Numbered from the stretch's first letter, positions 1-64,000 are shown. The stretch: 64,000 nucleotides of DNA from a virus (IMGVR_UViG_3300045988_174371:64001-128000), one strand, 5' to 3'. Notes: generated from the sequence alone by a model not told the origin. Made by a program: numbers and translations.

Positions 1-72
1 TCTCTTGCGCCCGCATTCTTTGGCGTGCTGTGTGATGCCATCACCCACTTCGCCACATGGGGAAAGGAAAAT

Positions 73-120
73 AAAAGCCGCCCCATCTACCGTATTGAAA
101 AGGTAGATGGGGCGGCTTTT
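73..120. terminator. bidirectional hairpin terminator
   Basis: AAAAGCCGCCCCATCTACC / GGTAGATGGGGCGGCTTTT perfect 19-bp inverted repeat with A/T tracts on both sides, just downstream of CDS 156-878. Confidence 0.7.
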
Positions 121-155
121 ACGTATTAGGGGTAGCTCGCCGGGGTTATATTGCG

Positions 156-878
156 CTACCTCTTATAGACGTACTCTAGAAGCCTCAGAATCTCTAGGTA
201 TACCCAAATGATAGACAGCATCAGCCCAAACGCTAGAGTCCAGCCAAAAGCATCTGGCGCGCCAGCGTCCACCGCCTCACCAATTTCAGTGAAGTCCATG
301 AGGAGGCAGTAGACACCCATGCCGACGGCAAGCACTCCAAGAATAGCGCCAAGGGGTAGACCGAAAACGACGGTATCACTAATACTGAAACCAGTAAACG
401 CCTGTATTGCGATAGAAGCAAACAGATAGATGATGTATGCGACCATGCCGATAAGGACGATGCGGGTCAGCTTCGGGTTTGACCTCGCGCCGAACATATA
501 TGCCGCAAAGACTGTCATAAACGCAACAAGCGTGCCTAGTACAGCCGCCAATGCGATACCGGGGTATCGAGTCTGCGCCCACATGGTTACAGCACCAAGA
601 GCAACGCCCTCAATACCGGCATACAGCAGTACAGCCCAAGCAGGAATATTGCCGCCACTCTTGAAAGCAAGCACTAGACCAAGCACGAACGCGATAAGCG
701 CCGCCGGTAAAGCAAGTACAGGCGTGTACCAGCCGACAATACCACCAAGAAGCAAAACAGCAAACGAAAAGCCTGTCTTTGCGACGACACTGCTAGTGGT
801 TAGCGGCTCAGCGTTAGTGCCATTTAAGCCCGGAATGTCTTTCATGCGACCATTCAGATAGGGGTTACGCGCACTCAC
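156..878 (-). CDS. Bax inhibitor-1/YccA-like integral membrane protein
   Basis: 240-aa ORF with GTG start 7 nt after GGGAGGA; about seven hydrophobic helices; C-terminal IWVYLEILRLL resembles the BI-1/YccA family signature. Confidence 0.6.
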   Translation of the reverse strand: MSARNPYLNGRMKDIPGLNGTNAEPLTTSSVVAKTGFSFAVLLLGGIVGWYTPVLALPAALIAFVLGLVLAFKSGGNIPAWAVLLYAGIEGVALGAVTMWAQTRYPGIALAAVLGTLVAFMTVFAAYMFGARSNPKLTRIVLIGMVAYIIYLFASIAIQAFTGFSISDTVVFGLPLGAILGVLAVGMGVYCLLMDFTEIGEAVDAGAPDAFGWTLAFGLMLSIIWVYLEILRLLEYVYKR

Positions 879-1098
879 CTAAAAATCCTCCCTGCTACAA
901 AACATTACCTATAAGTAATAGCAAGAATGCGCATCATGCCCATTGCATCGTCTCTTACATGTGGGGTATGCCAATTCGGTTACGGTCGCCTGTGCCATAT
1001 TGCGCTCTTCAAGCGCCTATTCGTGCGCACATAAACGCCCTTCCACTCTCTAATTGAAAAGACTCAGCCAGAGTGGAAGGAATGTGACGCTTATCCGT

Positions 1099-1680
1099 TT
1101 AGCCTGCTACGTCTCGCAGGTTCACCGCGTTACCATTGTCATTGCTGGTGGCATTGAGCGGCACCTCGAAGATGACCTCACCATTGGCAACCTGCTCCTT
1201 AGTTCCATATGCAAGGGTGTAATCCCTATCTACAGTAACGACTCGCACCTTATCGCGCGGCACAGTCTTGGTGATGATTTCGCCATCAACACCGCGCAGG
1301 GTGTAGGTGACGGTCACGTCGTAGCGGGTACGGGATTCACCGGCGAGGGGGGTGAAATGACCATTGCTCCAATTCATAATGTGCTCATTGTCTCTGGATT
1401 CGTAGGTGTCGCCGGGCTTGATGCGGTAGGGGTGCATGGTTGCGTCGGTGTAGGCGCGGTTGCTCATGGATGCGCTGATGACGACATACTGCTCCATCTT
1501 TGGGGTGGGGCTTACGGTAGGGGTCGGGTTTGCAGTGGGCGTTACGGTTACAGTGACCGGCTGGGTGGGGGTTTCTGCGTTTGTGGGGGTGGTGCGCGAG
1601 GTGGCGCAAGCGGTAAGGGACGCGGCAACCAGCAGTACGGTGGCTACTGCGGTACGGCGCGAGGACTTATCGGTAAACAT
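1099..1680 (-). CDS. secreted lipoprotein, paralog of 29594-30016
   Basis: ATG at 1680 preceded by GAAAGGAA (the longer ORF-track start has no RBS); signal peptide ending in lipobox LTAC; P/T-rich linker; C-terminal domain aligns with 29594-30016 (QY.V.SA.M ... YTLRG.DG). Confidence 0.75.
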   Translation of the reverse strand: MFTDKSSRRTAVATVLLVAASLTACATSRTTPTNAETPTQPVTVTVTPTANPTPTVSPTPKMEQYVVISASMSNRAYTDATMHPYRIKPGDTYESRDNEHIMNWSNGHFTPLAGESRTRYDVTVTYTLRGVDGEIITKTVPRDKVRVVTVDRDYTLAYGTKEQVANGEVIFEVPLNATSNDNGNAVNLRDVAG

Positions 1681-1750
1681 TGATGTGTTCCTTTCAGAGG
1701 GGGTTGTAATACGTGTGGTGATTGTGAGGTTTCGACCTCTCAATAGGTAT

Positions 1751-1780
1751 ATTGTAGCACAGAATAACCCTTCCATGTAA
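1751..1780 (-). promoter_or_regulatory. family promoter (-35 TTACAT, TGc-TACAAT)
   Basis: matches the recurrent promoter family; lies upstream of CDS 1099-1680. Confidence 0.55.
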
Positions 1781-1810
1781 CGCGATAGACGTGTCATGTA
1801 CATGGAAGGG
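1768..1810 (-). terminator. hairpin after CDS 1829-3088
   Basis: CCCTTCCATGTA / TACATGGAAGGG 12-bp inverted repeat immediately downstream of the stop at 1829. Confidence 0.5.
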
Positions 1811-1828
1811 TTACATGTAAGGTGTTTC

Positions 1829-3088
1829 TTAATTTGCGATAGAGTGCTTGCCATTGATGGTAGCCAGCCCGGAAATAACCCGCTGAACCTCCTCCTCGCG
1901 CTCTTTAACCACGCGCTCAGCGTCCAGGACAGCCTTATCTAAGGTGTCCTGTAGGGCATTGTTGCAGTACTGGATACACTCAACACCATTTCGACCATGC
2001 AGAGAGTTGAAGATAACTTCTAGAACCTCGTAGGCGGTGTCGAAGCCGTAAGAGTTAGCACATTCACTAATGGGTTTATGTGCAATTTCATCAATATTGC
2101 GTAGCTCCGCCTCCTGCCATGCCTGCCACTTTGCGTATGCCGCCTCCTGCTCGAAGCTTAGAGCCTCACTAGCGGTATACTTCTCAATGCATTCAGTGTC
2201 TCCTTGAGAGTCGGTGAGCATGAGCATATCCACCTGCCATACCGGGTCGGAACAGCCGGTGCATACGTCACGTTTCCTATAGTAGCTACCCAAGTCGTTG
2301 ATTGCCATGTCGTCTACATGCGCCAAGTGCTCACGGCGTAGCGTGATGGTGCCTGCCGCATTGCCTTCACTGTCGGCTAGGTAGATGGTTGAGCTATTGC
2401 CGACGGTCACCTGTAGCTTCTTAGTGGCATTGCGGGTCTCCACGGTGATAATGGTACCTTCCATGAAGCAGTAGCCGGTTGCCAGTCCATCTGCATTGGT
2501 GAGCATGTGGAACTTGCCGCTAGAGCCGCTATTGATGGCATTGTACTTGGTGTGCATCTTTGAGTCTGCTACAGCAAGTTCTTCCATCTTCTCACGAATG
2601 AGTGTAAGGGTTTCCAGTAGGGATTTCATGCCGTCATGCATATGGTTACGGGTCGCCACCAATACGTTCGCCTGCACGTCAGAAGTGATGGTGTGCGGTT
2701 CACGCTGGGAGCCTGCCATACCCTTAACGCCCTTAAGAAGCTCTCTTGCCTCATTCAGTAGCTTCACATAGCTGTCAGCTTCACTCTTAGCCGTGTCGCC
2801 TGCAAAGGTCTTGACGAGGGCTACCTGCCAGGTATCGACTTCACGCAAGCATGGCGAGGTTACGTAGAAGTTCTTACGGTAATTAGTGATGAGCTTCTGA
2901 ATGGCGTATGCGCCCTGCTGGTCACGGCTAGGGATAAGGGCATATGCTCCATCATTTAGAATTGCCATATCTCCTGCGTGTGAGGTAACGCTGTAGGCGG
3001 CGTACTTGCGCTCCTTATATGCTTCAAGGTGTTGGGTGGTTTGGGTAACAATTACGCTATCGAGAGTGAGCGCCTTAGCGTTTTCCAT
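1829..3088 (-). CDS. hypothetical protein (419 aa)
   Basis: long ORF; ATG preceded by AAAGGAGAA; no recognisable family. Confidence 0.75.
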   Translation of the reverse strand: MENAKALTLDSVIVTQTTQHLEAYKERKYAAYSVTSHAGDMAILNDGAYALIPSRDQQGAYAIQKLITNYRKNFYVTSPCLREVDTWQVALVKTFAGDTAKSEADSYVKLLNEARELLKGVKGMAGSQREPHTITSDVQANVLVATRNHMHDGMKSLLETLTLIREKMEELAVADSKMHTKYNAINSGSSGKFHMLTNADGLATGYCFMEGTIITVETRNATKKLQVTVGNSSTIYLADSEGNAAGTITLRREHLAHVDDMAINDLGSYYRKRDVCTGCSDPVWQVDMLMLTDSQGDTECIEKYTASEALSFEQEAAYAKWQAWQEAELRNIDEIAHKPISECANSYGFDTAYEVLEVIFNSLHGRNGVECIQYCNNALQDTLDKAVLDAERVVKEREEEVQRVISGLATINGKHSIAN

Positions 3089-3177
3089 GAAGGGGGTTCT
3101 CCTTTTTAGTAGTTTGATGGGGGTGAGTGTTGCCCCGGCGAAGGGCTGGTTCCTTGCCGGGGCACAGTGTGTGAGAT

Positions 3178-3597
3178 TTAGCGGGTCTGGATAGTGAATG
3201 AGAACTGGCTGGGAGCGTCGGTGATAGCTACCAGCTTCTTGATGCCCTTGAAGGTGTTCTCGCGCTTGACGCGGAACTCGAACTCCGGCTCCTCGCTAGA
3301 GCACTCCTTATCAAGGAAGATTCCAATGCGAACGTAGGCTCGGGTTCGCTTAACCTCCTTTGCGAACAGGTTCAGGTCGTCAAGGTTGTGTGCCTTCCTG
3401 AGGTATTCAAGGCTTTCACGCCACACGTAGCCCTTGTCGATAAAACGCTTCCCGGATTCCCTTTCTGCATTGTAGTGCTCGTAGTTGAAGTGTCCGAACT
3501 GTCCACGAAGGGTAACATCCTTCGCCTCGATAGTCTTCTTATTCTTGCCAATGCATACGTCTGCCTGCCAGTCGGTAGTGATGATGTGGATAGCCAT
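3178..3597 (-). CDS. hypothetical protein (139 aa)
   Basis: internal ATG at 3597 preceded by the conserved leader CTACCGAAAGG; family promoter upstream. Confidence 0.75.
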   Translation of the reverse strand: MAIHIITTDWQADVCIGKNKKTIEAKDVTLRGQFGHFNYEHYNAERESGKRFIDKGYVWRESLEYLRKAHNLDDLNLFAKEVKRTRAYVRIGIFLDKECSSEEPEFEFRVKRENTFKGIKKLVAITDAPSQFSFTIQTR

Positions 3598-3662
3598 GAT
3601 AGGGGAACCTTTCGGTAGGAATTGATTGCTGGAAGATTTCTTTACTCTTCCTTTCTGTAAAT

Positions 3663-3692
3663 AGTGTATCACATATTTTAGAAACTATGCAA
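3663..3692 (-). promoter_or_regulatory. family promoter (-35 TTGCAT, TGa-TACACT)
   Basis: consensus match with 18-nt spacer; upstream of CDS 3178-3597. Confidence 0.6.
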
Positions 3693-3868
3693 GCCGTCTA
3701 TTGATGGGGTTGCTGTCAGGTTTAGCGCTTCACCTCAATGTTGCACTCGTCACATTTGTGTCATGTTGGCAAGCTGGAGGACGTGTCGCCGTCACCTTAG
3801 ATGCTATCCTGATAGGTAGTTATTTTAAGGGTGAGGTTTCGCCCACTCCTCAAGAAAGGCTTTGCACC

Positions 3869-4807
3869 ATGTTCCACTACCTATCACTGCCCGCGTGGGT
3901 ACTGGCAACGCTCTACATCATTATCGTGCTCATTGTGTTGTTTATAGGAGTTGCTACCTTAACGTCCTACTTAATGTTGCGACGGCAAAGGCGGAACTCT
4001 GCTGAGATAATCCCTGGCGGCGGCGAAATACAGGCGGCAGGCTGGCGAAAAGCGGTTGCTAGAGTTACTGACATTGAGGCGGTGGAGGGAGCTGGCATTG
4101 TGGCGCTTCTTACAGTCACCCTTCTTGGTATCGTTACTTGCTCACTACTGCTAATGTCGCCAATACTCATTATGGTTCCTTTGGTTGGCATACTGATGTT
4201 TCTGCCCTTGAAAAGCAAAGAGGGTGGATTGTCAGCTTCCGAAAAGTTTGGTTACTTGTCGATTGTTGCGTTGCTTCTATCTATCGCTGTTCCTGCTGGT
4301 GTAGATGCGTACTTCGTTTACAATTCTCATTCATCTGTGACGTACTATCAGGACGCTTCTGGCGGATACCATGAGTCAGCTCAGCGCAACATTCTTGCCG
4401 GGCGGGTTGTTGAGTCTCGCAAGGCGGACGGTCTGGTTGAGTACCAGTGGGGCGAGATAAGCGCGAGGGACGGCAATGTTATATTGCCGAATACTGGCAA
4501 CAGTAAAGATTCCCAGAAGCGCGTTGAGATTGTAGAAGACCTAGCGCCCGGTGAAGCGCCGTATGTTGTTCGCAGAATCGACGTTGCAAAGCCTGTGGGG
4601 GTGCCTGAAAGCTTGCGGCTTTGCCTTGCTGGTCAGGATGATGTGAAGTCGTCGCCCTGCGCCCCTCATCACGAGAGAGTGGACAAGAGAAACGTCAGTG
4701 TTATTAGCAGTATCCATATTCCTGCTGGTGAGCGAGATAAGTATGTTACCTCATCCTTGGCGGACAGTTCAGTAGCTGGTAAGGAGGAGAACTCTAATGA
4801 TTCCTAA
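3869..4807 (+). CDS. membrane protein, paralog family A (multi-TM N-terminus + conserved C-terminal domain)
   Basis: ATG at 3869 follows AAGAAAGG; TM helices; C-terminal motifs DLAPGEAPYVV and IHIPAGERDKYV shared with 6 other ORFs. Confidence 0.75.
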   Translation: MFHYLSLPAWVLATLYIIIVLIVLFIGVATLTSYLMLRRQRRNSAEIIPGGGEIQAAGWRKAVARVTDIEAVEGAGIVALLTVTLLGIVTCSLLLMSPILIMVPLVGILMFLPLKSKEGGLSASEKFGYLSIVALLLSIAVPAGVDAYFVYNSHSSVTYYQDASGGYHESAQRNILAGRVVESRKADGLVEYQWGEISARDGNVILPNTGNSKDSQKRVEIVEDLAPGEAPYVVRRIDVAKPVGVPESLRLCLAGQDDVKSSPCAPHHERVDKRNVSVISSIHIPAGERDKYVTSSLADSSVAGKEENSNDS

Positions 4808-5714
4808 TTTCGATGCTCTATGGCCCGTTGTTCTGCATCTTGCGGGACTGGCAGTGTACGTTGTTGTTGCTACAGTTCTTTATTTCCGTGTTAGGCGGAT
4901 TGATGATGCTGTGGTGGCGCGCGGTAAAGCTGAAAACATTGAGTACACATTCTGGATTTATGGTCTAGGTGGAGGCTTCCTGTCGCTTGTGGTTTCCAGT
5001 ATCTTGACACAGAGCTTAGTCCTGCCTGTAGTTGCTTTTGTGGCTGGCTTTATTGCACTGGCTGTTACGTGTGCGTATGCCTGTACACAGCCAACAATGA
5101 GCAACGGTTATTCACTTCAGGGGCTTGCCTTGCTTCGCACGTGGGTTGTTTTCACGCTTGTTTACGGGACGCTGTTCGCTGGGGTGCTGAGTATGATTGC
5201 TCCGGCTCTTCCTAAGACTTTCTTCTATAGCGCGGATGGCACTAAGACTGTCACCTTTTATCGTGGCGACGGGTTCACCCCGGTAGAGCGTGAGGTGCGC
5301 AATGAGCTGGTTGGCGTTGTTTCGGTACATACTTCGGGTAGGGACGTGACGGCAGGCGACCCTGTGTATGAGTGGGTTGAGCGAACTGATGGCGGCGAGT
5401 TGCGCCCTATCTACAAGAAGTCTAGCGGCGACCTCGGCGCATATGTCCTTATGATAAGCACTTTAAATGAAACGCCTGCCGACACGTGGGTTAGTAACGT
5501 TGAGGTAGTCAGCGACTTGAAACCTGGCGAAGCTCCGTATGCAGTCCATCAGATTACTTACAAGGTACCCAACTCATATGACGGGAAGAGCCCTCTGTGC
5601 ACTAGGTATCATTCTGCCAGGAGTAAGTGCTCAGTCAATGTTGATAGCATTAAAACGAAGGCTACTATCCACATTCCAGAGGGTTCTTACGACCAGTATG
5701 TGAAGGTTTTCTAG
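4797..5714 (+). CDS. membrane protein, paralog family A
   Basis: AAGGAGGAG RBS; overlaps the previous stop by 11 nt; motifs DLKPGEAPYAV and IHIPEGSYDQYV. Confidence 0.8.
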   Translation: MIPNFDALWPVVLHLAGLAVYVVVATVLYFRVRRIDDAVVARGKAENIEYTFWIYGLGGGFLSLVVSSILTQSLVLPVVAFVAGFIALAVTCAYACTQPTMSNGYSLQGLALLRTWVVFTLVYGTLFAGVLSMIAPALPKTFFYSADGTKTVTFYRGDGFTPVEREVRNELVGVVSVHTSGRDVTAGDPVYEWVERTDGGELRPIYKKSSGDLGAYVLMISTLNETPADTWVSNVEVVSDLKPGEAPYAVHQITYKVPNSYDGKSPLCTRYHSARSKCSVNVDSIKTKATIHIPEGSYDQYVKVF

Positions 5715-5726
5715 GAGGTAAGTAGA

Positions 5727-6791
5727 GTGGTTCTGTTGATGAGTGTTGCTGATGGCGTGTACATGTACCCGCTTATCGGGTTCTTGGGGTTGAGTGCTGT
5801 CGCGTTTGTTGCGTCACTGTTTTCTTGGTGGCGTTATCGTGGAGCGGCTGAGCAGGTGAGTTCCGCTATTAACCGCGTGCAGGCGGCTAGGGAGGATGCT
5901 GAGCGGCTACTAGAAAAGCGCGAACAGGAGCTTCTTGACGAGTATAGCCTCAAGCGCAAAGGCTGGGCAGATAGGGGTGATGCTTACTTTGATGAGATTG
6001 AGCGGATGTGGGCTGATTATCGCAAGAACCCGGCAAAGTATGCAGGCGACAGGCTATCTGGTGAGGAGTCTGGTAACCGCAGTAAGCTTGAGTTCATCTA
6101 CAATTCCTACATGGGCGTTGGGTTGCTACTGGCGGTGCTACTACTACTGACTTTCACCGTTGTAGGATTATGGGGTATGGCGATTCTTGCCGGGGTTCTA
6201 TTCTTCCTATCGGCAGGTTGGGCTGTCCTTGATGACTCTGAGCTGAGGGGGACGAAGCTTTGGGCTATCCCCGCTAGTATTGCCGCAAGCGCGCTTGTGG
6301 CGCTATTGCTAATCCCTGTTTCTGGGATGGCGACGAATAGCAACCCGCCGCCGGGATGGATTGCACACACTCATGAGGTTACGCTTGCTCAGCAGGCGGA
6401 CGGCACATATGGTGTAGGTGAGCCTGCTAGGATGCGTCTAGACGGTACGGTAACTAAGAGTAAAGAGCCTGATGCTGACTACTCCTGGGTTGAGCTGGAC
6501 TCACGTAATGTGAAGCGGTCTTACGACTCGTACTATTACAGGGGTGTTGAGAAGCAGGTTCGTGTTATGGATGACCTTGCGGCAGGCGAAGCTCCATATG
6601 TCGTGCATCACCATGTGTTCAATGTGCTGGATGGGTATGCTGATGGTGAGGTCTGTGCCGCCAGGTTTAGTGCTTCACCTGCCCTAACTACCTCATGCTC
6701 TGACCGTAATGCGTGGAGTAAGCGTGATGATGCTGTTATTCATATCCCTAGGGGTGAGTATGAGCGCTGGGTAGTCGCTAAGCAGAAATGA
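5727..6791 (+). CDS. membrane protein, paralog family A (with extra N-terminal coiled-coil segment)
   Basis: GTG start after AGGAGG; motifs DLAAGEAPYVV and IHIPRGEYERWV. Confidence 0.8.
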   Translation: MVLLMSVADGVYMYPLIGFLGLSAVAFVASLFSWWRYRGAAEQVSSAINRVQAAREDAERLLEKREQELLDEYSLKRKGWADRGDAYFDEIERMWADYRKNPAKYAGDRLSGEESGNRSKLEFIYNSYMGVGLLLAVLLLLTFTVVGLWGMAILAGVLFFLSAGWAVLDDSELRGTKLWAIPASIAASALVALLLIPVSGMATNSNPPPGWIAHTHEVTLAQQADGTYGVGEPARMRLDGTVTKSKEPDADYSWVELDSRNVKRSYDSYYYRGVEKQVRVMDDLAAGEAPYVVHHHVFNVLDGYADGEVCAARFSASPALTTSCSDRNAWSKRDDAVIHIPRGEYERWVVAKQK

Positions 6792-6851
6792 TAGGCGGTT
6801 CCCCATTAGCTGTACTCACTGTTCTTGTGGGGCATTTTGATGGGGCATAAA

Positions 6852-6899
6852 GGATAAGCGGCGGAACTTCATGTTTTCTTGAAGTTCCGCCGCTTATCC
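6852..6899. terminator. bidirectional hairpin terminator between convergent genes
   Basis: GGATAAGCGGCGGAACTTCA / TGAAGTTCCGCCGCTTATCC perfect 20-bp inverted repeat. Confidence 0.75.
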
Positions 6900-6941
6900 T
6901 TAGCATTATGAGGGAATGACCTTCTAGCGTTCCGTCGTTGC

Positions 6942-8354
6942 TCAGTCGGTGAAGGCGGCGCTACCAGCTTCCCAAATGTCGTTAGGTGCCCATTCCTGAA
7001 TGCCCTTTCGGGTCTTCTGGTAGCCCTTCCACAGGGAGCGCCAGGCAGGGAGCCCAGTATTGGCAATCAGGGTGTCTTTGTGTTCCTCAAGTGCCTGTTG
7101 CACGTCTTCATACAGCTCGGGTGTTGCGTTGCTTTGCGTCTGGAGAGCACGCAAATACTTTACAAGTTCAGGGATGTACGGAGCGCCCGTCCGAAGGCGT
7201 CGCTGGACAGTATCGCTAGGAGTTTCCCTAAGCTCGTCCATAACGCTTTCGAAACGGCGTTTCGCCTCAATGTATTGTTGCGCCTCTTCGGAGGTGCTAC
7301 CAGGCATTGAGGCAACAGGGTCAAGGGTCGCGTAGTCAAGCCCTTCATAGGTGATGTTGCCGTGACCGTCAGGGGTAATGCAGAGAGTTGCCGTGTCGCC
7401 GTCAGGGAAAGTGATGACGGCTTCCTGCTTGTCAGCATCAACAGCTGTAAGATGTGCCAGGAGGAAGCTTACCGGCTGGGTGGGGTACATGCCTTCACTG
7501 ATGGGCTTGTATGCGTTGAATCGGGTGAGGATGTGGTCACCTTCGTGGAGAGTGCCGCCGCCGGGGATTGCTAGCCCTCCACTGCGTCCGCTAGGTGCCA
7601 CAGGTGCCTGCTGGAACTTCTCCCATTCGTTGCGTGCGTCAAGATACTGCTTGTACTTGTTGTAGGAGCGGCGAAGCTCTGCGAGCGCCGCTTCATACTC
7701 TTCCTTGATTCGTCCAGTGGTTCTCTTAGTTGCGGTACGCATCTTACGGATGGTGTCCGTGTAGTCGAGAAAGAGGCTGAACGCGGTACCTTCGAAGGCG
7801 TAGCCGTCGTTGATGCCGTCTACTACGGCGGGGAGCTTATGGTTGGCTTCCTGGACTAGGCTCTCCTGTGCTTCCCATGCGAGGATTACCTCGTTGATGA
7901 GGGCTTTCTCTTCTTGGGGGATATGGTAGATGTGGCTACAGTCTGCGCTGTAGCGGTGGACGAGGATGTCTTCATCGTACTCATCTCCTTCTTCTAGGAA
8001 GGATAGCTTGTAGATTGGTTCACCAGCGGAGTAGGTCACATTATGGTAGAACTTGCCGGTGTACTGCTTGCCGGTGGGATGCAGGGCTACGGTGATGTAG
8101 CCCTCTGCGTCGATGGAGATGACTTTGAGGATGCTGTCGGCATTGACGAGAACGGGTCGATGCTTAGCGCTTTCCCATGCTTTCCCGTTAAGGTCGATGT
8201 AGCGGGTGGGGTCGAATAGGTTTGCGGTGACGAGAATATCGCCAGCGGAGACGTTGAGTTCGTTGAGTGTCTTTACGATTCCGCTCGTTGTGTTCCTCCA
8301 CTTACCTGTGCGGTAGCGGTGGGGGTAGACGCGGTTAATCTTCGTGCTGGTCAT
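6942..8354 (-). CDS. hypothetical protein (470 aa), member of the GD-motif modular family
   Basis: long ORF; contains NVSAGDILV module and a later DGDTATLCITPDGHG beta-like module similar to other large ORFs here. Confidence 0.75.
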   Translation of the reverse strand: MTSTKINRVYPHRYRTGKWRNTTSGIVKTLNELNVSAGDILVTANLFDPTRYIDLNGKAWESAKHRPVLVNADSILKVISIDAEGYITVALHPTGKQYTGKFYHNVTYSAGEPIYKLSFLEEGDEYDEDILVHRYSADCSHIYHIPQEEKALINEVILAWEAQESLVQEANHKLPAVVDGINDGYAFEGTAFSLFLDYTDTIRKMRTATKRTTGRIKEEYEAALAELRRSYNKYKQYLDARNEWEKFQQAPVAPSGRSGGLAIPGGGTLHEGDHILTRFNAYKPISEGMYPTQPVSFLLAHLTAVDADKQEAVITFPDGDTATLCITPDGHGNITYEGLDYATLDPVASMPGSTSEEAQQYIEAKRRFESVMDELRETPSDTVQRRLRTGAPYIPELVKYLRALQTQSNATPELYEDVQQALEEHKDTLIANTGLPAWRSLWKGYQKTRKGIQEWAPNDIWEAGSAAFTD

Positions 8355-8405
8355 GGGTTACTCTTTTTCTTTACGCACTTAGCGTCTTACAGGTCTGCTT
8401 GCCGC

Positions 8406-9416
8406 TCATTGCTGGGCGTGCTTGTTGATGAATTGTTGAGTGAGGCGAATTACTGCCTCTAGTCGGTAAAGGGTGAGGTCTGTGTCGTGAATTACTGCCC
8501 CTATGTGGTGGGCGAGGGCTTCACGAATCTTGTAGGGTGTGTATCCGTGCCCTGTGGTGATGCAGGTGAGAGCTTTGTGGCTGTAGGCGGTCGGGGTTCT
8601 ACCTTCAAAGGTTGCCCTGTATAGTTTGGCTACTTTGATGCGGTATTGCTCTTGTGCCTTCATGCCGTCAATGTATGCTTGAACCTGCTTGAATGAGATG
8701 ATGGGGACTGGGACTATCGCGTCGATAGGGTATTGCGCGTCACCTGTCACGACTGCGTTTCGGTAGGGGGTTTTCAGGTGTCCTTCCCTGCCGTCACTGA
8801 GTTTGATGCTGACATGCTCAGCTGTGATGTTGGTGACTTGGAAGTATGCGGTTGCGCGGTTGTAGCGGTAGGTGGCGTAGAACTTTCCCCGCTCCACCTC
8901 ACGTGCGTAGTTCTTCTTAACACCTGGGATGATGAGGTTTGAGTATCTGCCGGTTGGCTCCTTGAGGGTTGCAAGCGCGGCGATATACTGCTCTACCTTA
9001 TTGTTGAGCCACTTGGAGCCTTCTAAGAGCTCCCCCTCAATGGCTTCAAGGTGGCTCAACAGGTTTGTTGCTGACTGCTTATCGTTCAGGGTTACTTTTG
9101 AGATGGCGCACAATGCTTCATAAAGGCGCGGGGTGATACCTGCTAGGTCTGCTCCTCTGATGTGTTGTAGGTGCTTGTTTATGGCGCGTGCTTGATGCTC
9201 CTGCCGGTGGTATGCGTCGAGGGTTTGCTTGCTGGGGTTTGGGATGATAGCGGCGCGGGACTCTTGCAGGTTGATTTCCATGACCTTTAGGATTCCTCCT
9301 CGGTTACGGTAGGTGACATGCACGCTGTCGCTGTTCACTGGGGATGGGGTGACTTTTTCGGCTACTATCGCCTCATCTTCAAGGATAATGAGGTTGCCGG
9401 GTGTGAGCGTCTGCAT
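8406..9416 (-). CDS. hypothetical protein (336 aa), GD-motif modular family
   Basis: ATG at 9416 after GAAAGGAAAA; N-terminus MQTLTPGNLIIL; internal module YFQVTNITAEHVSIKLSDGREGHLKTPY matches modules in 22359-23531, 34036-35211 and 31960-33021. Confidence 0.7.
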   Translation of the reverse strand: MQTLTPGNLIILEDEAIVAEKVTPSPVNSDSVHVTYRNRGGILKVMEINLQESRAAIIPNPSKQTLDAYHRQEHQARAINKHLQHIRGADLAGITPRLYEALCAISKVTLNDKQSATNLLSHLEAIEGELLEGSKWLNNKVEQYIAALATLKEPTGRYSNLIIPGVKKNYAREVERGKFYATYRYNRATAYFQVTNITAEHVSIKLSDGREGHLKTPYRNAVVTGDAQYPIDAIVPVPIISFKQVQAYIDGMKAQEQYRIKVAKLYRATFEGRTPTAYSHKALTCITTGHGYTPYKIREALAHHIGAVIHDTDLTLYRLEAVIRLTQQFINKHAQQ

Positions 9417-9492
9417 TGCGTTTTCCTTTCGGGTTAGGGATATGCCCCCCCTGTCACGGTTGGCAACTAGGGGGTATTCGGCTTTATCTCCT

Positions 9493-9945
9493 CTATGCGT
9501 TGAGGCTTTCGGGAGTGGGCATTGTTGCGGTGTGAGCACGCCGGGTAAGTTCCTTGGCGTGGCTGTAAAGGACTTCTTCGAGGTCTTCGGGGTGGTAGAG
9601 TCGGATTTCTCCAAAGCAGACCTCCTCAGCGCACAGGCGGTAGACCTTGTACCACCATTCGCGCTTGGTCTCCTCTGGGAGGGCATCTAGGGCATCCAGC
9701 AGGTCTGGGTGGATGATTGCATTGTAGAGCTGAGTAATGCGCTCCCAATAGATTTCACTGGGCGCGCTCTTGTCGGACATGATAATGCCGCTGGTACCCC
9801 AGACGTAGCCGCCTTCCTTGTCGTAACGCACTGACAGGGTGGTTGGCATCAGGCGCGGCATGAGCAGAAACTCTATTTCCTTGACAGGTACAAGCACGTC
9901 CAGCAGGGGTGTTACAGTTTCTTCGATAGTGCGGATTAGCGACAT
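9493..9945 (-). CDS. hypothetical protein (150 aa)
   Basis: ORF with AAGGAG RBS; no recognisable family. Confidence 0.7.
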   Translation of the reverse strand: MSLIRTIEETVTPLLDVLVPVKEIEFLLMPRLMPTTLSVRYDKEGGYVWGTSGIIMSDKSAPSEIYWERITQLYNAIIHPDLLDALDALPEETKREWWYKVYRLCAEEVCFGEIRLYHPEDLEEVLYSHAKELTRRAHTATMPTPESLNA

Positions 9946-9976
9946 TTGGGTTCTCCTTCGTATGTTGCCATGTTGG

Positions 9977-10453
9977 TTAAATGTAGAACTCTACGCGGTG
10001 GTAGGTCGAGCTGATTTTGCCATTCTTTTCTGCGTGCTCGGGGCGACCGTCGCACACCTGAACGTCGTGGCTAATTTCCCTGCGGTAGGGGTGTTCGTTG
10101 TCGGTTCCTGCGGGGTCTACACTTTCGCGTACCCAGTCTTCGGTTCCGACGTAGCGCCATTCAAAGGTTGCAGGTTCGTAACGTTCCACCATTCGAGAGG
10201 TTCCTTCCCATTGACCCTCTGAGTTGATGTGGTAACCAGCTTCTTCTTCGAACCAGCGCCTAGATGGTTCGAAGTTCTGAATCTCAATGCTTGAGTCCAC
10301 CTGCTTTTCATTGACGATGCAGGTATTGGGTGTAGAGCGGATGCCTAGGATGACTGCTACGGCAATAGGGATGATGGCTATGGCGATTATAAGACCGCCC
10401 ACAATATCGTCGCCTGTGAACTTCACGACCTGCGAGGTGTTCTCCTTAGGCAT
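9977..10453 (-). CDS. N-terminally membrane-anchored protein, paralog of 14843-15310
   Basis: single N-terminal TM helix; NTCI.NE ... FEWRYVGTE.W ... YDVQVCDGR aligns with 14843-15310. Confidence 0.75.
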   Translation of the reverse strand: MPKENTSQVVKFTGDDIVGGLIIAIAIIPIAVAVILGIRSTPNTCIVNEKQVDSSIEIQNFEPSRRWFEEEAGYHINSEGQWEGTSRMVERYEPATFEWRYVGTEDWVRESVDPAGTDNEHPYRREISHDVQVCDGRPEHAEKNGKISSTYHRVEFYI

Positions 10454-10490
10454 TGATGCCCCTTCTGTAAGTGATTTCCTAAACTAATTA

Positions 10491-10520
10491 AAGTGTAGCA
10501 CATAATTCACAGTGAACACA
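10491..10520 (-). promoter_or_regulatory. family promoter (-35 TTGTGT, TGc-TACACT)
   Basis: upstream of CDS 9977-10453. Confidence 0.55.
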
Positions 10521-10589
10521 AGCGCGCAATTCCTTTATATAAGGCAGGTGCAACTATACCCAGTGTGTCACGCGCTACACTCTACCAAC

Positions 10590-10619
10590 TTGCCTGCTAT
10601 TCAAAATATGTGCTACACT
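10590..10619 (+). promoter_or_regulatory. family promoter (-35 TTGCCT, 18 nt, TGc-TACACT)
   Basis: drives the mini-gene 10655-10696. Confidence 0.55.
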
Positions 10620-10654
10620 GTTTATGTAAGCAAATCATATATGGAGGTACAGAT

Positions 10655-10696
10655 ATGGGATTCCTTGGTTTTCTCTTGACCCTCTGGTTCGGATAA
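10655..10696 (+). CDS. 13-codon hydrophobic micro-ORF (MGFLGFLLTLWFG)
   Basis: ATG 7 nt after GGAGG; own family promoter and own terminator; may instead be a small RNA. Confidence 0.3.
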   Translation: MGFLGFLLTLWFG

Positions 10697-10711
10697 CCCG
10701 AATGAACCAAC

Positions 10712-10750
10712 AGTAAAAGCCCCTCAGCTTGTCACTGAGGGGCTTTTACT
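10712..10750. terminator. bidirectional hairpin terminator
   Basis: AGTAAAAGCCCCTCAG / CTGAGGGGCTTTTACT 16-bp inverted repeat. Confidence 0.7.
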
Positions 10751-10826
10751 ATGCCTTATTGGGATTTCCCTGTCTGATGACCAATAAGACGGGGAAATGA
10801 CCATTGATGGCTTTCATGCAGTAGAA

Positions 10827-11978
10827 TTAGTTGGTCAGGAAAGCGACACTAGCAGGCTCCCATTCTTCACCAAGATTCATTGAGTCAATGGTGTAGCTAT
10901 ACCCGGTGAGGTCTTGGTTTAGCGGCATTTCTGCCGTGAGGCAGATAAGCGGCAACGGGACATTGCTTGATGCGCCAATCCTGGTAACTACCGCAGATTC
11001 CTTATTGATGAACGTTACCGTCACCGAACCCCGGCGTTCTACTAGGTTGCCTAGGTATTTAGCGGGGTTAGTGTCCTTGAGGTGGTAGAAGCCTGAGTTC
11101 TCATAAAGGAAGCTCTTAAATGCCCATCCATCACCCTTATTGAAGTCCACGTACATAGGGAGCCGCGTGTAGTTGAGAGCGGGCGCATCACTGTTATCCT
11201 TAGATGCGACGTACATCTCCAGGACTTTAGATACATATTCGGCATCACTGCGACACTGGTTTCGCATAGGGGTGCGCGGTTTATCCCCTTGTAGCTCGTA
11301 GGCAATTCGCCAGAATGCGTCTTGCAGTTCGCTTGCGCGAGACTGCTCCTTAGACTCTGCTACACCCTTCAAGAGGTGGTGGCGAATCTCCTTAGGAATA
11401 GACTTGTCGTACATCATCTCTTTGTCAATGGTGTTCGTGTAGACGGGGACAAAGGTTCCGTATGTGGTAGGTTTCTTGCCCTGCTTTTCCCATCCAAACA
11501 CTCCACGCATACTGAGGTAATCCCTACTGCTGGCAGTGATGCCGCAATATTCCCACACATCAATCCCCGGCGATAGGATGCGTTCTCTATTGGTGCGTGG
11601 TCGATAGCTGTGACTGTCAGTAATCACTTCCATGCCTCGGCAGGGGTAGTCGTAAAAGTGGGTGGCTTTCCCGCCGCTCAGCAGATACTCTTTCAGCCAG
11701 AGGTTATACGCGGCTAGATAGTCAGGTTCCTCCACTTTCTCCGCCTTAACGGTTGCAAAGTTGATTCCAACCCTCCCCTTCAGGCGGTGTGCCCGCGCAT
11801 GGTTGATACGGGGCTCCGGCAAGAGGACAGTACTGGTCTTGCTTTGACTAGGCGCAGTTTGTGCAGTATTCACCTTAAGAAGGGTGATACTGTTCTTAGG
11901 GTCGCGCCATGCGGCACGGTAGGTGTTGCCGCGAGCGCCTGCGTATCGTGCAGTGAATTTCGAGAGCACGTCTTTCAT
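10827..11978 (-). CDS. hypothetical protein (383 aa), paralog family B
   Basis: aligns along its length with 13630-14793 (NFATVKAE.VEE.DYLA, THFYDYPC, YTNTIDKEMM, FVDFNKGD.WAF, LTGYSYTI). Confidence 0.8.
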   Translation of the reverse strand: MKDVLSKFTARYAGARGNTYRAAWRDPKNSITLLKVNTAQTAPSQSKTSTVLLPEPRINHARAHRLKGRVGINFATVKAEKVEEPDYLAAYNLWLKEYLLSGGKATHFYDYPCRGMEVITDSHSYRPRTNRERILSPGIDVWEYCGITASSRDYLSMRGVFGWEKQGKKPTTYGTFVPVYTNTIDKEMMYDKSIPKEIRHHLLKGVAESKEQSRASELQDAFWRIAYELQGDKPRTPMRNQCRSDAEYVSKVLEMYVASKDNSDAPALNYTRLPMYVDFNKGDGWAFKSFLYENSGFYHLKDTNPAKYLGNLVERRGSVTVTFINKESAVVTRIGASSNVPLPLICLTAEMPLNQDLTGYSYTIDSMNLGEEWEPASVAFLTN

Positions 11979-12068
11979 CCTTTCAAGCTCCAGTTAGTAT
12001 GTCGGGTTTCTTGATGTATAACTGCGCAACACATGGCAATAAGAACACCCCATCAGCGGCTTCACACC

Positions 12069-12389
12069 TTACGGCAGATACGAGTGAGAAATCTGTGCTT
12101 GAGCCAAAAACTCTGGCGAACAGGTCACCGTCACATTAGTAAGACCCTCAACCGTACCCCCGAAATTCCCCTCAGCACTAGCGGAAACCTCATACTCGAT
12201 TACTGGCTGAGCATCTGCAACAGTGATAACACGCGCCGGGAACGGCATACGCACAAACTCAAACGTGCGCGATTGACGCGGGACAAAATACACCACCAAT
12301 TCAACACCACCACGCGAACCACGCACGCTACGGTAATAGCGGTGCTCAATCATAAGATGGGTAATATCCCCATAAAACGTACTAGCCAT
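12069..12389 (-). CDS. hypothetical protein (106 aa)
   Basis: ATG after GGAAAGGA; the overlapping plus-strand ORF has an implausible composition. Confidence 0.65.
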   Translation of the reverse strand: MASTFYGDITHLMIEHRYYRSVRGSRGGVELVVYFVPRQSRTFEFVRMPFPARVITVADAQPVIEYEVSASAEGNFGGTVEGLTNVTVTCSPEFLAQAQISHSYLP

Positions 12390-12502
12390 TTAAATCCTTT
12401 CCAAAAACAAAGGGTTGATAGGAGGTTGGGTGAAAATCCAACGATACCCCACCACCATACCAGATGAAGGGTGGCGAGGGTATCAGTGCTCACTGCGTGG
12501 GC

Positions 12503-12892
12503 TTAGTGTTGCCAGTACAGGGCATCTACGGTGAATCGAAGCATATTCTCCTCCTCGGGGTGCTCTTCGATAATCGGGGCGATACCACATACGGAGTACT
12601 GAGAAGCGAAAACGAGGATACCGTCTTCCTTATCACCGTAGACAGTGGTGGCACCATTGAGCATGATGTTCGGGCCCCCTGCATTCAGAGTCAGGGGTTC
12701 ATGTCCTTCGCCACAGGGAGTTAGATACAGCTCGCCAGTGTCCGTATCCTCGTCAATAGTGAAGTAGGTAGCATCTTCCTTCACCTTATTTAGAATCTCC
12801 TGCACGGTGACACCCTCAATCTCATACGGGGCGTACTCAATGACGATGCCCCGAGGGGGGAAGGACATTGCAAGCTTAGGGGTGGCACTCAT
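12503..12892 (-). CDS. hypothetical protein (129 aa) with TPCGEGHEP motif
   Basis: ATG at 12892 after AAAGGAG; family promoter upstream. Confidence 0.7.
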   Translation of the reverse strand: MSATPKLAMSFPPRGIVIEYAPYEIEGVTVQEILNKVKEDATYFTIDEDTDTGELYLTPCGEGHEPLTLNAGGPNIMLNGATTVYGDKEDGILVFASQYSVCGIAPIIEEHPEEENMLRFTVDALYWQH

Positions 12893-12970
12893 GGAAGTCT
12901 CCTTTGTAAAGGTGGTAAATCTTAGGTTGGTAGTTCTTAGTGGGAGGCTTTCTCCCTCACCAACAATTAT

Positions 12971-13000
12971 ATTGTACCACACTTTTAAATGCCTACACAA
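12971..13000 (-). promoter_or_regulatory. family promoter (-35 TTGTGT, TGg-TACAAT)
   Basis: upstream of CDS 12503-12892. Confidence 0.55.
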
Positions 13001-13130
13001 CTCTTAGGTTGGTGGTTTTTGGGAAAATTTTCCAACACTCACCAGCATCCCACATGTGCAGGGAAGCAGGGAAGGGCATCACCATGAAGAGTATTGCCAT
13101 ATTGCCAGGTACTACCCAGTACCAGGATTG

Positions 13131-13583
13131 TCAATGCCTACGGTAGGCATTCTTACGAATCGCAATACTGTAGATTGCGGTAGTAACCGTACTAGTGACC
13201 GCAAGTATGAGCCAGATGCCGTACCCAACCGCCACGCCGCCGCCGGGGGCAACTCCGTTCGCTTCAAAGATGCCCTTCGACAGGAACAATGCGGGCATGT
13301 CGATAGCCACAAAGCACGCCATGCAACCCAGGAATATGATAATCCCATCGAAGAAGAGCGCCACGTCCTCAGAGGTGCCTTCTGGCAGGCTGTCGCTAGT
13401 GGTTCGCAAATTAGCTACCCACACAACGAACAGGAATAGCAGGTTGAACACGTGAGGTAGGGCAAAGAATGCCCATAGCGGCATGGTTCTAAAGAAGTTT
13501 GCGGGGTCTTGGAACAGGTTGAGAAAATCGGCAAACATATCGCGACACTTTCTTTTGGTAAGAGGCGCGGCAATGGCTTGCAT
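13131..13583 (-). CDS. small multi-TM membrane protein
   Basis: hydrophobic ORF downstream of 13630-14793; an alternative start at 13538 (MFADF) has a better purine-rich RBS. Confidence 0.6.
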   Translation of the reverse strand: MQAIAAPLTKRKCRDMFADFLNLFQDPANFFRTMPLWAFFALPHVFNLLFLFVVWVANLRTTSDSLPEGTSEDVALFFDGIIIFLGCMACFVAIDMPALFLSKGIFEANGVAPGGGVAVGYGIWLILAVTSTVTTAIYSIAIRKNAYRRH

Positions 13584-13629
13584 AGCACAAGCCGTTACCG
13601 CGCCTTAATTGCAGGTTTCTGACATGAAA

Positions 13630-14793
13630 TTAGCAGGGCTGGAAAGTGACCTTTGCGGGCTCCCATACGTCGCCGGGTTCCACGGATGCGATGGTGTAGC
13701 TATATCCAGTGAGATTCTGACCGGCAGGCTTGGTTGCCGTGAGGATAATGAGGGGCGTGCGGTTGCCCACATCGCCACCAGTAATGACTGCCACTTTGTC
13801 AGTGATGAACATTGCGGTGGCGTTCCTCATGTGAGATAGGTATTCTGCGGGGTCGATACCTTTAAAGTGGGAGAACTTTGAGTCGTCATAAAGGAATGTT
13901 TCAAAAGCCCAGTTGTCGCCTTTGTTGAAGTCCACAAACATGGTCATGGTCGGCTGACTGAGGGTGGGCGCGGCGCTGTTATCCTTGGAGTTGGTGTACC
14001 AGTTAATAGCGCGTCCTACTCGCTCAGCTTCATTGTCGCGGCTATTGCGGTAGTCCCTACGCTTGGATGCATGGGCGGACTCTCCACTCTTCGCGTATTC
14101 GCACATAATGGAGTGAAAGTCGAGGCTCCATGCGCGGGCTTGCTTCGCTTCTTCTGCTACGCCGTGTCGTATGTGAAGGCGGACACTTTCTGGCACAGAC
14201 TCATCATGCATCATTTCCTTGTCAATGGTGTTCGTGTATGCCGGTACCCAATGACCGTCATAGGCGACAGCGGTTTTGCCGCCGTTAGTCCAACCGTACA
14301 TGTTATTGTGACAGCGGTCACCCGTGAAGTCGCTCACATAGTGGTTGGCGGTAAACTCGCGGGACAGAATGTAGTTGCGAGAATTAGCGCCACACATCCC
14401 ATACGTAGACGATGGGCGCTGGTTACGGGGGTTGGTCACCACTTCAATACGCGGGCAGGGGTAGTCGTAGAAGTGGGTAATCCTGTTGCCTTGCAACAGG
14501 TAGTCCTTGAGCCAGCTGTTGTACATGGCTAGATAGTCAGTTTCCTCTACTTCTTCCGCCTTGACGGTTGCGAAGTTGGGCTTAATTCTTTCTCTCTGGA
14601 GGCGCACCCATGCAGGGTTGATACGGGACTCCGGCTGGAGAGGAGAGCCAGCTTCGGTTTTACTAGGGACAGCTTGTGCAGTATCCACCTTAAGGGGGAT
14701 ACTGTTGCCGGGGTCGCGCCAGGTGGCGTGAAAAACGGTGCCTTGCGCAGTGTCTTCCGTGCCAATAAGTCGGCTAATGAGGTTAGTGAACAT
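13630..14793 (-). CDS. hypothetical protein (387 aa), paralog family B
   Basis: paralog of 10827-11978; conserved CGAAAGGGTG leader. Confidence 0.8.
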   Translation of the reverse strand: MFTNLISRLIGTEDTAQGTVFHATWRDPGNSIPLKVDTAQAVPSKTEAGSPLQPESRINPAWVRLQRERIKPNFATVKAEEVEETDYLAMYNSWLKDYLLQGNRITHFYDYPCPRIEVVTNPRNQRPSSTYGMCGANSRNYILSREFTANHYVSDFTGDRCHNNMYGWTNGGKTAVAYDGHWVPAYTNTIDKEMMHDESVPESVRLHIRHGVAEEAKQARAWSLDFHSIMCEYAKSGESAHASKRRDYRNSRDNEAERVGRAINWYTNSKDNSAAPTLSQPTMTMFVDFNKGDNWAFETFLYDDSKFSHFKGIDPAEYLSHMRNATAMFITDKVAVITGGDVGNRTPLIILTATKPAGQNLTGYSYTIASVEPGDVWEPAKVTFQPC

Positions 14794-14842
14794 TTTCGGG
14801 CACCCTTTCGAGGTGGTTGATAGTGGTTAGGTTTAGGTGTTG

Positions 14843-15310
14843 CTAAATGTAGTAGGAAACAACAGAGCGGTGGGAGCGAATCGAGCCGTTAATGTCGGCA
14901 TACTCTGCGCGTCCATCACAGACCTGCACGTCGTATTCTTTGACTCGACGGTAAGGGGCGGTGTTATCTCTGCCTTCCGGTTCGCGCGACTCATGCGCCC
15001 AGTTTTCAGTACCTACATAACGCCACTCAAAGCTTGCAGGCGAAGAGTACTCAACATCCTTCATGCATGATTCATACTTTGCCGTGGTGGGATTCAGGCA
15101 ATAGCTGAACTCGCGGTCTGTCCATTTACGGGAAGGGGTGTAGTTGCGAGTCTCAATAGGCGTATCCACCACCGTTTCATTGATAATGCAGGTATTGGGG
15201 TAGGTGTAAGTTGAGCACGCCGTCAGTCCCACAATAGGAGCAAGACATAGGGTGATAGCTCCGGCGGCGCGAGTGATGCGCGGCTTAGCGGCAGGCTTAT
15301 TGGCGCTCAT
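14843..15310 (-). CDS. lipoprotein, paralog of 9977-10453
   Basis: ATG at 15310 after GAAAGGAAA; signal peptide with lipobox LTAC; the rest aligns with 9977-10453. Confidence 0.75.
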   Translation of the reverse strand: MSANKPAAKPRITRAAGAITLCLAPIVGLTACSTYTYPNTCIINETVVDTPIETRNYTPSRKWTDREFSYCLNPTTAKYESCMKDVEYSSPASFEWRYVGTENWAHESREPEGRDNTAPYRRVKEYDVQVCDGRAEYADINGSIRSHRSVVSYYI

Positions 15311-15393
15311 GGGTATATTTCCTTTCAATGTGAGGGTTTGTCCCGCCTGACACTAAATCTCAGGTGCCAGGCGGGGTCTAATTGGAAGCTTTA

Positions 15394-15738
15394 CTACTTA
15401 GCTTCGGTGCGATTGGGGACATTGTACTTCACATCGTTCAGGACTGCTACACCTTCCTTACCCCATACAATTTCCTGAAATGCTTCCTGCGGGGAGGAGA
15501 GGTAGGTGAAGAGTGCGAAGTGGGCTTCCCAAGAGTGGTTAATGAGAGGCAGGCGGAACAGGGCTCCAGTCTCGTAGAAGCGAACATCCATAAAAGCATC
15601 GGAGAGAGGCTTAAGGGGAGAGTCGAGCTTCACACCAATTCCTACCACCTTCGGGGAGTAGCCCTCATTGAGAAGTTCCTGGAAACGCTCAGGGATGGAG
15701 AAGGTGAACTCGACGTTGGAGATGGAAATGTTAGACAT
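15394..15738 (-). CDS. hypothetical protein (114 aa)
   Basis: ATG at 15738 after CTACCGAAAGGC leader; family promoter upstream. Confidence 0.7.
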   Translation of the reverse strand: MSNISISNVEFTFSIPERFQELLNEGYSPKVVGIGVKLDSPLKPLSDAFMDVRFYETGALFRLPLINHSWEAHFALFTYLSSPQEAFQEIVWGKEGVAVLNDVKYNVPNRTEAK

Positions 15739-15809
15739 GATGTAAAAGCCTTTCGGTAGGGTTTGAAGGTTTTCGCTTGAGATTTCTACTCTCTCAAGCT
15801 CATATACAT

Positions 15810-15839
15810 ATCGTACCACATATTTTGGGGAATGTGCAA
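15810..15839 (-). promoter_or_regulatory. family promoter (-35 TTGCAC, TGg-TACGAT)
   Basis: upstream of CDS 15394-15738. Confidence 0.55.
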
Positions 15840-15875
15840 CACGTAGTCACGTGGGACACCTCACACCAATTCGAC

Positions 15876-15905
15876 TTGCATACCCCAAATAATCTGTGAT
15901 ACGAT
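15876..15905 (+). promoter_or_regulatory. family promoter (-35 TTGCAT, 18 nt, TGa-TACGAT)
   Basis: divergent from the 15810 promoter; drives the leader plus tRNA-Leu. Confidence 0.55.
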
Positions 15906-15911
15906 AGAGTT

Positions 15912-16073
15912 ATCAACGGTTGAGAAGCCGCCCAAACAAACCCCGGATGGGGTTTAAGGGAGCCAGGTAAGGGGCGCTGGAAAGCCGCTCGGAAGGTTTC
16001 TCACTTACTGTCTTGCCCCGGATGGGGACTACCCGCTAGACACTAAGTGAGAAACCCGCCTAGCTTTGAGTAA
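15912..16073 (+). ncRNA. structured ~160-nt RNA segment co-transcribed upstream of tRNA-Leu
   Basis: no ORF; two CCCCGGATGGGG hairpins and a 13-bp stem GGTTTCTCACTTA / TAAGTGAGAAACC (15996-16057) between the promoter and the tRNA. Confidence 0.35.
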
Positions 16074-16158
16074 GTGCCTGTGGTGGAATGGTAGACACGC
16101 CAGCTTGAGGGGCTGGTGTCCGACACAGGACGTGCGGGTTCGAATCCCGCCAGGCACA
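16074..16158 (+). tRNA. tRNA-Leu (anticodon GAG)
   Basis: hand-folded cloverleaf: acceptor GTGCCTG/CAGGCAC, D-arm GTG-GAATGGTAGA-CAC, anticodon stem CCAGC/GCTGG with loop TTGAGGG, long variable arm, T-arm GCGGG-TTCGAAT-CCCGC; CCA not encoded. Confidence 0.9.
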
Positions 16159-16289
16159 CTAGTCACCCCCTATATGGGGTGGTGAGAAGCTTCAGGCTAA
16201 TCTTCTGCCCCCTGCATGGCTTCATCTCATGTAAACCTGGTGGTAATCCCATCACTGGAGTTAAAAGACCTAACGAAAGGTATGTCATT

Positions 16290-16538
16290 ATGTCCGATAT
16301 TCAGTACCTCGGTAACGACGAGTTTAAGATTTCCCGCAATGAGCTTGCAGGGCTCCTTAAGTCTGACGCTATCCTCTCTGCGCTTGAATGGGCAGGTGTA
16401 GATAATTGGTGTGGCTGGGATGATGCGCGCGGCGATTACGTCCGCGAATACGTAGAAGAGCACGAGGATATGGAAGCCGAAGACCCGTGGTTTGATGAGA
16501 TTGTCGCTCACAAGCTGAAGCTCATCGAAGAGGCATAA
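16290..16538 (+). CDS. small acidic hypothetical protein (82 aa)
   Basis: ATG at 16290 after CGAAAGG; followed by a strong terminator. Confidence 0.7.
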   Translation: MSDIQYLGNDEFKISRNELAGLLKSDAILSALEWAGVDNWCGWDDARGDYVREYVEEHEDMEAEDPWFDEIVAHKLKLIEEA

Positions 16539-16562
16539 GGTAAGTAAACCTCAATAAGGAAG

Positions 16563-16606
16563 TAAGGGAGCCGCCTAACCCGGTATGGGGTTAGGCGGCT
16601 CCCTTA
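16563..16606. terminator. bidirectional hairpin terminator
   Basis: TAAGGGAGCCGCCTAACCC / GGGTTAGGCGGCTCCCTTA inverted repeat between convergent genes. Confidence 0.75.
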
Positions 16607-16655
16607 TGCTCTACATACGACTACATACCGCTTCATGGTACTCTACTCTCAGCTT

Positions 16656-17126
16656 CTAGCTTTGCAAGAACCTTTCCTTCACCGCAACAAGTAGCGCAAA
16701 CCCGCCAATATACCCAAGGATACCTGCACCTGTCCCAAACGTTGCTACGCCAAGAATGGCGATAGTGCCGATTACCACTGCAACGAAGGTGAGCTTCAAG
16801 CTATTGTTTACGTCTTTCCATGTAGCAGGTTCGTCACTTCCTGGGTTCTCATCGAGGAGTACGACGACGCTAAAGAGAGAGGGGAAGAATGCGACCATTT
16901 GAGCGCCATCAAAGGATACCAGCAAGGAAGTTATAAAGAATAGCGCCGCAAGCACCGCTTTATGCGCAGTGAGCAGAGTGCTTGGCTTTCCATGCCATGT
17001 CTCACCATCAGGCGACAAGCCCATATTGGGCGCAAACACTGTACTATTGATGCAGTAGAACATGGTGGCGTTGAACGCCGCCCATACGGTGAGTCCAATA
17101 AGCGGTATTGTGATATTGGCAGTCAT
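16656..17126 (-). CDS. multi-TM membrane protein, paralog family J
   Basis: ATG at 17126 after AGAAAGGGG; N-terminus IPLIGLTVWAAFNATMFYCINSTVFAP aligns with 20104-20562. Confidence 0.75.
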   Translation of the reverse strand: MTANITIPLIGLTVWAAFNATMFYCINSTVFAPNMGLSPDGETWHGKPSTLLTAHKAVLAALFFITSLLVSFDGAQMVAFFPSLFSVVVLLDENPGSDEPATWKDVNNSLKLTFVAVVIGTIAILGVATFGTGAGILGYIGGFALLVAVKERFLQS

Positions 17127-17266
17127 GGTGTGTCGCCCCTTTCTTGGCGTAGACCGTGAGCTAATCAAGTTTGCGCTGAGCTAGAGGCGCGTCCCTTCTA
17201 TTGCTCTCTTGGGGGTGTGGTTTCACATATGCGCTTCTAGGTGATGGTCTAGCGCCTATCTTTCTA

Positions 17267-18073
17267 CTATCGGCTGGTTGCGCCTAGAGTCCCTTGGTGT
17301 AGGTCATCCCAATTCACCTTGAGGTCATGCACCTCACCAATTACGTTATGAGTCTCGTCTACATACTCAACAACTGAGCGCGTATTGTATCCGCCGCATG
17401 TAGTGCGATGCTCTTCCCACTCTTCTACAAGGCGCTGGTTGGTCGGGTCGTCATCAACTGCATCAAGTAGCAGGTTGCATGTTTCGCAGTCGTGACGGCG
17501 CATCACATGCCGCAGGTGACCTACATGCTCATCCTGCTCATTGAAAAGCCGCATATTTCGGTATGCGCGGTAGGTGCGGGTTGCGCCTTCCTGACCATCA
17601 ACCTTAAACTCTACCCGGTCGCCCCTGAAAATGAGCAACTGAGCGTTTTCGCTAAGAGGAATGGGGTTAGAGCTGTCGGCGTTAAACTCACGCAATTCTT
17701 CGCGGTAGGCGCTGGGTACCTTGCGGGGTTCATCTCCTTCTTTCGCTAGGGTCACGTATACGGCAACAGCTTCCTTGTGGGCACCTTCTGGAAGCGTTCC
17801 GTCGTGACTAATTTCGCCTAGGTATATGGTCTTCCTGTAGCCGCTGTACAGACCGTGAGGAGCAAGCAGGGCGGCTAGTACGTCCATATTAGCTACTTCG
17901 CCGGTATCGATGTTCACGTATTCACCAATGATGCCTGTGTCGCCAACGCGCGAGACGCGAATATGCTTACGTTCGCGGTGGGCATCATCTGTAGTAGGTG
18001 ATACTTCTACAATGTCGCCGGGGTTCACGGTTCGGAGAGTGTCGAATGTGAGGTTTTCGAGGTCGGTGGTCAT
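17267..18073 (-). CDS. hypothetical protein (268 aa), GD-motif N-terminus
   Basis: long ORF; N-terminal TVNPGDIVEV; C-terminal Cys cluster CETC...C. Confidence 0.75.
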   Translation of the reverse strand: MTTDLENLTFDTLRTVNPGDIVEVSPTTDDAHRERKHIRVSRVGDTGIIGEYVNIDTGEVANMDVLAALLAPHGLYSGYRKTIYLGEISHDGTLPEGAHKEAVAVYVTLAKEGDEPRKVPSAYREELREFNADSSNPIPLSENAQLLIFRGDRVEFKVDGQEGATRTYRAYRNMRLFNEQDEHVGHLRHVMRRHDCETCNLLLDAVDDDPTNQRLVEEWEEHRTTCGGYNTRSVVEYVDETHNVIGEVHDLKVNWDDLHQGTLGATSR

Positions 18074-18227
18074 GTTGTTATCCTTTCCTGCCGCGCATTA
18101 GGGTGTAGATGTTTACGGGTGGTCTTGCTTGCTGGTGGTATGTATCGTGGGGGGTTCTAAGGGGGAGCCTGCCGAAACGCCTAGCACATTTCGGCAGGCT
18201 CTTGGGTTTAAGTTCTCAGAATGGCGG

Positions 18228-19076
18228 CTAGAGAATAAAGTGCCCCAGAATGAATCCTGCAAGGAATAGGAGTACTAGAAGGAGCGTCACAATGGCGGGG
18301 TGGCTATACACCGCCTGCTTCACCTGGCTCACAGTTACCGTGTCGCTCGAAGCTGAACTGCTCAGGGTTGAACTACTCGGGGGCAACACGGCACCCTTCG
18401 GCTTCTTAGGCTTCTTGGGTTCCTTGGGTTTCTTCGGCTTCTTGGGTTCCTTGGGTTTCTTCGGCTTCTTGGGAGGCTTGAGAGCCGCAATTTCCTGGCT
18501 ATAGTCGCTAAAGTCCAGATAGCCGATGAGCTGTTCATTGTCCCATCCCTGAGCAGGAAGTACTCCAATGCTAAGCATTGCCTTGAGAACAATTTCCTCG
18601 GCTTCCTCAAGAGAGATAGCGCCGCCCTGAGTGGTGTCAATGTACTCAGTAATGCGCTTAAGAACTCTGTCCCTATCGTCCCTTACAGCGAAGTGCTTAG
18701 GGCGCTCCGAACTTGGCATACTGTGAAACTCGCTAATCGCTTCACTAATACTGTCAGGTAGCGGGGTGTACGGCAATTGGTGGGTATTGTATGCCCACAG
18801 GTGCCGCAAGTAATCCTTAGGCTCAGTGGTTTTAAGGGGAAGCTGGATTTTCTTGTGGATACCATTCTCCGTTGATGTTAGGTGGAGGGAGTACCCATAT
18901 TCGCCAAGGTGAATATGCATCTCTCCGCCGCCTTCTTCTACGAATCGCGGGTAGATGTCCTTGAGCGTGCTTTTGAATGCTGGCACCTGCTTAGCTACGC
19001 CAACCATCAGCATAAGAGCCTGGGCATACTGTGCGCAGGAGTTAATGACACTGTAATCAAGGGTGCTTTTAGCCAT
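18228..19076 (-). CDS. tail-anchored membrane protein with Lys/Pro repeat linker
   Basis: 282-aa ORF; PKKPKEPKK repeats; single C-terminal TM helix; start overlaps the upstream stop (ATGGCTAA). Confidence 0.75.
   Translation of the reverse strand: MAKSTLDYSVINSCAQYAQALMLMVGVAKQVPAFKSTLKDIYPRFVEEGGGEMHIHLGEYGYSLHLTSTENGIHKKIQLPLKTTEPKDYLRHLWAYNTHQLPYTPLPDSISEAISEFHSMPSSERPKHFAVRDDRDRVLKRITEYIDTTQGGAISLEEAEEIVLKAMLSIGVLPAQGWDNEQLIGYLDFSDYSQEIAALKPPKKPKKPKEPKKPKKPKEPKKPKKPKGAVLPPSSSTLSSSASSDTVTVSQVKQAVYSHPAIVTLLLVLLFLAGFILGHFIL
18397..18476. repeat. 27-bp tandem repeat inside CDS 18228-19076
   Basis: cttcttgggttccttgggtttcttcgg occurs at 18411-18437 and again identically at 18438-18464, with partial units on both sides; encodes PKKPKEPKK units. 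Confidence 0.9.
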
Positions 19077-19335
19077 TGTGCATCCCCTTAATCTGCTTCA
19101 CCTTTTCCACCAGGACTAGGTTGGTGAGTTCCCGCTCTTCAGGGGATTCACTTGCGATTTCTGCGGCGGCTTCCAGCTGAGACTCAAGCTTCTTAATGTT
19201 TCGGCTTGCGTCTTCACCGCCAAGGCTGTCTGCGATGCTCGATGCGGTAGATGCGCTGTTGGCGATTCTACCCAGAGCTTCTAGCTGGTTGATGTTAATT
19301 TCCAGGGTGGTGATGTTCGCGTCTAGCGCCTGCAT
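19069..19335 (-). CDS. coiled-coil hypothetical protein (88 aa from the ATG)
   Basis: ORF in the same frame as 19384-19869 and separated from it by a single TAG; no RBS before the ATG. Confidence 0.55.
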   Translation of the reverse strand: MQALDANITTLEININQLEALGRIANSASTASSIADSLGGEDASRNIKKLESQLEAAAEIASESPEERELTNLVLVEKVKQIKGMHNG

Positions 19336-19383
19336 GTGGCGCTTGATGTCGTCAATGCTCTTCTTAATGTGCTCAATGGAGCC

Positions 19384-19869
19384 CTAGAGGGAGGTGTAGC
19401 GAGCCGCCATTTCGAGTACTTCCGGGTCGTCTGGGTTGCCGCCGTAGGCGTGGATTTGGCGTGAGAGGGCTTCGTACTCGTTCCTGTAGCTTGCCAGTAG
19501 GTTCTGGAGGTTGCCGTGGGGTTCTGCGACTTCGCCTAGTTCTTGGCGTGCTTGGGCGTGTAGGTGCTTGAGAGTTGCGGTGTTGGGGTGGGTTTCGCGC
19601 ATGTTGTAGAGGTGCTTTCCTTTGAATGCTTGGTACTGGTCGAGGAGGTCTAGTTTGCGGCTTGCTTGTCGGATGCTGATGCGGAATGCGACGCGGAGGA
19701 GTTCTTCAAGGTCTTCCTTGGTGATGCTCTGCTCGTCTGCTTTGAGCTTCTTGTAGTAGTTGCTCAGCGCGTTTGCGAGGGGTGCGCGGTTTCCCTTGTC
19801 GATGGTGTGCATTAGGGTGCGTTCTGCGTCGCTCTGTGCGAAGCGCCTTACGCGAATATCTACGCCCAT
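19384..19869 (-). CDS. hypothetical protein (161 aa)
   Basis: ORF downstream of a family promoter. Confidence 0.7.
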   Translation of the reverse strand: MGVDIRVRRFAQSDAERTLMHTIDKGNRAPLANALSNYYKKLKADEQSITKEDLEELLRVAFRISIRQASRKLDLLDQYQAFKGKHLYNMRETHPNTATLKHLHAQARQELGEVAEPHGNLQNLLASYRNEYEALSRQIHAYGGNPDDPEVLEMAARYTSL

Positions 19870-19909
19870 TGGCTTACTTTCTGTGGGTAATGAATGATTA
19901 CCTGCATAT

Positions 19910-19939
19910 AGTATAGCACATATTTGTGAGTGTAGACAA
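19910..19939 (-). promoter_or_regulatory. family promoter (-35 TTGTCT, TGc-TATACT)
   Basis: upstream of the 19869-to-18228 operon. Confidence 0.55.
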
Positions 19940-19982
19940 ACGGCTATACTGGTTTCCTCTGGGGCAATTTACGCAACTGATG

Positions 19983-20024
19983 AGATAGCCGCTTGAGGCA
20001 CTAGCACTCACCTAGGCGGCTATC
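19983..20024 (-). terminator. hairpin after CDS 20104-20562
   Basis: GATAGCCGC / GCGGCTATC inverted repeat. Confidence 0.45.
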
Positions 20025-20103
20025 TACACAGCATCTTTAGGAAAAGCGACATACTTACTCCACCTCGTGTCACTGGCACGCCACCACACCTTATACCCAC
20101 CCA

Positions 20104-20562
20104 CTAGTCGCTACTTTTCTTGAGCAGGATAAAGAGTGCGCAGATACTGAGCGCAAGCGGTATGAGGACCCCAAGGAAGAGCCATTCAAAAAGTGACACC
20201 ATACTGAGAGCCGTTACCGGGAACATTACTCCAATACACCAATTAACCCCCTTCCAACTTGTCACCCTTGCCCCATCCAGCATCTTGTGCACGAGTACCC
20301 CAATGTAGAACAGCGGATAGAAGAACACCTCGAACGGGGCGGGCTTATATAACCATGTGGGACACAAGGCAATCATTAGAACGATAAGTGCCACAAGGTA
20401 GATTGCAAGTAGCGCCGCCTGCACTCTTCCAGTTGGCTCCTTACCACTATTGGCACCTATCCCAGGGGCGAATGTGGCACTGTTGATGCAGTAATAAACT
20501 GTGGCATTGAAGGCAAGCCACAAGGCGAGACCCATAAGGGGTGTTTCGATACCGGCAGGCAT
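20104..20562 (-). CDS. multi-TM membrane protein, paralog family J
   Basis: ATG at 20562 after GAGAGGAA; aligns with 16656-17126. Confidence 0.75.
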   Translation of the reverse strand: MPAGIETPLMGLALWLAFNATVYYCINSATFAPGIGANSGKEPTGRVQAALLAIYLVALIVLMIALCPTWLYKPAPFEVFFYPLFYIGVLVHKMLDGARVTSWKGVNWCIGVMFPVTALSMVSLFEWLFLGVLIPLALSICALFILLKKSSD

Positions 20563-20793
20563 GTGATATGTGTTCCTCTCTGAGGTGGTGCTACGCGGGC
20601 TACCCATACGAGATAGCCCGCGTAGCATGTTTGGTTGGTGACTGTCTGGGGCTTACGGCTGAAAGCGGTGATAGTGGGCACTTTTTCGGCAATTATTGCC
20701 AATTATTGCACCATAGTGCATAACTCACCGACTAGGGGAAAGGCTCGTTTCTCCGTATACCGGAATACCCATTTTTTCTACCCCTAGATGGCT

Positions 20794-21801
20794 CTACTGG
20801 TAATCCACTTGAACCTTTGAAACATGCGTCGCGATGCACTGCATATTTCGGGTGACAATGACGACAGTCCCAAACTCATCAGGGGCGCTGACACTCCTAA
20901 CGTTCGAATACCTTTCCGAGTCACAGTCATCAGTAATTACCACGTTAATGCGAGGCTCACTGGGCGGCTCCGCGCATACGGTAGGCATAATTTCAAGGGA
21001 TTCAATCTCTCCGATAACCTCAGTAACCCTGCCGCTAGTGTTGAACATAGAAAATGCCAGACCGCCAGATGTATTCTCCTGAATGCACATGCTGACCGAC
21101 CGCACACCTGAAATGCCTTGAACAGGGGTGACAGAGAAGAAGTTATGGTCATTATGATTAACCCAGAAGAAGCGAGGCTCGTCGGGTCTACCGACCAAGG
21201 TAATCTTTAGGCACTCCCCATAGTGTAGGTGTGTGCCTACAATGCTTGCCGCATGATAGGCGTAATCGCGGTATGTAACCCCTTCATTAGGTGCGGGACT
21301 TCCCTGAATAGTGTGTTTCGCCAGTGTGTCTAGAGCGCCTGCGACGGTGTGGGATTCTGCACCCCATCCGCGAAGCTCCTCTGCCAGCGTGTGCAATTGC
21401 ATTTCATTCATGACATGCGGGGATACTTGAGCGATATGCAGTAATGCGGGTGTGCTGGGTGCCTGACTTGCATTAGTGGTCACCTGCTTCGCTAAAGTCA
21501 CCACATTGTTAAGTGCGTTACTTAGGGGTTCGAGTTCGTTAAGGTCTCCAACAATGAGGACTGAGACGATTTCAGTACTCATTTCGAAGAACGCGCCTTT
21601 CCTGTATTTCGTGGGGTAGGTGTAGAGTTCGTGGCGGTGGGTGTGGCAGGTGCTTCGGAACCCGTTCTCTTCGGCAAATGTGATGTAGGTGAAGCTTGTG
21701 CTGATGTGCTCTATGCGGCGTACCTGGTAGGTTCCTGAGTTGCGGTGGTAGAGTAGTGCGGCACTGTTGGGCTTAGTGGTGCTGGATGGGGCGAACTTCA
21801 T
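20794..21801 (-). CDS. hypothetical protein (335 aa)
   Basis: long ORF downstream of the HTH gene. Confidence 0.7.
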   Translation of the reverse strand: MKFAPSSTTKPNSAALLYHRNSGTYQVRRIEHISTSFTYITFAEENGFRSTCHTHRHELYTYPTKYRKGAFFEMSTEIVSVLIVGDLNELEPLSNALNNVVTLAKQVTTNASQAPSTPALLHIAQVSPHVMNEMQLHTLAEELRGWGAESHTVAGALDTLAKHTIQGSPAPNEGVTYRDYAYHAASIVGTHLHYGECLKITLVGRPDEPRFFWVNHNDHNFFSVTPVQGISGVRSVSMCIQENTSGGLAFSMFNTSGRVTEVIGEIESLEIMPTVCAEPPSEPRINVVITDDCDSERYSNVRSVSAPDEFGTVVIVTRNMQCIATHVSKVQVDYQ

Positions 21802-21831
21802 GGGTAGCTTTCTGTAGTGGAGGTATTGGGG

Positions 21832-22062
21832 TTAGTTTGCGGTTGGGGGCGTGTGCTTGTAGCGCTTATCGGTGGCTCCTGCTTTGGCGCGGAGCTTATT
21901 CCATGCTTCTACGTCTTCTAGGGTGTACCCGTACTGGTTGCCGGTTTTGGAGGCAACTTCGAGTTCGCCGCGTTCTCGCGCCTTGTCTACGCCTCGTCTG
22001 GAGAAGTTGGTTAGCTTGGCAACTTCTTCGGTGGTGAGGTAGATGATGGGCTTTTTAGCCAT
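21832..22062 (-). CDS. small helix-turn-helix DNA-binding protein (excisionase/MerR-like fold)
   Basis: 76 aa; IYLTTEEVAKLTNFSRRGVDKARERGEL is a typical HTH segment; first gene of a divergent promoter pair. Confidence 0.6.
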   Translation of the reverse strand: MAKKPIIYLTTEEVAKLTNFSRRGVDKARERGELEVASKTGNQYGYTLEDVEAWNKLRAKAGATDKRYKHTPPTAN

Positions 22063-22179
22063 TTTTTCTCTTTCTGTCTTGTGGGTGTCCGGTTAAGGTG
22101 TGGTAGCTCAGGTTTGCGAGCCGCCACTGGGTGCTGTGGGTAACCATAGGTGGCGCGCTTCACCTTGCCATTTGGGGTA

Positions 22180-22209
22180 ATAGTACCATGAAGGGGACTA
22201 TTTTGTCGA
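22180..22209 (-). promoter_or_regulatory. family promoter (-35 TCGACA, TGg-TACTAT)
   Basis: upstream of CDS 21832-22062. Confidence 0.5.
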
Positions 22210-22263
22210 TATTGCCGCACCTAAAATTGGGGGTGTGCTACTAAACTCTTCAAGTAACACCAC

Positions 22264-22292
22264 TTGCAAAACAGTTCCAACTGTGGTACTAT
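22264..22292 (+). promoter_or_regulatory. family promoter (-35 TTGCAA, 17 nt, TGg-TACTAT)
   Basis: upstream of CDS 22359-23531; leader hairpin ATTGTTG/CAACAAT follows. Confidence 0.6.
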
Positions 22293-22358
22293 TTAATTGT
22301 TGGTTCGAACAGAGCCGCAACAATTAGTTACTAGTCATCTTGAAAGGATGAAACCATC

Positions 22359-23531
22359 ATGCGCAACCTTGACCTCTCCACCCTGAATGCAGGCGACATT
22401 CTGCTCGCAGTGTATAACGACAACTTCGTTCGCACTTTCTGGAAGGGTGTTCACCCTAACCTGCTGGTCGTACACTCTGTAGACCCGGCAAGCTCCACTG
22501 CCATTGTCGCCGCCGCCGGGGAGGGAAACTACGGTATGTACCTGCTGAGCATTAACGAAGACGGCATCACCTTTGAAAGGTTCGCTGATGCCACCGATAA
22601 GTTCGCCCCGGTTCAGGTATTCCAGTTCACCCCCGCCGAAGCTCAGGCACAGGGTTTGGTTCGCCGCCTGAATGCGGAGGGTAAGCTGTTCAAGTTCCTT
22701 GAATCCATCAATGATGACGCTCTTATCCACGACGTGCGCCAGGCGGTAGCAAAGGAATACTCTCTTCACTACTTCATGGGTAAGCCCAACACCCTTCTTG
22801 GTGACCTGGAACACGCCCGCAAGGTAACGCAGAACATGTACACTGTTGCAGAGAATGAGTATGAGCGAATCTTGCGAGAAAAAGGTGAGATTCTGGATAA
22901 GATGGTCGAACTTGTGGATGAGGCTATCGCTAAGGTAAACCCGCTCCTTGCTGGCTCTGGCATGACCTCCAACCGCTCCACTGACGCTAACACCATTCAG
23001 CACCACTTTGAATACACTAAAGACGCTCACACTTTCCGCGTGGGTAGCACTTTCGCTGTACATGATGTAAACTACACGGTTACTCGCGTCTCTAAGTCCC
23101 GCGCATACGTAGTGAAGACTGATACGGGTGAAGATGCTGGCTACGTCACCTACACGAAGAGCCGCGGTGTGCGCCTGCATGTCGGCAATGGCGAGCCCGC
23201 TGTGTCTTTCCGCTATTCCCCTGTCCCGGTTGCTAATGCGGATGACATGCAGGCATTTGATGCGACTAAGCGCGAAATTCACGACATTGCCACTGAGTGC
23301 ATGGCAAACCTTCGAGACCTGCTACTCAAGGTTGCCGTCAGCAATAAGTTTGGTGATACCCTGAGCCGCGTATACCGCCGCAATATCGTACCTCACGGCG
23401 TTACCACCACTACCTCCCTCCTGTATGACCTGCTTTCCGAAATTGAAGCCGTAAAGGAAGCCCTGCATGAGCAGGCTGAGGTGAGCATGTTCAAGATGGA
23501 GCGCCTGATTACCCAGACCTACGGCAAGTAA
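22359..23531 (+). CDS. hypothetical protein (390 aa), paralog family D
   Basis: aligns end to end with 34036-35211 (N-terminal LN.GDI.L, C-terminal F.ERLI...YGK); GAAAGGA RBS. Confidence 0.8.
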   Translation: MRNLDLSTLNAGDILLAVYNDNFVRTFWKGVHPNLLVVHSVDPASSTAIVAAAGEGNYGMYLLSINEDGITFERFADATDKFAPVQVFQFTPAEAQAQGLVRRLNAEGKLFKFLESINDDALIHDVRQAVAKEYSLHYFMGKPNTLLGDLEHARKVTQNMYTVAENEYERILREKGEILDKMVELVDEAIAKVNPLLAGSGMTSNRSTDANTIQHHFEYTKDAHTFRVGSTFAVHDVNYTVTRVSKSRAYVVKTDTGEDAGYVTYTKSRGVRLHVGNGEPAVSFRYSPVPVANADDMQAFDATKREIHDIATECMANLRDLLLKVAVSNKFGDTLSRVYRRNIVPHGVTTTTSLLYDLLSEIEAVKEALHEQAEVSMFKMERLITQTYGK

Positions 23532-23545
23532 CAAACTGAGAGCAT

Positions 23546-23595
23546 AAAAGGTGCCCTAGAAGTATTCCATGCGAGATACTTCTAGGGCACCTTTT
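23546..23595. terminator. bidirectional hairpin terminator
   Basis: AAAAGGTGCCCTAGAAGTA / TACTTCTAGGGCACCTTTT 19-bp inverted repeat. Confidence 0.75.
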
Positions 23596-23820
23596 ATGCA
23601 TCCTGTGCGCTGACTGGTCGAATAACATGTCTACAGGTGACACATGCGCCCCTAAGGGGATAAAGCGGTGATAATGGGTTCTCTACCTCAGTGGTAAAGT
23701 TAGGGGCTTAGGGAGCCGCGTGTAGCTTAGCCCCAATGGGAAGCCCTCCGCTTAAACATCTCTCCATTCAGTCCACTTTTTGCGGTATAATGGAAAGCAG
23801 TCAATCAGAAAGGAGCGAGT

Positions 23821-23946
23821 GTGGTCACCGCTGGAGACATGTTCATGCGGGCTATTGCTGAGGCGGAAGCTATTAAGGCAACATGGGAAGAAGCTGGGCT
23901 AACCCCTCAGGAAGCCCTGGAACTTCTACGCCACCTTCAATACTAG
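23821..23946 (+). CDS. small ORF (41 aa, helical, acidic)
   Basis: GTG 5 nt after AAAGGAG; TATAAT at 23786-23791 upstream and terminator 23953-23988 downstream. Confidence 0.4.
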   Translation: MVTAGDMFMRAIAEAEAIKATWEEAGLTPQEALELLRHLQY

Positions 23947-23952
23947 AAACAC

Positions 23953-23988
23953 AGTAAAAGCCCTCACGACTAGGTGAGGGCTTTTACT
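23953..23988. terminator. bidirectional hairpin terminator
   Basis: AGTAAAAGCCCTCAC / GTGAGGGCTTTTACT inverted repeat; related in sequence to the terminator at 10712-10750. Confidence 0.7.
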
Positions 23989-24068
23989 GTACCTACATGG
24001 GTTACAGGAGCCACCTCAAAGCACAGGGGGGGGAGAAGCTTGGATTATAAGCTACTCTTCCCACTGCT

Positions 24069-24191
24069 GGGTGGGTCAGGGATTTTCCCTGGCGGTACCC
24101 CCCCCCGCCAGCCGAAGCCAGCCTTCCTGGTCTTGACGTGTTAGCGTCCGTTTAGTTTACCCACCTCTCCCAGTCTCTCACAGGCGAGGTG
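24069..24191 (-). ncRNA. unclassified structured RNA, copy A
   Basis: no ORF; diverged duplicate of 60449-60579 with conserved blocks and compensatory changes in hairpins. Confidence 0.5.
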
Positions 24192-24200
24192 TATTGGTTG

Positions 24201-24710
24201 CTACTGCTCCAGGTATTCCAGGAGGAAGCGCTTTACGGATGCCGCCGCGTGGTCAGCTTCGGCATTAGTGTTGCGACTGCGGGTTAGGGCGTACAGGTAT
24301 AGGGCGTATCCTTCCGTGAACTCATCTAGCTCACCGGCAGGCTTGCGTCCGTGCTCGTTAGCGAGGTGTCCTACAAGGGCGAGCTGGGCTTCTTGGCGGG
24401 TCATTTCGGCGGGGTGGGTGTCGGGTCGCCCAACTTCAACATACCTGCCCGCCTTGTTGATACTGAAAAGGGATGCTACGGCGACTTCGTGTGCGTCCGC
24501 ATTTGAGCGGTAGGTCATATGCATCTGCGGGATGTACGCCCCCTCATTGATAGCGTAGCCGCCGTCGGGTAGGGGCGCGGTGTGGAAGCGGGTGGGGTTG
24601 GTGTTGTCGCCTGCTGGGTAGTAGATGTATTCCCACCGCCCGGAGGTGCGGTTGAGGGTTGCTTCGATGTGCTTGTCGAGGAAGTTCTGTAGGGTGGTTT
24701 CGGTGGTCAT
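24201..24710 (-). CDS. hypothetical protein (169 aa)
   Basis: ATG at 24710 after AGAAAGAGAAA; the longer ORF-track N-terminus is Pro/Arg-rich and lacks an RBS. Confidence 0.7.
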   Translation of the reverse strand: MTTETTLQNFLDKHIEATLNRTSGRWEYIYYPAGDNTNPTRFHTAPLPDGGYAINEGAYIPQMHMTYRSNADAHEVAVASLFSINKAGRYVEVGRPDTHPAEMTRQEAQLALVGHLANEHGRKPAGELDEFTEGYALYLYALTRSRNTNAEADHAAASVKRFLLEYLEQ

Positions 24711-24862
24711 GGGTGGTGTTTCTCTTTCTGTGGATGCCCTGCGGGGTTGCAGGGGTTTGTAGTTGAGTGTTTGTTGCGCGCCCCACTGCCCGATGATGGG
24801 TGGTGGGGCGCGCCGGTGGGCGGGTATCCTTTGGTGACCTGCGGGATGCCCACCCAAAGCCT

Positions 24863-25975
24863 TTAGTGGTACTTGTAGAGCGCCTGAACGTCTTCCAGAC
24901 CGTACTCGGTGCGGATGAGGTTCTTCCAGTCGTCCAGGTTGCGGATGCTGGTGGGGATGCGCTTGCCGTCTTTCTTGATGATGAGGGTGTCGCCGCAGAG
25001 CTTGTTGGCGTAGACGTAGATGCCTTCCAGCTCTGCGAGCATCTGCTCTTCGGTCATGCCTGCGTATTCTGCGGGGATGTATTCGGTCAGACCTGCGCGG
25101 TTAAGTAGGTAGCTGATTGCCACAGGGAGACCGGCGAGCGCCAGCGGGGTTACATAACCGCACTTGCAGGGGGTGTCATCGCTGGTTTCGTGGAGCGCGT
25201 TGTTGAGGCAGAAGGTGTCGAGGTTGCTAGTGGGGTTGGGGGTCAGGGGCGCAGATGCTTCTCGGACAGCGTATCGCCATGCCGCATCGGATACCTCGAT
25301 TGCTTCTCCCCACTCGGGGCTACCGTTCACGGTTCCATCTGCGGCGAGGCGGTAGTTATTGACGGTTGCCTTGCCGGGCTCTGCGGACAAGATGACATTG
25401 CCTGACAGTCGAGCGCCGGAGGTATTTACGTCGTACACGATAACCTGTCCGGTGGTGCTGAGTCCTTCATGTTCACCACCGATAACGCTACTGTACCCGT
25501 CAATGACACAGTTCTTGAGGGTGGTTCGCGCGGCGAAAGCGTGACCCATAAGCACGGTGTCTTCCATGTAGAGCTGGTCGAGAGCTACGCCCGCCTTGTC
25601 AATAATGGCATTGCAACCCAGCAGGCGCTTACCCAGCTCATTGTTGCAGGTGTAGAGGTTGTTGCGCACCTTTTCTACCTGGAGCTGGTCGGCTACAGCA
25701 TCAAGGGTCTCAATGAAGGTAGCCTTAGGGCGGACGGAGGTGCCACTGTAGAGTACCGCTCCGGGGCGGTTCAGCATGGCTTCGCGGCGGAACTGAGAGA
25801 GCTCCCGGACGGGGTTGTGGAGGCTCAGGCTGTCCTCATGCAGGCTTGCTTTGTTGGTGGGCATGGTCAAGCCGTGGCGCGCGCGGCTCCAAGCAGGAAG
25901 CTTCATCTGCGCGGTGACGTTCTTGGAGGTCTTGATGATGCAAGCGGTAGGCTTAGTGCTTTCACGAAGGGTCAT
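24863..25975 (-). CDS. hypothetical protein (370 aa), possible beta-helix-like central region
   Basis: AAAGGAG RBS; family promoter upstream; the central G/V/N-rich repetitive segment is only suggestive. Confidence 0.75.
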   Translation of the reverse strand: MTLRESTKPTACIIKTSKNVTAQMKLPAWSRARHGLTMPTNKASLHEDSLSLHNPVRELSQFRREAMLNRPGAVLYSGTSVRPKATFIETLDAVADQLQVEKVRNNLYTCNNELGKRLLGCNAIIDKAGVALDQLYMEDTVLMGHAFAARTTLKNCVIDGYSSVIGGEHEGLSTTGQVIVYDVNTSGARLSGNVILSAEPGKATVNNYRLAADGTVNGSPEWGEAIEVSDAAWRYAVREASAPLTPNPTSNLDTFCLNNALHETSDDTPCKCGYVTPLALAGLPVAISYLLNRAGLTEYIPAEYAGMTEEQMLAELEGIYVYANKLCGDTLIIKKDGKRIPTSIRNLDDWKNLIRTEYGLEDVQALYKYH

Positions 25976-26037
25976 TGGTCAGCTCCTTTGAAGGTAGGTC
26001 ATTCATGATTACTGGTTACTTCCGAACCAATAATCAT

Positions 26038-26067
26038 ATAGTACCACATAATGAACCATCTATGCAA
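26038..26067 (-). promoter_or_regulatory. family promoter (-35 TTGCAT, TGg-TACTAT)
   Basis: upstream of CDS 24863-25975. Confidence 0.6.
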
Positions 26068-26123
26068 GCGCTACGGCTTTCCTTAGATGCTTAAAACATG
26101 CCCCCAAGGAGGAAATATAGATG

Positions 26124-26196
26124 TACCCCTTGCCGGGTTCGAACCGGCGACTTCTAGATTCGGACTCTAGCGCTCTATCCACTGAGCTAAAGGGGC
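26124..26196 (-). tRNA. tRNA-Arg (anticodon CCG)
   Basis: hand-folded: acceptor GCCCCTT/AAGGGGT (G1-U72 wobble), D-arm GCTC-AGTGGATA-GAGC, anticodon stem CTAGA/TCTAG with loop GTCCGAA, T-arm GCCGG-TTCGAAC-CCGGC; position 32 is an unusual G. Confidence 0.8.
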
Positions 26197-26252
26197 TTTG
26201 CCACCCCATACGGGCTTACTATGTATGGGGCGGCGGGTAAGCAGGTCACACG

Positions 26253-27176
26253 TTATGCCGCTTCGCCGGATGCCAGCGCATCAAAAGCGCCCACAATCTC
26301 ACACGTACTTGCGATGGACTGCGTGGCAAAGTTGATGAACACTGGCAGGGCGTACATGTCATCAAAGAACAGACCCATCTTGCGGGGTTTTAGTGCGACA
26401 GGCTTATATGCGCCAGAAAAGCACTTATAAGCAGGCGGGTTACCCTCAATGTCTAGCCCTTCACACCCGCGCATAGCGCTCACATAACGACCATACTCAC
26501 CGCTCTCTTCAACTAGCTCCTTAAGTGCGCCTAGAAGCTTAGGTGAATAGGTTTGGCGGAAGTACTTGTCAGAGCGGCGGTCAGGCAAACCTACGCCCGC
26601 GTGGACAGTGATTATCATGTCGTCGTCACGCCCTGGGTCACCCCACACAAGCCAGCCAGCGGTACTTTCAGGGTATGCCGATACTACCGACGTGTTAATA
26701 CCGGGAAGCTCTGCAAGTTCCTGCGCCCGCTTAGGCTGAATAACGTTACCAATGCATTCCACCATGTAGCAGGGCTGGGAGGCGGGGGTGTCTCGCAACA
26801 TGTCCTTTAGTTCAGGGTATACCTGGAGCGGGTTCACGACCCTCACAGGTGAGTTCTTGACTGCGGAGAAGCTGACGAACGGGTCTGCGTAGCTTGCGGA
26901 GTAACAATGAGTTCCCTGCTCTACTAGGGTTTCTGCGATGCCGTGGAAGTAATCATCAAAGCTATTCACGTTGCCGGGAGACTCAGGGGCGATAACCTCT
27001 GCAAGGTACGGGTGGACGGGGAGGACAACGCTCTGTTCCGCATTCAAGGGTGCGTGGACGAATCCGTGGGTGAACCACAGCTTATCGCCCTCCTGGTCGG
27101 CAAACAGTAGCAGGTTTACGGGTACGCCTTCTGAGACATGGGAGAACGTCTCGAAGTCGATAGTGGGGGAAGTCAT
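26253..27176 (-). CDS. hypothetical protein (307 aa)
   Basis: GGAAAGGAG RBS; long ORF. Confidence 0.75.
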   Translation of the reverse strand: MTSPTIDFETFSHVSEGVPVNLLLFADQEGDKLWFTHGFVHAPLNAEQSVVLPVHPYLAEVIAPESPGNVNSFDDYFHGIAETLVEQGTHCYSASYADPFVSFSAVKNSPVRVVNPLQVYPELKDMLRDTPASQPCYMVECIGNVIQPKRAQELAELPGINTSVVSAYPESTAGWLVWGDPGRDDDMIITVHAGVGLPDRRSDKYFRQTYSPKLLGALKELVEESGEYGRYVSAMRGCEGLDIEGNPPAYKCFSGAYKPVALKPRKMGLFFDDMYALPVFINFATQSIASTCEIVGAFDALASGEAA

Positions 27177-27261
27177 TAGGGGCTCCTTTCCTTATTTGGC
27201 GGTTGTATTCTATGGGTGAGTTGTCTCGTGGGTTATCTCACCTCTGGTGGTGTGCTTTCTG

Positions 27262-27561
27262 CTAGTTCTTGCGGTTGAGCAGTTCGTAGCAGTTGTGGAA
27301 GTTGTCAGGCTTGTAGTAGAGCTGGGGGTATCCGCTACTCGGGGCGGTAGAGCGGAGAGCCCAGGTGAACTTACCTCTGTTGCCGGTGGTGTTGGAGGTG
27401 AAGTATGCGTACTTCTGGTCGGTATGGGTGATGGTGACTGCTTCTGCGCCTTCTTCGGTAGCGTCCCAGTTGATGCTTGTGCCGTCTACGGGGAATAGTC
27501 CGATGGTGTCGCCAACTTTCAGGGGGGAGGTGATGCCGTTGTGGATGATTTCATTGCTCAT
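27262..27561 (-). CDS. small hypothetical protein (99 aa) with LKVGDTI beta-barrel-like motif
   Basis: GAAAGGAAC RBS; third gene of a three-gene operon. Confidence 0.7.
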   Translation of the reverse strand: MSNEIIHNGITSPLKVGDTIGLFPVDGTSINWDATEEGAEAVTITHTDQKYAYFTSNTTGNRGKFTWALRSTAPSSGYPQLYYKPDNFHNCYELLNRKN

Positions 27562-27594
27562 GGTGGCGGGTTCCTTTCTTGCGGTCAGCTTTCG

Positions 27595-27897
27595 TTATGC
27601 CTTAAATAGCGATGCGACAGCTTGGTTGATGTGGTTGATGATGCGAGTTTGCGCCTTGTCCTCGTCTTCGTAGTCCCATTCGTTTTCAGCCCAGATGGTC
27701 GGCGCGCGGTTAGTGACACTGTAACCGATGGGTACTTTGGTGAAGCGGACGGTGTACTTGTCGTCGCCGTCTTTGAGTGAGATGGTGAAGCCGCTCTTGT
27801 TGCGCTCTTCAATAGATGCGTTAAGCGTCGGTAGCGCCGTCTGTAGCGCGTCTTTTACTTTGGCGGGTTTGATGGTGTGGTTGATTTCGTAGTGCAT
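27595..27897 (-). CDS. small hypothetical protein (100 aa)
   Basis: CAGGAGGAA RBS. Confidence 0.7.
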   Translation of the reverse strand: MHYEINHTIKPAKVKDALQTALPTLNASIEERNKSGFTISLKDGDDKYTVRFTKVPIGYSVTNRAPTIWAENEWDYEDEDKAQTRIINHINQAVASLFKA

Positions 27898-27928
27898 GGG
27901 TTCCTCCTGTGGTGGGTGAGTGTGGGTG

Positions 27929-28342
27929 TTACAGCTTCACGGTGAAGTCTGGTAGTTGGAATGTGGTGGTAACGTAAAGTGTGCCTGGCGCAAATTCGTT
28001 ATCGTACTCATAGGTGACTTTGGATGCTTTGATAGGCAGTATGTCTGCGGTGATTGACTTGATGAGCTCAGCTTCGATGAAGTCGTTACCTAGGTCAAGT
28101 TTCTTGGTCACGGTTGCAGAGCCACATGTGAAGGTTGCAGGGGCAGTGTTTCGGCTATGGTCGCCGCTAAAGCCTGTCTTCTCGAACGCTCCTCCGGTCA
28201 GCTCGTGCTTCATCTCACCCACGGCGACTAGGTAGACATCTTCACCGCGTTCTAGTTGATGCGTGATGTCTGCGTCGTAGCTTAGGGCTAGGGTGGTAAA
28301 TGATGGGTTGCTGAACTTTATTTCAGCTGAATAGTCTTCCAT
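27929..28342 (-). CDS. small hypothetical protein (137 aa)
   Basis: CCGAAAGGAAC leader; family promoter upstream. Confidence 0.7.
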   Translation of the reverse strand: MEDYSAEIKFSNPSFTTLALSYDADITHQLERGEDVYLVAVGEMKHELTGGAFEKTGFSGDHSRNTAPATFTCGSATVTKKLDLGNDFIEAELIKSITADILPIKASKVTYEYDNEFAPGTLYVTTTFQLPDFTVKL

Positions 28343-28375
28343 GAGTGGGTTCCTTTCGGTTACGATTCATGTTCC

Positions 28376-28405
28376 AGTGTATCACACATATAAAGGTGAT
28401 TGCAG
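28376..28405 (-). promoter_or_regulatory. family promoter (-35 CTGCAA, TGa-TACACT)
   Basis: upstream of the 28342-to-27262 operon. Confidence 0.55.
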
Positions 28406-28527
28406 ACCATATTTAGGTGGCGTACACCACAATGCCCATAGGTCAAGCACTCCGCCTCACATCACCCCTTACATGGTATTCTAAATGAGGTAAACCCATA
28501 AAACTACTACTCCAAGGAGAACCCCTT

Positions 28528-29448
28528 ATGCGCCTTAGGTTTGTGACTGATTACCCTGACATTGGTGACGGTCTGCTCTATATCCGCTATCCCTCTAGCT
28601 CGTCTGATAGACATGATGTGTCTATTGAGCTCTATGAAGTGTCCAGCGCGGATGCGGACGGTCTGCTCTATGCTCGCAGAGTGAGTGATGCGGGCGGGAA
28701 TGACTCGCAGGAAGTTATTACCTTCCGTTATAGAGATGAGAATGTACATATTTATCCGCCTGTAGATGGGGTACTGCTCGCCGCTGTCGGCAAGCCCACC
28801 ACTGCTGAAAAGGCGGGGTTGCCCACTTCCATGTTCTTTATGCACGGCGGGCGCATTACACATGCGGAAGCTAAGATGGCGTACAGTGATGGTGTCGCAC
28901 CCATTCGAGATGGTAAGAACATTCTCTTTTCAGCTGATGCGTGGCGCATGATTGCCGACTATTTCCACCACACTGTGGGTGACGTATATGGTGGCAGGCA
29001 ATTCCTTCATTCATGGGTTCGGTCTAATGCGGCTGTCGCGGTGACCGATGTGCTCACGTGCCCGGTGGATGCAGACTCAGCTCTGCGGGAGTTCCTGTCA
29101 GACCCATATATCACTGACGCTATTTCACTTCATATTGAGCGTGAAAGGGATGCGGATGAGAGCCGCTGGCGGCTTCTCACCCTGGATAGGGGGCTGATTG
29201 AGAAGCAGACCTGCGTCAAGTTGCTTGACGATGCTTATGATGACTATGGTCTACTCACTGCTGAGCTATCGGGGGACGACGTGAAGAAGCGGAGCGTGAC
29301 AAGGTATCTGACTATCTGGTTTGAGGCATTCCTATCACTAGCTAAGGTGGTTGATGAGGACGTTGCGGAAGCCACTGTTCTCCCAGCCGTCAGTAGGGCT
29401 AGGGGTATTATTGCCACCCTAGTTGCCCGCCCCACGTATTGCAAGTAG
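28528..29448 (+). CDS. hypothetical protein (306 aa)
   Basis: AAGGAGAA RBS; TGGTATTCT extended -10 at 28474-28482. Confidence 0.75.
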   Translation: MRLRFVTDYPDIGDGLLYIRYPSSSSDRHDVSIELYEVSSADADGLLYARRVSDAGGNDSQEVITFRYRDENVHIYPPVDGVLLAAVGKPTTAEKAGLPTSMFFMHGGRITHAEAKMAYSDGVAPIRDGKNILFSADAWRMIADYFHHTVGDVYGGRQFLHSWVRSNAAVAVTDVLTCPVDADSALREFLSDPYITDAISLHIERERDADESRWRLLTLDRGLIEKQTCVKLLDDAYDDYGLLTAELSGDDVKKRSVTRYLTIWFEAFLSLAKVVDEDVAEATVLPAVSRARGIIATLVARPTYCK

Positions 29449-29511
29449 CAATACCTCTGCGGGTTTACGCATGTGTATGTGTGGGTAGGGTGGCTGGAGC
29501 GACAGGAATAC

Positions 29512-29540
29512 TAGCAAAGTAGTTCACCTTGTGGTACTAT
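29512..29540 (+). promoter_or_regulatory. family promoter (-35 TAGCAA, 17 nt, TGg-TACTAT)
   Basis: upstream of CDS 29594-30016. Confidence 0.55.
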
Positions 29541-29593
29541 ATTGTTTGTAGGCGGGATTGAATAGCAGTCCCGCATAGAGAAGGAGAGCTATC

Positions 29594-30016
29594 ATGCTTA
29601 CCCGTAAATCTTTTGTCGCCCTGGCTGTCGCTGGTGTTCTGCTCACCGGATGCGCAGGAACCGCCAATACTCACTCGACTCAGGCACCCACTGGAACCAA
29701 TGTGTCTCAGGCGGCAAGTCCGACCGCTTCAGAAACCGCTAAGCAGAAGCAGTACATTGTGCTTTCAGCGCATATGTTCACTCGCACCAATGATAGTGGC
29801 AAGCAGGTCACTATGATTGCCTATACGTTGCGCGGTCAGGATGGTGCTATTTACAGCCACACCATTATTCGTGATGCTGTAAAGGTAGTTGCTGAGGACA
29901 TGGATTACGCTGTCGCTTATGCTACGGACTCCCAGCTGATGCTTGGTGAGGTAACCTTTGTGGTTCCTAAGGATGGCATTGCTCCCAATATTGACTTCGT
30001 GAATATTGCTCACTAG
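29594..30016 (+). CDS. secreted lipoprotein, paralog of 1099-1680
   Basis: GAAGGAGAG RBS; signal peptide with lipobox LTGC; domain aligns with 1099-1680. Confidence 0.8.
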   Translation: MLTRKSFVALAVAGVLLTGCAGTANTHSTQAPTGTNVSQAASPTASETAKQKQYIVLSAHMFTRTNDSGKQVTMIAYTLRGQDGAIYSHTIIRDAVKVVAEDMDYAVAYATDSQLMLGEVTFVVPKDGIAPNIDFVNIAH

Positions 30017-30023
30017 TGACGGT

Positions 30024-30056
30024 GGAAGCCCTGGCAGATTGCTTGCCGGGGCTTCC
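30024..30056 (+). terminator. hairpin terminator
   Basis: GGAAGCCC / GGGCTTCC stem followed by TTTC. Confidence 0.55.
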
Positions 30057-30078
30057 TTTCGTATTCTCACCTAAATAA

Positions 30079-30108
30079 TTGGCATAATAGTTCCAGATGT
30101 GGTAGTAT
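30079..30108 (+). promoter_or_regulatory. family promoter (-35 TTGGCA, 18 nt, TGg-TAGTAT)
   Basis: upstream of CDS 30163-30531. Confidence 0.55.
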
Positions 30109-30162
30109 TATATTGTTATCGAGGGAACCCCTCAATCATACTTCCAGCAAAAGGAGTCTACA

Positions 30163-30531
30163 ATGTTCCAGGCAGAAACCTTCCAGTACCCCACCGAATA
30201 CACCGCCCGCCTTGCAGTGTCAGCCCAGGAAGCCAGCGACTCATTCCTGGAGCACGACTACTACTACATCGACACGCTCGCATACACCCACAATAAAGCA
30301 AAGACTGAATGGGGTATTGAAGCCACCATTGAAGAGCCTTACCACATTGGCGACGAGAAGCCGGAAGGCTGGACTCCCGAAACCCTCACCCTCACCACCA
30401 CTGAACCCCTTAGCGAAGAGCACGCAGAGCTTCTTATGGGCACCCTAGAGTATGTACAGCGTCACGGCATCGAACTTTCCCTCGACCGTGAAGATGACAC
30501 GCTCTTCGTGGATGCCACCTATACCAACTAA
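30163..30531 (+). CDS. small acidic hypothetical protein (122 aa)
   Basis: AAAGGAG RBS; Asp/Glu-rich. Confidence 0.7.
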   Translation: MFQAETFQYPTEYTARLAVSAQEASDSFLEHDYYYIDTLAYTHNKAKTEWGIEATIEEPYHIGDEKPEGWTPETLTLTTTEPLSEEHAELLMGTLEYVQRHGIELSLDREDDTLFVDATYTN

Positions 30532-30541
30532 CACAAGCCAC

Positions 30542-30582
30542 CTGCTACACCCCGCACCTACAACACAGGGCGGGGTGTAGCA
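30542..30582 (+). terminator. hairpin terminator
   Basis: CTGCTACACCCCGC / GCGGGGTGTAGCA inverted repeat. Confidence 0.6.
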
Positions 30583-30613
30583 ATACCACCACCCACCCAC
30601 AGGAAGGCATGAC

Positions 30614-31531
30614 ATGACCATTCTTCAAAAGTATATGATGGGCTCTTCCGCCGCGCTCCTAACATGCTTCCTAACGGCGGCGCTACTAATCGCCATTATT
30701 GCCTCTGTTCGCCGCTATCTTGATGCGCGGGCGGTAAGGAAGGGTTTGGCTTTACCAAGCGGCGCTTCCTCTTGGTTCACCTACGCATACGGTGTCGTAG
30801 CTCTGCTTCACCTAATCATTGCCCTTACTTTGGCAGGGGACAACCAGGACATGTTTGTCACTGTTTTTTGGACGGGTCTAGCAATACCCTTGATGGTACT
30901 AGTCCTCTATCACGTCATTCAAGGCATAGGTAATGATAGTGCCCCTCAGGATGCCCCCAGCGAATCCGACCTCATATCGCAGTATAAGGCGACATACTTC
31001 GACACTCTTCTACTGACTGCAATATGTACTATCTTTGCGACCATTTTTGCCGTCGTCGGTAGCACTGTCTATGAGAGTAAAACGGTCGTTACCGAGGTTA
31101 TAGATGGGCGAGTAGTGGAGTATCGAGGCGAAATTGAACTCACCTCTAACGGTGTAGCTGTCACTATAGCGCCCGCAACGAGTGAATATGAAGAATACGA
31201 CTATGTTTCGAAGAACCATCAGCGGAGGGAAGCTACGAGCACTGTTGCCACCTGGCTTGAGCGTGACTCTAGCGGCTCTGTAAAGACCGTCTCTATCGAC
31301 ACGGGCGGGCGGGGCGGTTTCAACATTGCCGATGACCTACCTGCCGGTGAAGCGCCTTACGTCACCTACACGCCTCAGTACAGCTTGGATAGTTACAGTA
31401 AGCCAGGTGATGCCCTCTGCGTCATGAAGCGTGACACTGGTTGCCCGCTAAATGCACGCCATATCTATGATTCTGTCACGATACATATTCCTGCTGGGTC
31501 TACAGACAGGATGGTGAGCACGAAAGCTTAA
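30614..31531 (+). CDS. membrane protein, paralog family A
   Basis: TM-rich N-terminus; motifs DDLPAGEAPYVTY and IHIPAGSTDRMV. Confidence 0.8.
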   Translation: MTILQKYMMGSSAALLTCFLTAALLIAIIASVRRYLDARAVRKGLALPSGASSWFTYAYGVVALLHLIIALTLAGDNQDMFVTVFWTGLAIPLMVLVLYHVIQGIGNDSAPQDAPSESDLISQYKATYFDTLLLTAICTIFATIFAVVGSTVYESKTVVTEVIDGRVVEYRGEIELTSNGVAVTIAPATSEYEEYDYVSKNHQRREATSTVATWLERDSSGSVKTVSIDTGGRGGFNIADDLPAGEAPYVTYTPQYSLDSYSKPGDALCVMKRDTGCPLNARHIYDSVTIHIPAGSTDRMVSTKA

Positions 31532-31550
31532 CAGTTGCTCCACTGGACAC

Positions 31551-31596
31551 AAATGCACCCCCTAACGCAAGAACTTTCACGTTAGGGGGTGCATTT
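31551..31596. terminator. bidirectional hairpin terminator
   Basis: AAATGCACCCCCTAACG / CGTTAGGGGGTGCATTT 17-bp inverted repeat between convergent genes. Confidence 0.7.
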
Positions 31597-31611
31597 CGTT
31601 AGGGCTGTGTA

Positions 31612-31845
31612 TTACTGACCGCTCTTAATGCGGGCAATTTCAGCTTCTACCGCCTCTTCGCCGCTCTCGTAGCCGTAGTACCTAAGGATTTCGGAGCGAT
31701 AGTAGCAGAACTCATCAGTCAGGCGTAGCTTATAAGAGCTACTCTTTACGAGCTCAGCATCAATAATTTCCCTGAGCGTATCCTCAGGGACGATAAAACC
31801 AATACCTTCACGATAGGTAATATCCTCGATAATGGGTTTGCTCAT
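31612..31845 (-). CDS. small hypothetical protein (77 aa)
   Basis: ATG at 31845 after AGAGGAG. Confidence 0.65.
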   Translation of the reverse strand: MSKPIIEDITYREGIGFIVPEDTLREIIDAELVKSSSYKLRLTDEFCYYRSEILRYYGYESGEEAVEAEIARIKSGQ

Positions 31846-31898
31846 GCGGGTACTCCTCTTTCTCTGCGGCATGAATCATTGGGGTGAATTACCTCTTA

Positions 31899-31928
31899 AT
31901 TATACCACATATTCAATGCTTGCTGGAA
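31899..31928 (-). promoter_or_regulatory. family promoter (TGg-TATAAT, weak -35)
   Basis: upstream of CDS 31612-31845. Confidence 0.5.
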
Positions 31929-31959
31929 ATACTGGCGTGTAGCGTCCGTCACAAGATAC

Positions 31960-33021
31960 CTATATGCCCGCGTAGAAGTTCTTGAGCTCACTACGCACCC
32001 ACTGCACATGACTGATGCTCTTACGCATATCTAGAATCATTTCGGTGATGCGCTTCAAGATGTGGGCGCGGCAACGCTCAGCACTCAAGTACTCAGAGAG
32101 GGTGCCTTCTAGCTCCCAGCGGTAAGGGAGGCATAGCGGCTTACCTTCACCAGCACTAAACATGTCAAGATAGGTGTTTACGAACACCTTTTTCAGAAAT
32201 GCGTCTGTCATGGATTCATGGGTGAGGTACTGCTGAATATCCTGAAAAGAGCCAATGGGGAGAAGTTCTACCGCACGAGAGTAGAGGGAGAAGTTCTTGC
32301 CGTCTACTACGAGCTTGAGGTTGTGGTGGTAGGGGGTGCCTTCAATGTACCCCTCTCGCCCACCCGCAAAGGTTACATATGCACGCCTACTATTGACTGA
32401 CGTAACACGGGCATAACCAAGCTTGTGTCCAACGATAGTATCTTCGGGGTTGAATCGGTAGCGGTAGATGCCGCCGACGTGAAACCTGTTATCGCCCAGG
32501 CGGATGGACTGCTCACCTAGCTCTGGCTTACTGTAGCTAGGTGCTTTAATTACCAGCTCATTAGCGGCTTCCACCTTAGCGAGGTACTGCTTTCGGGTGT
32601 TTTCAGCCCACTCAATCGCCGCGCTAATATCATTCTCAGCGACTTCTAGATAACTGAACATTCTTCGAGTATCTGCTGAGTTAGCTGAAATGAGGGAGGG
32701 TGCATTTAGTAAGCGGGGGTAATTGTACTTGTAATTGCGTAGCGCCTTGAAGTCCTTACTACCTGCTTCTTCATAAAGAATGTCCAGGATGCGTTCACGT
32801 TCGTAATATGTCTCTGCATCTGCTGTGGAAACGTCGGTAGCATACCGGCAGATTTCAGATTCGGGGTTGTTTACCTCACGGGTGAATACTATCCCATCAT
32901 AGTCTTTCACTCTAAGGACTAGCGTATCATTCTGTGAACTGTTACTTTCAGATACGACTTCCTGCACGTGAAGCACTTCACCGCTTCGGCTGATGATAAT
33001 GTCTTGGTGGTTGATTTCCAT
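31960..33021 (-). CDS. hypothetical protein (353 aa), GD-motif modular family
   Basis: internal module YARVTSVNSRRAYVTFAGGREGYIEGTPY matches modules in family D and in 8406-9416. Confidence 0.75.
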   Translation of the reverse strand: MEINHQDIIISRSGEVLHVQEVVSESNSSQNDTLVLRVKDYDGIVFTREVNNPESEICRYATDVSTADAETYYERERILDILYEEAGSKDFKALRNYKYNYPRLLNAPSLISANSADTRRMFSYLEVAENDISAAIEWAENTRKQYLAKVEAANELVIKAPSYSKPELGEQSIRLGDNRFHVGGIYRYRFNPEDTIVGHKLGYARVTSVNSRRAYVTFAGGREGYIEGTPYHHNLKLVVDGKNFSLYSRAVELLPIGSFQDIQQYLTHESMTDAFLKKVFVNTYLDMFSAGEGKPLCLPYRWELEGTLSEYLSAERCRAHILKRITEMILDMRKSISHVQWVRSELKNFYAGI

Positions 33022-33111
33022 TAGGTTCTTTCTTTCTGCTAGGGGTGAGAGTCATGCAGGGGTGTGTCCCAGTTGCTTACCAGGAAACACCCCTGCATGA
33101 GAGTATATGAC

Positions 33112-33798
33112 TTAGGCGCGTTCAGGTACGCTCAGGCGAGCCGTCCACCATGCGGAAACCTTAGAATGGGTTACCTTGATAGCGTCGCCATCCTTGTCCA
33201 ACAGGTGTCCCTGTCGAGGGACTTCACGCCCCTTGAAGAAGACGATATTGCGGACAGTGTTGGCGAAGATGGCAGTAAGCTCTTCCAGTCCTTCGCCTAG
33301 CGCGCCCTCAACGTAGGTTTTGCGGGGTTCCATCCAGCCAGCACCTACCCACCAGGGGATGTGGCATTCGGGGCAATCTCCGGTTCGGTCGTCAGAGTCG
33401 GGCCAGCGGCGGTGGCACATGCCGCTACCTACACGCCAGTATCCGCCACTACTATTGTTCTGGTCAATCGTAATGCAGTCGTAGGAGACGCGGTTGGGGT
33501 TGGTGGTGGGGAAGATGGCATCTCCCCAATGAACCGTATCCGGCTTTTTATCTGCGGTGGCTGAGTCTCGGTAGGCAATGAAGTTAGGGACGTTTGCAAT
33601 CCAGAAAGTTTCCAAGGTCTTATCATGCTCACACTTCTTAAACGAGGGTGCACTGCGAACCAGTTCATCCAGTTCGATAAGACGTTCTTCAAGGTTGGCG
33701 GCATGGGTTTCTAAAATGCTTCGTTCTTCGCCAGGGGTGTATTGCGAGGCGATAGCCTTAGCTTTTGCGGCGAAGCGCTGAATAGTAGTTGCAGACAT
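33112..33798 (-). CDS. hypothetical protein (228 aa) with a Cys/His cluster
   Basis: AAGGAG RBS; CHRRW...CPECH could bind a metal (inference only). Confidence 0.7.
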   Translation of the reverse strand: MSATTIQRFAAKAKAIASQYTPGEERSILETHAANLEERLIELDELVRSAPSFKKCEHDKTLETFWIANVPNFIAYRDSATADKKPDTVHWGDAIFPTTNPNRVSYDCITIDQNNSSGGYWRVGSGMCHRRWPDSDDRTGDCPECHIPWWVGAGWMEPRKTYVEGALGEGLEELTAIFANTVRNIVFFKGREVPRQGHLLDKDGDAIKVTHSKVSAWWTARLSVPERA

Positions 33799-33863
33799 AT
33801 GTAACGTCTCCTTTTTAGGGGTTTATGGGGTCGGGTATGATGTGCCCATCTGATTACAGTAAT

Positions 33864-33893
33864 AATGTACCACATATTTACTATGCAGTACAA
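33864..33893 (-). promoter_or_regulatory. family promoter (-35 TTGTAC, TGg-TACATT)
   Basis: upstream of CDS 33112-33798. Confidence 0.55.
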
Positions 33894-33940
33894 GAAGGCA
33901 TCCACCTTACTCTTCTTGAAATATTTAGTCCACCCATAGT

Positions 33941-33970
33941 TTGCACTACCCATAAAATCTGTGGTACACT
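33941..33970 (+). promoter_or_regulatory. family promoter (-35 TTGCAC, 18 nt, TGg-TACACT)
   Basis: upstream of CDS 34036-35211. Confidence 0.6.
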
Positions 33971-34035
33971 TATTTTGTGAGCGGGTAAGACACTCGCAAA
34001 CACCATCAAATCATCTCCCGAAAGGAACTTACACC

Positions 34036-35211
34036 ATGCAGTCCCTCAACTTTGAAACCATGAACATTGGCGACATCGTACTGACCAACCCCAAGCTGAA
34101 GTGGCACAACATCGGCAACTTGGGATTGTTTACTGACATGTACATTGTTCAGTCCGTAGATGCTACTAACCGCGCCGTCGTACTCTCGAAGGCAGACAGC
34201 ACCTCCACCAACCTGCTTGTCGCCACCGACGACAACCAGTTCACCCTCACCCCTATGGACGTTGAAGACCCCCAGCCTATTGCTGAGGTGTTCCAGATGT
34301 CACACGATGAGGCTGTGGATATGCGTCTGAGCGAGCGAATCATTTCTGAGCACCTACTGGGAGTTCACCTTGAGTCGCGCCATGACTCCATGCTCCCCCT
34401 CCCTGTAAGTGAGTTCATTGAGAGCTTCTACAAGGAAGCACACTCCCCCGAAAAGGGTACCAACAGCTACATTTCGGACATTACCACGGGCTACCAGATG
34501 ATGCGTCAGCTCATGGATACTGTTCGCGACATGTGCGACAAGGAGTCTGCAAAGGAAACCCGCCTCCTCAACTCCATTATCGAAGAGTCCCGCAAGGCAT
34601 ATGCTCAGATTATGGAACTAGTACAGGAAGCCAACATTGAGTACACCTACAGCGAAGACGTTGCCCTCCTCACTGCTCGGCGCCCGTACAGCATCCCCCG
34701 AGCCTTCCGTGTAGGAACCTCCATCATGCGCGAAGATAAGTCGTACACCATCAGCCGCGTATCTGCTACCCGCGCACACGTCACCGACAACACCGGCGAA
34801 GAAGTCGGCTACATTAGCTCCAGCAAGGCAGACGGACTCAAGTTCACCAACAAGAAGTCCTCTACTGTGGACAAGCTTTACCGCGAATACGGCGACTACG
34901 CCACCTACCCGGCTTCCACCCCCTCCGAAATGGACAAGCTCCATGACCTCACCTGGAAGGTAATCGAAATTGTAGAAGAACACCACCGCAAGATGCAGAG
35001 CATGATTCGAAACGCCAACTGCACCCGCGTAAGCGACTACGGACGCATTGCCAACCACAACACCTACCATGTATCCACTCTCTCCGCCGCCATTGGTCAC
35101 GTTCAGGACTTCGTGAACGCCGCACAGAAGCTCCAGGGCGAACTGACGGACAGTGGCGAGGAGTTCTTCTTCAAGGCAGAACGCCTCATCCGCAAGGCAT
35201 ACGGCAAGTAG
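34036..35211 (+). CDS. hypothetical protein (391 aa), paralog family D
   Basis: ATG at 34036 after CCGAAAGGAAC; paralog of 22359-23531. Confidence 0.8.
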   Translation: MQSLNFETMNIGDIVLTNPKLKWHNIGNLGLFTDMYIVQSVDATNRAVVLSKADSTSTNLLVATDDNQFTLTPMDVEDPQPIAEVFQMSHDEAVDMRLSERIISEHLLGVHLESRHDSMLPLPVSEFIESFYKEAHSPEKGTNSYISDITTGYQMMRQLMDTVRDMCDKESAKETRLLNSIIEESRKAYAQIMELVQEANIEYTYSEDVALLTARRPYSIPRAFRVGTSIMREDKSYTISRVSATRAHVTDNTGEEVGYISSSKADGLKFTNKKSSTVDKLYREYGDYATYPASTPSEMDKLHDLTWKVIEIVEEHHRKMQSMIRNANCTRVSDYGRIANHNTYHVSTLSAAIGHVQDFVNAAQKLQGELTDSGEEFFFKAERLIRKAYGK

Positions 35212-35228
35212 CCACAACACACAATATC

Positions 35229-35262
35229 TCACCCCCTCCCAGAAAGCCCTGAGAGGGGGTGA
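35229..35262 (+). terminator. hairpin terminator
   Basis: TCACCCCCTC / GAGGGGGTGA inverted repeat. Confidence 0.6.
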
Positions 35263-35299
35263 AATGCATCCCCGCATATAGTTTTACCCAAGAGAACTA

Positions 35300-35330
35300 A
35301 AAAGCCCCTAGAGGGTCACTCTAGGGGCTT
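35300..35330. terminator. second hairpin terminator
   Basis: AAAGCCCCTAGAG / CTCTAGGGGCTT inverted repeat. Confidence 0.6.
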
Positions 35331-35704
35331 CTAGGCACATTCTCAGACGGGAACCTTGCATGGCTATGCGCTACTATGCACCACGACGCAGACAGGCAAC
35401 CATTCGGCATGGGGTTATGCGAGAGATGGTAACTACCCACATGTCACCCAGTAGCCACCATCAAGTACTATAGACACCCCCCTGCAAGGCTTGTAAGCCC
35501 AGCGGCAACTCATAAAAGCCGCCCCTCCCTATGGCAGACATTCCGCTTTGACCTCAAGTGTTTGGGGTTCCAGGGTGCATAGCTTGAGTGCCTTGCAGTA
35601 GGTAATCCTTGAGCCACACACAGGCATTACTTATGCGTTGCATGTGGCTCTGGCGGAGTAAGTATTAGTAATTCCTCTTTCGTTATGATTGTTTATGGGG
35701 CGGC

Positions 35705-36187
35705 TCACCACCAGAGGATGCCGCCATTGCGGGCGCGGCGCGCCTCTTCCCTACGCTTAGCTTCCTCGGCTTCGCGTTCGCGGTCTGCGGGCATGGTCGC
35801 GTCCACCCAGAAGCCGGAGCCATAGTAAGGCTCACCATCGGATGCGTCGTTGCCTTCGAAGCAAATCTTGTTGTTTTTCATGAGGATGAAGATTTTGAAG
35901 CCGGGCTCACCGAACTGCTCATCATACTCCGTCTCCTCATACTTAACGTTCATAATGGCGGCATCTAGGGCACCCTTAGCGGAGGGGAAGTCGATAAATG
36001 AGTTGCCCTTACCACAGTCGCAACCATAGTTAGGGTGAATCTTGACAACATAACCATTATCAAGCTCAATGCTTTCATGGGTAATCTGGGTGATTCGGTG
36101 ACCAACAAGGTTATCCTTAAAGAACTTATAAATTTCGCCAGAATCGAAGTTCTCGCGCTGTACGTAGGGGTACTTCTCGGACGACAT
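35705..36187 (-). CDS. hypothetical protein (160 aa) with charged C-terminal tail
   Basis: ATG at 36187 after AGAAAGAGGG. Confidence 0.7.
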   Translation of the reverse strand: MSSEKYPYVQRENFDSGEIYKFFKDNLVGHRITQITHESIELDNGYVVKIHPNYGCDCGKGNSFIDFPSAKGALDAAIMNVKYEETEYDEQFGEPGFKIFILMKNNKICFEGNDASDGEPYYGSGFWVDATMPADREREAEEAKRREEARRARNGGILWW

Positions 36188-36294
36188 GAGCCCTCTTTCT
36201 TGATTACTGGATGAGTTATACCTATTTACACCTGAGGTTGGGAGGCTCATTTTGCAATGTGCCATCTCTTAGCCAGGAAGTGCTTACATGGGCA

Positions 36295-36324
36295 AGTTTA
36301 CCACATATTCTGATGCACGCACAA
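36295..36324 (-). promoter_or_regulatory. family promoter (-35 TTGTGC, TGg-TAAACT)
   Basis: upstream of CDS 35705-36187. Confidence 0.55.
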
Positions 36325-36403
36325 GGTGGCAAACTGAGGCGTGGGCAGGCGTATAAAAGCACCCTAGTCACAAGATACGTGGCTAGGGTGCTTTTATGTG
36401 TGA

Positions 36404-36814
36404 TTAGAAGCGGAACTCACTACGATTGATAACGGACTTGATGGTTGCCCACACCCAGCCGTCCTCATCAACGGTAAACTCGGGGTCAGCTCCAAAGAAG
36501 CCTTCATCCATGAGGTACTGATGGTTCTCGCGCTGAGTAGCATCAACGTCGTCAATGTATGCTTCGATTTCCTGGCTCAGTTCCAGGGGGTCATTGGGGC
36601 TAATAACATCCTGAGTGTCGCCGTCTTCCATAACGAAGTTGAACATGGGCAGACCGTCATCTTCGTAGTCTTCGAAGTGGGGTTCGATGTAGCGGGTGGT
36701 TTCATGCATCGCCAACCATTCAAGGTCTTTGTAGTCAATACCGCTAACGTGCTTGAAAGACAGGCGGAAGGTCATGGGGTCAATTGCGCGCTTCTCAATA
36801 GGGGCGGTGTTCAT
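36404..36814 (-). CDS. small acidic hypothetical protein (136 aa)
   Basis: ATG at 36814 after CTACCGAAAGGTTGCC leader. Confidence 0.7.
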   Translation of the reverse strand: MNTAPIEKRAIDPMTFRLSFKHVSGIDYKDLEWLAMHETTRYIEPHFEDYEDDGLPMFNFVMEDGDTQDVISPNDPLELSQEIEAYIDDVDATQRENHQYLMDEGFFGADPEFTVDEDGWVWATIKSVINRSEFRF

Positions 36815-36873
36815 GGTGGCAACCTTTCGGTAGTGGCTAGATGATTCGTAGCGGTCTTCCTTGCTACATCTAT

Positions 36874-36903
36874 AGTCTAGCACAGATTTAAAACCGTATG
36901 CAA
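36874..36903 (-). promoter_or_regulatory. family promoter (-35 TTGCAT, TGc-TAGACT)
   Basis: upstream of CDS 36404-36814. Confidence 0.6.
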
Positions 36904-36910
36904 GTCAAAT

Positions 36911-36944
36911 ATAGGTGAGGTGGAACACATTCCACCTCACCTAT
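36911..36944 (-). terminator. hairpin after CDS 36982-37371
   Basis: ATAGGTGAGGTGGAA / TTCCACCTCACCTAT 15-bp inverted repeat abutting the next promoter. Confidence 0.65.
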
Positions 36945-36981
36945 ATTTGTTGGCAACAGTCATCTACACTGTAACCCCTAT

Positions 36982-37371
36982 CTACTTCTTTTCTATTGCC
37001 AGAATGAATCCGTGTCGCCTCGCTACCTTAAACCCGACAACATGTCCACCCTCGCCATTCTTGTCTGACACCGTTACACCCATGAGCTTACTAGGGTATG
37101 TCATGGCGCTTTCCGTAACATATCCCAGCACCTCAGCACCATCACAGATGGGCACCATACCTCGACTAGGCACGCCAAACCAGGCACGCTTAAATACGTG
37201 AGAGAATTTCGCGCAAGCGAATCCTTCTTCCATGCTATCCATTGCTTCCATAATGGCATCTATCCCATACTTCCCATCGCCTGATGGCTTGTATGCAACC
37301 TCCAATAGCTCTGCAACCTCGGCGGGGTAAATCTTCTTAAGGGGAAATGCCAGAGTCTTACCATCGACCAT
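36982..37371 (-). CDS. hypothetical protein (129 aa)
   Basis: GGGAGG RBS. Confidence 0.65.
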   Translation of the reverse strand: MVDGKTLAFPLKKIYPAEVAELLEVAYKPSGDGKYGIDAIMEAMDSMEEGFACAKFSHVFKRAWFGVPSRGMVPICDGAEVLGYVTESAMTYPSKLMGVTVSDKNGEGGHVVGFKVARRHGFILAIEKK

Positions 37372-37400
37372 TACTAAACCTCCCTACCATCTCTAAAAAA

Positions 37401-37583
37401 CTAATTGTACGCAATATACGGGACGCCTGATTCAGTCACCAGGGCATCCAGTACTCTGTAGCGCCTGCTATCACCTTCAATCCACTCACCAATGAGTAGT
37501 CGGGGATTCTTCACAGCCTCTACTGACGCATATGCGACAGGCTTGCCGGCGATAACCAGGTCTCCGATGTTTACTTCAAGCAT
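37401..37583 (-). CDS. small protein (60 aa) with NIGDLVI beta-barrel-like motif
   Basis: ATG at 37583 sits 8 nt after AGGAAGG. Confidence 0.6.
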   Translation of the reverse strand: MLEVNIGDLVIAGKPVAYASVEAVKNPRLLIGEWIEGDSRRYRVLDALVTESGVPYIAYN

Positions 37584-37647
37584 TGTAGGCACCTTCCTGT
37601 GTGCATTTGAGATGATTTGTTTCCGGGGCTTCCCGGCTTATATCTAT

Positions 37648-37677
37648 ACTATACCACAGATTTTAAATGCCATGCAA
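37648..37677 (-). promoter_or_regulatory. family promoter (-35 TTGCAT, TGg-TATAGT)
   Basis: upstream of the 37583-to-36982 operon. Confidence 0.6.
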
Positions 37678-37701
37678 GCCAATTTAAGGTGACGTGCAAC
37701 A

Positions 37702-37749
37702 CATCCACCCCCTCCAGGTCACCAACAACGGCGCTAGAGGGGGTGGATG
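37702..37749 (-). terminator. hairpin after CDS 37828-38211
   Basis: CATCCACCCCCTC / GAGGGGGTGGATG 13-bp inverted repeat. Confidence 0.6.
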
Positions 37750-37827
37750 AACGAAATTTACAAGCAAACCTTTCGGTAGGTCTACACCATGTGGTGCAAG
37801 ACCAGCGGATAGGTAGCGGCAGGTATT

Positions 37828-38211
37828 CTACAGCTTTCCACCCAATGCCAATGCGCCATAGGTAGAACCACCCACGGTAACCGACTCATGCATAACGAAG
37901 GTTGCACCGTCACTACTATCGGCGTGCCAAACGATAGGACGGTGTGCTTTCAGCCGGGCGTTAAGCTTCGCCTCAAACGCCCTGAACACGGCGAACTTGA
38001 AGCCAGGTGAGCCGCTAATGGGTGCTGACATGGTGATGCGGTCTGCTGTAGTATCGCGACCTGCGCAAAGGGTGTAGCTAATGGTGTCACCCTCTAGCTT
38101 TACATCTTTAAGAACTGCTTCCGATTCGTTCCATTCGCGGAGGTTACACTCTCCACTGCGGGAGGTTTCCTTAAAATTGAGCTCAACGTAAGCTTGTCGA
38201 GTATTAGGCAT
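37828..38211 (-). CDS. hypothetical protein (127 aa), paralog family M
   Basis: ATG at 38211 after GAAAGGAAAAG; C-terminal half aligns with 41369-41746. Confidence 0.7.
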   Translation of the reverse strand: MPNTRQAYVELNFKETSRSGECNLREWNESEAVLKDVKLEGDTISYTLCAGRDTTADRITMSAPISGSPGFKFAVFRAFEAKLNARLKAHRPIVWHADSSDGATFVMHESVTVGGSTYGALALGGKL

Positions 38212-38382
38212 TTGCTTTTCCTTTCGCGGGAATATGGGTGTGCTAGGTGAATAATCGTTTAAGTTGGTTTGATAGCGCATAGAGTTTCAGTACCCCCGCA
38301 ATGTTTACCCACTCACTATGTAAGTTCAGCCATGAGAAACCTTGCAGGGGTGTTTAGATAAGCATTTCTAAGTGATGGGCAC

Positions 38383-38505
38383 TTAGATAGACCAGGTGAG
38401 TAGCTTGAGTGCTACGGTCACGCCGGATGCAATGATGCTCCAGGTGAGTACGCCTGCTACCCAGGCGCTACCCATTTCCATATCTGCGGGGTTGGCAGTA
38501 TTCAA
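38383..38505 (-). CDS. possible small single-TM peptide (32-40 aa)
   Basis: TTG at 38505 sits 10 nt after CCGAAAGG, with an in-frame ATG at 38481; hydrophobic core WVAGVLTWSIIASGVTVAL. Confidence 0.35.
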   Translation of the reverse strand: MNTANPADMEMGSAWVAGVLTWSIIASGVTVALKLLTWSI

Positions 38506-38532
38506 TGCACATACTCCTTTCGGATGGTCTAA

Positions 38533-38994
38533 TTAGTTGCTCTTGCAGGCGATTTCGCGGAAGGTGATGGACGCTACCATGTTGCCCACACGGTTTTCAT
38601 CCCATTCAATGTCGTATCGCTCGATGGTGCCGCCCATCATGCCAGCACTTGCCAACAAAGCGTCGAATCCTTCGGCTTCATCAGTGATGATGCCCCTCAA
38701 GAAGGTTGTCACGTCAGCATACTCAATGCGGGCGGTAGCGTCGGGTACCGCAAAGTATTCACTCTCCCAGGTCTGCGCCAAATCGTTGTAGTAGCCAGCG
38801 TCAGGGTCTTCTTCGACGTTAAACTCGCCCATCAATTGAATGGCGGGCTTGTGCTTGGACATCCAGTTAGCCAGTTCTTCCACGGCGTACAGGGGCTTGG
38901 CGTTGTTCCTAGTGATGCCTACCTTGGGGAAGTCAATCATGATGGTGAAGTCGCGGTCGAAAGCGATGTTGAAGCTCTTGGTTTCCTGTGCCAT
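38533..38994 (-). CDS. hypothetical protein (153 aa), paralog family G
   Basis: aligns with 47208-47597 (GEF ... AGMM..I..Y). Confidence 0.75.
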   Translation of the reverse strand: MAQETKSFNIAFDRDFTIMIDFPKVGITRNNAKPLYAVEELANWMSKHKPAIQLMGEFNVEEDPDAGYYNDLAQTWESEYFAVPDATARIEYADVTTFLRGIITDEAEGFDALLASAGMMGGTIERYDIEWDENRVGNMVASITFREIACKSN

Positions 38995-39058
38995 GATGGG
39001 TTCTCCTTCTGGTGGATGATTCGGGAGTAGGGGGCATTTTTAACCCCTCAATAAAATC

Positions 39059-39088
39059 ATTGTACCACAGATTTATCTATGCGCACAA
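39059..39088 (-). promoter_or_regulatory. family promoter (-35 TTGTGC, TGg-TACAAT)
   Basis: upstream of CDS 38533-38994. Confidence 0.55.
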
Positions 39089-39095
39089 TATATAG

Positions 39096-39134
39096 AAGCC
39101 CCTAGAAGTTCCTTGTTTGGACTTCTAGGGGCTT
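39096..39134 (-). terminator. hairpin after CDS 39158-40417
   Basis: AAGCCCCTAGAAGT / ACTTCTAGGGGCTT 14-bp inverted repeat. Confidence 0.65.
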
Positions 39135-39157
39135 TATTCGCTGTGAATAACCGGAAG

Positions 39158-40417
39158 CTACATCATAGGTTCCGCATCCTTAGGAAGAGTTAGTTTAGCA
39201 CCCACCACCTCATCGCCAATCTTCAAGGTAGCGATAGCACAAGAATGCTTTGAGTCGGAGGAGTAATGAATGGTGGTATCGTGTGGGAGGTCTAGAATGT
39301 ACTGCCTTCCAGAGGGTGCTAGTAACACTACCTGCCGCGCACCCTTCGACTCTAAAACCCATCCGCCGTACCTGCCGCCATTCTTGAACTTTACCAGCGG
39401 AAACACCCAGCCGCCAGCTAAAGAAATAACAGATTTTTCGGAGTCTGTCAGCATCGGAACCATCTCCCGGCAATAGTCACGCCACGGATTTAAGTATCCG
39501 ACTCGACCTTCGTATCCAATGTATCCACCAAAGGTAAACCCGAAAGAGGTTGCGATAACGGTAAGTGCAAATAAAACACCTATCCAAGCCCATTCAGTCG
39601 TGCTTCGCTGAGATGCAGTAATCCAGCTAGTGAGGAGCCAGGTAGCTAGAGTATATCCAGCAATAGTGGTTAGTAGTATGCCTAAGTAAGGTGCATCCCA
39701 GTCGATTTCAGTCTTCCAAGTATATGTCCGTACCGCCTTAGAATCGAATTTCGGCTCTCTGCCAGTTGTCATGCGGTCAGACGCTTTAGCGTCTGCAAAA
39801 ACAGGTTTCCACCGCTTCGCGTAAGATGCGGGTAGGTGAAGCGTCCACGTAGCGTATCGCGTATCATACTTAATGTCGCTAAGATGAATGTCCATGCGTG
39901 GACTATCGCCCTCCAGTAGGTCATAAGAAACCTTTAGCAGGTCAAGAGGAATGACAGCTACACCAGACTCTAGACCGTCGCCCTTTAGTGACACGACAAG
40001 GTGCCTATCAACCAGCTTAAACCACTCACTAGATGATTCCCTGCGTATCGTGAGAGGGACGGTGAAGCTGTTTACGTAATCATCGCCGCCACGCTTAGGG
40101 ACAGCAACCCCTACGACCCGACGGATGAGACATGTCATCCACCCGCCCACAGCCCAGGAAACACTAAGCCCCGCAATAGCCACCATAAAAGTGTTGATTT
40201 GCGCCTGCCAGAAACCATCTGGGTTACCCGCATAAACGCCGATAACCCAGAGCGCGGTAATTAAGGCGACAGCTGTTCGAATAAGGGGGAGCGAGTAAAG
40301 CTTCGCCTTCCTCTGTGGCTCATGCGTGAGCTGTTCCGTGAACGTGTCTACCGGCAATACCGATACTTGCGGTTGTGTCTCAGCAGGGCTGGCATTTTTA
40401 AGAGATGAAGAAGCCAC
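39158..40417 (-). CDS. membrane protein with duplicated [two TM helices + beta-rich domain] architecture
   Basis: GTG start after GAAAGGA; two TM hairpins, each followed by a ~110-aa soluble segment; reminiscent of bacterial PH-domain (YdbS/YdbT-type) proteins (inference). Confidence 0.7.
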   Translation of the reverse strand: MASSSLKNASPAETQPQVSVLPVDTFTEQLTHEPQRKAKLYSLPLIRTAVALITALWVIGVYAGNPDGFWQAQINTFMVAIAGLSVSWAVGGWMTCLIRRVVGVAVPKRGGDDYVNSFTVPLTIRRESSSEWFKLVDRHLVVSLKGDGLESGVAVIPLDLLKVSYDLLEGDSPRMDIHLSDIKYDTRYATWTLHLPASYAKRWKPVFADAKASDRMTTGREPKFDSKAVRTYTWKTEIDWDAPYLGILLTTIAGYTLATWLLTSWITASQRSTTEWAWIGVLFALTVIATSFGFTFGGYIGYEGRVGYLNPWRDYCREMVPMLTDSEKSVISLAGGWVFPLVKFKNGGRYGGWVLESKGARQVVLLAPSGRQYILDLPHDTTIHYSSDSKHSCAIATLKIGDEVVGAKLTLPKDAEPMM

Positions 40418-40465
40418 TGGCTTGCCATCCTTTCAATCGTTATTCTTGTTCGTCGCTCTTGGCGA

Positions 40466-41332
40466 CTATTCGCTAACCACGGGCACCATCTTATCGACAG
40501 TACCGGCAGGAATGTGGATAATGGTGCGTGCTTTCGTGAACTTCACTGTTTCAGTCCTGTCATCACAGCGGGGGTATAGACCGAAATCTTCGGGAGCATA
40601 CCTGTAGATACATGCTTCCTTACCGGCGGCAATAGCGCCACCCTTCACCTGGTACTCAACAATGCGTTCTACGCGGGCTTCCGTATCGGTAGCTGGCAGG
40701 TCATCCTTGAGTGTGACCTCGTATCGGTCATCGCTCACCTTTTGAACAGAGCGTGTCGCAAGGGCTCCATCTTCCTTGCGTTCTACCCAGGTATAGGTGT
40801 CGCCACTGGTGTTGCTTCGTAAGCTGTTGATGGGGTAGGTGTGGGTATCACCTTCTAGCTTGTGTCCGTTAGCGTCCAGGTGATAGGTGACGGTTTGGTC
40901 GAATGTTGCGTTTGCCGCTTTCTTCGCATTCTCCGTTGTGTTTGAGGATATGGCAAGTCCTACTATTGAGGCTGTTGCGGCTAGGCACGCGATGGCAATC
41001 AGTAGCGTTTTACAATATGCGCCACCAGCGCTATTGCCGGGGTCTACTAGGAAGAATATGCCGCCAAGCACTAACGCGAGAAGCAAAGCAAACCCTGCAA
41101 ACCCAACCAACCCATTCTTGAGCACATACGCGGTGGTTAGGAGCGCTATTGCGCAGGCTACCCAAAAACAATACATGCCCACAAGGGCGTTCATCCAAGC
41201 TTCCTCATCGTCATACTCTTCATCTTTGGTCGCCTTAGCAGATATGCAGATGGGAATAATGCCCGCAAAGATGATGAGGAAAATAAAGCCTGTTACAGCT
41301 ATGGCGGTTAGCCCGGTTTCAGGGTTGGGCAT
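40466..41332 (-). CDS. membrane protein, paralog family A (subfamily 2)
   Basis: motifs LKDDLPATDTEARVERIVEY and IIHIPAGTVDKMV; close to 49139-50017 and 50232-51107. Confidence 0.8.
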   Translation of the reverse strand: MPNPETGLTAIAVTGFIFLIIFAGIIPICISAKATKDEEYDDEEAWMNALVGMYCFWVACAIALLTTAYVLKNGLVGFAGFALLLALVLGGIFFLVDPGNSAGGAYCKTLLIAIACLAATASIVGLAISSNTTENAKKAANATFDQTVTYHLDANGHKLEGDTHTYPINSLRSNTSGDTYTWVERKEDGALATRSVQKVSDDRYEVTLKDDLPATDTEARVERIVEYQVKGGAIAAGKEACIYRYAPEDFGLYPRCDDRTETVKFTKARTIIHIPAGTVDKMVPVVSE

Positions 41333-41368
41333 AGTTACCTCCTTAGTGGTGCGAGTTGAGTGCGCCGC

Positions 41369-41746
41369 TTACGGCAGGTCTTTCATGTCCATAACAATGC
41401 AGGTGATGAGTCCGACAGTGACGTAACCGTTGAAAACATAGTAGGGGTCTGAGCCGGTAATCCAGCAGAGTGGAAGTCCTGACTTCTCGCGGGCTTGGAG
41501 TACCTTAACAAGTGTTTCTAGTAGGGCGCGTTTAAAGGCGCGGGTACCTTGGACGGTGGCGCGCATGATGACTTTGGCGGCGTTCTCACCCTCACCTACC
41601 TTCACGACATATTCTATGATATGTTCTTCGACTTCTGCGCTGACTAGGCGCTGTGGCTCATGGCGCGCATGAAGAGTTTTAACCCCATCATTCGTGGTTT
41701 CGCCATAAAATCTGAGGTTCCTTATCGGAATGTCGCATTTAGGCAT
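41369..41746 (-). CDS. hypothetical protein (125 aa), paralog family M
   Basis: aligns with 37828-38211. Confidence 0.7.
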   Translation of the reverse strand: MPKCDIPIRNLRFYGETTNDGVKTLHARHEPQRLVSAEVEEHIIEYVVKVGEGENAAKVIMRATVQGTRAFKRALLETLVKVLQAREKSGLPLCWITGSDPYYVFNGYVTVGLITCIVMDMKDLP

Positions 41747-41766
41747 GGTTGGCTCCTTTCCTGAAC

Positions 41767-42369
41767 TTATTTCCGCGTGTAGGTGATGAACTGGTATACG
41801 GCTTGGTGCCTACCACCATTACTGTCTAGCAGGTATCCGTGTTCGCTCAGTTCGGGTAGTTGTTGGTTCGTGGCGATTGTCCAGTCGTCTAGGTGTAGGT
41901 TGGGTACTTTGGCGTCACCGGGTATCTCTACTAGGTCGCTTGCGGCGAGTGCGGTTTGCTCTACGACCTGAACACGCCTGTAGTGGGGTAGGTCTTCGCG
42001 GGCGAGGGCTTCAGTGTATAGTGCGCCACCGCCGATAATCCATGCGTCAGCTAGTGAGCCTGCGTTAGTGGCTTCCTGTCCCTTGTGAGCCACCTCTAAA
42101 GCCGCATCCAGGCTAGATACCCAGATACCCCCGTCGCGTACTTCTACAGCACCCACGGAGCGGCTGACAATAATGTTTGCGCGCCTTGGCAGGGGTTTAT
42201 GGGTATCTGGTAGTGATTCCCATGTCCGCCTACCCATAATGACCGGCTTACCGGAAGTTACTTCCTTGAAGTGCTGTAGGTCTTCGGGAATATGCCAGGG
42301 CATTACCCCGTCACGCCCAATAACTCCATCTATGGTTTGCGCCCAGATAGCGCCTAATGTAAGTGCCAT
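41767..42369 (-). CDS. folA: dihydrofolate reductase
   Basis: N-terminus LGAIWAQTIDGVIGRDGVMPWHIPEDLQHFKEVTSGKPVIMGRRTWESLP is a typical DHFR signature; lies in an operon with thyA. Confidence 0.85.
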   Translation of the reverse strand: MALTLGAIWAQTIDGVIGRDGVMPWHIPEDLQHFKEVTSGKPVIMGRRTWESLPDTHKPLPRRANIIVSRSVGAVEVRDGGIWVSSLDAALEVAHKGQEATNAGSLADAWIIGGGALYTEALAREDLPHYRRVQVVEQTALAASDLVEIPGDAKVPNLHLDDWTIATNQQLPELSEHGYLLDSNGGRHQAVYQFITYTRK

Positions 42370-42374
42370 ATGGG

Positions 42375-42914
42375 TTACCCTCGCTGAATGGCTGATTTGA
42401 GCTTGAGCCTCAGGTTGGAGTCAAGTGTAGGTACAGGTGCCCCGCTTGTAATGTAAGCTTTTTCGCAACGGTCAAGGATTTCTGAGGTTACCTCTTCCAG
42501 GTCTTTCAGACTGTAATAGGTGGTAGCGTCGCCCTTGCTCTCGCGTTGTTCCAGGATGCGATACAGTACGGATAGGGCATCAAATGAGCACCACTCTAGA
42601 GTCAGTGAAATGTGGGCTAGGTTAGCACGTCGCGCGCTGTACCTATTATGAGTGCTGAATTTACTCAGGTAATCCACTAACCCAGCAGAGGCTTTCAGCA
42701 TTTCCTCTTCGTCGGCGTGTGCGATTCGGTCGATAGCCTCTAGCAGGTTTCGGTCTTCTACACCGAACTTTTCAGTTACGCCGTAGGGTGTTTCTGTAGC
42801 TTCCTTGTCGAGGTCAATGATTGCCGCCTCAACTTTTTTCTGGAGCTGATGCATACGCTTAATGTAGAAGGCGACGTTTTCAGCGTGCCAGGTAATATCA
42901 CCTACGATTAGCAT
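42375..42914 (-). CDS. hypothetical helical protein (179 aa) between thyA and folA
   Basis: ORF tightly packed between the two folate-cycle genes. Confidence 0.7.
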   Translation of the reverse strand: MLIVGDITWHAENVAFYIKRMHQLQKKVEAAIIDLDKEATETPYGVTEKFGVEDRNLLEAIDRIAHADEEEMLKASAGLVDYLSKFSTHNRYSARRANLAHISLTLEWCSFDALSVLYRILEQRESKGDATTYYSLKDLEEVTSEILDRCEKAYITSGAPVPTLDSNLRLKLKSAIQRG

Positions 42915-42944
42915 TAGTTTTACGTTTCCTTATCTTCTTGAGGG

Positions 42945-43826
42945 TTATATAGCTACCGGGGCGGCGATGCCGGGGTGATGCTTGTAGTCCACTAGTTCGA
43001 AGTCTTCGTACTCGTAATCGAAGATGGAAGCCTTCTTACTCTTGATAACTAGCTTGGGGTATGGGTAGGGTTCGCGTGCAGGGTAGGGGTTGCCGTCCGG
43101 GTCTAGACCGATGCCTAGCTGTTTCTTCACCTGTTCCAGGTGGTTTGAGTAGATGTGGCAGTCGCCGCCCGTCCATACGAAGTCGCCGGGAACCATGCCC
43201 ACCTCTTCGGCAATGAGGTAGGTCAGTAGTGCGTATGAGGCGATATTGAACGGTACGCCGAGGAACATGTCTGCGCTACGCTGGTACAGCTGACAGGACA
43301 GCTCCTTCACTCCATCCGGTCGCTCGTTCACATAGAACTGGAACATGGTGTGGCAGGGCGGTAGCGCCATGTCGTCCACCTCAGCAGGGTTCCATGCCGA
43401 AACGATATGGCGACGTGAGCTAGGGTTATTCTTGAGGGATTCGATAACCCTAGCGATTTGGTCTACCGTACCGCCGTCAGGGTCACGCCATGAACGCCAC
43501 TGCGCGCCATAGACACGACCAAGGTCGCCGTTCTCATCCGCCCACTCATCCCAAATGGTCACGCCACGCTCCTGCAACCACTGAACGTTAGTAAAGCCAC
43601 GAAGGAACCACAACAGTTCAACCGCTACAGACTTGAAATGAACACGCTTCGTAGTGATAAGCGGGAACGACTCACGAAGATTGAACCGCATCTGTCGCCC
43701 AAACACACCGTAGGTTCCGGTTCCGGTACGGTCTTCACGGTTAGCGTTAGCGGCAATGGCGGCGGCATTCTCCACAAGAATTTCCCTGAGCAGGTCTTCA
43801 TACGGGGTCGGAATGATGTCAGTCAT
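42945..43826 (-). CDS. thyA: thymidylate synthase (ThyA type)
   Basis: ATG at 43826 after AAGGGAG; canonical blocks [28 protein letters not shown], catalytic [32 protein letters not shown]. Confidence 0.95.
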
Positions 43827-43959
43827 GAGGGGTACTCCCTTGTTCGGGTGGATAAATTCACCACCCATTATACATGATGCAGAGCGAACATGTGGGACAT
43901 GGGAGTAGGGTTCTGGATGGAGAAATAGCCCTCTACCGCGCGTCGATAGAGGGCTTGGG

Positions 43960-44007
43960 GTGAGCGTGTCCCCGGTGGACTTTATTTACCGCCGGGGACA
44001 CGCTCAC
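43960..44007 (-). terminator. hairpin after CDS 44011-44301
   Basis: GTGAGCGTGTCCCCGG / CCGGGGACACGCTCAC 16-bp inverted repeat. Confidence 0.7.
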
Positions 44008-44010
44008 ATG

Positions 44011-44301
44011 TTAGAAGTTCTGAGCTAGAGCGCGAACGCCTTCCTTGAGGTTTTCGGTAATTGCGTCGAAGTCAAGGTTTTCAATTTCACTCACGTGCTC
44101 CTTGTAGTGGAAGTAGATGTCGAGGTAGCGCTTCCCTTCCTCTCGAAGTGCGCTTGCCTGCGCTTCAATCTTCTCTGCCTCATCCAGCTCACCAAGGCTC
44201 TTTGCAATGCCTTCAAAGGCATCAGTGAGGTGAGCGAAGTCAGTGTACAGAGCGGAAATGATGTAGACCTTTTCGACCTTTTTAATAAATTCTCGCGACA
44301 T
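44011..44301 (-). CDS. small helical hypothetical protein (96 aa)
   Basis: ATG at 44301 after CCGAAAGGGTCAC leader. Confidence 0.7.
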   Translation of the reverse strand: MSREFIKKVEKVYIISALYTDFAHLTDAFEGIAKSLGELDEAEKIEAQASALREEGKRYLDIYFHYKEHVSEIENLDFDAITENLKEGVRALAQNF

Positions 44302-44369
44302 GATTAGTGACCCTTTCGGATGGTTTGCGGTTTCGGTGGCTAGGGCTCCCCCCTTTACCTTACGCCTAT

Positions 44370-44399
44370 AGTCTATCACAGATTTAAAGCCATACGCAA
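44370..44399 (-). promoter_or_regulatory. family promoter (-35 TTGCGT, TGa-TAGACT)
   Basis: upstream of CDS 44011-44301. Confidence 0.6.
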
Positions 44400-44545
44400 G
44401 TTGAATTTGAGTGAGATGCGCTACAAATAATGCAGGTGCCTCAGCCTGCACTCAAACACACAGGAAAGAGTGAGTCCCCCGTGTCGTACATAGTTTCACT
44501 TACGCATCAGGGAGCGAAACTTCTATGTCGATAGATTTTAGGCAC

Positions 44546-44587
44546 GAAAAAGCGAGGTTTCCCTAAGTTACGTTAGAGAAACCTCGC
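44546..44587 (-). terminator. intrinsic terminator
   Basis: GCGAGGTTTC / GAAACCTCGC stem followed by TTTTT on the minus strand. Confidence 0.65.
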
Positions 44588-44797
44588 AAATACCGAAAGG
44601 TGTGAGTTCTCCAAGTTCGGCTCAAGATAGAAGACAATGCAACTACCCTGGCTATTGATTACTCAACAGCAACGCTTCCCCTTGAAGCCTGAAGCTGACC
44701 GCCTCCCTGAGAAATTTTAGTTTCCCAGGAGCCCCGCCATTAAGTCGGGGTAGCACCTGTACAGACGCAGAGGTTTCAGTCTCAGTTTTACTCACAC
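44546..44797 (-). ncRNA. candidate ~250-nt non-coding RNA
   Basis: bounded by a near-consensus promoter (44803-44832) and an intrinsic terminator (hairpin 44552-44587 plus U-tract); no RBS-preceded ORF; several stable hairpins. Confidence 0.45.
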
Positions 44798-44802
44798 AAT
44801 AA

Positions 44803-44832
44803 ATTATAGCAGGCGTAATTCCGTCGTGTCAA
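44803..44832 (-). promoter_or_regulatory. near-consensus sigma-70-type promoter (TTGACA, 18 nt, TGc-TATAAT)
   Basis: read directly on the minus strand; differs from the window-wide family in its canonical -35. Confidence 0.6.
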
Positions 44833-44885
44833 GTCGGTAGCCGCGATTTTAGCCACACTCGACAAAAAGCTGGGCAAGTAGACAC

Positions 44886-45272
44886 CTACTGGTGTACCCT
44901 AACTTTCTTTACTCTCAGAACTATTTCATTGAAGTCGGCACCCTCTTCCAGAGTGAAGCCTTCAATGGTGGCACCCTTCTTTGCCATATCGACCCAAAAT
45001 GAGTAATTGTCTGCTTCATCTGTAATGGTAGCGAATGCCTGCCTAGTTTCATCGGCATTATGGAAGATGATAAAAACCTCATCTTCTTGATGTTTGCCAT
45101 ATCGACCGTGATTTACAATGCCGTAGTCCTTAAAATCCAGCTTGCCAATTACAGCTTCGCAGTTGATAAAGTCTTCGGAGTCATATTCAAATTCTATGCC
45201 GCTTGGCGAAAGCCACCAGCCAAATGCTTCAACAGTCGCGGAGACATTCTTATAAGTTCCATCATGTTTCAT
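44886..45272 (-). CDS. hypothetical protein (128 aa), paralog family E
   Basis: ATG at 45272 after CCGAAAGGTGC; C-terminus NYSFWVDMAKKGATIEGF aligns with 52749-53114. Confidence 0.7.
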   Translation of the reverse strand: MKHDGTYKNVSATVEAFGWWLSPSGIEFEYDSEDFINCEAVIGKLDFKDYGIVNHGRYGKHQEDEVFIIFHNADETRQAFATITDEADNYSFWVDMAKKGATIEGFTLEEGADFNEIVLRVKKVRVHQ

Positions 45273-45340
45273 AACATGCACCTTTCGGTCGGTTTCAAAA
45301 GTTTCTAGGCTTCCGGGTTCCCCATCCACCCTGCACATAT

Positions 45341-45370
45341 AGCCTATCACATGTTTTTAGTGAAATATAG
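45341..45370 (-). promoter_or_regulatory. family promoter (TGa-TAGGCT, weak -35)
   Basis: upstream of CDS 44886-45272. Confidence 0.45.
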
Positions 45371-45555
45371 ACATGGTATGAGATGAGGCTGTGAGCGACG
45401 CGGGCTGACTTTGGGTAGACTATTAGGCGTGCGCCTAAGATGCATGTGTCCCCGGCGGTTTCATCTATCAATAGGGACATATATATATATGGCTTATATA
45501 AGGCGGGAGGCATGTAGCTTTCCACGGGTTGATGCCACGGTCTTAAGCTTATACC

Positions 45556-45897
45556 CTATGAGGTCTTGCCTTCGAGAAGCTTTTTAAGGTCCCCCCATCG
45601 GGGGCGAAGGGGTCGGCGCGGAGCATCGGCGAGGTCTATCATCATTTTCTGATACTCATCTACCCAACGGACAAATAGTTCTTCGGCGGACTTACCTTCA
45701 TACTCGCTACGCGCTAGGCGGTCTGTCTGCTTGGGGAATTGGATAAAGACGGCGGGGCGGTAACCAACATATCCACCATCGGGAACCTTTTCGATTACGT
45801 ATTCTTCCGTGGTGCCACGATTGATAGTGTAGAGATTATCGGTGGGGTTGGAACCTTTAAGTGTGGTGAGGGTGAATCCCTTGTAGGTGGTGGTCAT
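45556..45897 (-). CDS. hypothetical protein (113 aa)
   Basis: AGAAAG RBS; no own family promoter, so probably read through from 46023-46400. Confidence 0.65.
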   Translation of the reverse strand: MTTTYKGFTLTTLKGSNPTDNLYTINRGTTEEYVIEKVPDGGYVGYRPAVFIQFPKQTDRLARSEYEGKSAEELFVRWVDEYQKMMIDLADAPRRPLRPRWGDLKKLLEGKTS

Positions 45898-46022
45898 GAA
45901 ACTTTCTTTTTGGTCGTGAAATGGGTAAGCGGGGGTCTTTTACCCCCTGCTTACTGGTGCTACTATCTAAGGGGTTGCCCCTGGACTGCTTCATGCCTTC
46001 CAGGGGTGGTTATATGGTGTGG

Positions 46023-46400
46023 TTACCATACATGGAGAGAATACATGCCGGTTTCACGGTCGAACTTTACGGGGAACTCGGACTGCTTCTGCATTGCCTG
46101 ACGCAATTCCTCTGCATCTTCTTCGTTGAGGCGGAAGAGGGGCTTGATGAGGTAATCCACAGAGTTAATCTCCACGCATACCGGGAGTTGGTCTGCACCT
46201 TCGTGAGCGTAGAGGGTGCCTTCGAAAAGGCCCGACTCTCCTGCCACTTCTTCAAAATCAATGCTTTCCAGGAAGAGGTCTTCAATGTCCACATCTACCA
46301 GGCTAATGTCATCACCTTCGAAAAGGCGGGCGGTTACCTCGTTCTTGTTATCGACGTAATAGCCGTTGTATGCTACTGCGAGGTGGGAGATGGTTGCCAT
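46023..46400 (-). CDS. small acidic protein (125 aa), paralog family I
   Basis: aligns with the C-terminal part of 56504-56920 (L..P.F.L.EE...EL ... F..(D/E)TG.Y). Confidence 0.7.
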   Translation of the reverse strand: MATISHLAVAYNGYYVDNKNEVTARLFEGDDISLVDVDIEDLFLESIDFEEVAGESGLFEGTLYAHEGADQLPVCVEINSVDYLIKPLFRLNEEDAEELRQAMQKQSEFPVKFDRETGMYSLHVW

Positions 46401-46476
46401 AATTGTTGTATCCCTTCGGTGGGTTGAAAAGCTGACTAGGCTTCGGGTTTCTATTCCCCGACTGCCTTATATCTAT

Positions 46477-46506
46477 AGTCTATCACAGATTTAAAGCTGT
46501 ATGCAA
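46477..46506 (-). promoter_or_regulatory. family promoter (-35 TTGCAT, TGa-TAGACT)
   Basis: upstream of CDS 46023-46400. Confidence 0.6.
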
Positions 46507-46709
46507 ACTAAATTTGAGTGAGGTGCGCCACATCTACCTACACCCAAAAGAGAGTGCAGGTAAATATCTAGGGTACGGCTTGGCAACCAAGGCATCAAAG
46601 CGGGCAACCTTAGTGCTATCACGTAGACTACTGACGATACTCCATTAGCTGTAGCAAGCATGGTTATTCGGGAAAAGGTTGCCCCGCGCCAGGCTTTCAG
46701 GTTGGGAGT

Positions 46710-47102
46710 TTACTTATAGCCGAGGGCGGCAAGGATTTCGGTAAGCATTTTCCATGCATTAGTAGGTTCAGTACCCGCTAGGGCTGGGCATGTGCCGCCG
46801 TGCTCACATTCACCGGCGCAGTACTGAATATACTCGTCCTCGAAGACGTTCACGGAACGGTACGGGTCTTTACTCTCACCTTTAAGGGATAGAACCTGCT
46901 CAAACTCATACGCTGTAATATGGAACCACTCGCCGCCAATGCCGACTGCAATATAAGTGGGGTCTATTTCAGCCACTTCATCTACGGGGACGATACTCTC
47001 GTCCGGGATGAGGTGGTTACTTTCAATGGTACTGATACTTTTCGCAATAACGGGCATTGAGTGATTTTCAGGGAAAGTATATTCGGCACTATAGGGAAAC
47101 AC
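46710..47102 (-). CDS. hypothetical protein (130 aa) with a Cys cluster
   Basis: GTG start after GAAAGGA. Confidence 0.65.
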   Translation of the reverse strand: MFPYSAEYTFPENHSMPVIAKSISTIESNHLIPDESIVPVDEVAEIDPTYIAVGIGGEWFHITAYEFEQVLSLKGESKDPYRSVNVFEDEYIQYCAGECEHGGTCPALAGTEPTNAWKMLTEILAALGYK

Positions 47103-47207
47103 TGATTTATCCTTTCATGGCGTGAACAGGTGGGCTTATAATACCCTCCCTGCTATGCATCCAATCCTTGCGGTTGAACACACATTGGTACTATGTGGAT
47201 GGAGCGG

Positions 47208-47597
47208 CTACCCCATTTTACGGAACGTCAGGCGAAAGAACTTCTTCGACTTGTCTGCCTTAACTTCATATGAGTCAATGATGCTACTCATCATGCCTGC
47301 ACATGCTATGGCGTGCATCAGCCCCGCGTCATCCGCCTCAATGCGACAGATGATATGCTTTCCATCCTGTTTAGCGAAGGCGACATCAGCAACCGGCTCC
47401 ACGGCATACTTCTTATCTGCCTGGTGCCAGCCTGAGTCATCCGTTTCGTATGCAACAAACTCGCCATTTAGCACCAGCACCGGCTTCTCGTCTTTAAGGT
47501 GCTTGATGAGGTCTGCGTAGCGCGTCGTCGGTACGTTGTCGTGCGTGTGAACCTTGATGGTTACGTCGTTGTTGAAGCTGAACGTGTTGTCTACCAT
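47208..47597 (-). CDS. hypothetical protein (129 aa), paralog family G
   Basis: aligns with 38533-38994. Confidence 0.75.
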   Translation of the reverse strand: MVDNTFSFNNDVTIKVHTHDNVPTTRYADLIKHLKDEKPVLVLNGEFVAYETDDSGWHQADKKYAVEPVADVAFAKQDGKHIICRIEADDAGLMHAIACAGMMSSIIDSYEVKADKSKKFFRLTFRKMG

Positions 47598-47664
47598 GAT
47601 TGGAGCCTTTCGACTGGTTTACTGGTTGGTGTTTTAGGGTTTTTCAACCCCTCCTGTTATATCC

Positions 47665-47694
47665 AGTGTACCACAGATTTAAAAACTTACACAA
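47665..47694 (-). promoter_or_regulatory. family promoter (-35 TTGTGT, TGg-TACACT)
   Basis: upstream of CDS 47208-47597. Confidence 0.55.
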
Positions 47695-47874
47695 GCTAAG
47701 TATGGGTGAGGTGTACCACAGGGAGAAAAAGTGAGGGCATTAAGTGATGCTGTGGCAGGTTTGCCAGTTCTACTTAATGCCCTCACTTCATAATGAGGCT
47801 AGGTAGTGGAGGTGTGACAAAGCTTTAGCCCTCCACCAATAGGCATAGGTGCAGTTCAAAGACCCATAACTCTG

Positions 47875-48216
47875 TTATCGCTTAATGAGTCCCAGGAACG
47901 TGCCCTCTGATGTGTGCTGACAGCTTCCTACCTTGAAAGAATCATTTTCCGAAAGCTCGGTATCAATCTGGGCACTATACGCCTCCTTGAGCTCAAGTTC
48001 CATGTCATCGAAGAGGATAGAGGTTTGAGTACACTCAAGGATGATTTTGTCAAAGATGATGGTTGCTTCGCCGTCTATCTTGATGAAGCGAAGAATCGGC
48101 TCAGTACTAGCGGCAACGCCCTGAAAGCGTGACTCGATAGCGCCAAAGATAGCCTCCATAAAGGTATCTTTCTCTTCTTTTGAGCCAATCAGATTAACCG
48201 TGATGGTATCAGACAT
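47875..48216 (-). CDS. small protein (113 aa), paralog family H
   Basis: MSDTITV... and RFIKIDGEATIIFDK align with 55986-56300. Confidence 0.7.
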   Translation of the reverse strand: MSDTITVNLIGSKEEKDTFMEAIFGAIESRFQGVAASTEPILRFIKIDGEATIIFDKIILECTQTSILFDDMELELKEAYSAQIDTELSENDSFKVGSCQHTSEGTFLGLIKR

Positions 48217-48280
48217 GAGGTATCCCTTCTAGTAAGTAGTTGGCAGTTCAAGAGCTACCCATTCAACTCTCAATACTTAT

Positions 48281-48310
48281 AGTGTATCACAGATTTTAGT
48301 ATGGGCGCAA
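48281..48310 (-). promoter_or_regulatory. family promoter (-35 TTGCGC, TGa-TACACT)
   Basis: upstream of CDS 47875-48216. Confidence 0.55.
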
Positions 48311-48344
48311 TACGTGGTAGCCAAAACCCCTAGGAAGTAAGACT

Positions 48345-48373
48345 TTGCAACCCTTCTAGATATGTGGTACACT
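48345..48373 (+). promoter_or_regulatory. family promoter (-35 TTGCAA, 17 nt, TGg-TACACT)
   Basis: upstream of CDS 48438-49058. Confidence 0.6.
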
Positions 48374-48437
48374 TAATTTATTGAAACTTGCGAGGCGAAC
48401 CCGCTCTCGCATAAGCCCAACAGAAAGGCAAAACATC

Positions 48438-49058
48438 ATGGGTTCCTTCTCCTGGATGTATGCAACCCCTAACCCCACCAAGTCCTCGCCTCTGAACATC
48501 ATGCCTGGTGACAAGGTAAAGCTCCTTATCCCCGAAGCTCTGGGAGGCGGCGCTATCGTGGGTACCTACCGTGACTACGGTGATATTGAAACCGCTGACG
48601 GCACTCTGCATGATGTATATGAGCTGGTAGCGCTGTGGAACTCTCCCACGCTCCGCAATATCCTCAAGGAATATAACCCTGAACTTACGGATGCAGACAT
48701 TGCCCGCAAGAGCTATGACAAGGATGCTGATGAGGAGACGAATGACCTTATCCGTTGTATTGGTATCGGCTGGAACTACGGCACCCACGGTGACCGTCTC
48801 TTCTACGGCTTGAAGTTCGCCCGCCTCAAGGACAAGGTGACCTATGAGACTTGCGACCACTTCTCCTCTAGTGACCCGTGGCAGGGCTTCCGCCGCGCCT
48901 CTTTCGCCTCCTCTCGATACCGCAACTGGGATGAAGATGCTTGGGCGCGCCGCGTTGAAGCCAAGGTAGATTGGAACCTAGACGAGGATTTTGTGGAGCC
49001 GAAGGTTCACGACCTGAACGAGCTTGTCCGCCTGCGCTCAATCCTTGAGGGCAAGTAA
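48438..49058 (+). CDS. hypothetical protein (206 aa)
   Basis: ATG at 48438 after AGAAAGG. Confidence 0.75.
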   Translation: MGSFSWMYATPNPTKSSPLNIMPGDKVKLLIPEALGGGAIVGTYRDYGDIETADGTLHDVYELVALWNSPTLRNILKEYNPELTDADIARKSYDKDADEETNDLIRCIGIGWNYGTHGDRLFYGLKFARLKDKVTYETCDHFSSSDPWQGFRRASFASSRYRNWDEDAWARRVEAKVDWNLDEDFVEPKVHDLNELVRLRSILEGK

Positions 49059-49063
49059 GGTAT

Positions 49064-49111
49064 CGGACATAAAAGAGCCCCGCTAAGCACCTGTAGGTGT
49101 AGGTGCTTAGC
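49064..49111. terminator. bidirectional hairpin terminator
   Basis: AAGAGCCCCGCTAAGCACCT / AGGTGCTTAGCGGGGCTCTT 20-bp inverted repeat. Confidence 0.75.
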
Positions 49112-49138
49112 GGGGCTCTTGTGTGGTTTCTGAAGTGG

Positions 49139-50017
49139 CTATTCGCCGGTCATGGCAACCATCTTATCCATACTGCCAGCGGGAATATGGATGATAGTGC
49201 GCGACTTACTGAACTCTGCCCTAGTTTTGCCTTCGTCACATTCAGGGAGCGCGTGGAAGAATCTATTGTATCCGTATCCGTCATTGACGGCGCACACTTC
49301 CTTCCCGGCGGCTACCTCTGCACCCTTCACCTTATACTCTACGATGCGTTCTACGCGAGCTTCAGTGCTGGTGGCGGGCAGGTCATCCTTGAGGGTGACC
49401 TCAAACAGGTTGCCGTCACCCCTATTTACGCTAACGTGCACTAGAGTACCGTCGCCTTTACGCTCTAGCCAGCTGTAGGTGTTTCCATTATTGCTGGTTC
49501 GCAGGTTGCTAATAGGGGAGGTGTTAGGTTCCCCTTCCAGCTTATTATTGTTGCTGTCTAGGTGGTAGGCGACCACCTGATTGTATTGCGCGTCTTCTGC
49601 TTCTTGCGTCGCCTGAGTAACGTTGATGCAGAGCGCTACCAAGCCCGTAATTACCGCGAACGCTAGAAGCAGAAGGACATCTCGCTCGTTTGACTCGTAC
49701 CGCTGACGCGCGTCCATCTTGGCAATTTCCTCAGTCGCAGAGAAGAGGTAGATGATGTAGGCAAGGTATGTCCAGCCGAAACCGAAGATGGCGAACAGAA
49801 TCAGTCCGGGGTTGCCCATGACGATACCTGCAACCAATACGACGGCGAGCCATACTAGCTGAGCATAGTAGAACCGTGTTCGGGCACGCCTATACGCCTT
49901 TTCCTGCTCATCTACCGGCATCTTACTGATACGTGAAGGGATAACCCGCCCATACACAATGAGGGTGGCAATAACGGAAAGGACAGCGAAGCTAATCCAG
50001 ATGATTGCAAAATCCAT
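49139..50017 (-). CDS. membrane protein, paralog family A (subfamily 2)
   Basis: motifs LKDDLPATSTEARVERIVEY and IIHIPAGSMDKMV. Confidence 0.8.
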   Translation of the reverse strand: MDFAIIWISFAVLSVIATLIVYGRVIPSRISKMPVDEQEKAYRRARTRFYYAQLVWLAVVLVAGIVMGNPGLILFAIFGFGWTYLAYIIYLFSATEEIAKMDARQRYESNERDVLLLLAFAVITGLVALCINVTQATQEAEDAQYNQVVAYHLDSNNNKLEGEPNTSPISNLRTSNNGNTYSWLERKGDGTLVHVSVNRGDGNLFEVTLKDDLPATSTEARVERIVEYKVKGAEVAAGKEVCAVNDGYGYNRFFHALPECDEGKTRAEFSKSRTIIHIPAGSMDKMVAMTGE

Positions 50018-50231
50018 AAGGTTCCTTAACTGCGGTGGAGCTGGTCACTAGCCACGCACACAGGGTGGCGTAGCTCTTTAAGAGTATCATATATGGGCTT
50101 TCAGGGGTCTATGTGTGGCAACTTCGCATAAGCGTGTTTCACACTCCTCCAGGATGGCGCTTGCTGTGGTGAGCGAAACCCCCACTAAGTTGTCAATACT
50201 TAGTGGGGGTTTCGCTCTATGTAATACGCGA

Positions 50232-51107
50232 CTATTCGCCGGTTACGGTAACTATCTTGTCCATGCTACCAGCGGGGATATGGATAACCGTTCGGGTCTT
50301 TACGAAGCGCGCCGCCGCCGCACCCTTATCGCAGATGGGAAGGATGCCAAGGTCGCCCCTGCTGAACTTCTCGACACACGCCTCCTTACCAGCGGATGCG
50401 TCATCGCCCTTAACCCTGTACTCAACAGAACGCTCTACGCGCGGTTCCGTGTCAGTTGCTGGCAAGTCATCTTTGATGGTGACCTCATACCGCTCATCAG
50501 GCACCTTCTCCACGGTTCGCGTATCGAAGGTTCCATCCTCGGCGCGTTCCGCCCAGCTATAGCTGGTTCCTTCACGGTTGGTTCGCACGCTGGTTACTGG
50601 GTATGTGTGCGTGTTACCTTCCAGCTTTTGGTTATTAGCGCCTATGTAGTAGGTGATGCTCTGGCTGTACTGCGCATCTTCTGCCGCCTGTTCAGCCCTA
50701 AGCTTTTCGGCGTAACCCGGAAAGCTCATTACAAGTCCTAGCGCAATAAAGATACCAACCCCACTGGCAACAACTTTAAAGTATAACTCTAGTTCACCGC
50801 CACAGTTTTCATCTGCCCAGAGAAAACAGCAGATTATCCCGCCAACAGAAACACCTCCCAGCAGGAAGAACATGCCATCACGAACAATTACCGCAAGTGC
50901 AAAGAGGGCGATAGTGCAGATACCCAGGAAGCTTAGTGCCGCCAATGCCGCCCAACCCAGGAAGTCAGGGCAATCAATCCGTTTACCTGTCTTCCGGTAT
51001 CGCACTACATAAGCTATCGTAACTGCCGGAATGATGACCGCGAAAACAGCGAAGAAGATGCCGCCCGTGGTCATGATTACGTTCAGCCATGCATTATATT
51101 TCTCCAA
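50232..51107 (-). CDS. membrane protein, paralog family A (subfamily 2)
   Basis: TTG start; motifs IKDDLPATDTEPRVERSVEY and VIHIPAGSMDKIV. Confidence 0.8.
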   Translation of the reverse strand: MEKYNAWLNVIMTTGGIFFAVFAVIIPAVTIAYVVRYRKTGKRIDCPDFLGWAALAALSFLGICTIALFALAVIVRDGMFFLLGGVSVGGIICCFLWADENCGGELELYFKVVASGVGIFIALGLVMSFPGYAEKLRAEQAAEDAQYSQSITYYIGANNQKLEGNTHTYPVTSVRTNREGTSYSWAERAEDGTFDTRTVEKVPDERYEVTIKDDLPATDTEPRVERSVEYRVKGDDASAGKEACVEKFSRGDLGILPICDKGAAAARFVKTRTVIHIPAGSMDKIVTVTGE

Positions 51108-51337
51108 ATGAACTATCCTTACGTGTCAGATTAACCCCAAGAATGGGCATACGGTTGAGTGAACGGCTTATCCTCATCATGAGGTGATGCCCCCACCCGT
51201 TTAATCGGTGAGTCTTACCTGCTTATCACAGGTTAGGTATCTTGTGGCAATGGTAGCATCTGCTGTGGTCGCCTGCAATTATGGGGGTATGCATTGCCAG
51301 TGGGCTTTTCCGTCTCTGCTTCATGCCTGGATGCGCC

Positions 51338-51398
51338 GTGAAATGGTACCAATATGTCCCCAAAAGCGGGGTTTGTGCGCATATTGGTACCATTTCAC
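51338..51398. repeat. long perfect palindrome (19-bp arms) after the stop of 51415-52671
   Basis: GTGAAATGGTACCAATATG ... CATATTGGTACCATTTCAC; the loop holds a CCCC/GGGG mini-hairpin; related to 57584-57638. Confidence 0.85.
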
Positions 51399-51414
51399 TT
51401 AGTGTAGGTGACTG

Positions 51415-52671
51415 CTATTCGATGGGGTCGCGCTCTTCCTGCAAGCGTGCTTCGTACTCTCCTAGAATGGCGCTTGCATTAGACAGAACGTCGTACCGCT
51501 TAGCGATGGTTTCGAGTTCACCCTCAAACTCTCGCTGTAGCGCTTTCTTCCCAACTTCACAGAGGGCAGTTACAGTTCGGGGCACACGCCAGGGCTTTTC
51601 CAGCCAGCGATGGATTGCCCATTCTGCGCCGATGTAGAAGTTGAACTTGAACACCTGCTCACCAATAGGGAAGCCTAGGCGGAACGTATTAAACACGGCT
51701 TCCTGCCACTCTACAAGCTTCCCCCATTCCTGAACCTTGTCTACGGCTCCGGCGGGGATGACACTAAACGCTTCTACAGTACTTTCAATGTCTCCGCTAC
51801 TGTTTACGTATTCGATTTCAATTCGTCGGCTAACCCCGTCGCAGTCGTCTGCGTCGTGGAAGTCATTCTCCGGCTCGTATCCTTCACAGATTTCACAGGC
51901 GTACTCGCGAACCACGGCGGTAAAGGTGCCTACCTTGTTGCCGCCCGTGTCCGTGAGGGTGAGGTTGCCGTTTTCTTCGCCGGTGATGATTCCGGCGCGG
52001 CGGGCACCTTTATCGTTGGTGAGTGTGAACTCTACGCCTTCACCGATAAAGAATCCAATGTCGAGCCGGTCGTTTCTCGCCTGGTACTCTGCGGGAGATT
52101 TGAGCATCACGAACTCCCCCAACTTCGTATCACTAGTGAAAGCGGCGAGCTTGGACTGTTCGGCTTGAATGTAGCTATCCGCAATTTCATTGAGGATGCT
52201 GTATTCGCGCTCTAGGGTGCCCTGCTCATCCTGCCGGGAGTCACGTACACCCTTCAAGATGGTGAGACGCTGGGCGCGGGTAAGCTCCTCAGGTGCGATG
52301 AAGAGCTGGGTTTCGCTAAGCTCCTTGAACTGGTTGAGTGCCCAAGTGTGCTGTTTAGCGGCGCGTTCTTCGTCGCCAGGGAAATGTGCTACCACGTTCA
52401 TACGTTCGTTCCATGCGAAGCCTGCGCCGTTGCTACGGGTGTCGCGGGTAGCGGTTTCAACCACAACGTACTCGCCGGTTTCCGTGTCGTTGATGAGTAC
52501 AGCACGGGTGGGGTAGCCGCTCATAGCGGTGTAGTAAATGCGGTCGATTACTACGCTGTTGCCGCCGTGTGCGGCTAGTACGCGAACGGTTTCGTATGAG
52601 CCGCGTTCGCGTGTGGTGTTCATGATGAGATAGTTGCCGGTGGCGATTTTAGAGAAGTCAATGTCAGGCAT
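51415..52671 (-). CDS. hypothetical protein (418 aa), GD-motif modular family
   Basis: ATG at 52671 after AGAAGGAAG; N-terminus IATGNYLIMN. Confidence 0.75.
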   Translation of the reverse strand: MPDIDFSKIATGNYLIMNTTRERGSYETVRVLAAHGGNSVVIDRIYYTAMSGYPTRAVLINDTETGEYVVVETATRDTRSNGAGFAWNERMNVVAHFPGDEERAAKQHTWALNQFKELSETQLFIAPEELTRAQRLTILKGVRDSRQDEQGTLEREYSILNEIADSYIQAEQSKLAAFTSDTKLGEFVMLKSPAEYQARNDRLDIGFFIGEGVEFTLTNDKGARRAGIITGEENGNLTLTDTGGNKVGTFTAVVREYACEICEGYEPENDFHDADDCDGVSRRIEIEYVNSSGDIESTVEAFSVIPAGAVDKVQEWGKLVEWQEAVFNTFRLGFPIGEQVFKFNFYIGAEWAIHRWLEKPWRVPRTVTALCEVGKKALQREFEGELETIAKRYDVLSNASAILGEYEARLQEERDPIE

Positions 52672-52748
52672 GGTGCTTCCTTCTTGCTGGTAATGACAGT
52701 ATACAGTCCCCCTAAGCAATGTTCTAGGGGGACTGTATATGATTGGGA

Positions 52749-53114
52749 CTAGTTGGTTACCTTGACCTTTTCGACCTTCAGAACCTTGTCCCACACGCCG
52801 CCTTCTGCGCTAATTGCGAAGCCTTCAATTACGCCGCGCTTCTTCGCCATGCCCGCCCAGAAGTCATAGTTTTCGTCGTCATTATTGACGATTACGTAGA
52901 CCGCCTTGCTCTTATCGGCATTGTAGAACCAGATGTAGACCATATCGTCGGCGTACTCGCCTTCGTCGTCGTTATACATTTCAACGAACTCCATCTCACA
53001 AGCGACGGCTTCATTGTTGATGAAATCGACGGTTTCCTCGGTGGTCATGGTCTTATTGTATGCCTCAACCTTGACGTTTGCGTAACCGTCTTCAAAATTT
53101 ACTTCGTAGTTCAT
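52749..53114 (-). CDS. small acidic protein (121 aa), paralog family E
   Basis: NYDFWAGMAKKRGVIEGF aligns with 44886-45272. Confidence 0.75.
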   Translation of the reverse strand: MNYEVNFEDGYANVKVEAYNKTMTTEETVDFINNEAVACEMEFVEMYNDDEGEYADDMVYIWFYNADKSKAVYVIVNNDDENYDFWAGMAKKRGVIEGFAISAEGGVWDKVLKVEKVKVTN

Positions 53115-53188
53115 GATTGGGAGCCTTTCGGTAGATGATTAGCGTTTCGTTGTTTCGGGTTTCTATAACCCGCTTGCCTCATGCCTAT

Positions 53189-53218
53189 AGTCTATCACAG
53201 ATTTAAAACTCTTCGCAA
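53189..53218 (-). promoter_or_regulatory. family promoter (-35 TTGCGA, TGa-TAGACT)
   Basis: upstream of CDS 52749-53114. Confidence 0.6.
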
Positions 53219-53279
53219 GTCGCATGTTTGTGGTGTGCATCACCATCTCGGCTCTTGCACACCATCCATGCCGCTCTTT

Positions 53280-53990
53280 CTACCTAGAAAGGAGGGTTAC
53301 CGTAGCGTCGATGGTAAGCTTTCCATCCTCACCAACCCCTACGCGGTCGAACGTATTGCCGTAGGCGTGTTTCTGGTAGAACTTCTTAGAGAAGCGTTCA
53401 CCCACCTTTCGAACAAACTCAGTATCCCCATCCACCTTCGCCACCAGGCACACAGATGCAATAGCGCCATCAAAGTTGATACTGTACTTAATTTCGCCTT
53501 TTTCAGCGTGAATGTCGAAGTAGCCAGAGTAGTAAGAACGCTCCTGCCAGTCTTCAATGCCGCCTTGACGGTGAGTTTCCACGAAGTGAAGGTTTACGGT
53601 TTCCATTTCGTTCGCCCGTTCCACTTCTAGTGGGTTACCCTGTACAAGCTCATTGAACTTAATGACTGCAATGCTGGACACCTCATCTACTTCTACGGTG
53701 TAGTCCTTGACGTAGAGGTCAGCATAAGCGCCGGTAACCAGCAGGTACTTTAGGGCAGTGGTGGTTTCGTGGGCTGTCCTTGTCTTGTAGATAGAGTTAT
53801 CTTCCACATCTACGAACTTGATGTGCGATTTGATGCCTACAGCATCATCACCCTCAGCCCAGGTATCACCTGCAAGCTTGATAGGAAGTTTGCCACTCAG
53901 GATAAGCGCCTTCGCCTCCTCCTTGTCGCCAAGGGAGAAATTGACAGTGAGAGACATTTTATCGGGAAATACTACGAATGGTTTCGCCAT
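53280..53990 (-). CDS. hypothetical protein (236 aa), paralog family F
   Basis: aligns with 60680-61450 and 61609-62343 (Y.KDYT..VD ... F.E...GNPL ... VNLHF). Confidence 0.8.
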   Translation of the reverse strand: MAKPFVVFPDKMSLTVNFSLGDKEEAKALILSGKLPIKLAGDTWAEGDDAVGIKSHIKFVDVEDNSIYKTRTAHETTTALKYLLVTGAYADLYVKDYTVEVDEVSSIAVIKFNELVQGNPLEVERANEMETVNLHFVETHRQGGIEDWQERSYYSGYFDIHAEKGEIKYSINFDGAIASVCLVAKVDGDTEFVRKVGERFSKKFYQKHAYGNTFDRVGVGEDGKLTIDATVTLLSR

Positions 53991-54061
53991 GATTGGTTAC
54001 CTTTCAGGATTATGAGCACGCCCCCTAACTCGCATTGAGCTAAGGGTCGTGTGTGGGCATC

Positions 54062-54391
54062 TTACATGAGGTCGGTAGAGTTATCTACAAGAACTAGGGT
54101 GCCCTCGTGGTAGTCTATGTCTGCAATGCCGCGTTCATTGTTGATGCCGAAGAGCTTGAGCATGTAGAACCAGATGAAGCCGTCTGCGTGAAGCTCAGTT
54201 TCGAAGATTTCGCCGCCCGCCTCAATGCTCATAGTAGCACCGTAGTCGTCTTCGCGTTCAGCGCGAACATCAATGCCTACAATGCGAGGTTCGTGACCCT
54301 CGCCAACCGGGGTGCTCATTTCGCCGGGGGTTTCGAAGCTGAACGCGAGGCTGGAGAAGCTGATGGTGGGGGTGTCGAGTGCAATAGCCAT
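54062..54391 (-). CDS. small acidic protein (109 aa) with TPVGEGHEP motif
   Basis: CTACCGAAAGGTCACC leader; family promoter upstream. Confidence 0.7.
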   Translation of the reverse strand: MAIALDTPTISFSSLAFSFETPGEMSTPVGEGHEPRIVGIDVRAEREDDYGATMSIEAGGEIFETELHADGFIWFYMLKLFGINNERGIADIDYHEGTLVLVDNSTDLM

Positions 54392-54468
54392 GATTGGTGA
54401 CCTTTCGGTAGTTGATTGATAATTTGTGGACTAGCGGGCTTTCTGCACTCCGCTTGCCTAACACATAT

Positions 54469-54498
54469 AGTTTACCACAGATTTAAGTAAGCCTGCAA
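54469..54498 (-). promoter_or_regulatory. family promoter (-35 TTGCAG, TGg-TAAACT)
   Basis: upstream of CDS 54062-54391. Confidence 0.6.
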
Positions 54499-54584
54499 CC
54501 CTCCAGTATGCGCAAAGGTGGGATGCCCAGATGTTTACCATCCAAGCATCCCACCTTAAGTTATCTACTTATGCAAGCGCCTAA

Positions 54585-55007
54585 CTACTCGCCATCGCCC
54601 GTTCGCCCCATTAGCACACACCACCATCCAATAGGGTACTTCAATAACGCATCAAGCACGCGCCACAGAACAGCAACTAGAGCAGTTAGTCCGGTAGTAA
54701 TAAAGCACAGCGCAAGAGACATAACCGGCGCAACCCACAACATCGCCCACAACTCAGACACAGAACTTCTATTAGGAACCACGTTATCCGGGGCAAAGAT
54801 ATGAATACAGACCGCAATACCCGCAAACAGCAACCCGGTAAGGAAGGTCACCTTCGCCAAATTGAAATACTGCCGCCTACCAAATGGCCCATCGTCCATA
54901 TCCATTAGCTTCAACAACTGTATGACAACTCCGGGAAAGAGAGTGAAAAAGCTACCAAACATCGCAAAAAGCAACAAGTGGTCGATAGCGACAGAACTAA
55001 AAAGCAT
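54585..55007 (-). CDS. small multi-TM membrane protein (140 aa)
   Basis: GGAG RBS; about four hydrophobic helices. Confidence 0.65.
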   Translation of the reverse strand: MLFSSVAIDHLLLFAMFGSFFTLFPGVVIQLLKLMDMDDGPFGRRQYFNLAKVTFLTGLLFAGIAVCIHIFAPDNVVPNRSSVSELWAMLWVAPVMSLALCFITTGLTALVAVLWRVLDALLKYPIGWWCVLMGRTGDGE

Positions 55008-55140
55008 GATAAGTACACTCCTATAGAAAACAGTAATTAGTGTCTAGGATACATGTGAAAGGGCGGCTCGGTCAATCAATACATGCCCACAAATCGTTAC
55101 GAATACCACCTTCTGACCCAGCGGGAGTCGTGCCCGTGTT

Positions 55141-55344
55141 CTAATTAAGCGGAAACACCATCTGCACACCAAAGCAGAACATGCCCACTCCGATAACGCC
55201 AATAGTAACGCCTAGAACAGCTTCCATTATGTTATCAAGCTTAGATGAGGTAATCGCGATACCCAGCATACGCAACAACACGCCGACACCTGCAAGCAGT
55301 AAGAAAAATACCGCATGAAATACGGAACCAATACTAGAACTCAT
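55141..55344 (-). CDS. two-TM small membrane protein (67 aa)
   Basis: ATG at 55344 after GGGAG; similar to the N-terminal part of 55383-55676. Confidence 0.6.
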   Translation of the reverse strand: MSSSIGSVFHAVFFLLLAGVGVLLRMLGIAITSSKLDNIMEAVLGVTIGVIGVGMFCFGVQMVFPLN

Positions 55345-55382
55345 GACAGCTAACTCCCAATGCAATGTGCAGGATAGACACG

Positions 55383-55676
55383 TCACAAGCCTCTAACACT
55401 GCCGCCACCACTATTGGTACTCACTGAGCTACTATCCCCCGTACTAGCGGGAAGTACGCCCGCGTTCGGGTTGGACGGAAATGCGTTCCATAGCCCGAAG
55501 AAGAACGTGAAGATGCCAGCGACACCTACAATGAACCCAGCGAAAGCCTGGAGTTTGTGCTTGGCTTGCCAGATATTCACGCACCCTTGGTATGCCAGCA
55601 TTGCGCCAGCACCTGCAAATGTCAAGAAAATTGCTGAATGAATAACGGCATCGAAATTGATAGTTGCGATAGTCAT
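55383..55676 (-). CDS. two-TM small membrane protein (97 aa) with Ser/Gly tail
   Basis: AGGAG RBS. Confidence 0.65.
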   Translation of the reverse strand: MTIATINFDAVIHSAIFLTFAGAGAMLAYQGCVNIWQAKHKLQAFAGFIVGVAGIFTFFFGLWNAFPSNPNAGVLPASTGDSSSVSTNSGGGSVRGL

Positions 55677-55912
55677 ATTGACTCCTAGTAGAAGAATAAT
55701 TAGTGCGCAGTGGTGATGATATGGCGACGCATCACAGGGGATGCCCTTGTCTCACCTTCGCGAGACACCCGATAGTTACCTATGTTTCAAGGAATAGGCG
55801 TAACACATGGTGTAGGTGTCCAGCATCAATTTTAGCACCTATGGGGGGGTCATCCTTATAAGGCGCGCCATACCGAATATTTCCTACTGCTAGAGTCGCT
55901 GTCACTGGTGGC

Positions 55913-55970
55913 TTCAAAAAAGATGGGGTAGGTGCAGTACCGGCTGTTTCGCCAGCATTGCACCTACCCC
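55913..55970 (-). terminator. intrinsic terminator after 55986-56300
   Basis: GGGGTAGGTGCA / TGCACCTACCCC stem followed by TCTTTTTTG on the minus strand. Confidence 0.65.
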
Positions 55971-55985
55971 CTCGCGTCAGAGTTC

Positions 55986-56300
55986 TTAGCCCTTGACCAG
56001 TTCGATGGACTCTACACCGCGACCCAGGGTGTAACCCTGGACAAGGTAGGTGTCCTTGGTGGAGAGGTCAGCATCAGTAGTGATGGTTACCACTTCATCC
56101 TTCTTGAGGGATACCAGGGTGATGCCGTCAATGAGTGCCTTGTCGAGAATGAGGGTGCCTACGCCGTCTACCTTAGCGAAGCGGACTCGCGGGGCAATGT
56201 CCATGACGGTGGATGCGCGGAAGATAGAGTCTACAACGTCGGTGAACTTGTAGTTCTGTGCGTTGGGGGAGGTCGGCTTGATGGTGATGGTGTTAGACAT
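55986..56300 (-). CDS. small protein (104 aa), paralog family H
   Basis: aligns with 47875-48216. Confidence 0.7.
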   Translation of the reverse strand: MSNTITIKPTSPNAQNYKFTDVVDSIFRASTVMDIAPRVRFAKVDGVGTLILDKALIDGITLVSLKKDEVVTITTDADLSTKDTYLVQGYTLGRGVESIELVKG

Positions 56301-56373
56301 GTTGGCGATTCCTTCCTGAGAATCAATGTTTGGCTTGGAGGGGCTTTTCGGTATCCCCCTGCCTTATATCTAT

Positions 56374-56403
56374 AGTCTATCACAGATTTAAAACTGTATG
56401 CAA
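56374..56403 (-). promoter_or_regulatory. family promoter (-35 TTGCAT, 18 nt, TGa-TAGACT)
   Basis: upstream of CDS 55986-56300. Confidence 0.6.
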
Positions 56404-56503
56404 GTTAAATTTAAGTGAGGTGTACCACAGCTATAGGCGGGTGACTCAATCATTACCTTGAGTCGCCCGCCTAGCCCTATGCCACTTTGTAGATACTTCC
56501 TTA

Positions 56504-56920
56504 CTAGAAGGTGTATGCGCCCGTATCTGCATTAAACTCTACAGCTGTACGGCAATAGCGCGAGCCATCACCCCACAACTCATAACCCTCTTCTTCGGTA
56601 AGGTGGAAGATTGGGCATACAAGATACCTTGCGTCTCGAATACTCATCAGCCAAGGGGCGGAGCTGTATTCAGAGTCAGGCTCAGCGGCAACGAAAAGCT
56701 CACCCACACAGAGAGCAGGTTCTTTCCGGCTCTCCTCCTCAATGTCAATTTCTTTAAGGGTGAGGGTGGCAATTTCCTTCTCGATAAGGACTCGCTCATC
56801 GTCAGTAAAGGTAACCTCGACCTTTGGGGTGAAGTTTTCGTCTACCGCAATATGCCCCGCTTCATCCAAGAGGTATCCCCTATATGAGACGGGTCGGTAT
56901 GTGTGCTTGTTGCGCTTCAT
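56504..56920 (-). CDS. hypothetical protein (138 aa), paralog family I
   Basis: C-terminal part aligns with 46023-46400. Confidence 0.7.
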   Translation of the reverse strand: MKRNKHTYRPVSYRGYLLDEAGHIAVDENFTPKVEVTFTDDERVLIEKEIATLTLKEIDIEEESRKEPALCVGELFVAAEPDSEYSSAPWLMSIRDARYLVCPIFHLTEEEGYELWGDGSRYCRTAVEFNADTGAYTF

Positions 56921-57037
56921 AGCGCATCTCCTTTCGTTTAGATTATGATTCCTGCGACTTCACTTTATTACCGCCGCCTACTTGTAGCAGTTTCCAGACC
57001 TTACTTGTGAAGTACTTCGGGCGCTAGTGTAGTACCG

Positions 57038-57445
57038 CTACTTGCGGCGCTTGGCGTCTCCCGCAACACTGGCAAGGGCATCCGTAAGGCGCTGGTTCAA
57101 GCTCCGGGCATTAGAACGTGCAAGAATAATCTCGAAGCGGTAGTCAGTACCTTCTCCCATGTGTTGAAATTCGGTAAAGTTCGCTAGAGTGCGGATGCGT
57201 GCATCCAGTGCATCAGATGCAATGGCGCGCAAACAGCGGGCAGTGTTTGCCTTGCTTTGCATATCTGCGAACACTGCGGGTGCTACAGATGCATTGGCGC
57301 GAAAGAGTTGCGTCTGTGCATCAAGGTTACATTCCTTCACTAGTGCATCAGCGGCGCTTGAAGCTTTAGCTTCAATGTCAGCCAGGGACTTTAGGGCGTT
57401 GTTGGCACGCTCTGCAACCTTGGCATCAAAGTCGGTGTGGGTCAT
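57038..57445 (-). CDS. helical hypothetical protein (135 aa)
   Basis: ATG at 57445 after AGAAAGCAGGG. Confidence 0.7.
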   Translation of the reverse strand: MTHTDFDAKVAERANNALKSLADIEAKASSAADALVKECNLDAQTQLFRANASVAPAVFADMQSKANTARCLRAIASDALDARIRTLANFTEFQHMGEGTDYRFEIILARSNARSLNQRLTDALASVAGDAKRRK

Positions 57446-57520
57446 TGGGTGCCCTGCTTTCTGTGGGGTTGAATGATTCGGTAGCTTTAGGGGTATCTTT
57501 AACACCCGCTCTATGCTTAT

Positions 57521-57550
57521 ATTGTACCACAGATTTACCGAGCACACATG
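57521..57550 (-). promoter_or_regulatory. family promoter (TGg-TACAAT, weak -35)
   Basis: upstream of CDS 57038-57445. Confidence 0.5.
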
Positions 57551-57583
57551 ATGCGCCGCTTGCCGTACTGTATGTGCGCATAA

Positions 57584-57638
57584 AAATAGTACCAATATGT
57601 GTGAAAACCCTGTGGTGAGGCACATATTGGTACTATTT
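57584..57638. repeat. long perfect palindrome (18-bp arms) after the stop of 57655-58647
   Basis: AAATAGTACCAATATGTG ... CACATATTGGTACTATTT; sequence-related to 51338-51398. Confidence 0.85.
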
Positions 57639-57654
57639 CGTTAGAGTGCTGAGT

Positions 57655-58647
57655 TTACGGCTCCTCGGGAGCATCAAAAAGCTCAGAGGCATCTAGCTCT
57701 TCGATAAGCGTCTCAATAAGCTTGCGGGCAATACTTACAGTTGCTCGCTCTTCATCATTAAGCTTGTCTACAGAGATTCGTTCTAGGTTGCCTAACTGAA
57801 TTTCCAGGTAGTTGATAGTGGACTCTAGAAGCTCAAAAGGTTCGCGCCAAACCTGAATATCCTCACTGGTGTAACTGTCATATGGGGAGAGGTTGTCTAC
57901 GAAGCGTGAGTCTGCCTCCCAGAACTCTTCAATAGGTGTAGCGCCGTTCTTCTCGTATTCGCCCCATAGCTGGTTGCCTAGAATGTCGCGGCTCTTTTTG
58001 AACTCTTCTGATTCGATGAGCTTCACAAGAGCGTCGAACGCTTCCTTTGGTAGGAAGTTCTTACAGTCTCGCGAGGTAAGGTTTAGTCCATCCAGAATGC
58101 TCGGCATGTATTGCACTGTGTAATCGTCATACCGCTCTGGGGTGTGTTCAAACTCGGCGGCGTAGAAGCTCTTGAGTAGTTCCAGTTCGCCCGGCGTAAT
58201 CCTGAATGTGTTCACGGTTGAACTGTACGATACGCCGTCGCTGTAGATGTGGCTAATCTCGGCTATCTGCATGTCGCGTTTACGGTATGGTGTGTAGAGG
58301 AACCTGTCATCGTAGCCGGGTTCTTTTGCCTGTACACGCGCGCCAATATGAGCGGCAGGGCAGAAACATAGATTTTCGGGTTCCTGTAACATTAGCCCGT
58401 CGTCTACATAAGAGCCGGTGATGGTTTCCTGAGCTGTGGTGTTGCGGCTTACCTTGGTGGCTGTGAACTCTATATAGTCGTGCCAGTCAGTAAGCTTGGT
58501 GACCGCGTATAGTTCCACCTTGTCTACTGAGAGCGGGCGGGGTTCATCTCCAGCCGTGTACACACCCTCTGTGTTCTTGGGGATGTAGAGTAGGATTCCG
58601 TCGCCTACGTTGAGTTCTGGAACGATATAGGTTCGCTTTGCATACAT
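57655..58647 (-). CDS. hypothetical protein (330 aa), GD-motif N-terminus
   Basis: N-terminus ELNVGDGILLYIPK; long ORF. Confidence 0.75.
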   Translation of the reverse strand: MYAKRTYIVPELNVGDGILLYIPKNTEGVYTAGDEPRPLSVDKVELYAVTKLTDWHDYIEFTATKVSRNTTAQETITGSYVDDGLMLQEPENLCFCPAAHIGARVQAKEPGYDDRFLYTPYRKRDMQIAEISHIYSDGVSYSSTVNTFRITPGELELLKSFYAAEFEHTPERYDDYTVQYMPSILDGLNLTSRDCKNFLPKEAFDALVKLIESEEFKKSRDILGNQLWGEYEKNGATPIEEFWEADSRFVDNLSPYDSYTSEDIQVWREPFELLESTINYLEIQLGNLERISVDKLNDEERATVSIARKLIETLIEELDASELFDAPEEP

Positions 58648-58776
58648 TGGGTGTTTCCTTTCCGCCCACCCCTTTAGCGTATATGGGATGGCTTGCTGGG
58701 TGAGTTTAGGGAGCCCAGCTGAACTGCCCTACAGAGCTGTTCGGGTGGGTTGGTAGATTTACTGAGAGGTGGGCGC

Positions 58777-59061
58777 TTAGTCGCCTACCATGAGGTTCAG
58801 GGTACGGAGTGCTCCCATTGCCTGAACAGCGGTGGTGTACTTTTCGAGGACAACACTCCATGCCTTGTCGCCACCCTTGCTGTCGAGGGCACCTGCCTCA
58901 TCAATCGCCTCATTTATGACCTGAGTAATCAAGCCAGGTTTACCGTAGAAGCTCGTCTCGTACAGCTTTGCCATGCGTAGATGCTCTGCCATCTGAGACA
59001 TGAAGTGTGCCTTATCCTCCGGCGCGCCCGTCTGCTCGTTAATGCGCTCAAATTTCGCCAT
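58777..59061 (-). CDS. small helical hypothetical protein (94 aa)
   Basis: ATG at 59061 after TCGAAAGGGATAG leader. Confidence 0.7.
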   Translation of the reverse strand: MAKFERINEQTGAPEDKAHFMSQMAEHLRMAKLYETSFYGKPGLITQVINEAIDEAGALDSKGGDKAWSVVLEKYTTAVQAMGALRTLNLMVGD

Positions 59062-59135
59062 GATTACTATCCCTTTCGATAGGTATAGAAGTGCTCTAGC
59101 TTCGGGGTATCCCCTCCAGCAAGTCTTACACCTAT

Positions 59136-59165
59136 AGTGTATCACAGATTATCGCTGGGTGCTAG
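59136..59165 (-). promoter_or_regulatory. family promoter (TGa-TACACT, weak -35)
   Basis: upstream of the 59061-to-57655 unit. Confidence 0.5.
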
Positions 59166-59266
59166 ATTTTGGGTGGGTAGCGCCATGCATACCATGATGG
59201 CGTAGCAATAGTGGGTAGACATCAGGGGCTAAGGTGCTTACATAGTGGCACCTTAGCCCCTGAATT

Positions 59267-60232
59267 TCACTTCACATTATTGGCAAGCTCCTGTGCAACG
59301 TCCTCGCTATACAGCTCAGACTCTCTCAAGCTATGGTGAAGCGCCTCTAGCTGTTCTCGAATGCCCACCAGCTCACTCTCAGCTTCCACTGCCGCCTTGA
59401 GTGTCATCTCCGCGAGTGTCGCCAACGCGGTAACATGTATCTGCTTGGTAGACACATGTGGAAGTTCTGTCTCAAGGATAGTGGTACCGACAAAGCCGCC
59501 GTGACAGATGTCTGAGACATGACTCAGTTCTAGGGCATCTAGTCCATAGTTGAGGGTGCTAATGGGGCGGCTTGGGAGGTTCTTCGCGAATTGGGTAAGC
59601 GCCTCGCCGGTGGTTGCGTCACAGGCGACGGTATCACCCCAGGAGCCAGTATGCCCATACTTCGTCCAGAAGCTACTTTTCACATCGCTAACCGTTTCAA
59701 GGATATTTGCGCTAATACCCCCATCAATAAGCAAGTACGGCTCACTGTTGGTCTGCGTAGCAATAACGCCCGCCTTAAACACGTGGGATGCAGTGAGGGG
59801 GTTCTTACCTCCAGGTGTGAACATAGTGTCGCCGGGTAGAATTTCATGCCATGCAGGGTCAGCATCAGCAAACACCGGGGAGCCAAGGTAGCAGGCGTAT
59901 GCAGGGATTTCAGTTTCGCCGGTAAGCGTATGCGTACCTGACGTGTGGGTTGCGCGGGTGCCCGGCTCCAAAGGTGCCCCTGTAAGGGCTTCTAGGCTAC
60001 CCGTAACGGCAAAAGTGTTACCCTCCTGGTTTCCGGGCACACCGACGGTTAGCATAGCTGTAAAAGCGCCTGTAACCCCGTTGAAGGTTTCAATAGTGCC
60101 CATCGCCAGAGCGTAGTGTCCTTTGCGCCAGTCGGTAAGCGTAGGGGTTCCGCCTACAGTAGCGATATTGCGGTCTTTGAGGAGTAGGGCAATTCCATGC
60201 CCAACTAGCGTTTTAGGTGTTTTGTGCGACAT
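59267..60232 (-). CDS. hypothetical protein (321 aa)
   Basis: GGAGG RBS; Gly/Thr-rich N-terminal half and coiled-coil C-terminus. Confidence 0.75.
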   Translation of the reverse strand: MSHKTPKTLVGHGIALLLKDRNIATVGGTPTLTDWRKGHYALAMGTIETFNGVTGAFTAMLTVGVPGNQEGNTFAVTGSLEALTGAPLEPGTRATHTSGTHTLTGETEIPAYACYLGSPVFADADPAWHEILPGDTMFTPGGKNPLTASHVFKAGVIATQTNSEPYLLIDGGISANILETVSDVKSSFWTKYGHTGSWGDTVACDATTGEALTQFAKNLPSRPISTLNYGLDALELSHVSDICHGGFVGTTILETELPHVSTKQIHVTALATLAEMTLKAAVEAESELVGIREQLEALHHSLRESELYSEDVAQELANNVK

Positions 60233-60303
60233 TACGCCTCCATAAGTGAGAAACTGGCACCAATTGGGCTTGATACCAGTTTATTAGAGCGGCAGGTTAG
60301 CCG

Positions 60304-60395
60304 CTACCTGCCACTAACAGTCACAGGGGTATCTAAGGTAATTTCCCCGTCTACAATGCTTACACACTCAAACTTTCCACCTCTGCTACTAGGTG
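60304..60395 (-). pseudogene. 3'-terminal remnant of a fourth family-F gene
   Basis: nucleotide-level match to the last ~27 codons plus stop of 60680-61450 (translates ...GGKFECVSIVDGEITLDTPVTVSGR*); no start or N-terminal part. Confidence 0.6.
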
Positions 60396-60448
60396 TGTGG
60401 ATGAGCCGCGCACACTGAGAAGGTTCTTACCCATGAGCCACCCATTTA

Positions 60449-60581
60449 GGTGGGTCAAGGATTCTCCCTGACGGTAACCCTCCAGCCAACCCAAGGGTTA
60501 GCCTTCCTGGTCTTGACGCCACCCGAAGGCAATGCCCGTTTAGATTATCCACCTCTCCCAGTCTCTCACAGGCGAGGTGCT
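60449..60581 (-). ncRNA. unclassified structured RNA, copy B
   Basis: no ORF; diverged duplicate of 24069-24191; extended -10 directly upstream on the minus strand. Confidence 0.55.
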
Positions 60582-60585
60582 AGTT

Positions 60586-60596
60586 GGATTATACCA
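60586..60596 (-). promoter_or_regulatory. extended -10 promoter TGGTATAATCC
   Basis: read on the minus strand immediately 5' of RNA copy B; no clear -35. Confidence 0.5.
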
Positions 60597-60597
60597 T

Positions 60598-60648
60598 CTC
60601 AAAAGCTGACGGCGCGCGATTTAAAGCCACACACCGTCAGCTTTTGAG
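60598..60648. terminator. bidirectional hairpin terminator after 60680-61450
   Basis: CTCAAAAGCTGACGG / CCGTCAGCTTTTGAG 15-bp inverted repeat with U-tracts on both strands. Confidence 0.7.
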
Positions 60649-60679
60649 GCTATTTGAAGGGCTTGTGGCGTGCAACTTA

Positions 60680-61450
60680 CTACCTGTTGCTAACAGTTAC
60701 CTGAACATCTAAGGTAATTTCCCCATCCACAATGCTTACACACTCAAACTTCCCGCCATTTCGGGGTTGGTGGTCGTAACAGAATCCGTCTAGGAAGCTC
60801 TTAAGAACCTTTTCGCCAAACTCTTCGTCGCCCTCAACCTTTGCTAATAGGCGGGCATAGGTGCCATATAGCCCATCATGAGGCTTGCCCAAGTCAATAC
60901 CGTAAACAATGACACCTTTTTCAATGTAGCCTTCGCCATTGGAGTAGAAGGCACCCCTGGAATAGTAAGGGTAGCGCCTCCAGTCTCCCAGGTGATTGAT
61001 TCGGCTAAGCTCTTCGTCTACTACGAAGTGAAGGTTTACGGTGGTCGTATCGCGCTCACTCTCACCCGTGAGCGGGTTACCCTCGACTACCTCTTCAAAC
61101 TCGATGGTGGCAGTATGGGATTCGTAGTCTACAGTAATAGTGTAGTCCTTGATGTAGATGTTGGCGTGTTCTCCTAGCGCGAGAATGTGCTTCATTTCTT
61201 CGGTTGTTTCAGGTACGCCCGTGGTGGGGTAGGCAACCCTATCGCGGGCATCTTCTACGAACTCAATGTTTGGTTCGATAACGACGTAAGGGAGGTAGTA
61301 GTGCCCATCCCATTTCTCGTCCACATAGGTTTCGCCGTTGAGCTTGATAGGTAGGTGCTTGGTTAGGATTTCTTGCTCCGTGTAGGAGCCGGGGTCGAAG
61401 TGGACGGTTAGGGTCTTCTTCTTAGGGAAAATGATGTATGGGTGAGTCAT
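60680..61450 (-). CDS. hypothetical protein (256 aa), paralog family F
   Basis: aligns with 53280-53990 and 61609-62343. Confidence 0.8.
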   Translation of the reverse strand: MTHPYIIFPKKKTLTVHFDPGSYTEQEILTKHLPIKLNGETYVDEKWDGHYYLPYVVIEPNIEFVEDARDRVAYPTTGVPETTEEMKHILALGEHANIYIKDYTITVDYESHTATIEFEEVVEGNPLTGESERDTTTVNLHFVVDEELSRINHLGDWRRYPYYSRGAFYSNGEGYIEKGVIVYGIDLGKPHDGLYGTYARLLAKVEGDEEFGEKVLKSFLDGFCYDHQPRNGGKFECVSIVDGEITLDVQVTVSNR

Positions 61451-61543
61451 GGTGTGTCGCTCTTTCTGTGGCTTATTGATGGGGTGGAGCTACGCACCTT
61501 AACCCTCATAAAAGGCTGAGGTGCGTAGTCGCTAAGGATGTGG

Positions 61544-61589
61544 GTGGTGGGCGGCTATGAAGTGTTCTTGCTCCGTAGCCGCCCACCAC
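61544..61589 (-). terminator. hairpin after 61609-62343
   Basis: GTGGTGGGCGGCTA / TAGCCGCCCACCAC 14-bp inverted repeat. Confidence 0.6.
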
Positions 61590-61608
61590 CTATAAATCGT
61601 ACCCGCTC

Positions 61609-62343
61609 TTATGCCTTCGGGACAGTAAGAGAAACGTCAATGGTGATGGTGTCACCCTCAACGTTCACGTATTGTGCGCTTTCGCGTGCCTTTGCGTAGA
61701 AGTCTCGCTCGAAGCGGCGGGCTACTCGCTTGACTCGTTCCGGGTCGCCGTCTACCTTTGCTACCATGCGTGCTCCCTTGCCGTAGGTTTCATGTCCACC
61801 GTCGAGGCTGATAATGTACACGATTTCGCCTTCTTCGGCGTAGCTGGCGAGGCTTGCGGAGCTGTAGGGGTACTTCTTCCACAGTTCCATGTCGCCCAGT
61901 GAGCTGTAGTGCGTATTGGGGGTGAAGTGGAGGTTTACTTCCTCTACGTCGTTCGGGTCGATTTCGAGGGGGTTACCCTGGTAGAGTTCGTGGAACTTTA
62001 GGGTGCCAGTCTTTGCTTCTTCGTCTACATCCAGGGTGTAGTCCTTGATGTGGAGGTTTCCCTTGGTGCCTGCAATAATGAAGTACTGCAAGGCTTCGGG
62101 GGTGTTGTCGTCTACATAGAACTGCGCGAGCGTGTTATCAAAAGCGTCTACGAGGGTAAGTTCAGGGTATGCTACCGCTTCATATGAGTCGTAGTAGCTG
62201 TCGTAGTCCTTTTCAGCACTGACGTACCCGTCCAGCTTAATGGCAACCTTGTCGCTGTTGAGGTCTACATTATTCTCGTCTATGCGATAGTTGGAGAGGT
62301 TGAGGGTGACTCCCTGCGGGAAAATACAAATGGGCTGAGACAT
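61609..62343 (-). CDS. hypothetical protein (244 aa), paralog family F
   Basis: aligns with 53280-53990 and 60680-61450; TCGAAAGGCAC leader. Confidence 0.8.
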   Translation of the reverse strand: MSQPICIFPQGVTLNLSNYRIDENNVDLNSDKVAIKLDGYVSAEKDYDSYYDSYEAVAYPELTLVDAFDNTLAQFYVDDNTPEALQYFIIAGTKGNLHIKDYTLDVDEEAKTGTLKFHELYQGNPLEIDPNDVEEVNLHFTPNTHYSSLGDMELWKKYPYSSASLASYAEEGEIVYIISLDGGHETYGKGARMVAKVDGDPERVKRVARRFERDFYAKARESAQYVNVEGDTITIDVSLTVPKA

Positions 62344-62391
62344 GATTAGTGCCTTTCGATAGATGCTTGCCTAGCTTTTCGCTACACCTAA

Positions 62392-62421
62392 AGTGTATCA
62401 CAGATTCACTTGACTATACAA
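62392..62421 (-). promoter_or_regulatory. family promoter (-35 TTGTAT, TGa-TACACT)
   Basis: upstream of CDS 61609-62343. Confidence 0.55.
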
Positions 62422-62514
62422 GACATCTACTGTGAGCTGTACCACTAGGGCGCATGTGGGGCGCTGGGGTTAAGAAATGCCACCACATACGCCCATAGGT
62501 GATGGTCTATGCTC

Positions 62515-62568
62515 AAAAGGAACAGCGTCTCACGCCCCGTAGATGGGTAGTGAGACGCTGTTCCTTTT
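62515..62568 (-). terminator. hairpin terminator after 62575-62949
   Basis: AAAAGGAACAGCGTCTCAC / GTGAGACGCTGTTCCTTTT 19-bp inverted repeat. Confidence 0.75.
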
Positions 62569-62574
62569 CAGGCA

Positions 62575-62949
62575 TTAGTCGGCGTAGCGAGTCAGAAGTT
62601 TACGGACTGCAAATCCGACAGAGCCGGTAGTGTCGCCGTATCGGTGGGGTCCACAGCAGGCGGGGCAGTCATCCTCATCGAAAGGCTCTTCCTCTGCGTC
62701 GTACTCTTCCTCGTTGTAGGTGCAGTCTTCGTCGTCATCGAAACCTGCAAAGGTTACTTCGCGGGATTCGTCATCGAGACGGTAGATAGAGAATCGTTCG
62801 CCACCGTCGAGTTCAAACTCAATGAGTCGAGGCGCGTTAGCGGTGTCCATTTTGTAGCAACACAGCGATTCCTCTGCTTCGATTGCCTGCGCGAGAGTTT
62901 CGAGCTCAACGCCTTCGCGGAGAGTGAAGCCAAATTCGGGAGAAGCCAT
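62575..62949 (-). CDS. very acidic small protein (124 aa) with C-terminal Cys pair
   Basis: CTACCGAAAGGGTAAC leader; long D/E runs (DDDEDCTYNEEEYDAEEEPFDEDD). Confidence 0.7.
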   Translation of the reverse strand: MASPEFGFTLREGVELETLAQAIEAEESLCCYKMDTANAPRLIEFELDGGERFSIYRLDDESREVTFAGFDDDEDCTYNEEEYDAEEEPFDEDDCPACCGPHRYGDTTGSVGFAVRKLLTRYAD

Positions 62950-63025
62950 GATTGTTACCCTTTCGGTAGCTGGTTAATGATTTACGGCTTAGGGGTTTTT
63001 TCGCATCCCCTTGCCTTATATCTAT

Positions 63026-63055
63026 AGTCTACCACAGATTTAGAACTACACACAA
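63026..63055 (-). promoter_or_regulatory. family promoter (-35 TTGTGT, TGg-TAGACT)
   Basis: upstream of CDS 62575-62949. Confidence 0.55.
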
Positions 63056-63138
63056 ATCGGTTTTGCGTGGGTTAGCTCACACTCTAGGCGGGTAAAGCGC
63101 CCCTCCAATATATACATGCTCACATCCTCACCACACCG

Positions 63139-63963
63139 CTACATGAGCCCATCCTCTGCAACCCACCCCTCTACTGCACCCGCATGTTCATCCCAGTATG
63201 GGCTGTCTTTAAAGTTGCCGCTCATGTAAGCGTTCATATGCGCCGTATCATCCGCCCAGCCTTTACATTGAGAGTAGGCAAATGAAAGGGCTTGTTGATG
63301 CTCCTTGCCTAGCTTCACGTATTCCACCGGCGATACGTACCCAAGGGTGACATGCGGTGTAAACAGCTTCACCCAGGAATCACTACCAGCGACTTCATCA
63401 GGTACCCACCGCATGAGCTCTGCTACATGCAAAATAATTCGCCCCTCTGCATTGAACTGCCTTGCCGGGTATCGTCTACCTTTTGGCGTTACCACGGACA
63501 GTATACTACCCCCGGCATTCCGGGCATATTCTTCCTCTAGCTGACGTTTAGTAACCTTCAGGGATTCTGCCACCGCTTCACTTGTCAGCATTTCTCCCGC
63601 TAGGGATTCAGGGATAATGCTGGACGACCCACGGTCACCACTAAGTGCCTGCGTGTACTTGTATCGGGCGGCTAAGGTTGCCACAGGCGGCAAACCGGCA
63701 ATACCGCCTAGTACGGCAATGTTTTCGCTTCCACCTTGCAGACTGCCTCCAATGCTTGCCGAAGGTAAGGCGGCGGTATTGATGAGGTCAAGAATTGGGC
63801 GCACCTGCTCAGCGTCTTGCGGCTCAGGATGCCCTTTATGGGTGAAGTACTGGAAGTACTCATCGAATAGGTGGACGAGGCTGTCTGGGGTGGTTACCGT
63901 GTCGAAGGTTGCAGTGATGTATGTTAGCGGCATATTGACTGCCATGTCGTGCAATGTTGTCAT
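63139..63963 (-). CDS. hypothetical protein (274 aa), possible HTH + antitoxin-like C-terminal domain
   Basis: GGGAGGA RBS; MLTSEAVAESLKVTKRQL looks like an HTH; the following W..LFTPHVTLGYVSPVEYV resembles Xre/MbcA/ParS-type (DUF2384) C-terminal domains (weak, by eye). Confidence 0.7.
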   Translation of the reverse strand: MTTLHDMAVNMPLTYITATFDTVTTPDSLVHLFDEYFQYFTHKGHPEPQDAEQVRPILDLINTAALPSASIGGSLQGGSENIAVLGGIAGLPPVATLAARYKYTQALSGDRGSSSIIPESLAGEMLTSEAVAESLKVTKRQLEEEYARNAGGSILSVVTPKGRRYPARQFNAEGRIILHVAELMRWVPDEVAGSDSWVKLFTPHVTLGYVSPVEYVKLGKEHQQALSFAYSQCKGWADDTAHMNAYMSGNFKDSPYWDEHAGAVEGWVAEDGLM

Positions 63964-64000
63964 AGGTAGTCATCCTCCCTGTTTTATAGGTATAGGAAAC

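What the first reader, a model, noticed from the sequence alone, without database searches (positions are those of the whole stretch)
60449..60596. Unclassified ~130-nt structured RNA with its own extended -10 promoter (copy B of a two-member family)
The stretch 60449-60579 has no ORF and is a diverged duplicate of 24069-24191. Read as minus-strand RNA, four blocks are identical in both copies: CACCUCGCCUGUGAGAGACUGGGAGAGGUGG at the 5' end, AAACGG, GUCAAGACCAGGAAGGCU in the centre and GACCCACC at the 3' end. Between these blocks the sequence differs, yet each variable segment still folds as a hairpin. (i) GACG-CUAACA-CGUC in copy A becomes a longer stem capped by a UUCG tetraloop in copy B. 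(ii) CUGGC-UUCG-GCUGG becomes CUAACC-CUUG-GGUUGG. (iii) GGCGG-loop-CCGCC becomes GGC(U)GG-loop-CCGUC. (iv) CAGGGA-AAA-UCCCUG becomes CAGGG-AGAAU-CCUUG. Most wobble pairs are G-U only on the minus strand and become C-A on the plus strand, which favours a minus-strand RNA. One pair in the terminal GGUGGRU/ACCCACC helix argues the other way. Directly upstream on the minus strand is TGGTATAAT (60596-60588), which would start transcription near 60581. Three short helices share the GGUGG/CCACC segments: CACCUC/GAGGUG, GGUGGRU/ACCCACC, and CCACC/GGUGG just 3' of the element. They are mutually exclusive, so a conformational switch is conceivable. I do not recognise the RNA as tRNA, tmRNA, SRP, 6S, RNase P or any riboswitch class I know.
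Basis: partly seen in the sequence, partly recalled or inferred. Interest (0 to 1): 0.8.

Follow-up and report, generated by a model that had tools for sequence, protein, structure and literature searches.

The report
Phage Cas12n guide RNA gene
The "unclassified" structured RNA is the scaffold of a CRISPR-Cas12n guide RNA that a giant phage from the human mouth (probably infecting Rothia) carries as a stand-alone, ready-fused single-guide gene. Its guide is aimed at a gene variant found in rival phages.

Summary
Two diverged minus-strand copies (60579-60441 and 24191-24062) share a structure that holds across 50 distinct homologues: 98.6% of cells paired, 15 of 32 pairs with compensatory changes.

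The RNA is not an unknown class. It is the tracrRNA-equivalent scaffold of a type V-N (V-U4) Cas12n guide RNA.
- A covariance model built from the phage copies hits the 3' end of the cas12n ORF in Rothia, which is where the published Cas12n tracrRNA lies.
- That hit is followed by a CRISPR array with almost the same 28-nt repeat and 33-nt spacers.
- Related oral jumbo phages encode a Cas12n about 60% identical to the structurally solved RdCas12n. It sits among 155 such scaffolds in 365 kb, interleaved with tRNA genes and mini-arrays.

ACCCAYC pairs with a downstream repeat strand GRUGG (stem 5), followed by CUC-N and then a guide. Each copy is therefore a natural single-guide RNA gene.

Protospacers of the phage guides lie in rival phages, including this window, and are preceded by 5'-AAC, the published RdCas12n PAM. 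The last guide of a unit is the DNA that flanks the unit, as in TnpB omegaRNA.

No cas12n lies in the window.

Verdict: a known kind in a new and interesting arrangement.

The parts
60598..60648 (-). Copy B: long hairpin CUCAAAAGCUGACGG...CCGUCAGCUUUUGAG between the stop of ORF 60680-61450 and the promoter. It probably terminates or insulates the upstream gene.
   Evidence: Read in the sequence. It was picked up only as chance miRNA-like hairpins by Rfam at E>0.1. It has no T-run, so the terminator scan did not call it.
60588..60596 (-). Copy B: extended -10 promoter TGGTATAAT, 8 nt upstream of the RNA start. No -35 element.
   Evidence: Comparable -10 elements at the same distance lie upstream of about 25 related units. 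The simple two-hexamer scan finds nothing because there is no -35.
60550..60579 (-). Copy B stem 1 (P1): CACCUC-G-CC-U-GU-[GAGAG]-AC-U-GG-GA-GAGGUG. The apical loop GAGAG (60567-60563) is the candidate pseudoknot partner of CUC at 60437-60435.
   Evidence: RNAalifold and pair counts: GC/AU/GU at columns 12-20, UA/CG at 13-19, CG/GC at 1-31. The pseudoknot is proposed by analogy with RdCas12n, where -4..-2 pair with the stem-1 loop (PMC12216341). Both partners are invariant here.
60515..60536 (-). Copy B stem 2 (P2), variable in length and capped by UUCG. It is preceded by the conserved A-rich joiner GAUAAUCUAAACG (60549-60537).
   Evidence: The upper part of stem 2 varies from 4 to about 50 nt among homologues and is disordered in the RdCas12n structure.
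60476..60512 (-). Copy B core: long-range helix GACC (60512-60509) with GGUU (60479-60476), enclosing the invariant AGGAAG and stem 3 (P3, 60503-60484).
   Evidence: P3 has 4 pairs with double changes. The long-range helix shows only one-sided changes (GU/GC).
60456..60470 (-). Copy B stem 4 (P4): CAGGGA-GAA-UCCUUG.
   Evidence: All 6 pairs covary.
60434..60453 (-). Copy B stem 5, a minimal anti-repeat:repeat hairpin CCACC-UAAAUG-GGUGG (60453-60438), followed by CUC-A (60437-60434), the repeat 3' end next to the guide.
   Evidence: CCACC/GGUGG 14 times, CCAUC/GAUGG 12, CCGCC/GGCGG 2, wobble 9, mismatch 9, out of 48 units. The insert is 6-92 nt long. The same strand recurs as a 28-nt CRISPR repeat with period 61 in related loci and in Rothia.
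60414..60433 (-). Copy B guide, UGGGUAAGAACCUUCUCAGU. The length of about 20 nt is inferred from RdCas12n. Homology to the target allele continues to 60381.
   Evidence: It matches L168:6769-6737 and L200:9407-9375 at 29 of 33 positions, directly after AAC. The homology runs on for 53 nt. There is no exact 20-mer in IMG/VR.
60304..60381 (-). Remnant copy of the last 78 nt of the neighbouring gene, a direct repeat of 60680-60757 at 83% identity. Together with 60433-60381 it is a decayed 3' fragment of a paralogue into which the unit is set.
   Evidence: (family D12).
60840..60894 (-). The segment of the phage's own intact gene (ORF 60680-61450) that corresponds to the protospacer. It is strongly diverged over about 55 nt and has GAC where the target allele has the PAM AAC, so it should escape guide B.
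   Evidence: Three-way alignment. Guide B has no other hit in the window.
24062..24191 (-). Copy A scaffold: P1 24191-24162, P2 24148-24135 (shortened), P3 24123-24106, P4 24091-24077, anti-repeat CCACC 24074-24070. It starts 10 nt after the stop of ORF 24201-24857 and has no promoter of its own.
   Evidence: (119 bits). The G9 run at 24106-24098 breaks part of the long-range helix. The orthologue L288 has the consensus sequence there.
24007..24069 (-). Copy A stem-5 insert (24069-24016), the repeat strand GGUGG (24015-24011) and CUCC (24010-24007).
   Evidence: The insert holds UUAUAAUCCAAG (24050-24039), which resembles copy B's promoter.
23987..24006 (-). Copy A guide, UGUAACCCAUGUAGGUACAG.
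   Evidence: The only IMG/VR match is the orthologous unit L288:4197-4216. No target was found.
23945..23987 (-). Intrinsic terminator right after guide A: GUAAAAGCCCUCAC-CUAGUC-GUGAGGGCUUUUAC followed by UGUGUUU.
   Evidence: Read in the sequence. The scan did not call it because the tail has too few T.

Best explanation
Each copy is a gene for a natural single-guide RNA of a phage type V-N (V-U4) CRISPR-Cas12n system.

The transcript then continues through three further elements:
- stem 5, an intramolecular anti-repeat:repeat duplex (ACCCAYC... with ...GRUGG);
- CUC-N, which probably forms a pseudoknot with the GAGAG loop of stem 1;
- a guide of about 20 nt.

Copy B is transcribed from its own extended -10 promoter. 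Copy A is probably read through from the upstream gene and ends at an intrinsic terminator just after its guide.

The RNA would load onto a roughly 520-aa Cas12n encoded elsewhere in the jumbo-phage genome. That step is inferred: the gene is present in close relatives but absent from this window. The complex would cut DNA that carries 5'-AAC followed by the guide sequence.

The guides are aimed at alleles of related, competing jumbo phages. Guide B matches a rival allele of the neighbouring paralogous gene, while the phage's own copy is diverged there and lacks the PAM.

Shown here: the structure, the homology to the Rothia Cas12n tracrRNA position and repeat, the presence of the effector in relatives, and protospacers with AAC. 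Inferred: expression, loading, cleavage, and the presence of cas12n in this particular genome.
For: Structure:
- Five helices are supported on 50 homologues.
- The base of stem 5 covaries.

Effector:
- L159:3449-5011 matches PADLOC Cas12u4 at E=1.8e-163.
- It matches PDB 9j09_A at E=2.6e-173, about 60% identical over the full length. 9J09 is cited as the Cas12n structure in bioRxiv 10.64898/2026.03.27.714800.
- A scaffold starts 20 nt after the stop of this gene.

Homology to the known RNA:
- Model R1 hits Rothia locus L284:5546-5709 (32 bits, E=5e-7), overlapping the cas12n ORF end at 5680.
- That hit is followed by the repeat TTTTCCCCGTATGCGCGGGGATGAGCCC with 33-nt spacers. The phage repeat is TTTTCCCCGTACACATGGGGATGGCTCC, also with period 61.
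- The published RdCas12n sgRNA has five stems plus a pseudoknot in which -4..-2 pair with the stem-1 loop. The upper parts of stems 2, 3 and 5 are dispensable, the tracrRNA overlaps the ORF, and the PAM is 5'-AAC (PMC12216341).

Function:
- 14 of about 19 genuine non-array protospacer hits are preceded by AAC, where about 0.3 would be expected by chance.
- These include window 52557-52530 and 49549-49460.
- The guide B target is preceded by AAC, and the phage's own allele is diverged with GAC.

Relatives:
Against: - No cas12n or remnant of it lies in the 64-kb window (tblastn; PADLOC). The rest of the 360-kb contig could not be read.
- Guide B has 3 mismatches in its first 20 nt against the only target found. 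No target was found for guide A.
- Copy A deviates from the consensus in the core (a G9 run, broken pairs), so it may be decaying.
- The pseudoknot partners are invariant, so the pseudoknot is untested by covariation.
- The match of the model to Rothia is modest (32 bits). More distant actinobacterial Cas12n/TnpB loci give no hit.
- There are no expression data.
Confidence: 0.85

Rival explanations
1. The units are decoys or hijackers aimed at the host. Rothia chromosomes carry their own Cas12n with a nearly identical repeat. The phage scaffolds would load onto the host enzyme, either titrating it (an RNA anti-CRISPR) or redirecting it to targets the phage chooses, rather than serving a phage-encoded effector.
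For: The host-type repeat and tracrRNA are homologous to the phage ones. The window copies have no cognate gene nearby. The copy number is very high. RNA anti-CRISPRs made of solitary repeats are known (own knowledge: Camara-Wilpert et al. 2023).
Against: Related phages encode their own full-length Cas12n with intact Pfam domains, sitting in the middle of the units. The guides have real protospacers with the correct PAM in rival phages. A pure decoy would not need that.
Confidence: 0.08
2. The units are right-end remnants of IS605/IS607-type TnpB transposons (omegaRNA/reRNA). They would be relics of transposition, and guide-equals-flank would simply be the transposon junction, with no present function.
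For: The terminal guide is continuous with the flanking DNA for 90 nt or more and starts after AAC in unit-free genomes. Cas12n is regarded as the closest CRISPR relative of TnpB (PMC12216341). A serine recombinase gene lies just upstream of the phage cas12n.
Against: The window copies are not attached to a tnpB/cas12n gene. No left-end or right-end hairpins or IS-type TnpA were seen, and the recombinase is of the resolvase type with a C-terminal HTH_7. Many units carry true mini-arrays with 33-nt spacers whose homology to targets stops at 29-32 nt. The scaffolds are under purifying selection for structure and carry their own promoters.
Confidence: 0.05
3. One reading: an independent regulatory small RNA or riboswitch-like element that toggles between alternative GGUGG/CCACC helices.
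For: In the two window copies, three short complementary segments do exist.
Against: Across homologues, GGUGGRU does not covary with ACCCAYC. For example, GGUGCCU and GGUACCU both occur with CCCAUC or CCCGCC. The 3' segment covaries with the downstream repeat strand instead. There is no conserved downstream ORF. The whole architecture is explained by the Cas12n sgRNA.
Confidence: 0.02

Closest known systems
RdCas12n tracrRNA:crRNA / engineered sgRNA (type V-N, formerly V-U4; Rothia dentocariosa; PDB 9J09; PMC12216341)
   Same: - Five stems plus a pseudoknot just 5' of the guide.
- Variable, dispensable upper parts of stems 2, 3 and 5.
- Stem 5 is the anti-repeat:repeat duplex.
- The guide is at the 3' end and the PAM is 5'-AAC.
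- The 28-nt repeat and 33-nt spacers are almost the same in Rothia.
- The covariance model of the phage RNA hits the ORF-overlapping tracrRNA position in Rothia.
   Different: - Here the scaffold and repeat are joined naturally in one transcript. In the laboratory sgRNA the join is an artificial GAAA loop.
- The scaffold lies outside any cas12n ORF and has its own promoter or follows a tRNA.
- It is present in dozens to hundreds of dispersed copies per genome.
- The carrier is a jumbo phage, not a bacterial chromosome.
TnpB omegaRNA (reRNA) of IS200/IS605 elements
   Same: A single RNA made of a structured scaffold followed by a 3' guide. The guide is the DNA that flanks the element, and the target is the element-free site next to a short 5' motif (TAM or PAM). 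The effector belongs to the same protein family.
   Different: No TnpA and no transposon ends were found. The scaffold is not embedded in the nuclease gene. The units may also carry CRISPR-type repeat-spacer arrays. Spread, if it happens, would be between co-infecting phage genomes.
Virus-borne mini-CRISPR arrays and free-standing phage homing endonucleases (e.g. T4 SegB at the tRNA region), which cause marker exclusion between co-infecting phages (PMC13565253; PMC11656645)
   Same: These are weapons carried by phages and aimed at close relatives. The targets are alleles of shared genes, and the attacker's own allele is diverged. In relatives the units are associated with tRNA islands.
   Different: Recognition is RNA-guided, through Cas12n with a fused tracr scaffold. 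It is neither protein-based nor dependent on a host class 1 system.
Engineered polycistronic tRNA-gRNA arrays (own knowledge: Xie et al. 2015)
   Same: In related phages, tRNA genes alternate with sgRNA units: 22 tRNAs and 14 scaffolds in 8 kb. tRNA processing could therefore release the guides.
   Different: The arrangement is natural. It is not seen for the two window copies. Processing was not tested.

Membership tests
Cas12n (type V-N/V-U4) tracrRNA / guide-RNA scaffold | Sequence-and-structure homology to the RNA at the 3' end of a characterised-clade cas12n gene | tested here: met
   Model R1, built from phage copies only, hits Rothia mucilaginosa L284-L287 at 5546-5709. The hit overlaps the ORF end at 5680, on the same strand, at 32 bits and E=5e-7. 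The RdCas12n RNA sequence itself could not be obtained.
Cas12n (type V-N/V-U4) tracrRNA / guide-RNA scaffold | An anti-repeat complementary to the cognate CRISPR repeat | tested here: met
   ACCCAYC(UAACCGCR...) pairs with (...YGCGGG)GRUGG of the repeat strand, with covariation. The same strand is the 28-nt repeat of the arrays.
Cas12n (type V-N/V-U4) tracrRNA / guide-RNA scaffold | Five stems plus a pseudoknot between the stem-1 loop and the nucleotides just 5' of the guide | tested here: inconclusive
   Stems 1-5 are supported by covariation. The pseudoknot partners GAGAG and CUC are present and complementary, but they are invariant, so there is no covariation test.
Cas12n (type V-N/V-U4) tracrRNA / guide-RNA scaffold | A cognate cas12n gene in the same genome, classically with the tracrRNA overlapping its 3' end | tested here: not met
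   None lies in the 64-kb window. It is present in related jumbo-phage contigs, with a scaffold starting 20 nt after the stop. The remaining 297 kb of this contig could not be read.
Cas12n (type V-N/V-U4) tracrRNA / guide-RNA scaffold | Trans-acting: encoded separately from the crRNA | tested here: not met
   The scaffold, repeat strand and guide are contiguous, with a loop of 6-92 nt. It is therefore a natural sgRNA or omegaRNA-like molecule, not a tracrRNA in the strict sense.
Cas12n (type V-N/V-U4) tracrRNA / guide-RNA scaffold | Targets flanked by the 5'-AAC PAM | tested here: met
   14 of about 19 protospacers found in related loci and in the window are preceded by AAC, and so is the guide B target. 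The PAM is as published.
TnpB omegaRNA / reRNA | The guide is the DNA flanking the element end, and it targets the empty site next to the TAM | tested here: met
   Copy B plus 7 independent terminal guides show homology to unit-free genomes that starts right after AAC. For the 7 terminal guides it runs 84-92 nt, close to the whole 90-nt query. For copy B it runs 53 nt, then resumes for 48 nt after a deletion.
TnpB omegaRNA / reRNA | Embedded in, or abutting, tnpB within an IS200/605 or IS607 element that has TnpA and defined ends | tested here: not met
   There is no tnpB/cas12n in the window. No IS ends were recognised. The only recombinase seen near the phage cas12n is of the resolvase type.
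CRISPR array | Two or more direct repeats separated by unique spacers | tested here: not met
   Each window copy has a single repeat strand. After guide B there is only a degenerate GUGCGCGGCUCA. Related loci and Rothia have true arrays of period 61.
Any Rfam 15 family (tRNA, tmRNA, SRP, 6S, RNase P, riboswitches, ribozymes) | A covariance-model score at or near the gathering threshold | tested here: not met
   There is nothing at the gathering threshold. At E<=10 only chance miRNA hairpin hits appear, on the upstream hairpin.

The most novel reading that the evidence does not exclude
The stand-alone Cas12n single-guide units may be RNA-guided homing or marker-exclusion cassettes. A unit sits at an AAC site, and its last guide is the adjoining DNA. 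Together with the phage Cas12n it would therefore cut the unit-free allele of a co-infecting relative. Recombinational repair would then copy the unit, and neighbouring genes, into the cut genome.

This would be a TnpB-like selfish mode retained inside a system that already has CRISPR-type repeat-spacer arrays. It would be a living intermediate between omegaRNA and tracrRNA+crRNA, amplified to a hundred or more guide genes per jumbo-phage genome.
Probability: 0.4. Interest if true: 0.8.

Novelty: new variant of a known kind. Interest (0 to 1): 0.62.

Why it matters
Cas12n is regarded as the earliest step from the transposon nuclease TnpB to CRISPR-Cas12. Here the same scaffold occurs in nature in three forms:
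- as an unsplit single guide whose guide is the flanking DNA, like an omegaRNA;
- as the head of mini-arrays with ordinary 33-nt spacers;
- in the inferred host genus Rothia, as an ORF-embedded tracrRNA followed by an array.

This puts the proposed split of omegaRNA into tracrRNA and crRNA within reach of direct comparison in one clade.

The arrangement also shows jumbo phages of the human mouth carrying an arsenal of ready-made guide genes. Some have their own promoters and many alternate with tRNA genes. They are aimed at their relatives, which is a candidate RNA-guided counterpart of homing-endonuclease marker exclusion.

There is a practical side. Nature has already produced minimal versions, such as copy B with a 6-nt stem-5 loop. 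These resemble the truncations engineers make to improve Cas12n sgRNAs.

The RNA family is not in Rfam, so the alignment and model made here could be used to annotate it.

Tried and rejected
- **Rfam.** Searched at gathering and at E<=10. Nothing was found.
- **Similarity to deposited phages.** Searched with the RNA and with 6 kb around it. No match.
- **Pfam and PHROGs on 20 neighbouring or large ORFs**. Nothing useful. A retron-type reverse transcriptase downstream of the RNA was considered and dropped.
- **SRP-like reading of GUCAAGACCAGGAAGG.** This came from memory and has no Rfam support.
- **Pseudoknot between a P1-loop UGGG and the 3' CCCA.** Suggested by the first five sequences, then rejected. 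P1 pairs internally (CC/GG and GU/AC covary), and CGGG occurs together with CCCA.
Rejected.
- **GRTGGCTC as a start codon plus peptide, or as a genome-wide motif.** The reading frames are not conserved. The motif is not enriched in the window: 7 occurrences against 4.8 expected.
- **A class 1 (type I-E or I-F like) array with a Cas6 8-nt handle.** Considered because of the 28/33-nt geometry and the CCCC...GGGG hairpin. Dropped once Cas12n and the Rothia locus were found.
- **Model search of 80 more distant actinobacterial Cas12n/TnpB loci.** No significant hit, so the family as modelled is confined to the Rothia and Rothia-phage clade.
- **Search for cas12n on the window's own contig.** Cluster members and one contig look-up were tried. 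The contig was not among those returned, so this remains unresolved.
- **Single-sequence MFE folds**. These are only partly informative: z = -3.0 for copy B and -1.5 for copy A.

Full report
**1. Observation**

On the minus strand, 60579-60449 and 24191-24069 are diverged copies of one element. No sizeable ORF covers them. Rfam 15 finds only the two tRNA genes of the window at the gathering threshold, and nothing relevant at E<=10. ARAGORN finds no tRNA or tmRNA there. TGGTATAAT lies at 60596-60588.

**2. What genome this is**

The window is part of a 360,715-bp contig from a human oral metagenome. Its G+C content is about 51%. It has no similarity to deposited phage genomes.

Of 74 ORFs, only five have Pfam matches: thymidylate synthase, DHFR, a Bax-inhibitor-like protein, a T7 gp5.9-like RecBCD inhibitor and a DUF. 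No defence-system protein is found. This fits a jumbo phage.

**3. Homologues and structure**

Pattern scans of IMG/VR and of metagenome contigs brought in about 50 distinct homologues. They lie several per contig, on oral contigs of 160-360 kb.

On an alignment of 50 distinct sequences (A3), RNAalifold gives five helices:
- an irregular hairpin, P1;
- P2, which varies in length;
- a long-range GACC/GGUY helix enclosing P3;
- P3 itself;
- P4.

Of all cells, 98.6% form standard pairs, and 15 of 32 pairs show changes on both sides. No shuffle out of 500 reaches these values. Sliding the partners by 1-3 columns drops pairing to 30-48% and leaves at most 5 pairs with changes on both sides.

A covariance model (R1) finds exactly two copies in the window, at 135 and 119 bits. 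It finds 155 in 365 kb of related loci, for example 14 in 8 kb of L172.

**4. The 3' end is further downstream**

After P4, the conserved ACCCAYC(UAACCGCR) is followed by an insert of 6-92 nt and then (YGCGGG)GRUGG-CUC-N. The two sides covary: CCACC/GGUGG 14 times, CCAUC/GAUGG 12, CCGCC/GGCGG 2, wobble 9 and mismatch 9, out of 48 units.

GGUGCCU or GGUACCU occur with CCCAUC or CCCGCC.

The 3' strand of this stem 5 is the 3' part of a 28-nt repeat, UUUUCCCCGUACACAUGGGGAUGGCUCC. In many related loci this repeat recurs with 33-nt spacers at a period of 61. The element is thus a structured scaffold, an anti-repeat:repeat hairpin and a variable 3' segment.

**5. Identity**

Among the ORFs of the related loci, a 520-aa protein (L159:3449-5011) matches PADLOC Cas12u4 at E=1.8e-163. 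It also matches PDB 9j09_A at E=2.6e-173, about 60% identical over the full length. 9J09 is cited as the Cas12n structure. A scaffold begins 20 nt after the stop of this gene. The gene occurs on many contigs of 260-385 kb.

The closest cellular relatives are Rothia proteins at 54-58% identity. In the Rothia mucilaginosa chromosomal locus, model R1 was built only from phage copies. It nevertheless hits 5546-5709 on the gene's strand and overlaps the ORF end at 5680 (32 bits, E=5e-7). An array follows, with the repeat TTTTCCCCGTATGCGCGGGGATGAGCCC and 33-nt spacers.

This is the published layout of Cas12n (PMC12216341):
- the tracrRNA overlaps the ORF;
- the 194-nt sgRNA scaffold has five stems and a pseudoknot in which positions -4..-2 pair with the stem-1 loop;
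- the upper parts of stems 2, 3 and 5 are disordered;
- the PAM is 5'-AAC.

In the phage RNA, the invariant CUC just 5' of the guide and the invariant GAGAG loop of P1 are placed to form that pseudoknot. Both are invariant, so this step rests on analogy only.

More distant actinobacterial Cas12n/TnpB loci give no R1 hit.

**6. Evidence that the guides are used**

Guides and spacers taken from the phage units have matches outside arrays in related phage loci and in this window. In 14 of about 19 genuine cases the 5' flank ends in AAC. Examples in the window are 52557-52530 (flank ...GGCGGCAAC, 28 of 28 matching) and 49549-49460 (flank ...ACAGCAAC).

Two classes appear:
- Spacers followed by another repeat match their target over only 29-32 nt.
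- The last guide of a unit is continuous with DNA that stays homologous in unit-free genomes for nearly the whole 90-nt query (84-92 nt), starting right after AAC. This holds at seven independent sites.

This is the omegaRNA logic, in which the guide is the flank and the target is the empty site. At the one site examined in detail (L180 against the window), only the right flank is syntenic. The units therefore sit at recombination breakpoints.

**7. The two window copies**

*Copy B.* The elements, in order, are:
- a hairpin at 60648-60598;
- the extended -10 at 60596-60588;
- the scaffold at 60579-60456;
- a minimal stem 5 at 60453-60438;
- CUCA at 60437-60434;
- the guide from 60433.

The guide matches L168 and L200 at 29 of 33 positions, directly after AAC. 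The homology runs on to 60381. It is followed by a copy of the last 78 nt of the neighbouring gene.

The phage's own intact gene (60680-61450) is conserved on both sides but strongly diverged over the protospacer-equivalent 60894-60840. It has GAC in place of AAC. The guide would therefore spare its own genome.

*Copy A.* It starts 10 nt after the stop of ORF 24201-24857 and has no promoter. P2 is short, and a G9 run disturbs the core. Stem 5 is long (24074-24011). The guide is at 24006-23987, and an intrinsic terminator follows directly. An orthologue with the same guide lies in a 307-kb IMG/VR contig. No target was found.

No cas12n or fragment of it lies in the window.

**8. Promoters and context in relatives**

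The 92 distinct upstream contexts fall into three classes:
- a tRNA gene plus a small hairpin, then the scaffold (about 40);
- a sigma-70-type promoter, often TTGC-N17-TGnTAnnnT, ending 8-10 nt before CACCUC (about 25, including copy B);
- directly after a gene stop (the copy A type).

The tRNA islands of relatives hold 22 tRNA genes and 14 scaffolds in 8 kb.

**9. Comparison and novelty**

The RNA belongs, by homology and architecture, with the Cas12n guide-RNA scaffold. That is a known and structurally solved kind which is absent from Rfam.

It differs in four respects:
- it is naturally fused to the repeat and guide;
- it lies outside the nuclease gene;
- it carries its own promoter, or is set among tRNAs;
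- it is amplified and dispersed in a jumbo phage, with the terminal guide taken from the flank.

I found no paper describing this arrangement. Related concepts do exist: omegaRNA-like arrays (PMC10691335), the split of omegaRNA into tracrRNA and crRNA and intronless homing (PMC13565253), and CRISPR in mobile elements (PMC11656645).

**10. Verdict**

The best explanation is a natural Cas12n single-guide RNA gene used in conflict between phages. My confidence is about 0.85 for the identity. It is lower for activity of these two particular copies.

The most novel reading still open is that the units are RNA-guided homing cassettes. I put that at about 0.4.

Noticed in passing
window 33848-63085 (13 sites, e.g. 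46461-46536, 56358-56433, 63010-63085): A conserved intergenic box. On the + strand it reads CTTGCCTTATATCTATAGTCTAYCACAGATTTAAA; on the minus strand, AAATCTGTGRTAGACTATAGATATAAGGCA. It lies upstream of minus-strand genes and is often preceded by a small GC hairpin. It looks like a phage-specific promoter or regulatory site (families D1-D3).
   Followed up: no
window 52530-52557 and 49460-49549 (also weakly 50262-50282): This window itself carries protospacers for guides of related phages (units in L177/L191 and in L180). Each is preceded by 5'-AAC and lies inside an ORF: 51415-52794 and 49139-50017 respectively.
   Followed up: partly
window 53280-53990 / 60680-61450 / 61609-62343; 40466-41332 / 49139-50017 / 50232-51107; 10827-11978 / 13630-14793: Several families of paralogous genes with no Pfam or PHROG match. 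The guides of copy B and of rival phages fall in these families.
   Followed up: partly
window 24039-24050: The stem-5 insert of copy A contains TTATAATCCAAG, nearly the same as copy B's promoter GGTATAATCCAAC. It may be an internal promoter for a crRNA-only transcript, or a trace of a nested unit.
   Followed up: no
window 24098-24106 and 24026-24033: Copy A has G9 and C8 homopolymer runs. At least the G9 run is replaced by consensus sequence in the orthologue L288. This could be decay or an assembly artefact.
   Followed up: partly
window 24001-26000: G+C is 0.589 here against about 0.51 elsewhere. The region covers the two ORFs upstream of copy A (24201-24857 and 24863-25975), which have no family match.
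   Followed up: no
L289-L294 (e.g. L289:282-995), related phages: A 237-aa serine recombinase (Resolvase plus HTH_7) lies about 500 nt upstream of the phage cas12n in several contigs.
   Followed up: no
L172, L187, L170, L197 (related phages): tRNA islands of up to 22 tRNA genes in 8 kb, interleaved with Cas12n scaffolds and mini-arrays. Some terminal guides run into a tRNA gene.
   Followed up: partly
window 18387-18485: A 9-nt tandem repeat, about 11 copies (CTTGGGTTT/CTTCGGCTT), inside ORF 18228-19076 on the minus strand. It would encode a Lys/Pro-rich repeat (family D4).
   Followed up: no
window 16074-16159 (+) and 26123-26196 (-): tRNA-Leu(GAG) and tRNA-Arg(CCG) genes. Neither is next to a scaffold.
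   Followed up: no
L199:4404 guide vs L159:3432-3454: One guide matches the junction between the cas12n 3' end and the following scaffold in other phages (23 of 23), without an AAC flank. This might be targeting or regulation of a rival's cas12n locus.
   Followed up: no
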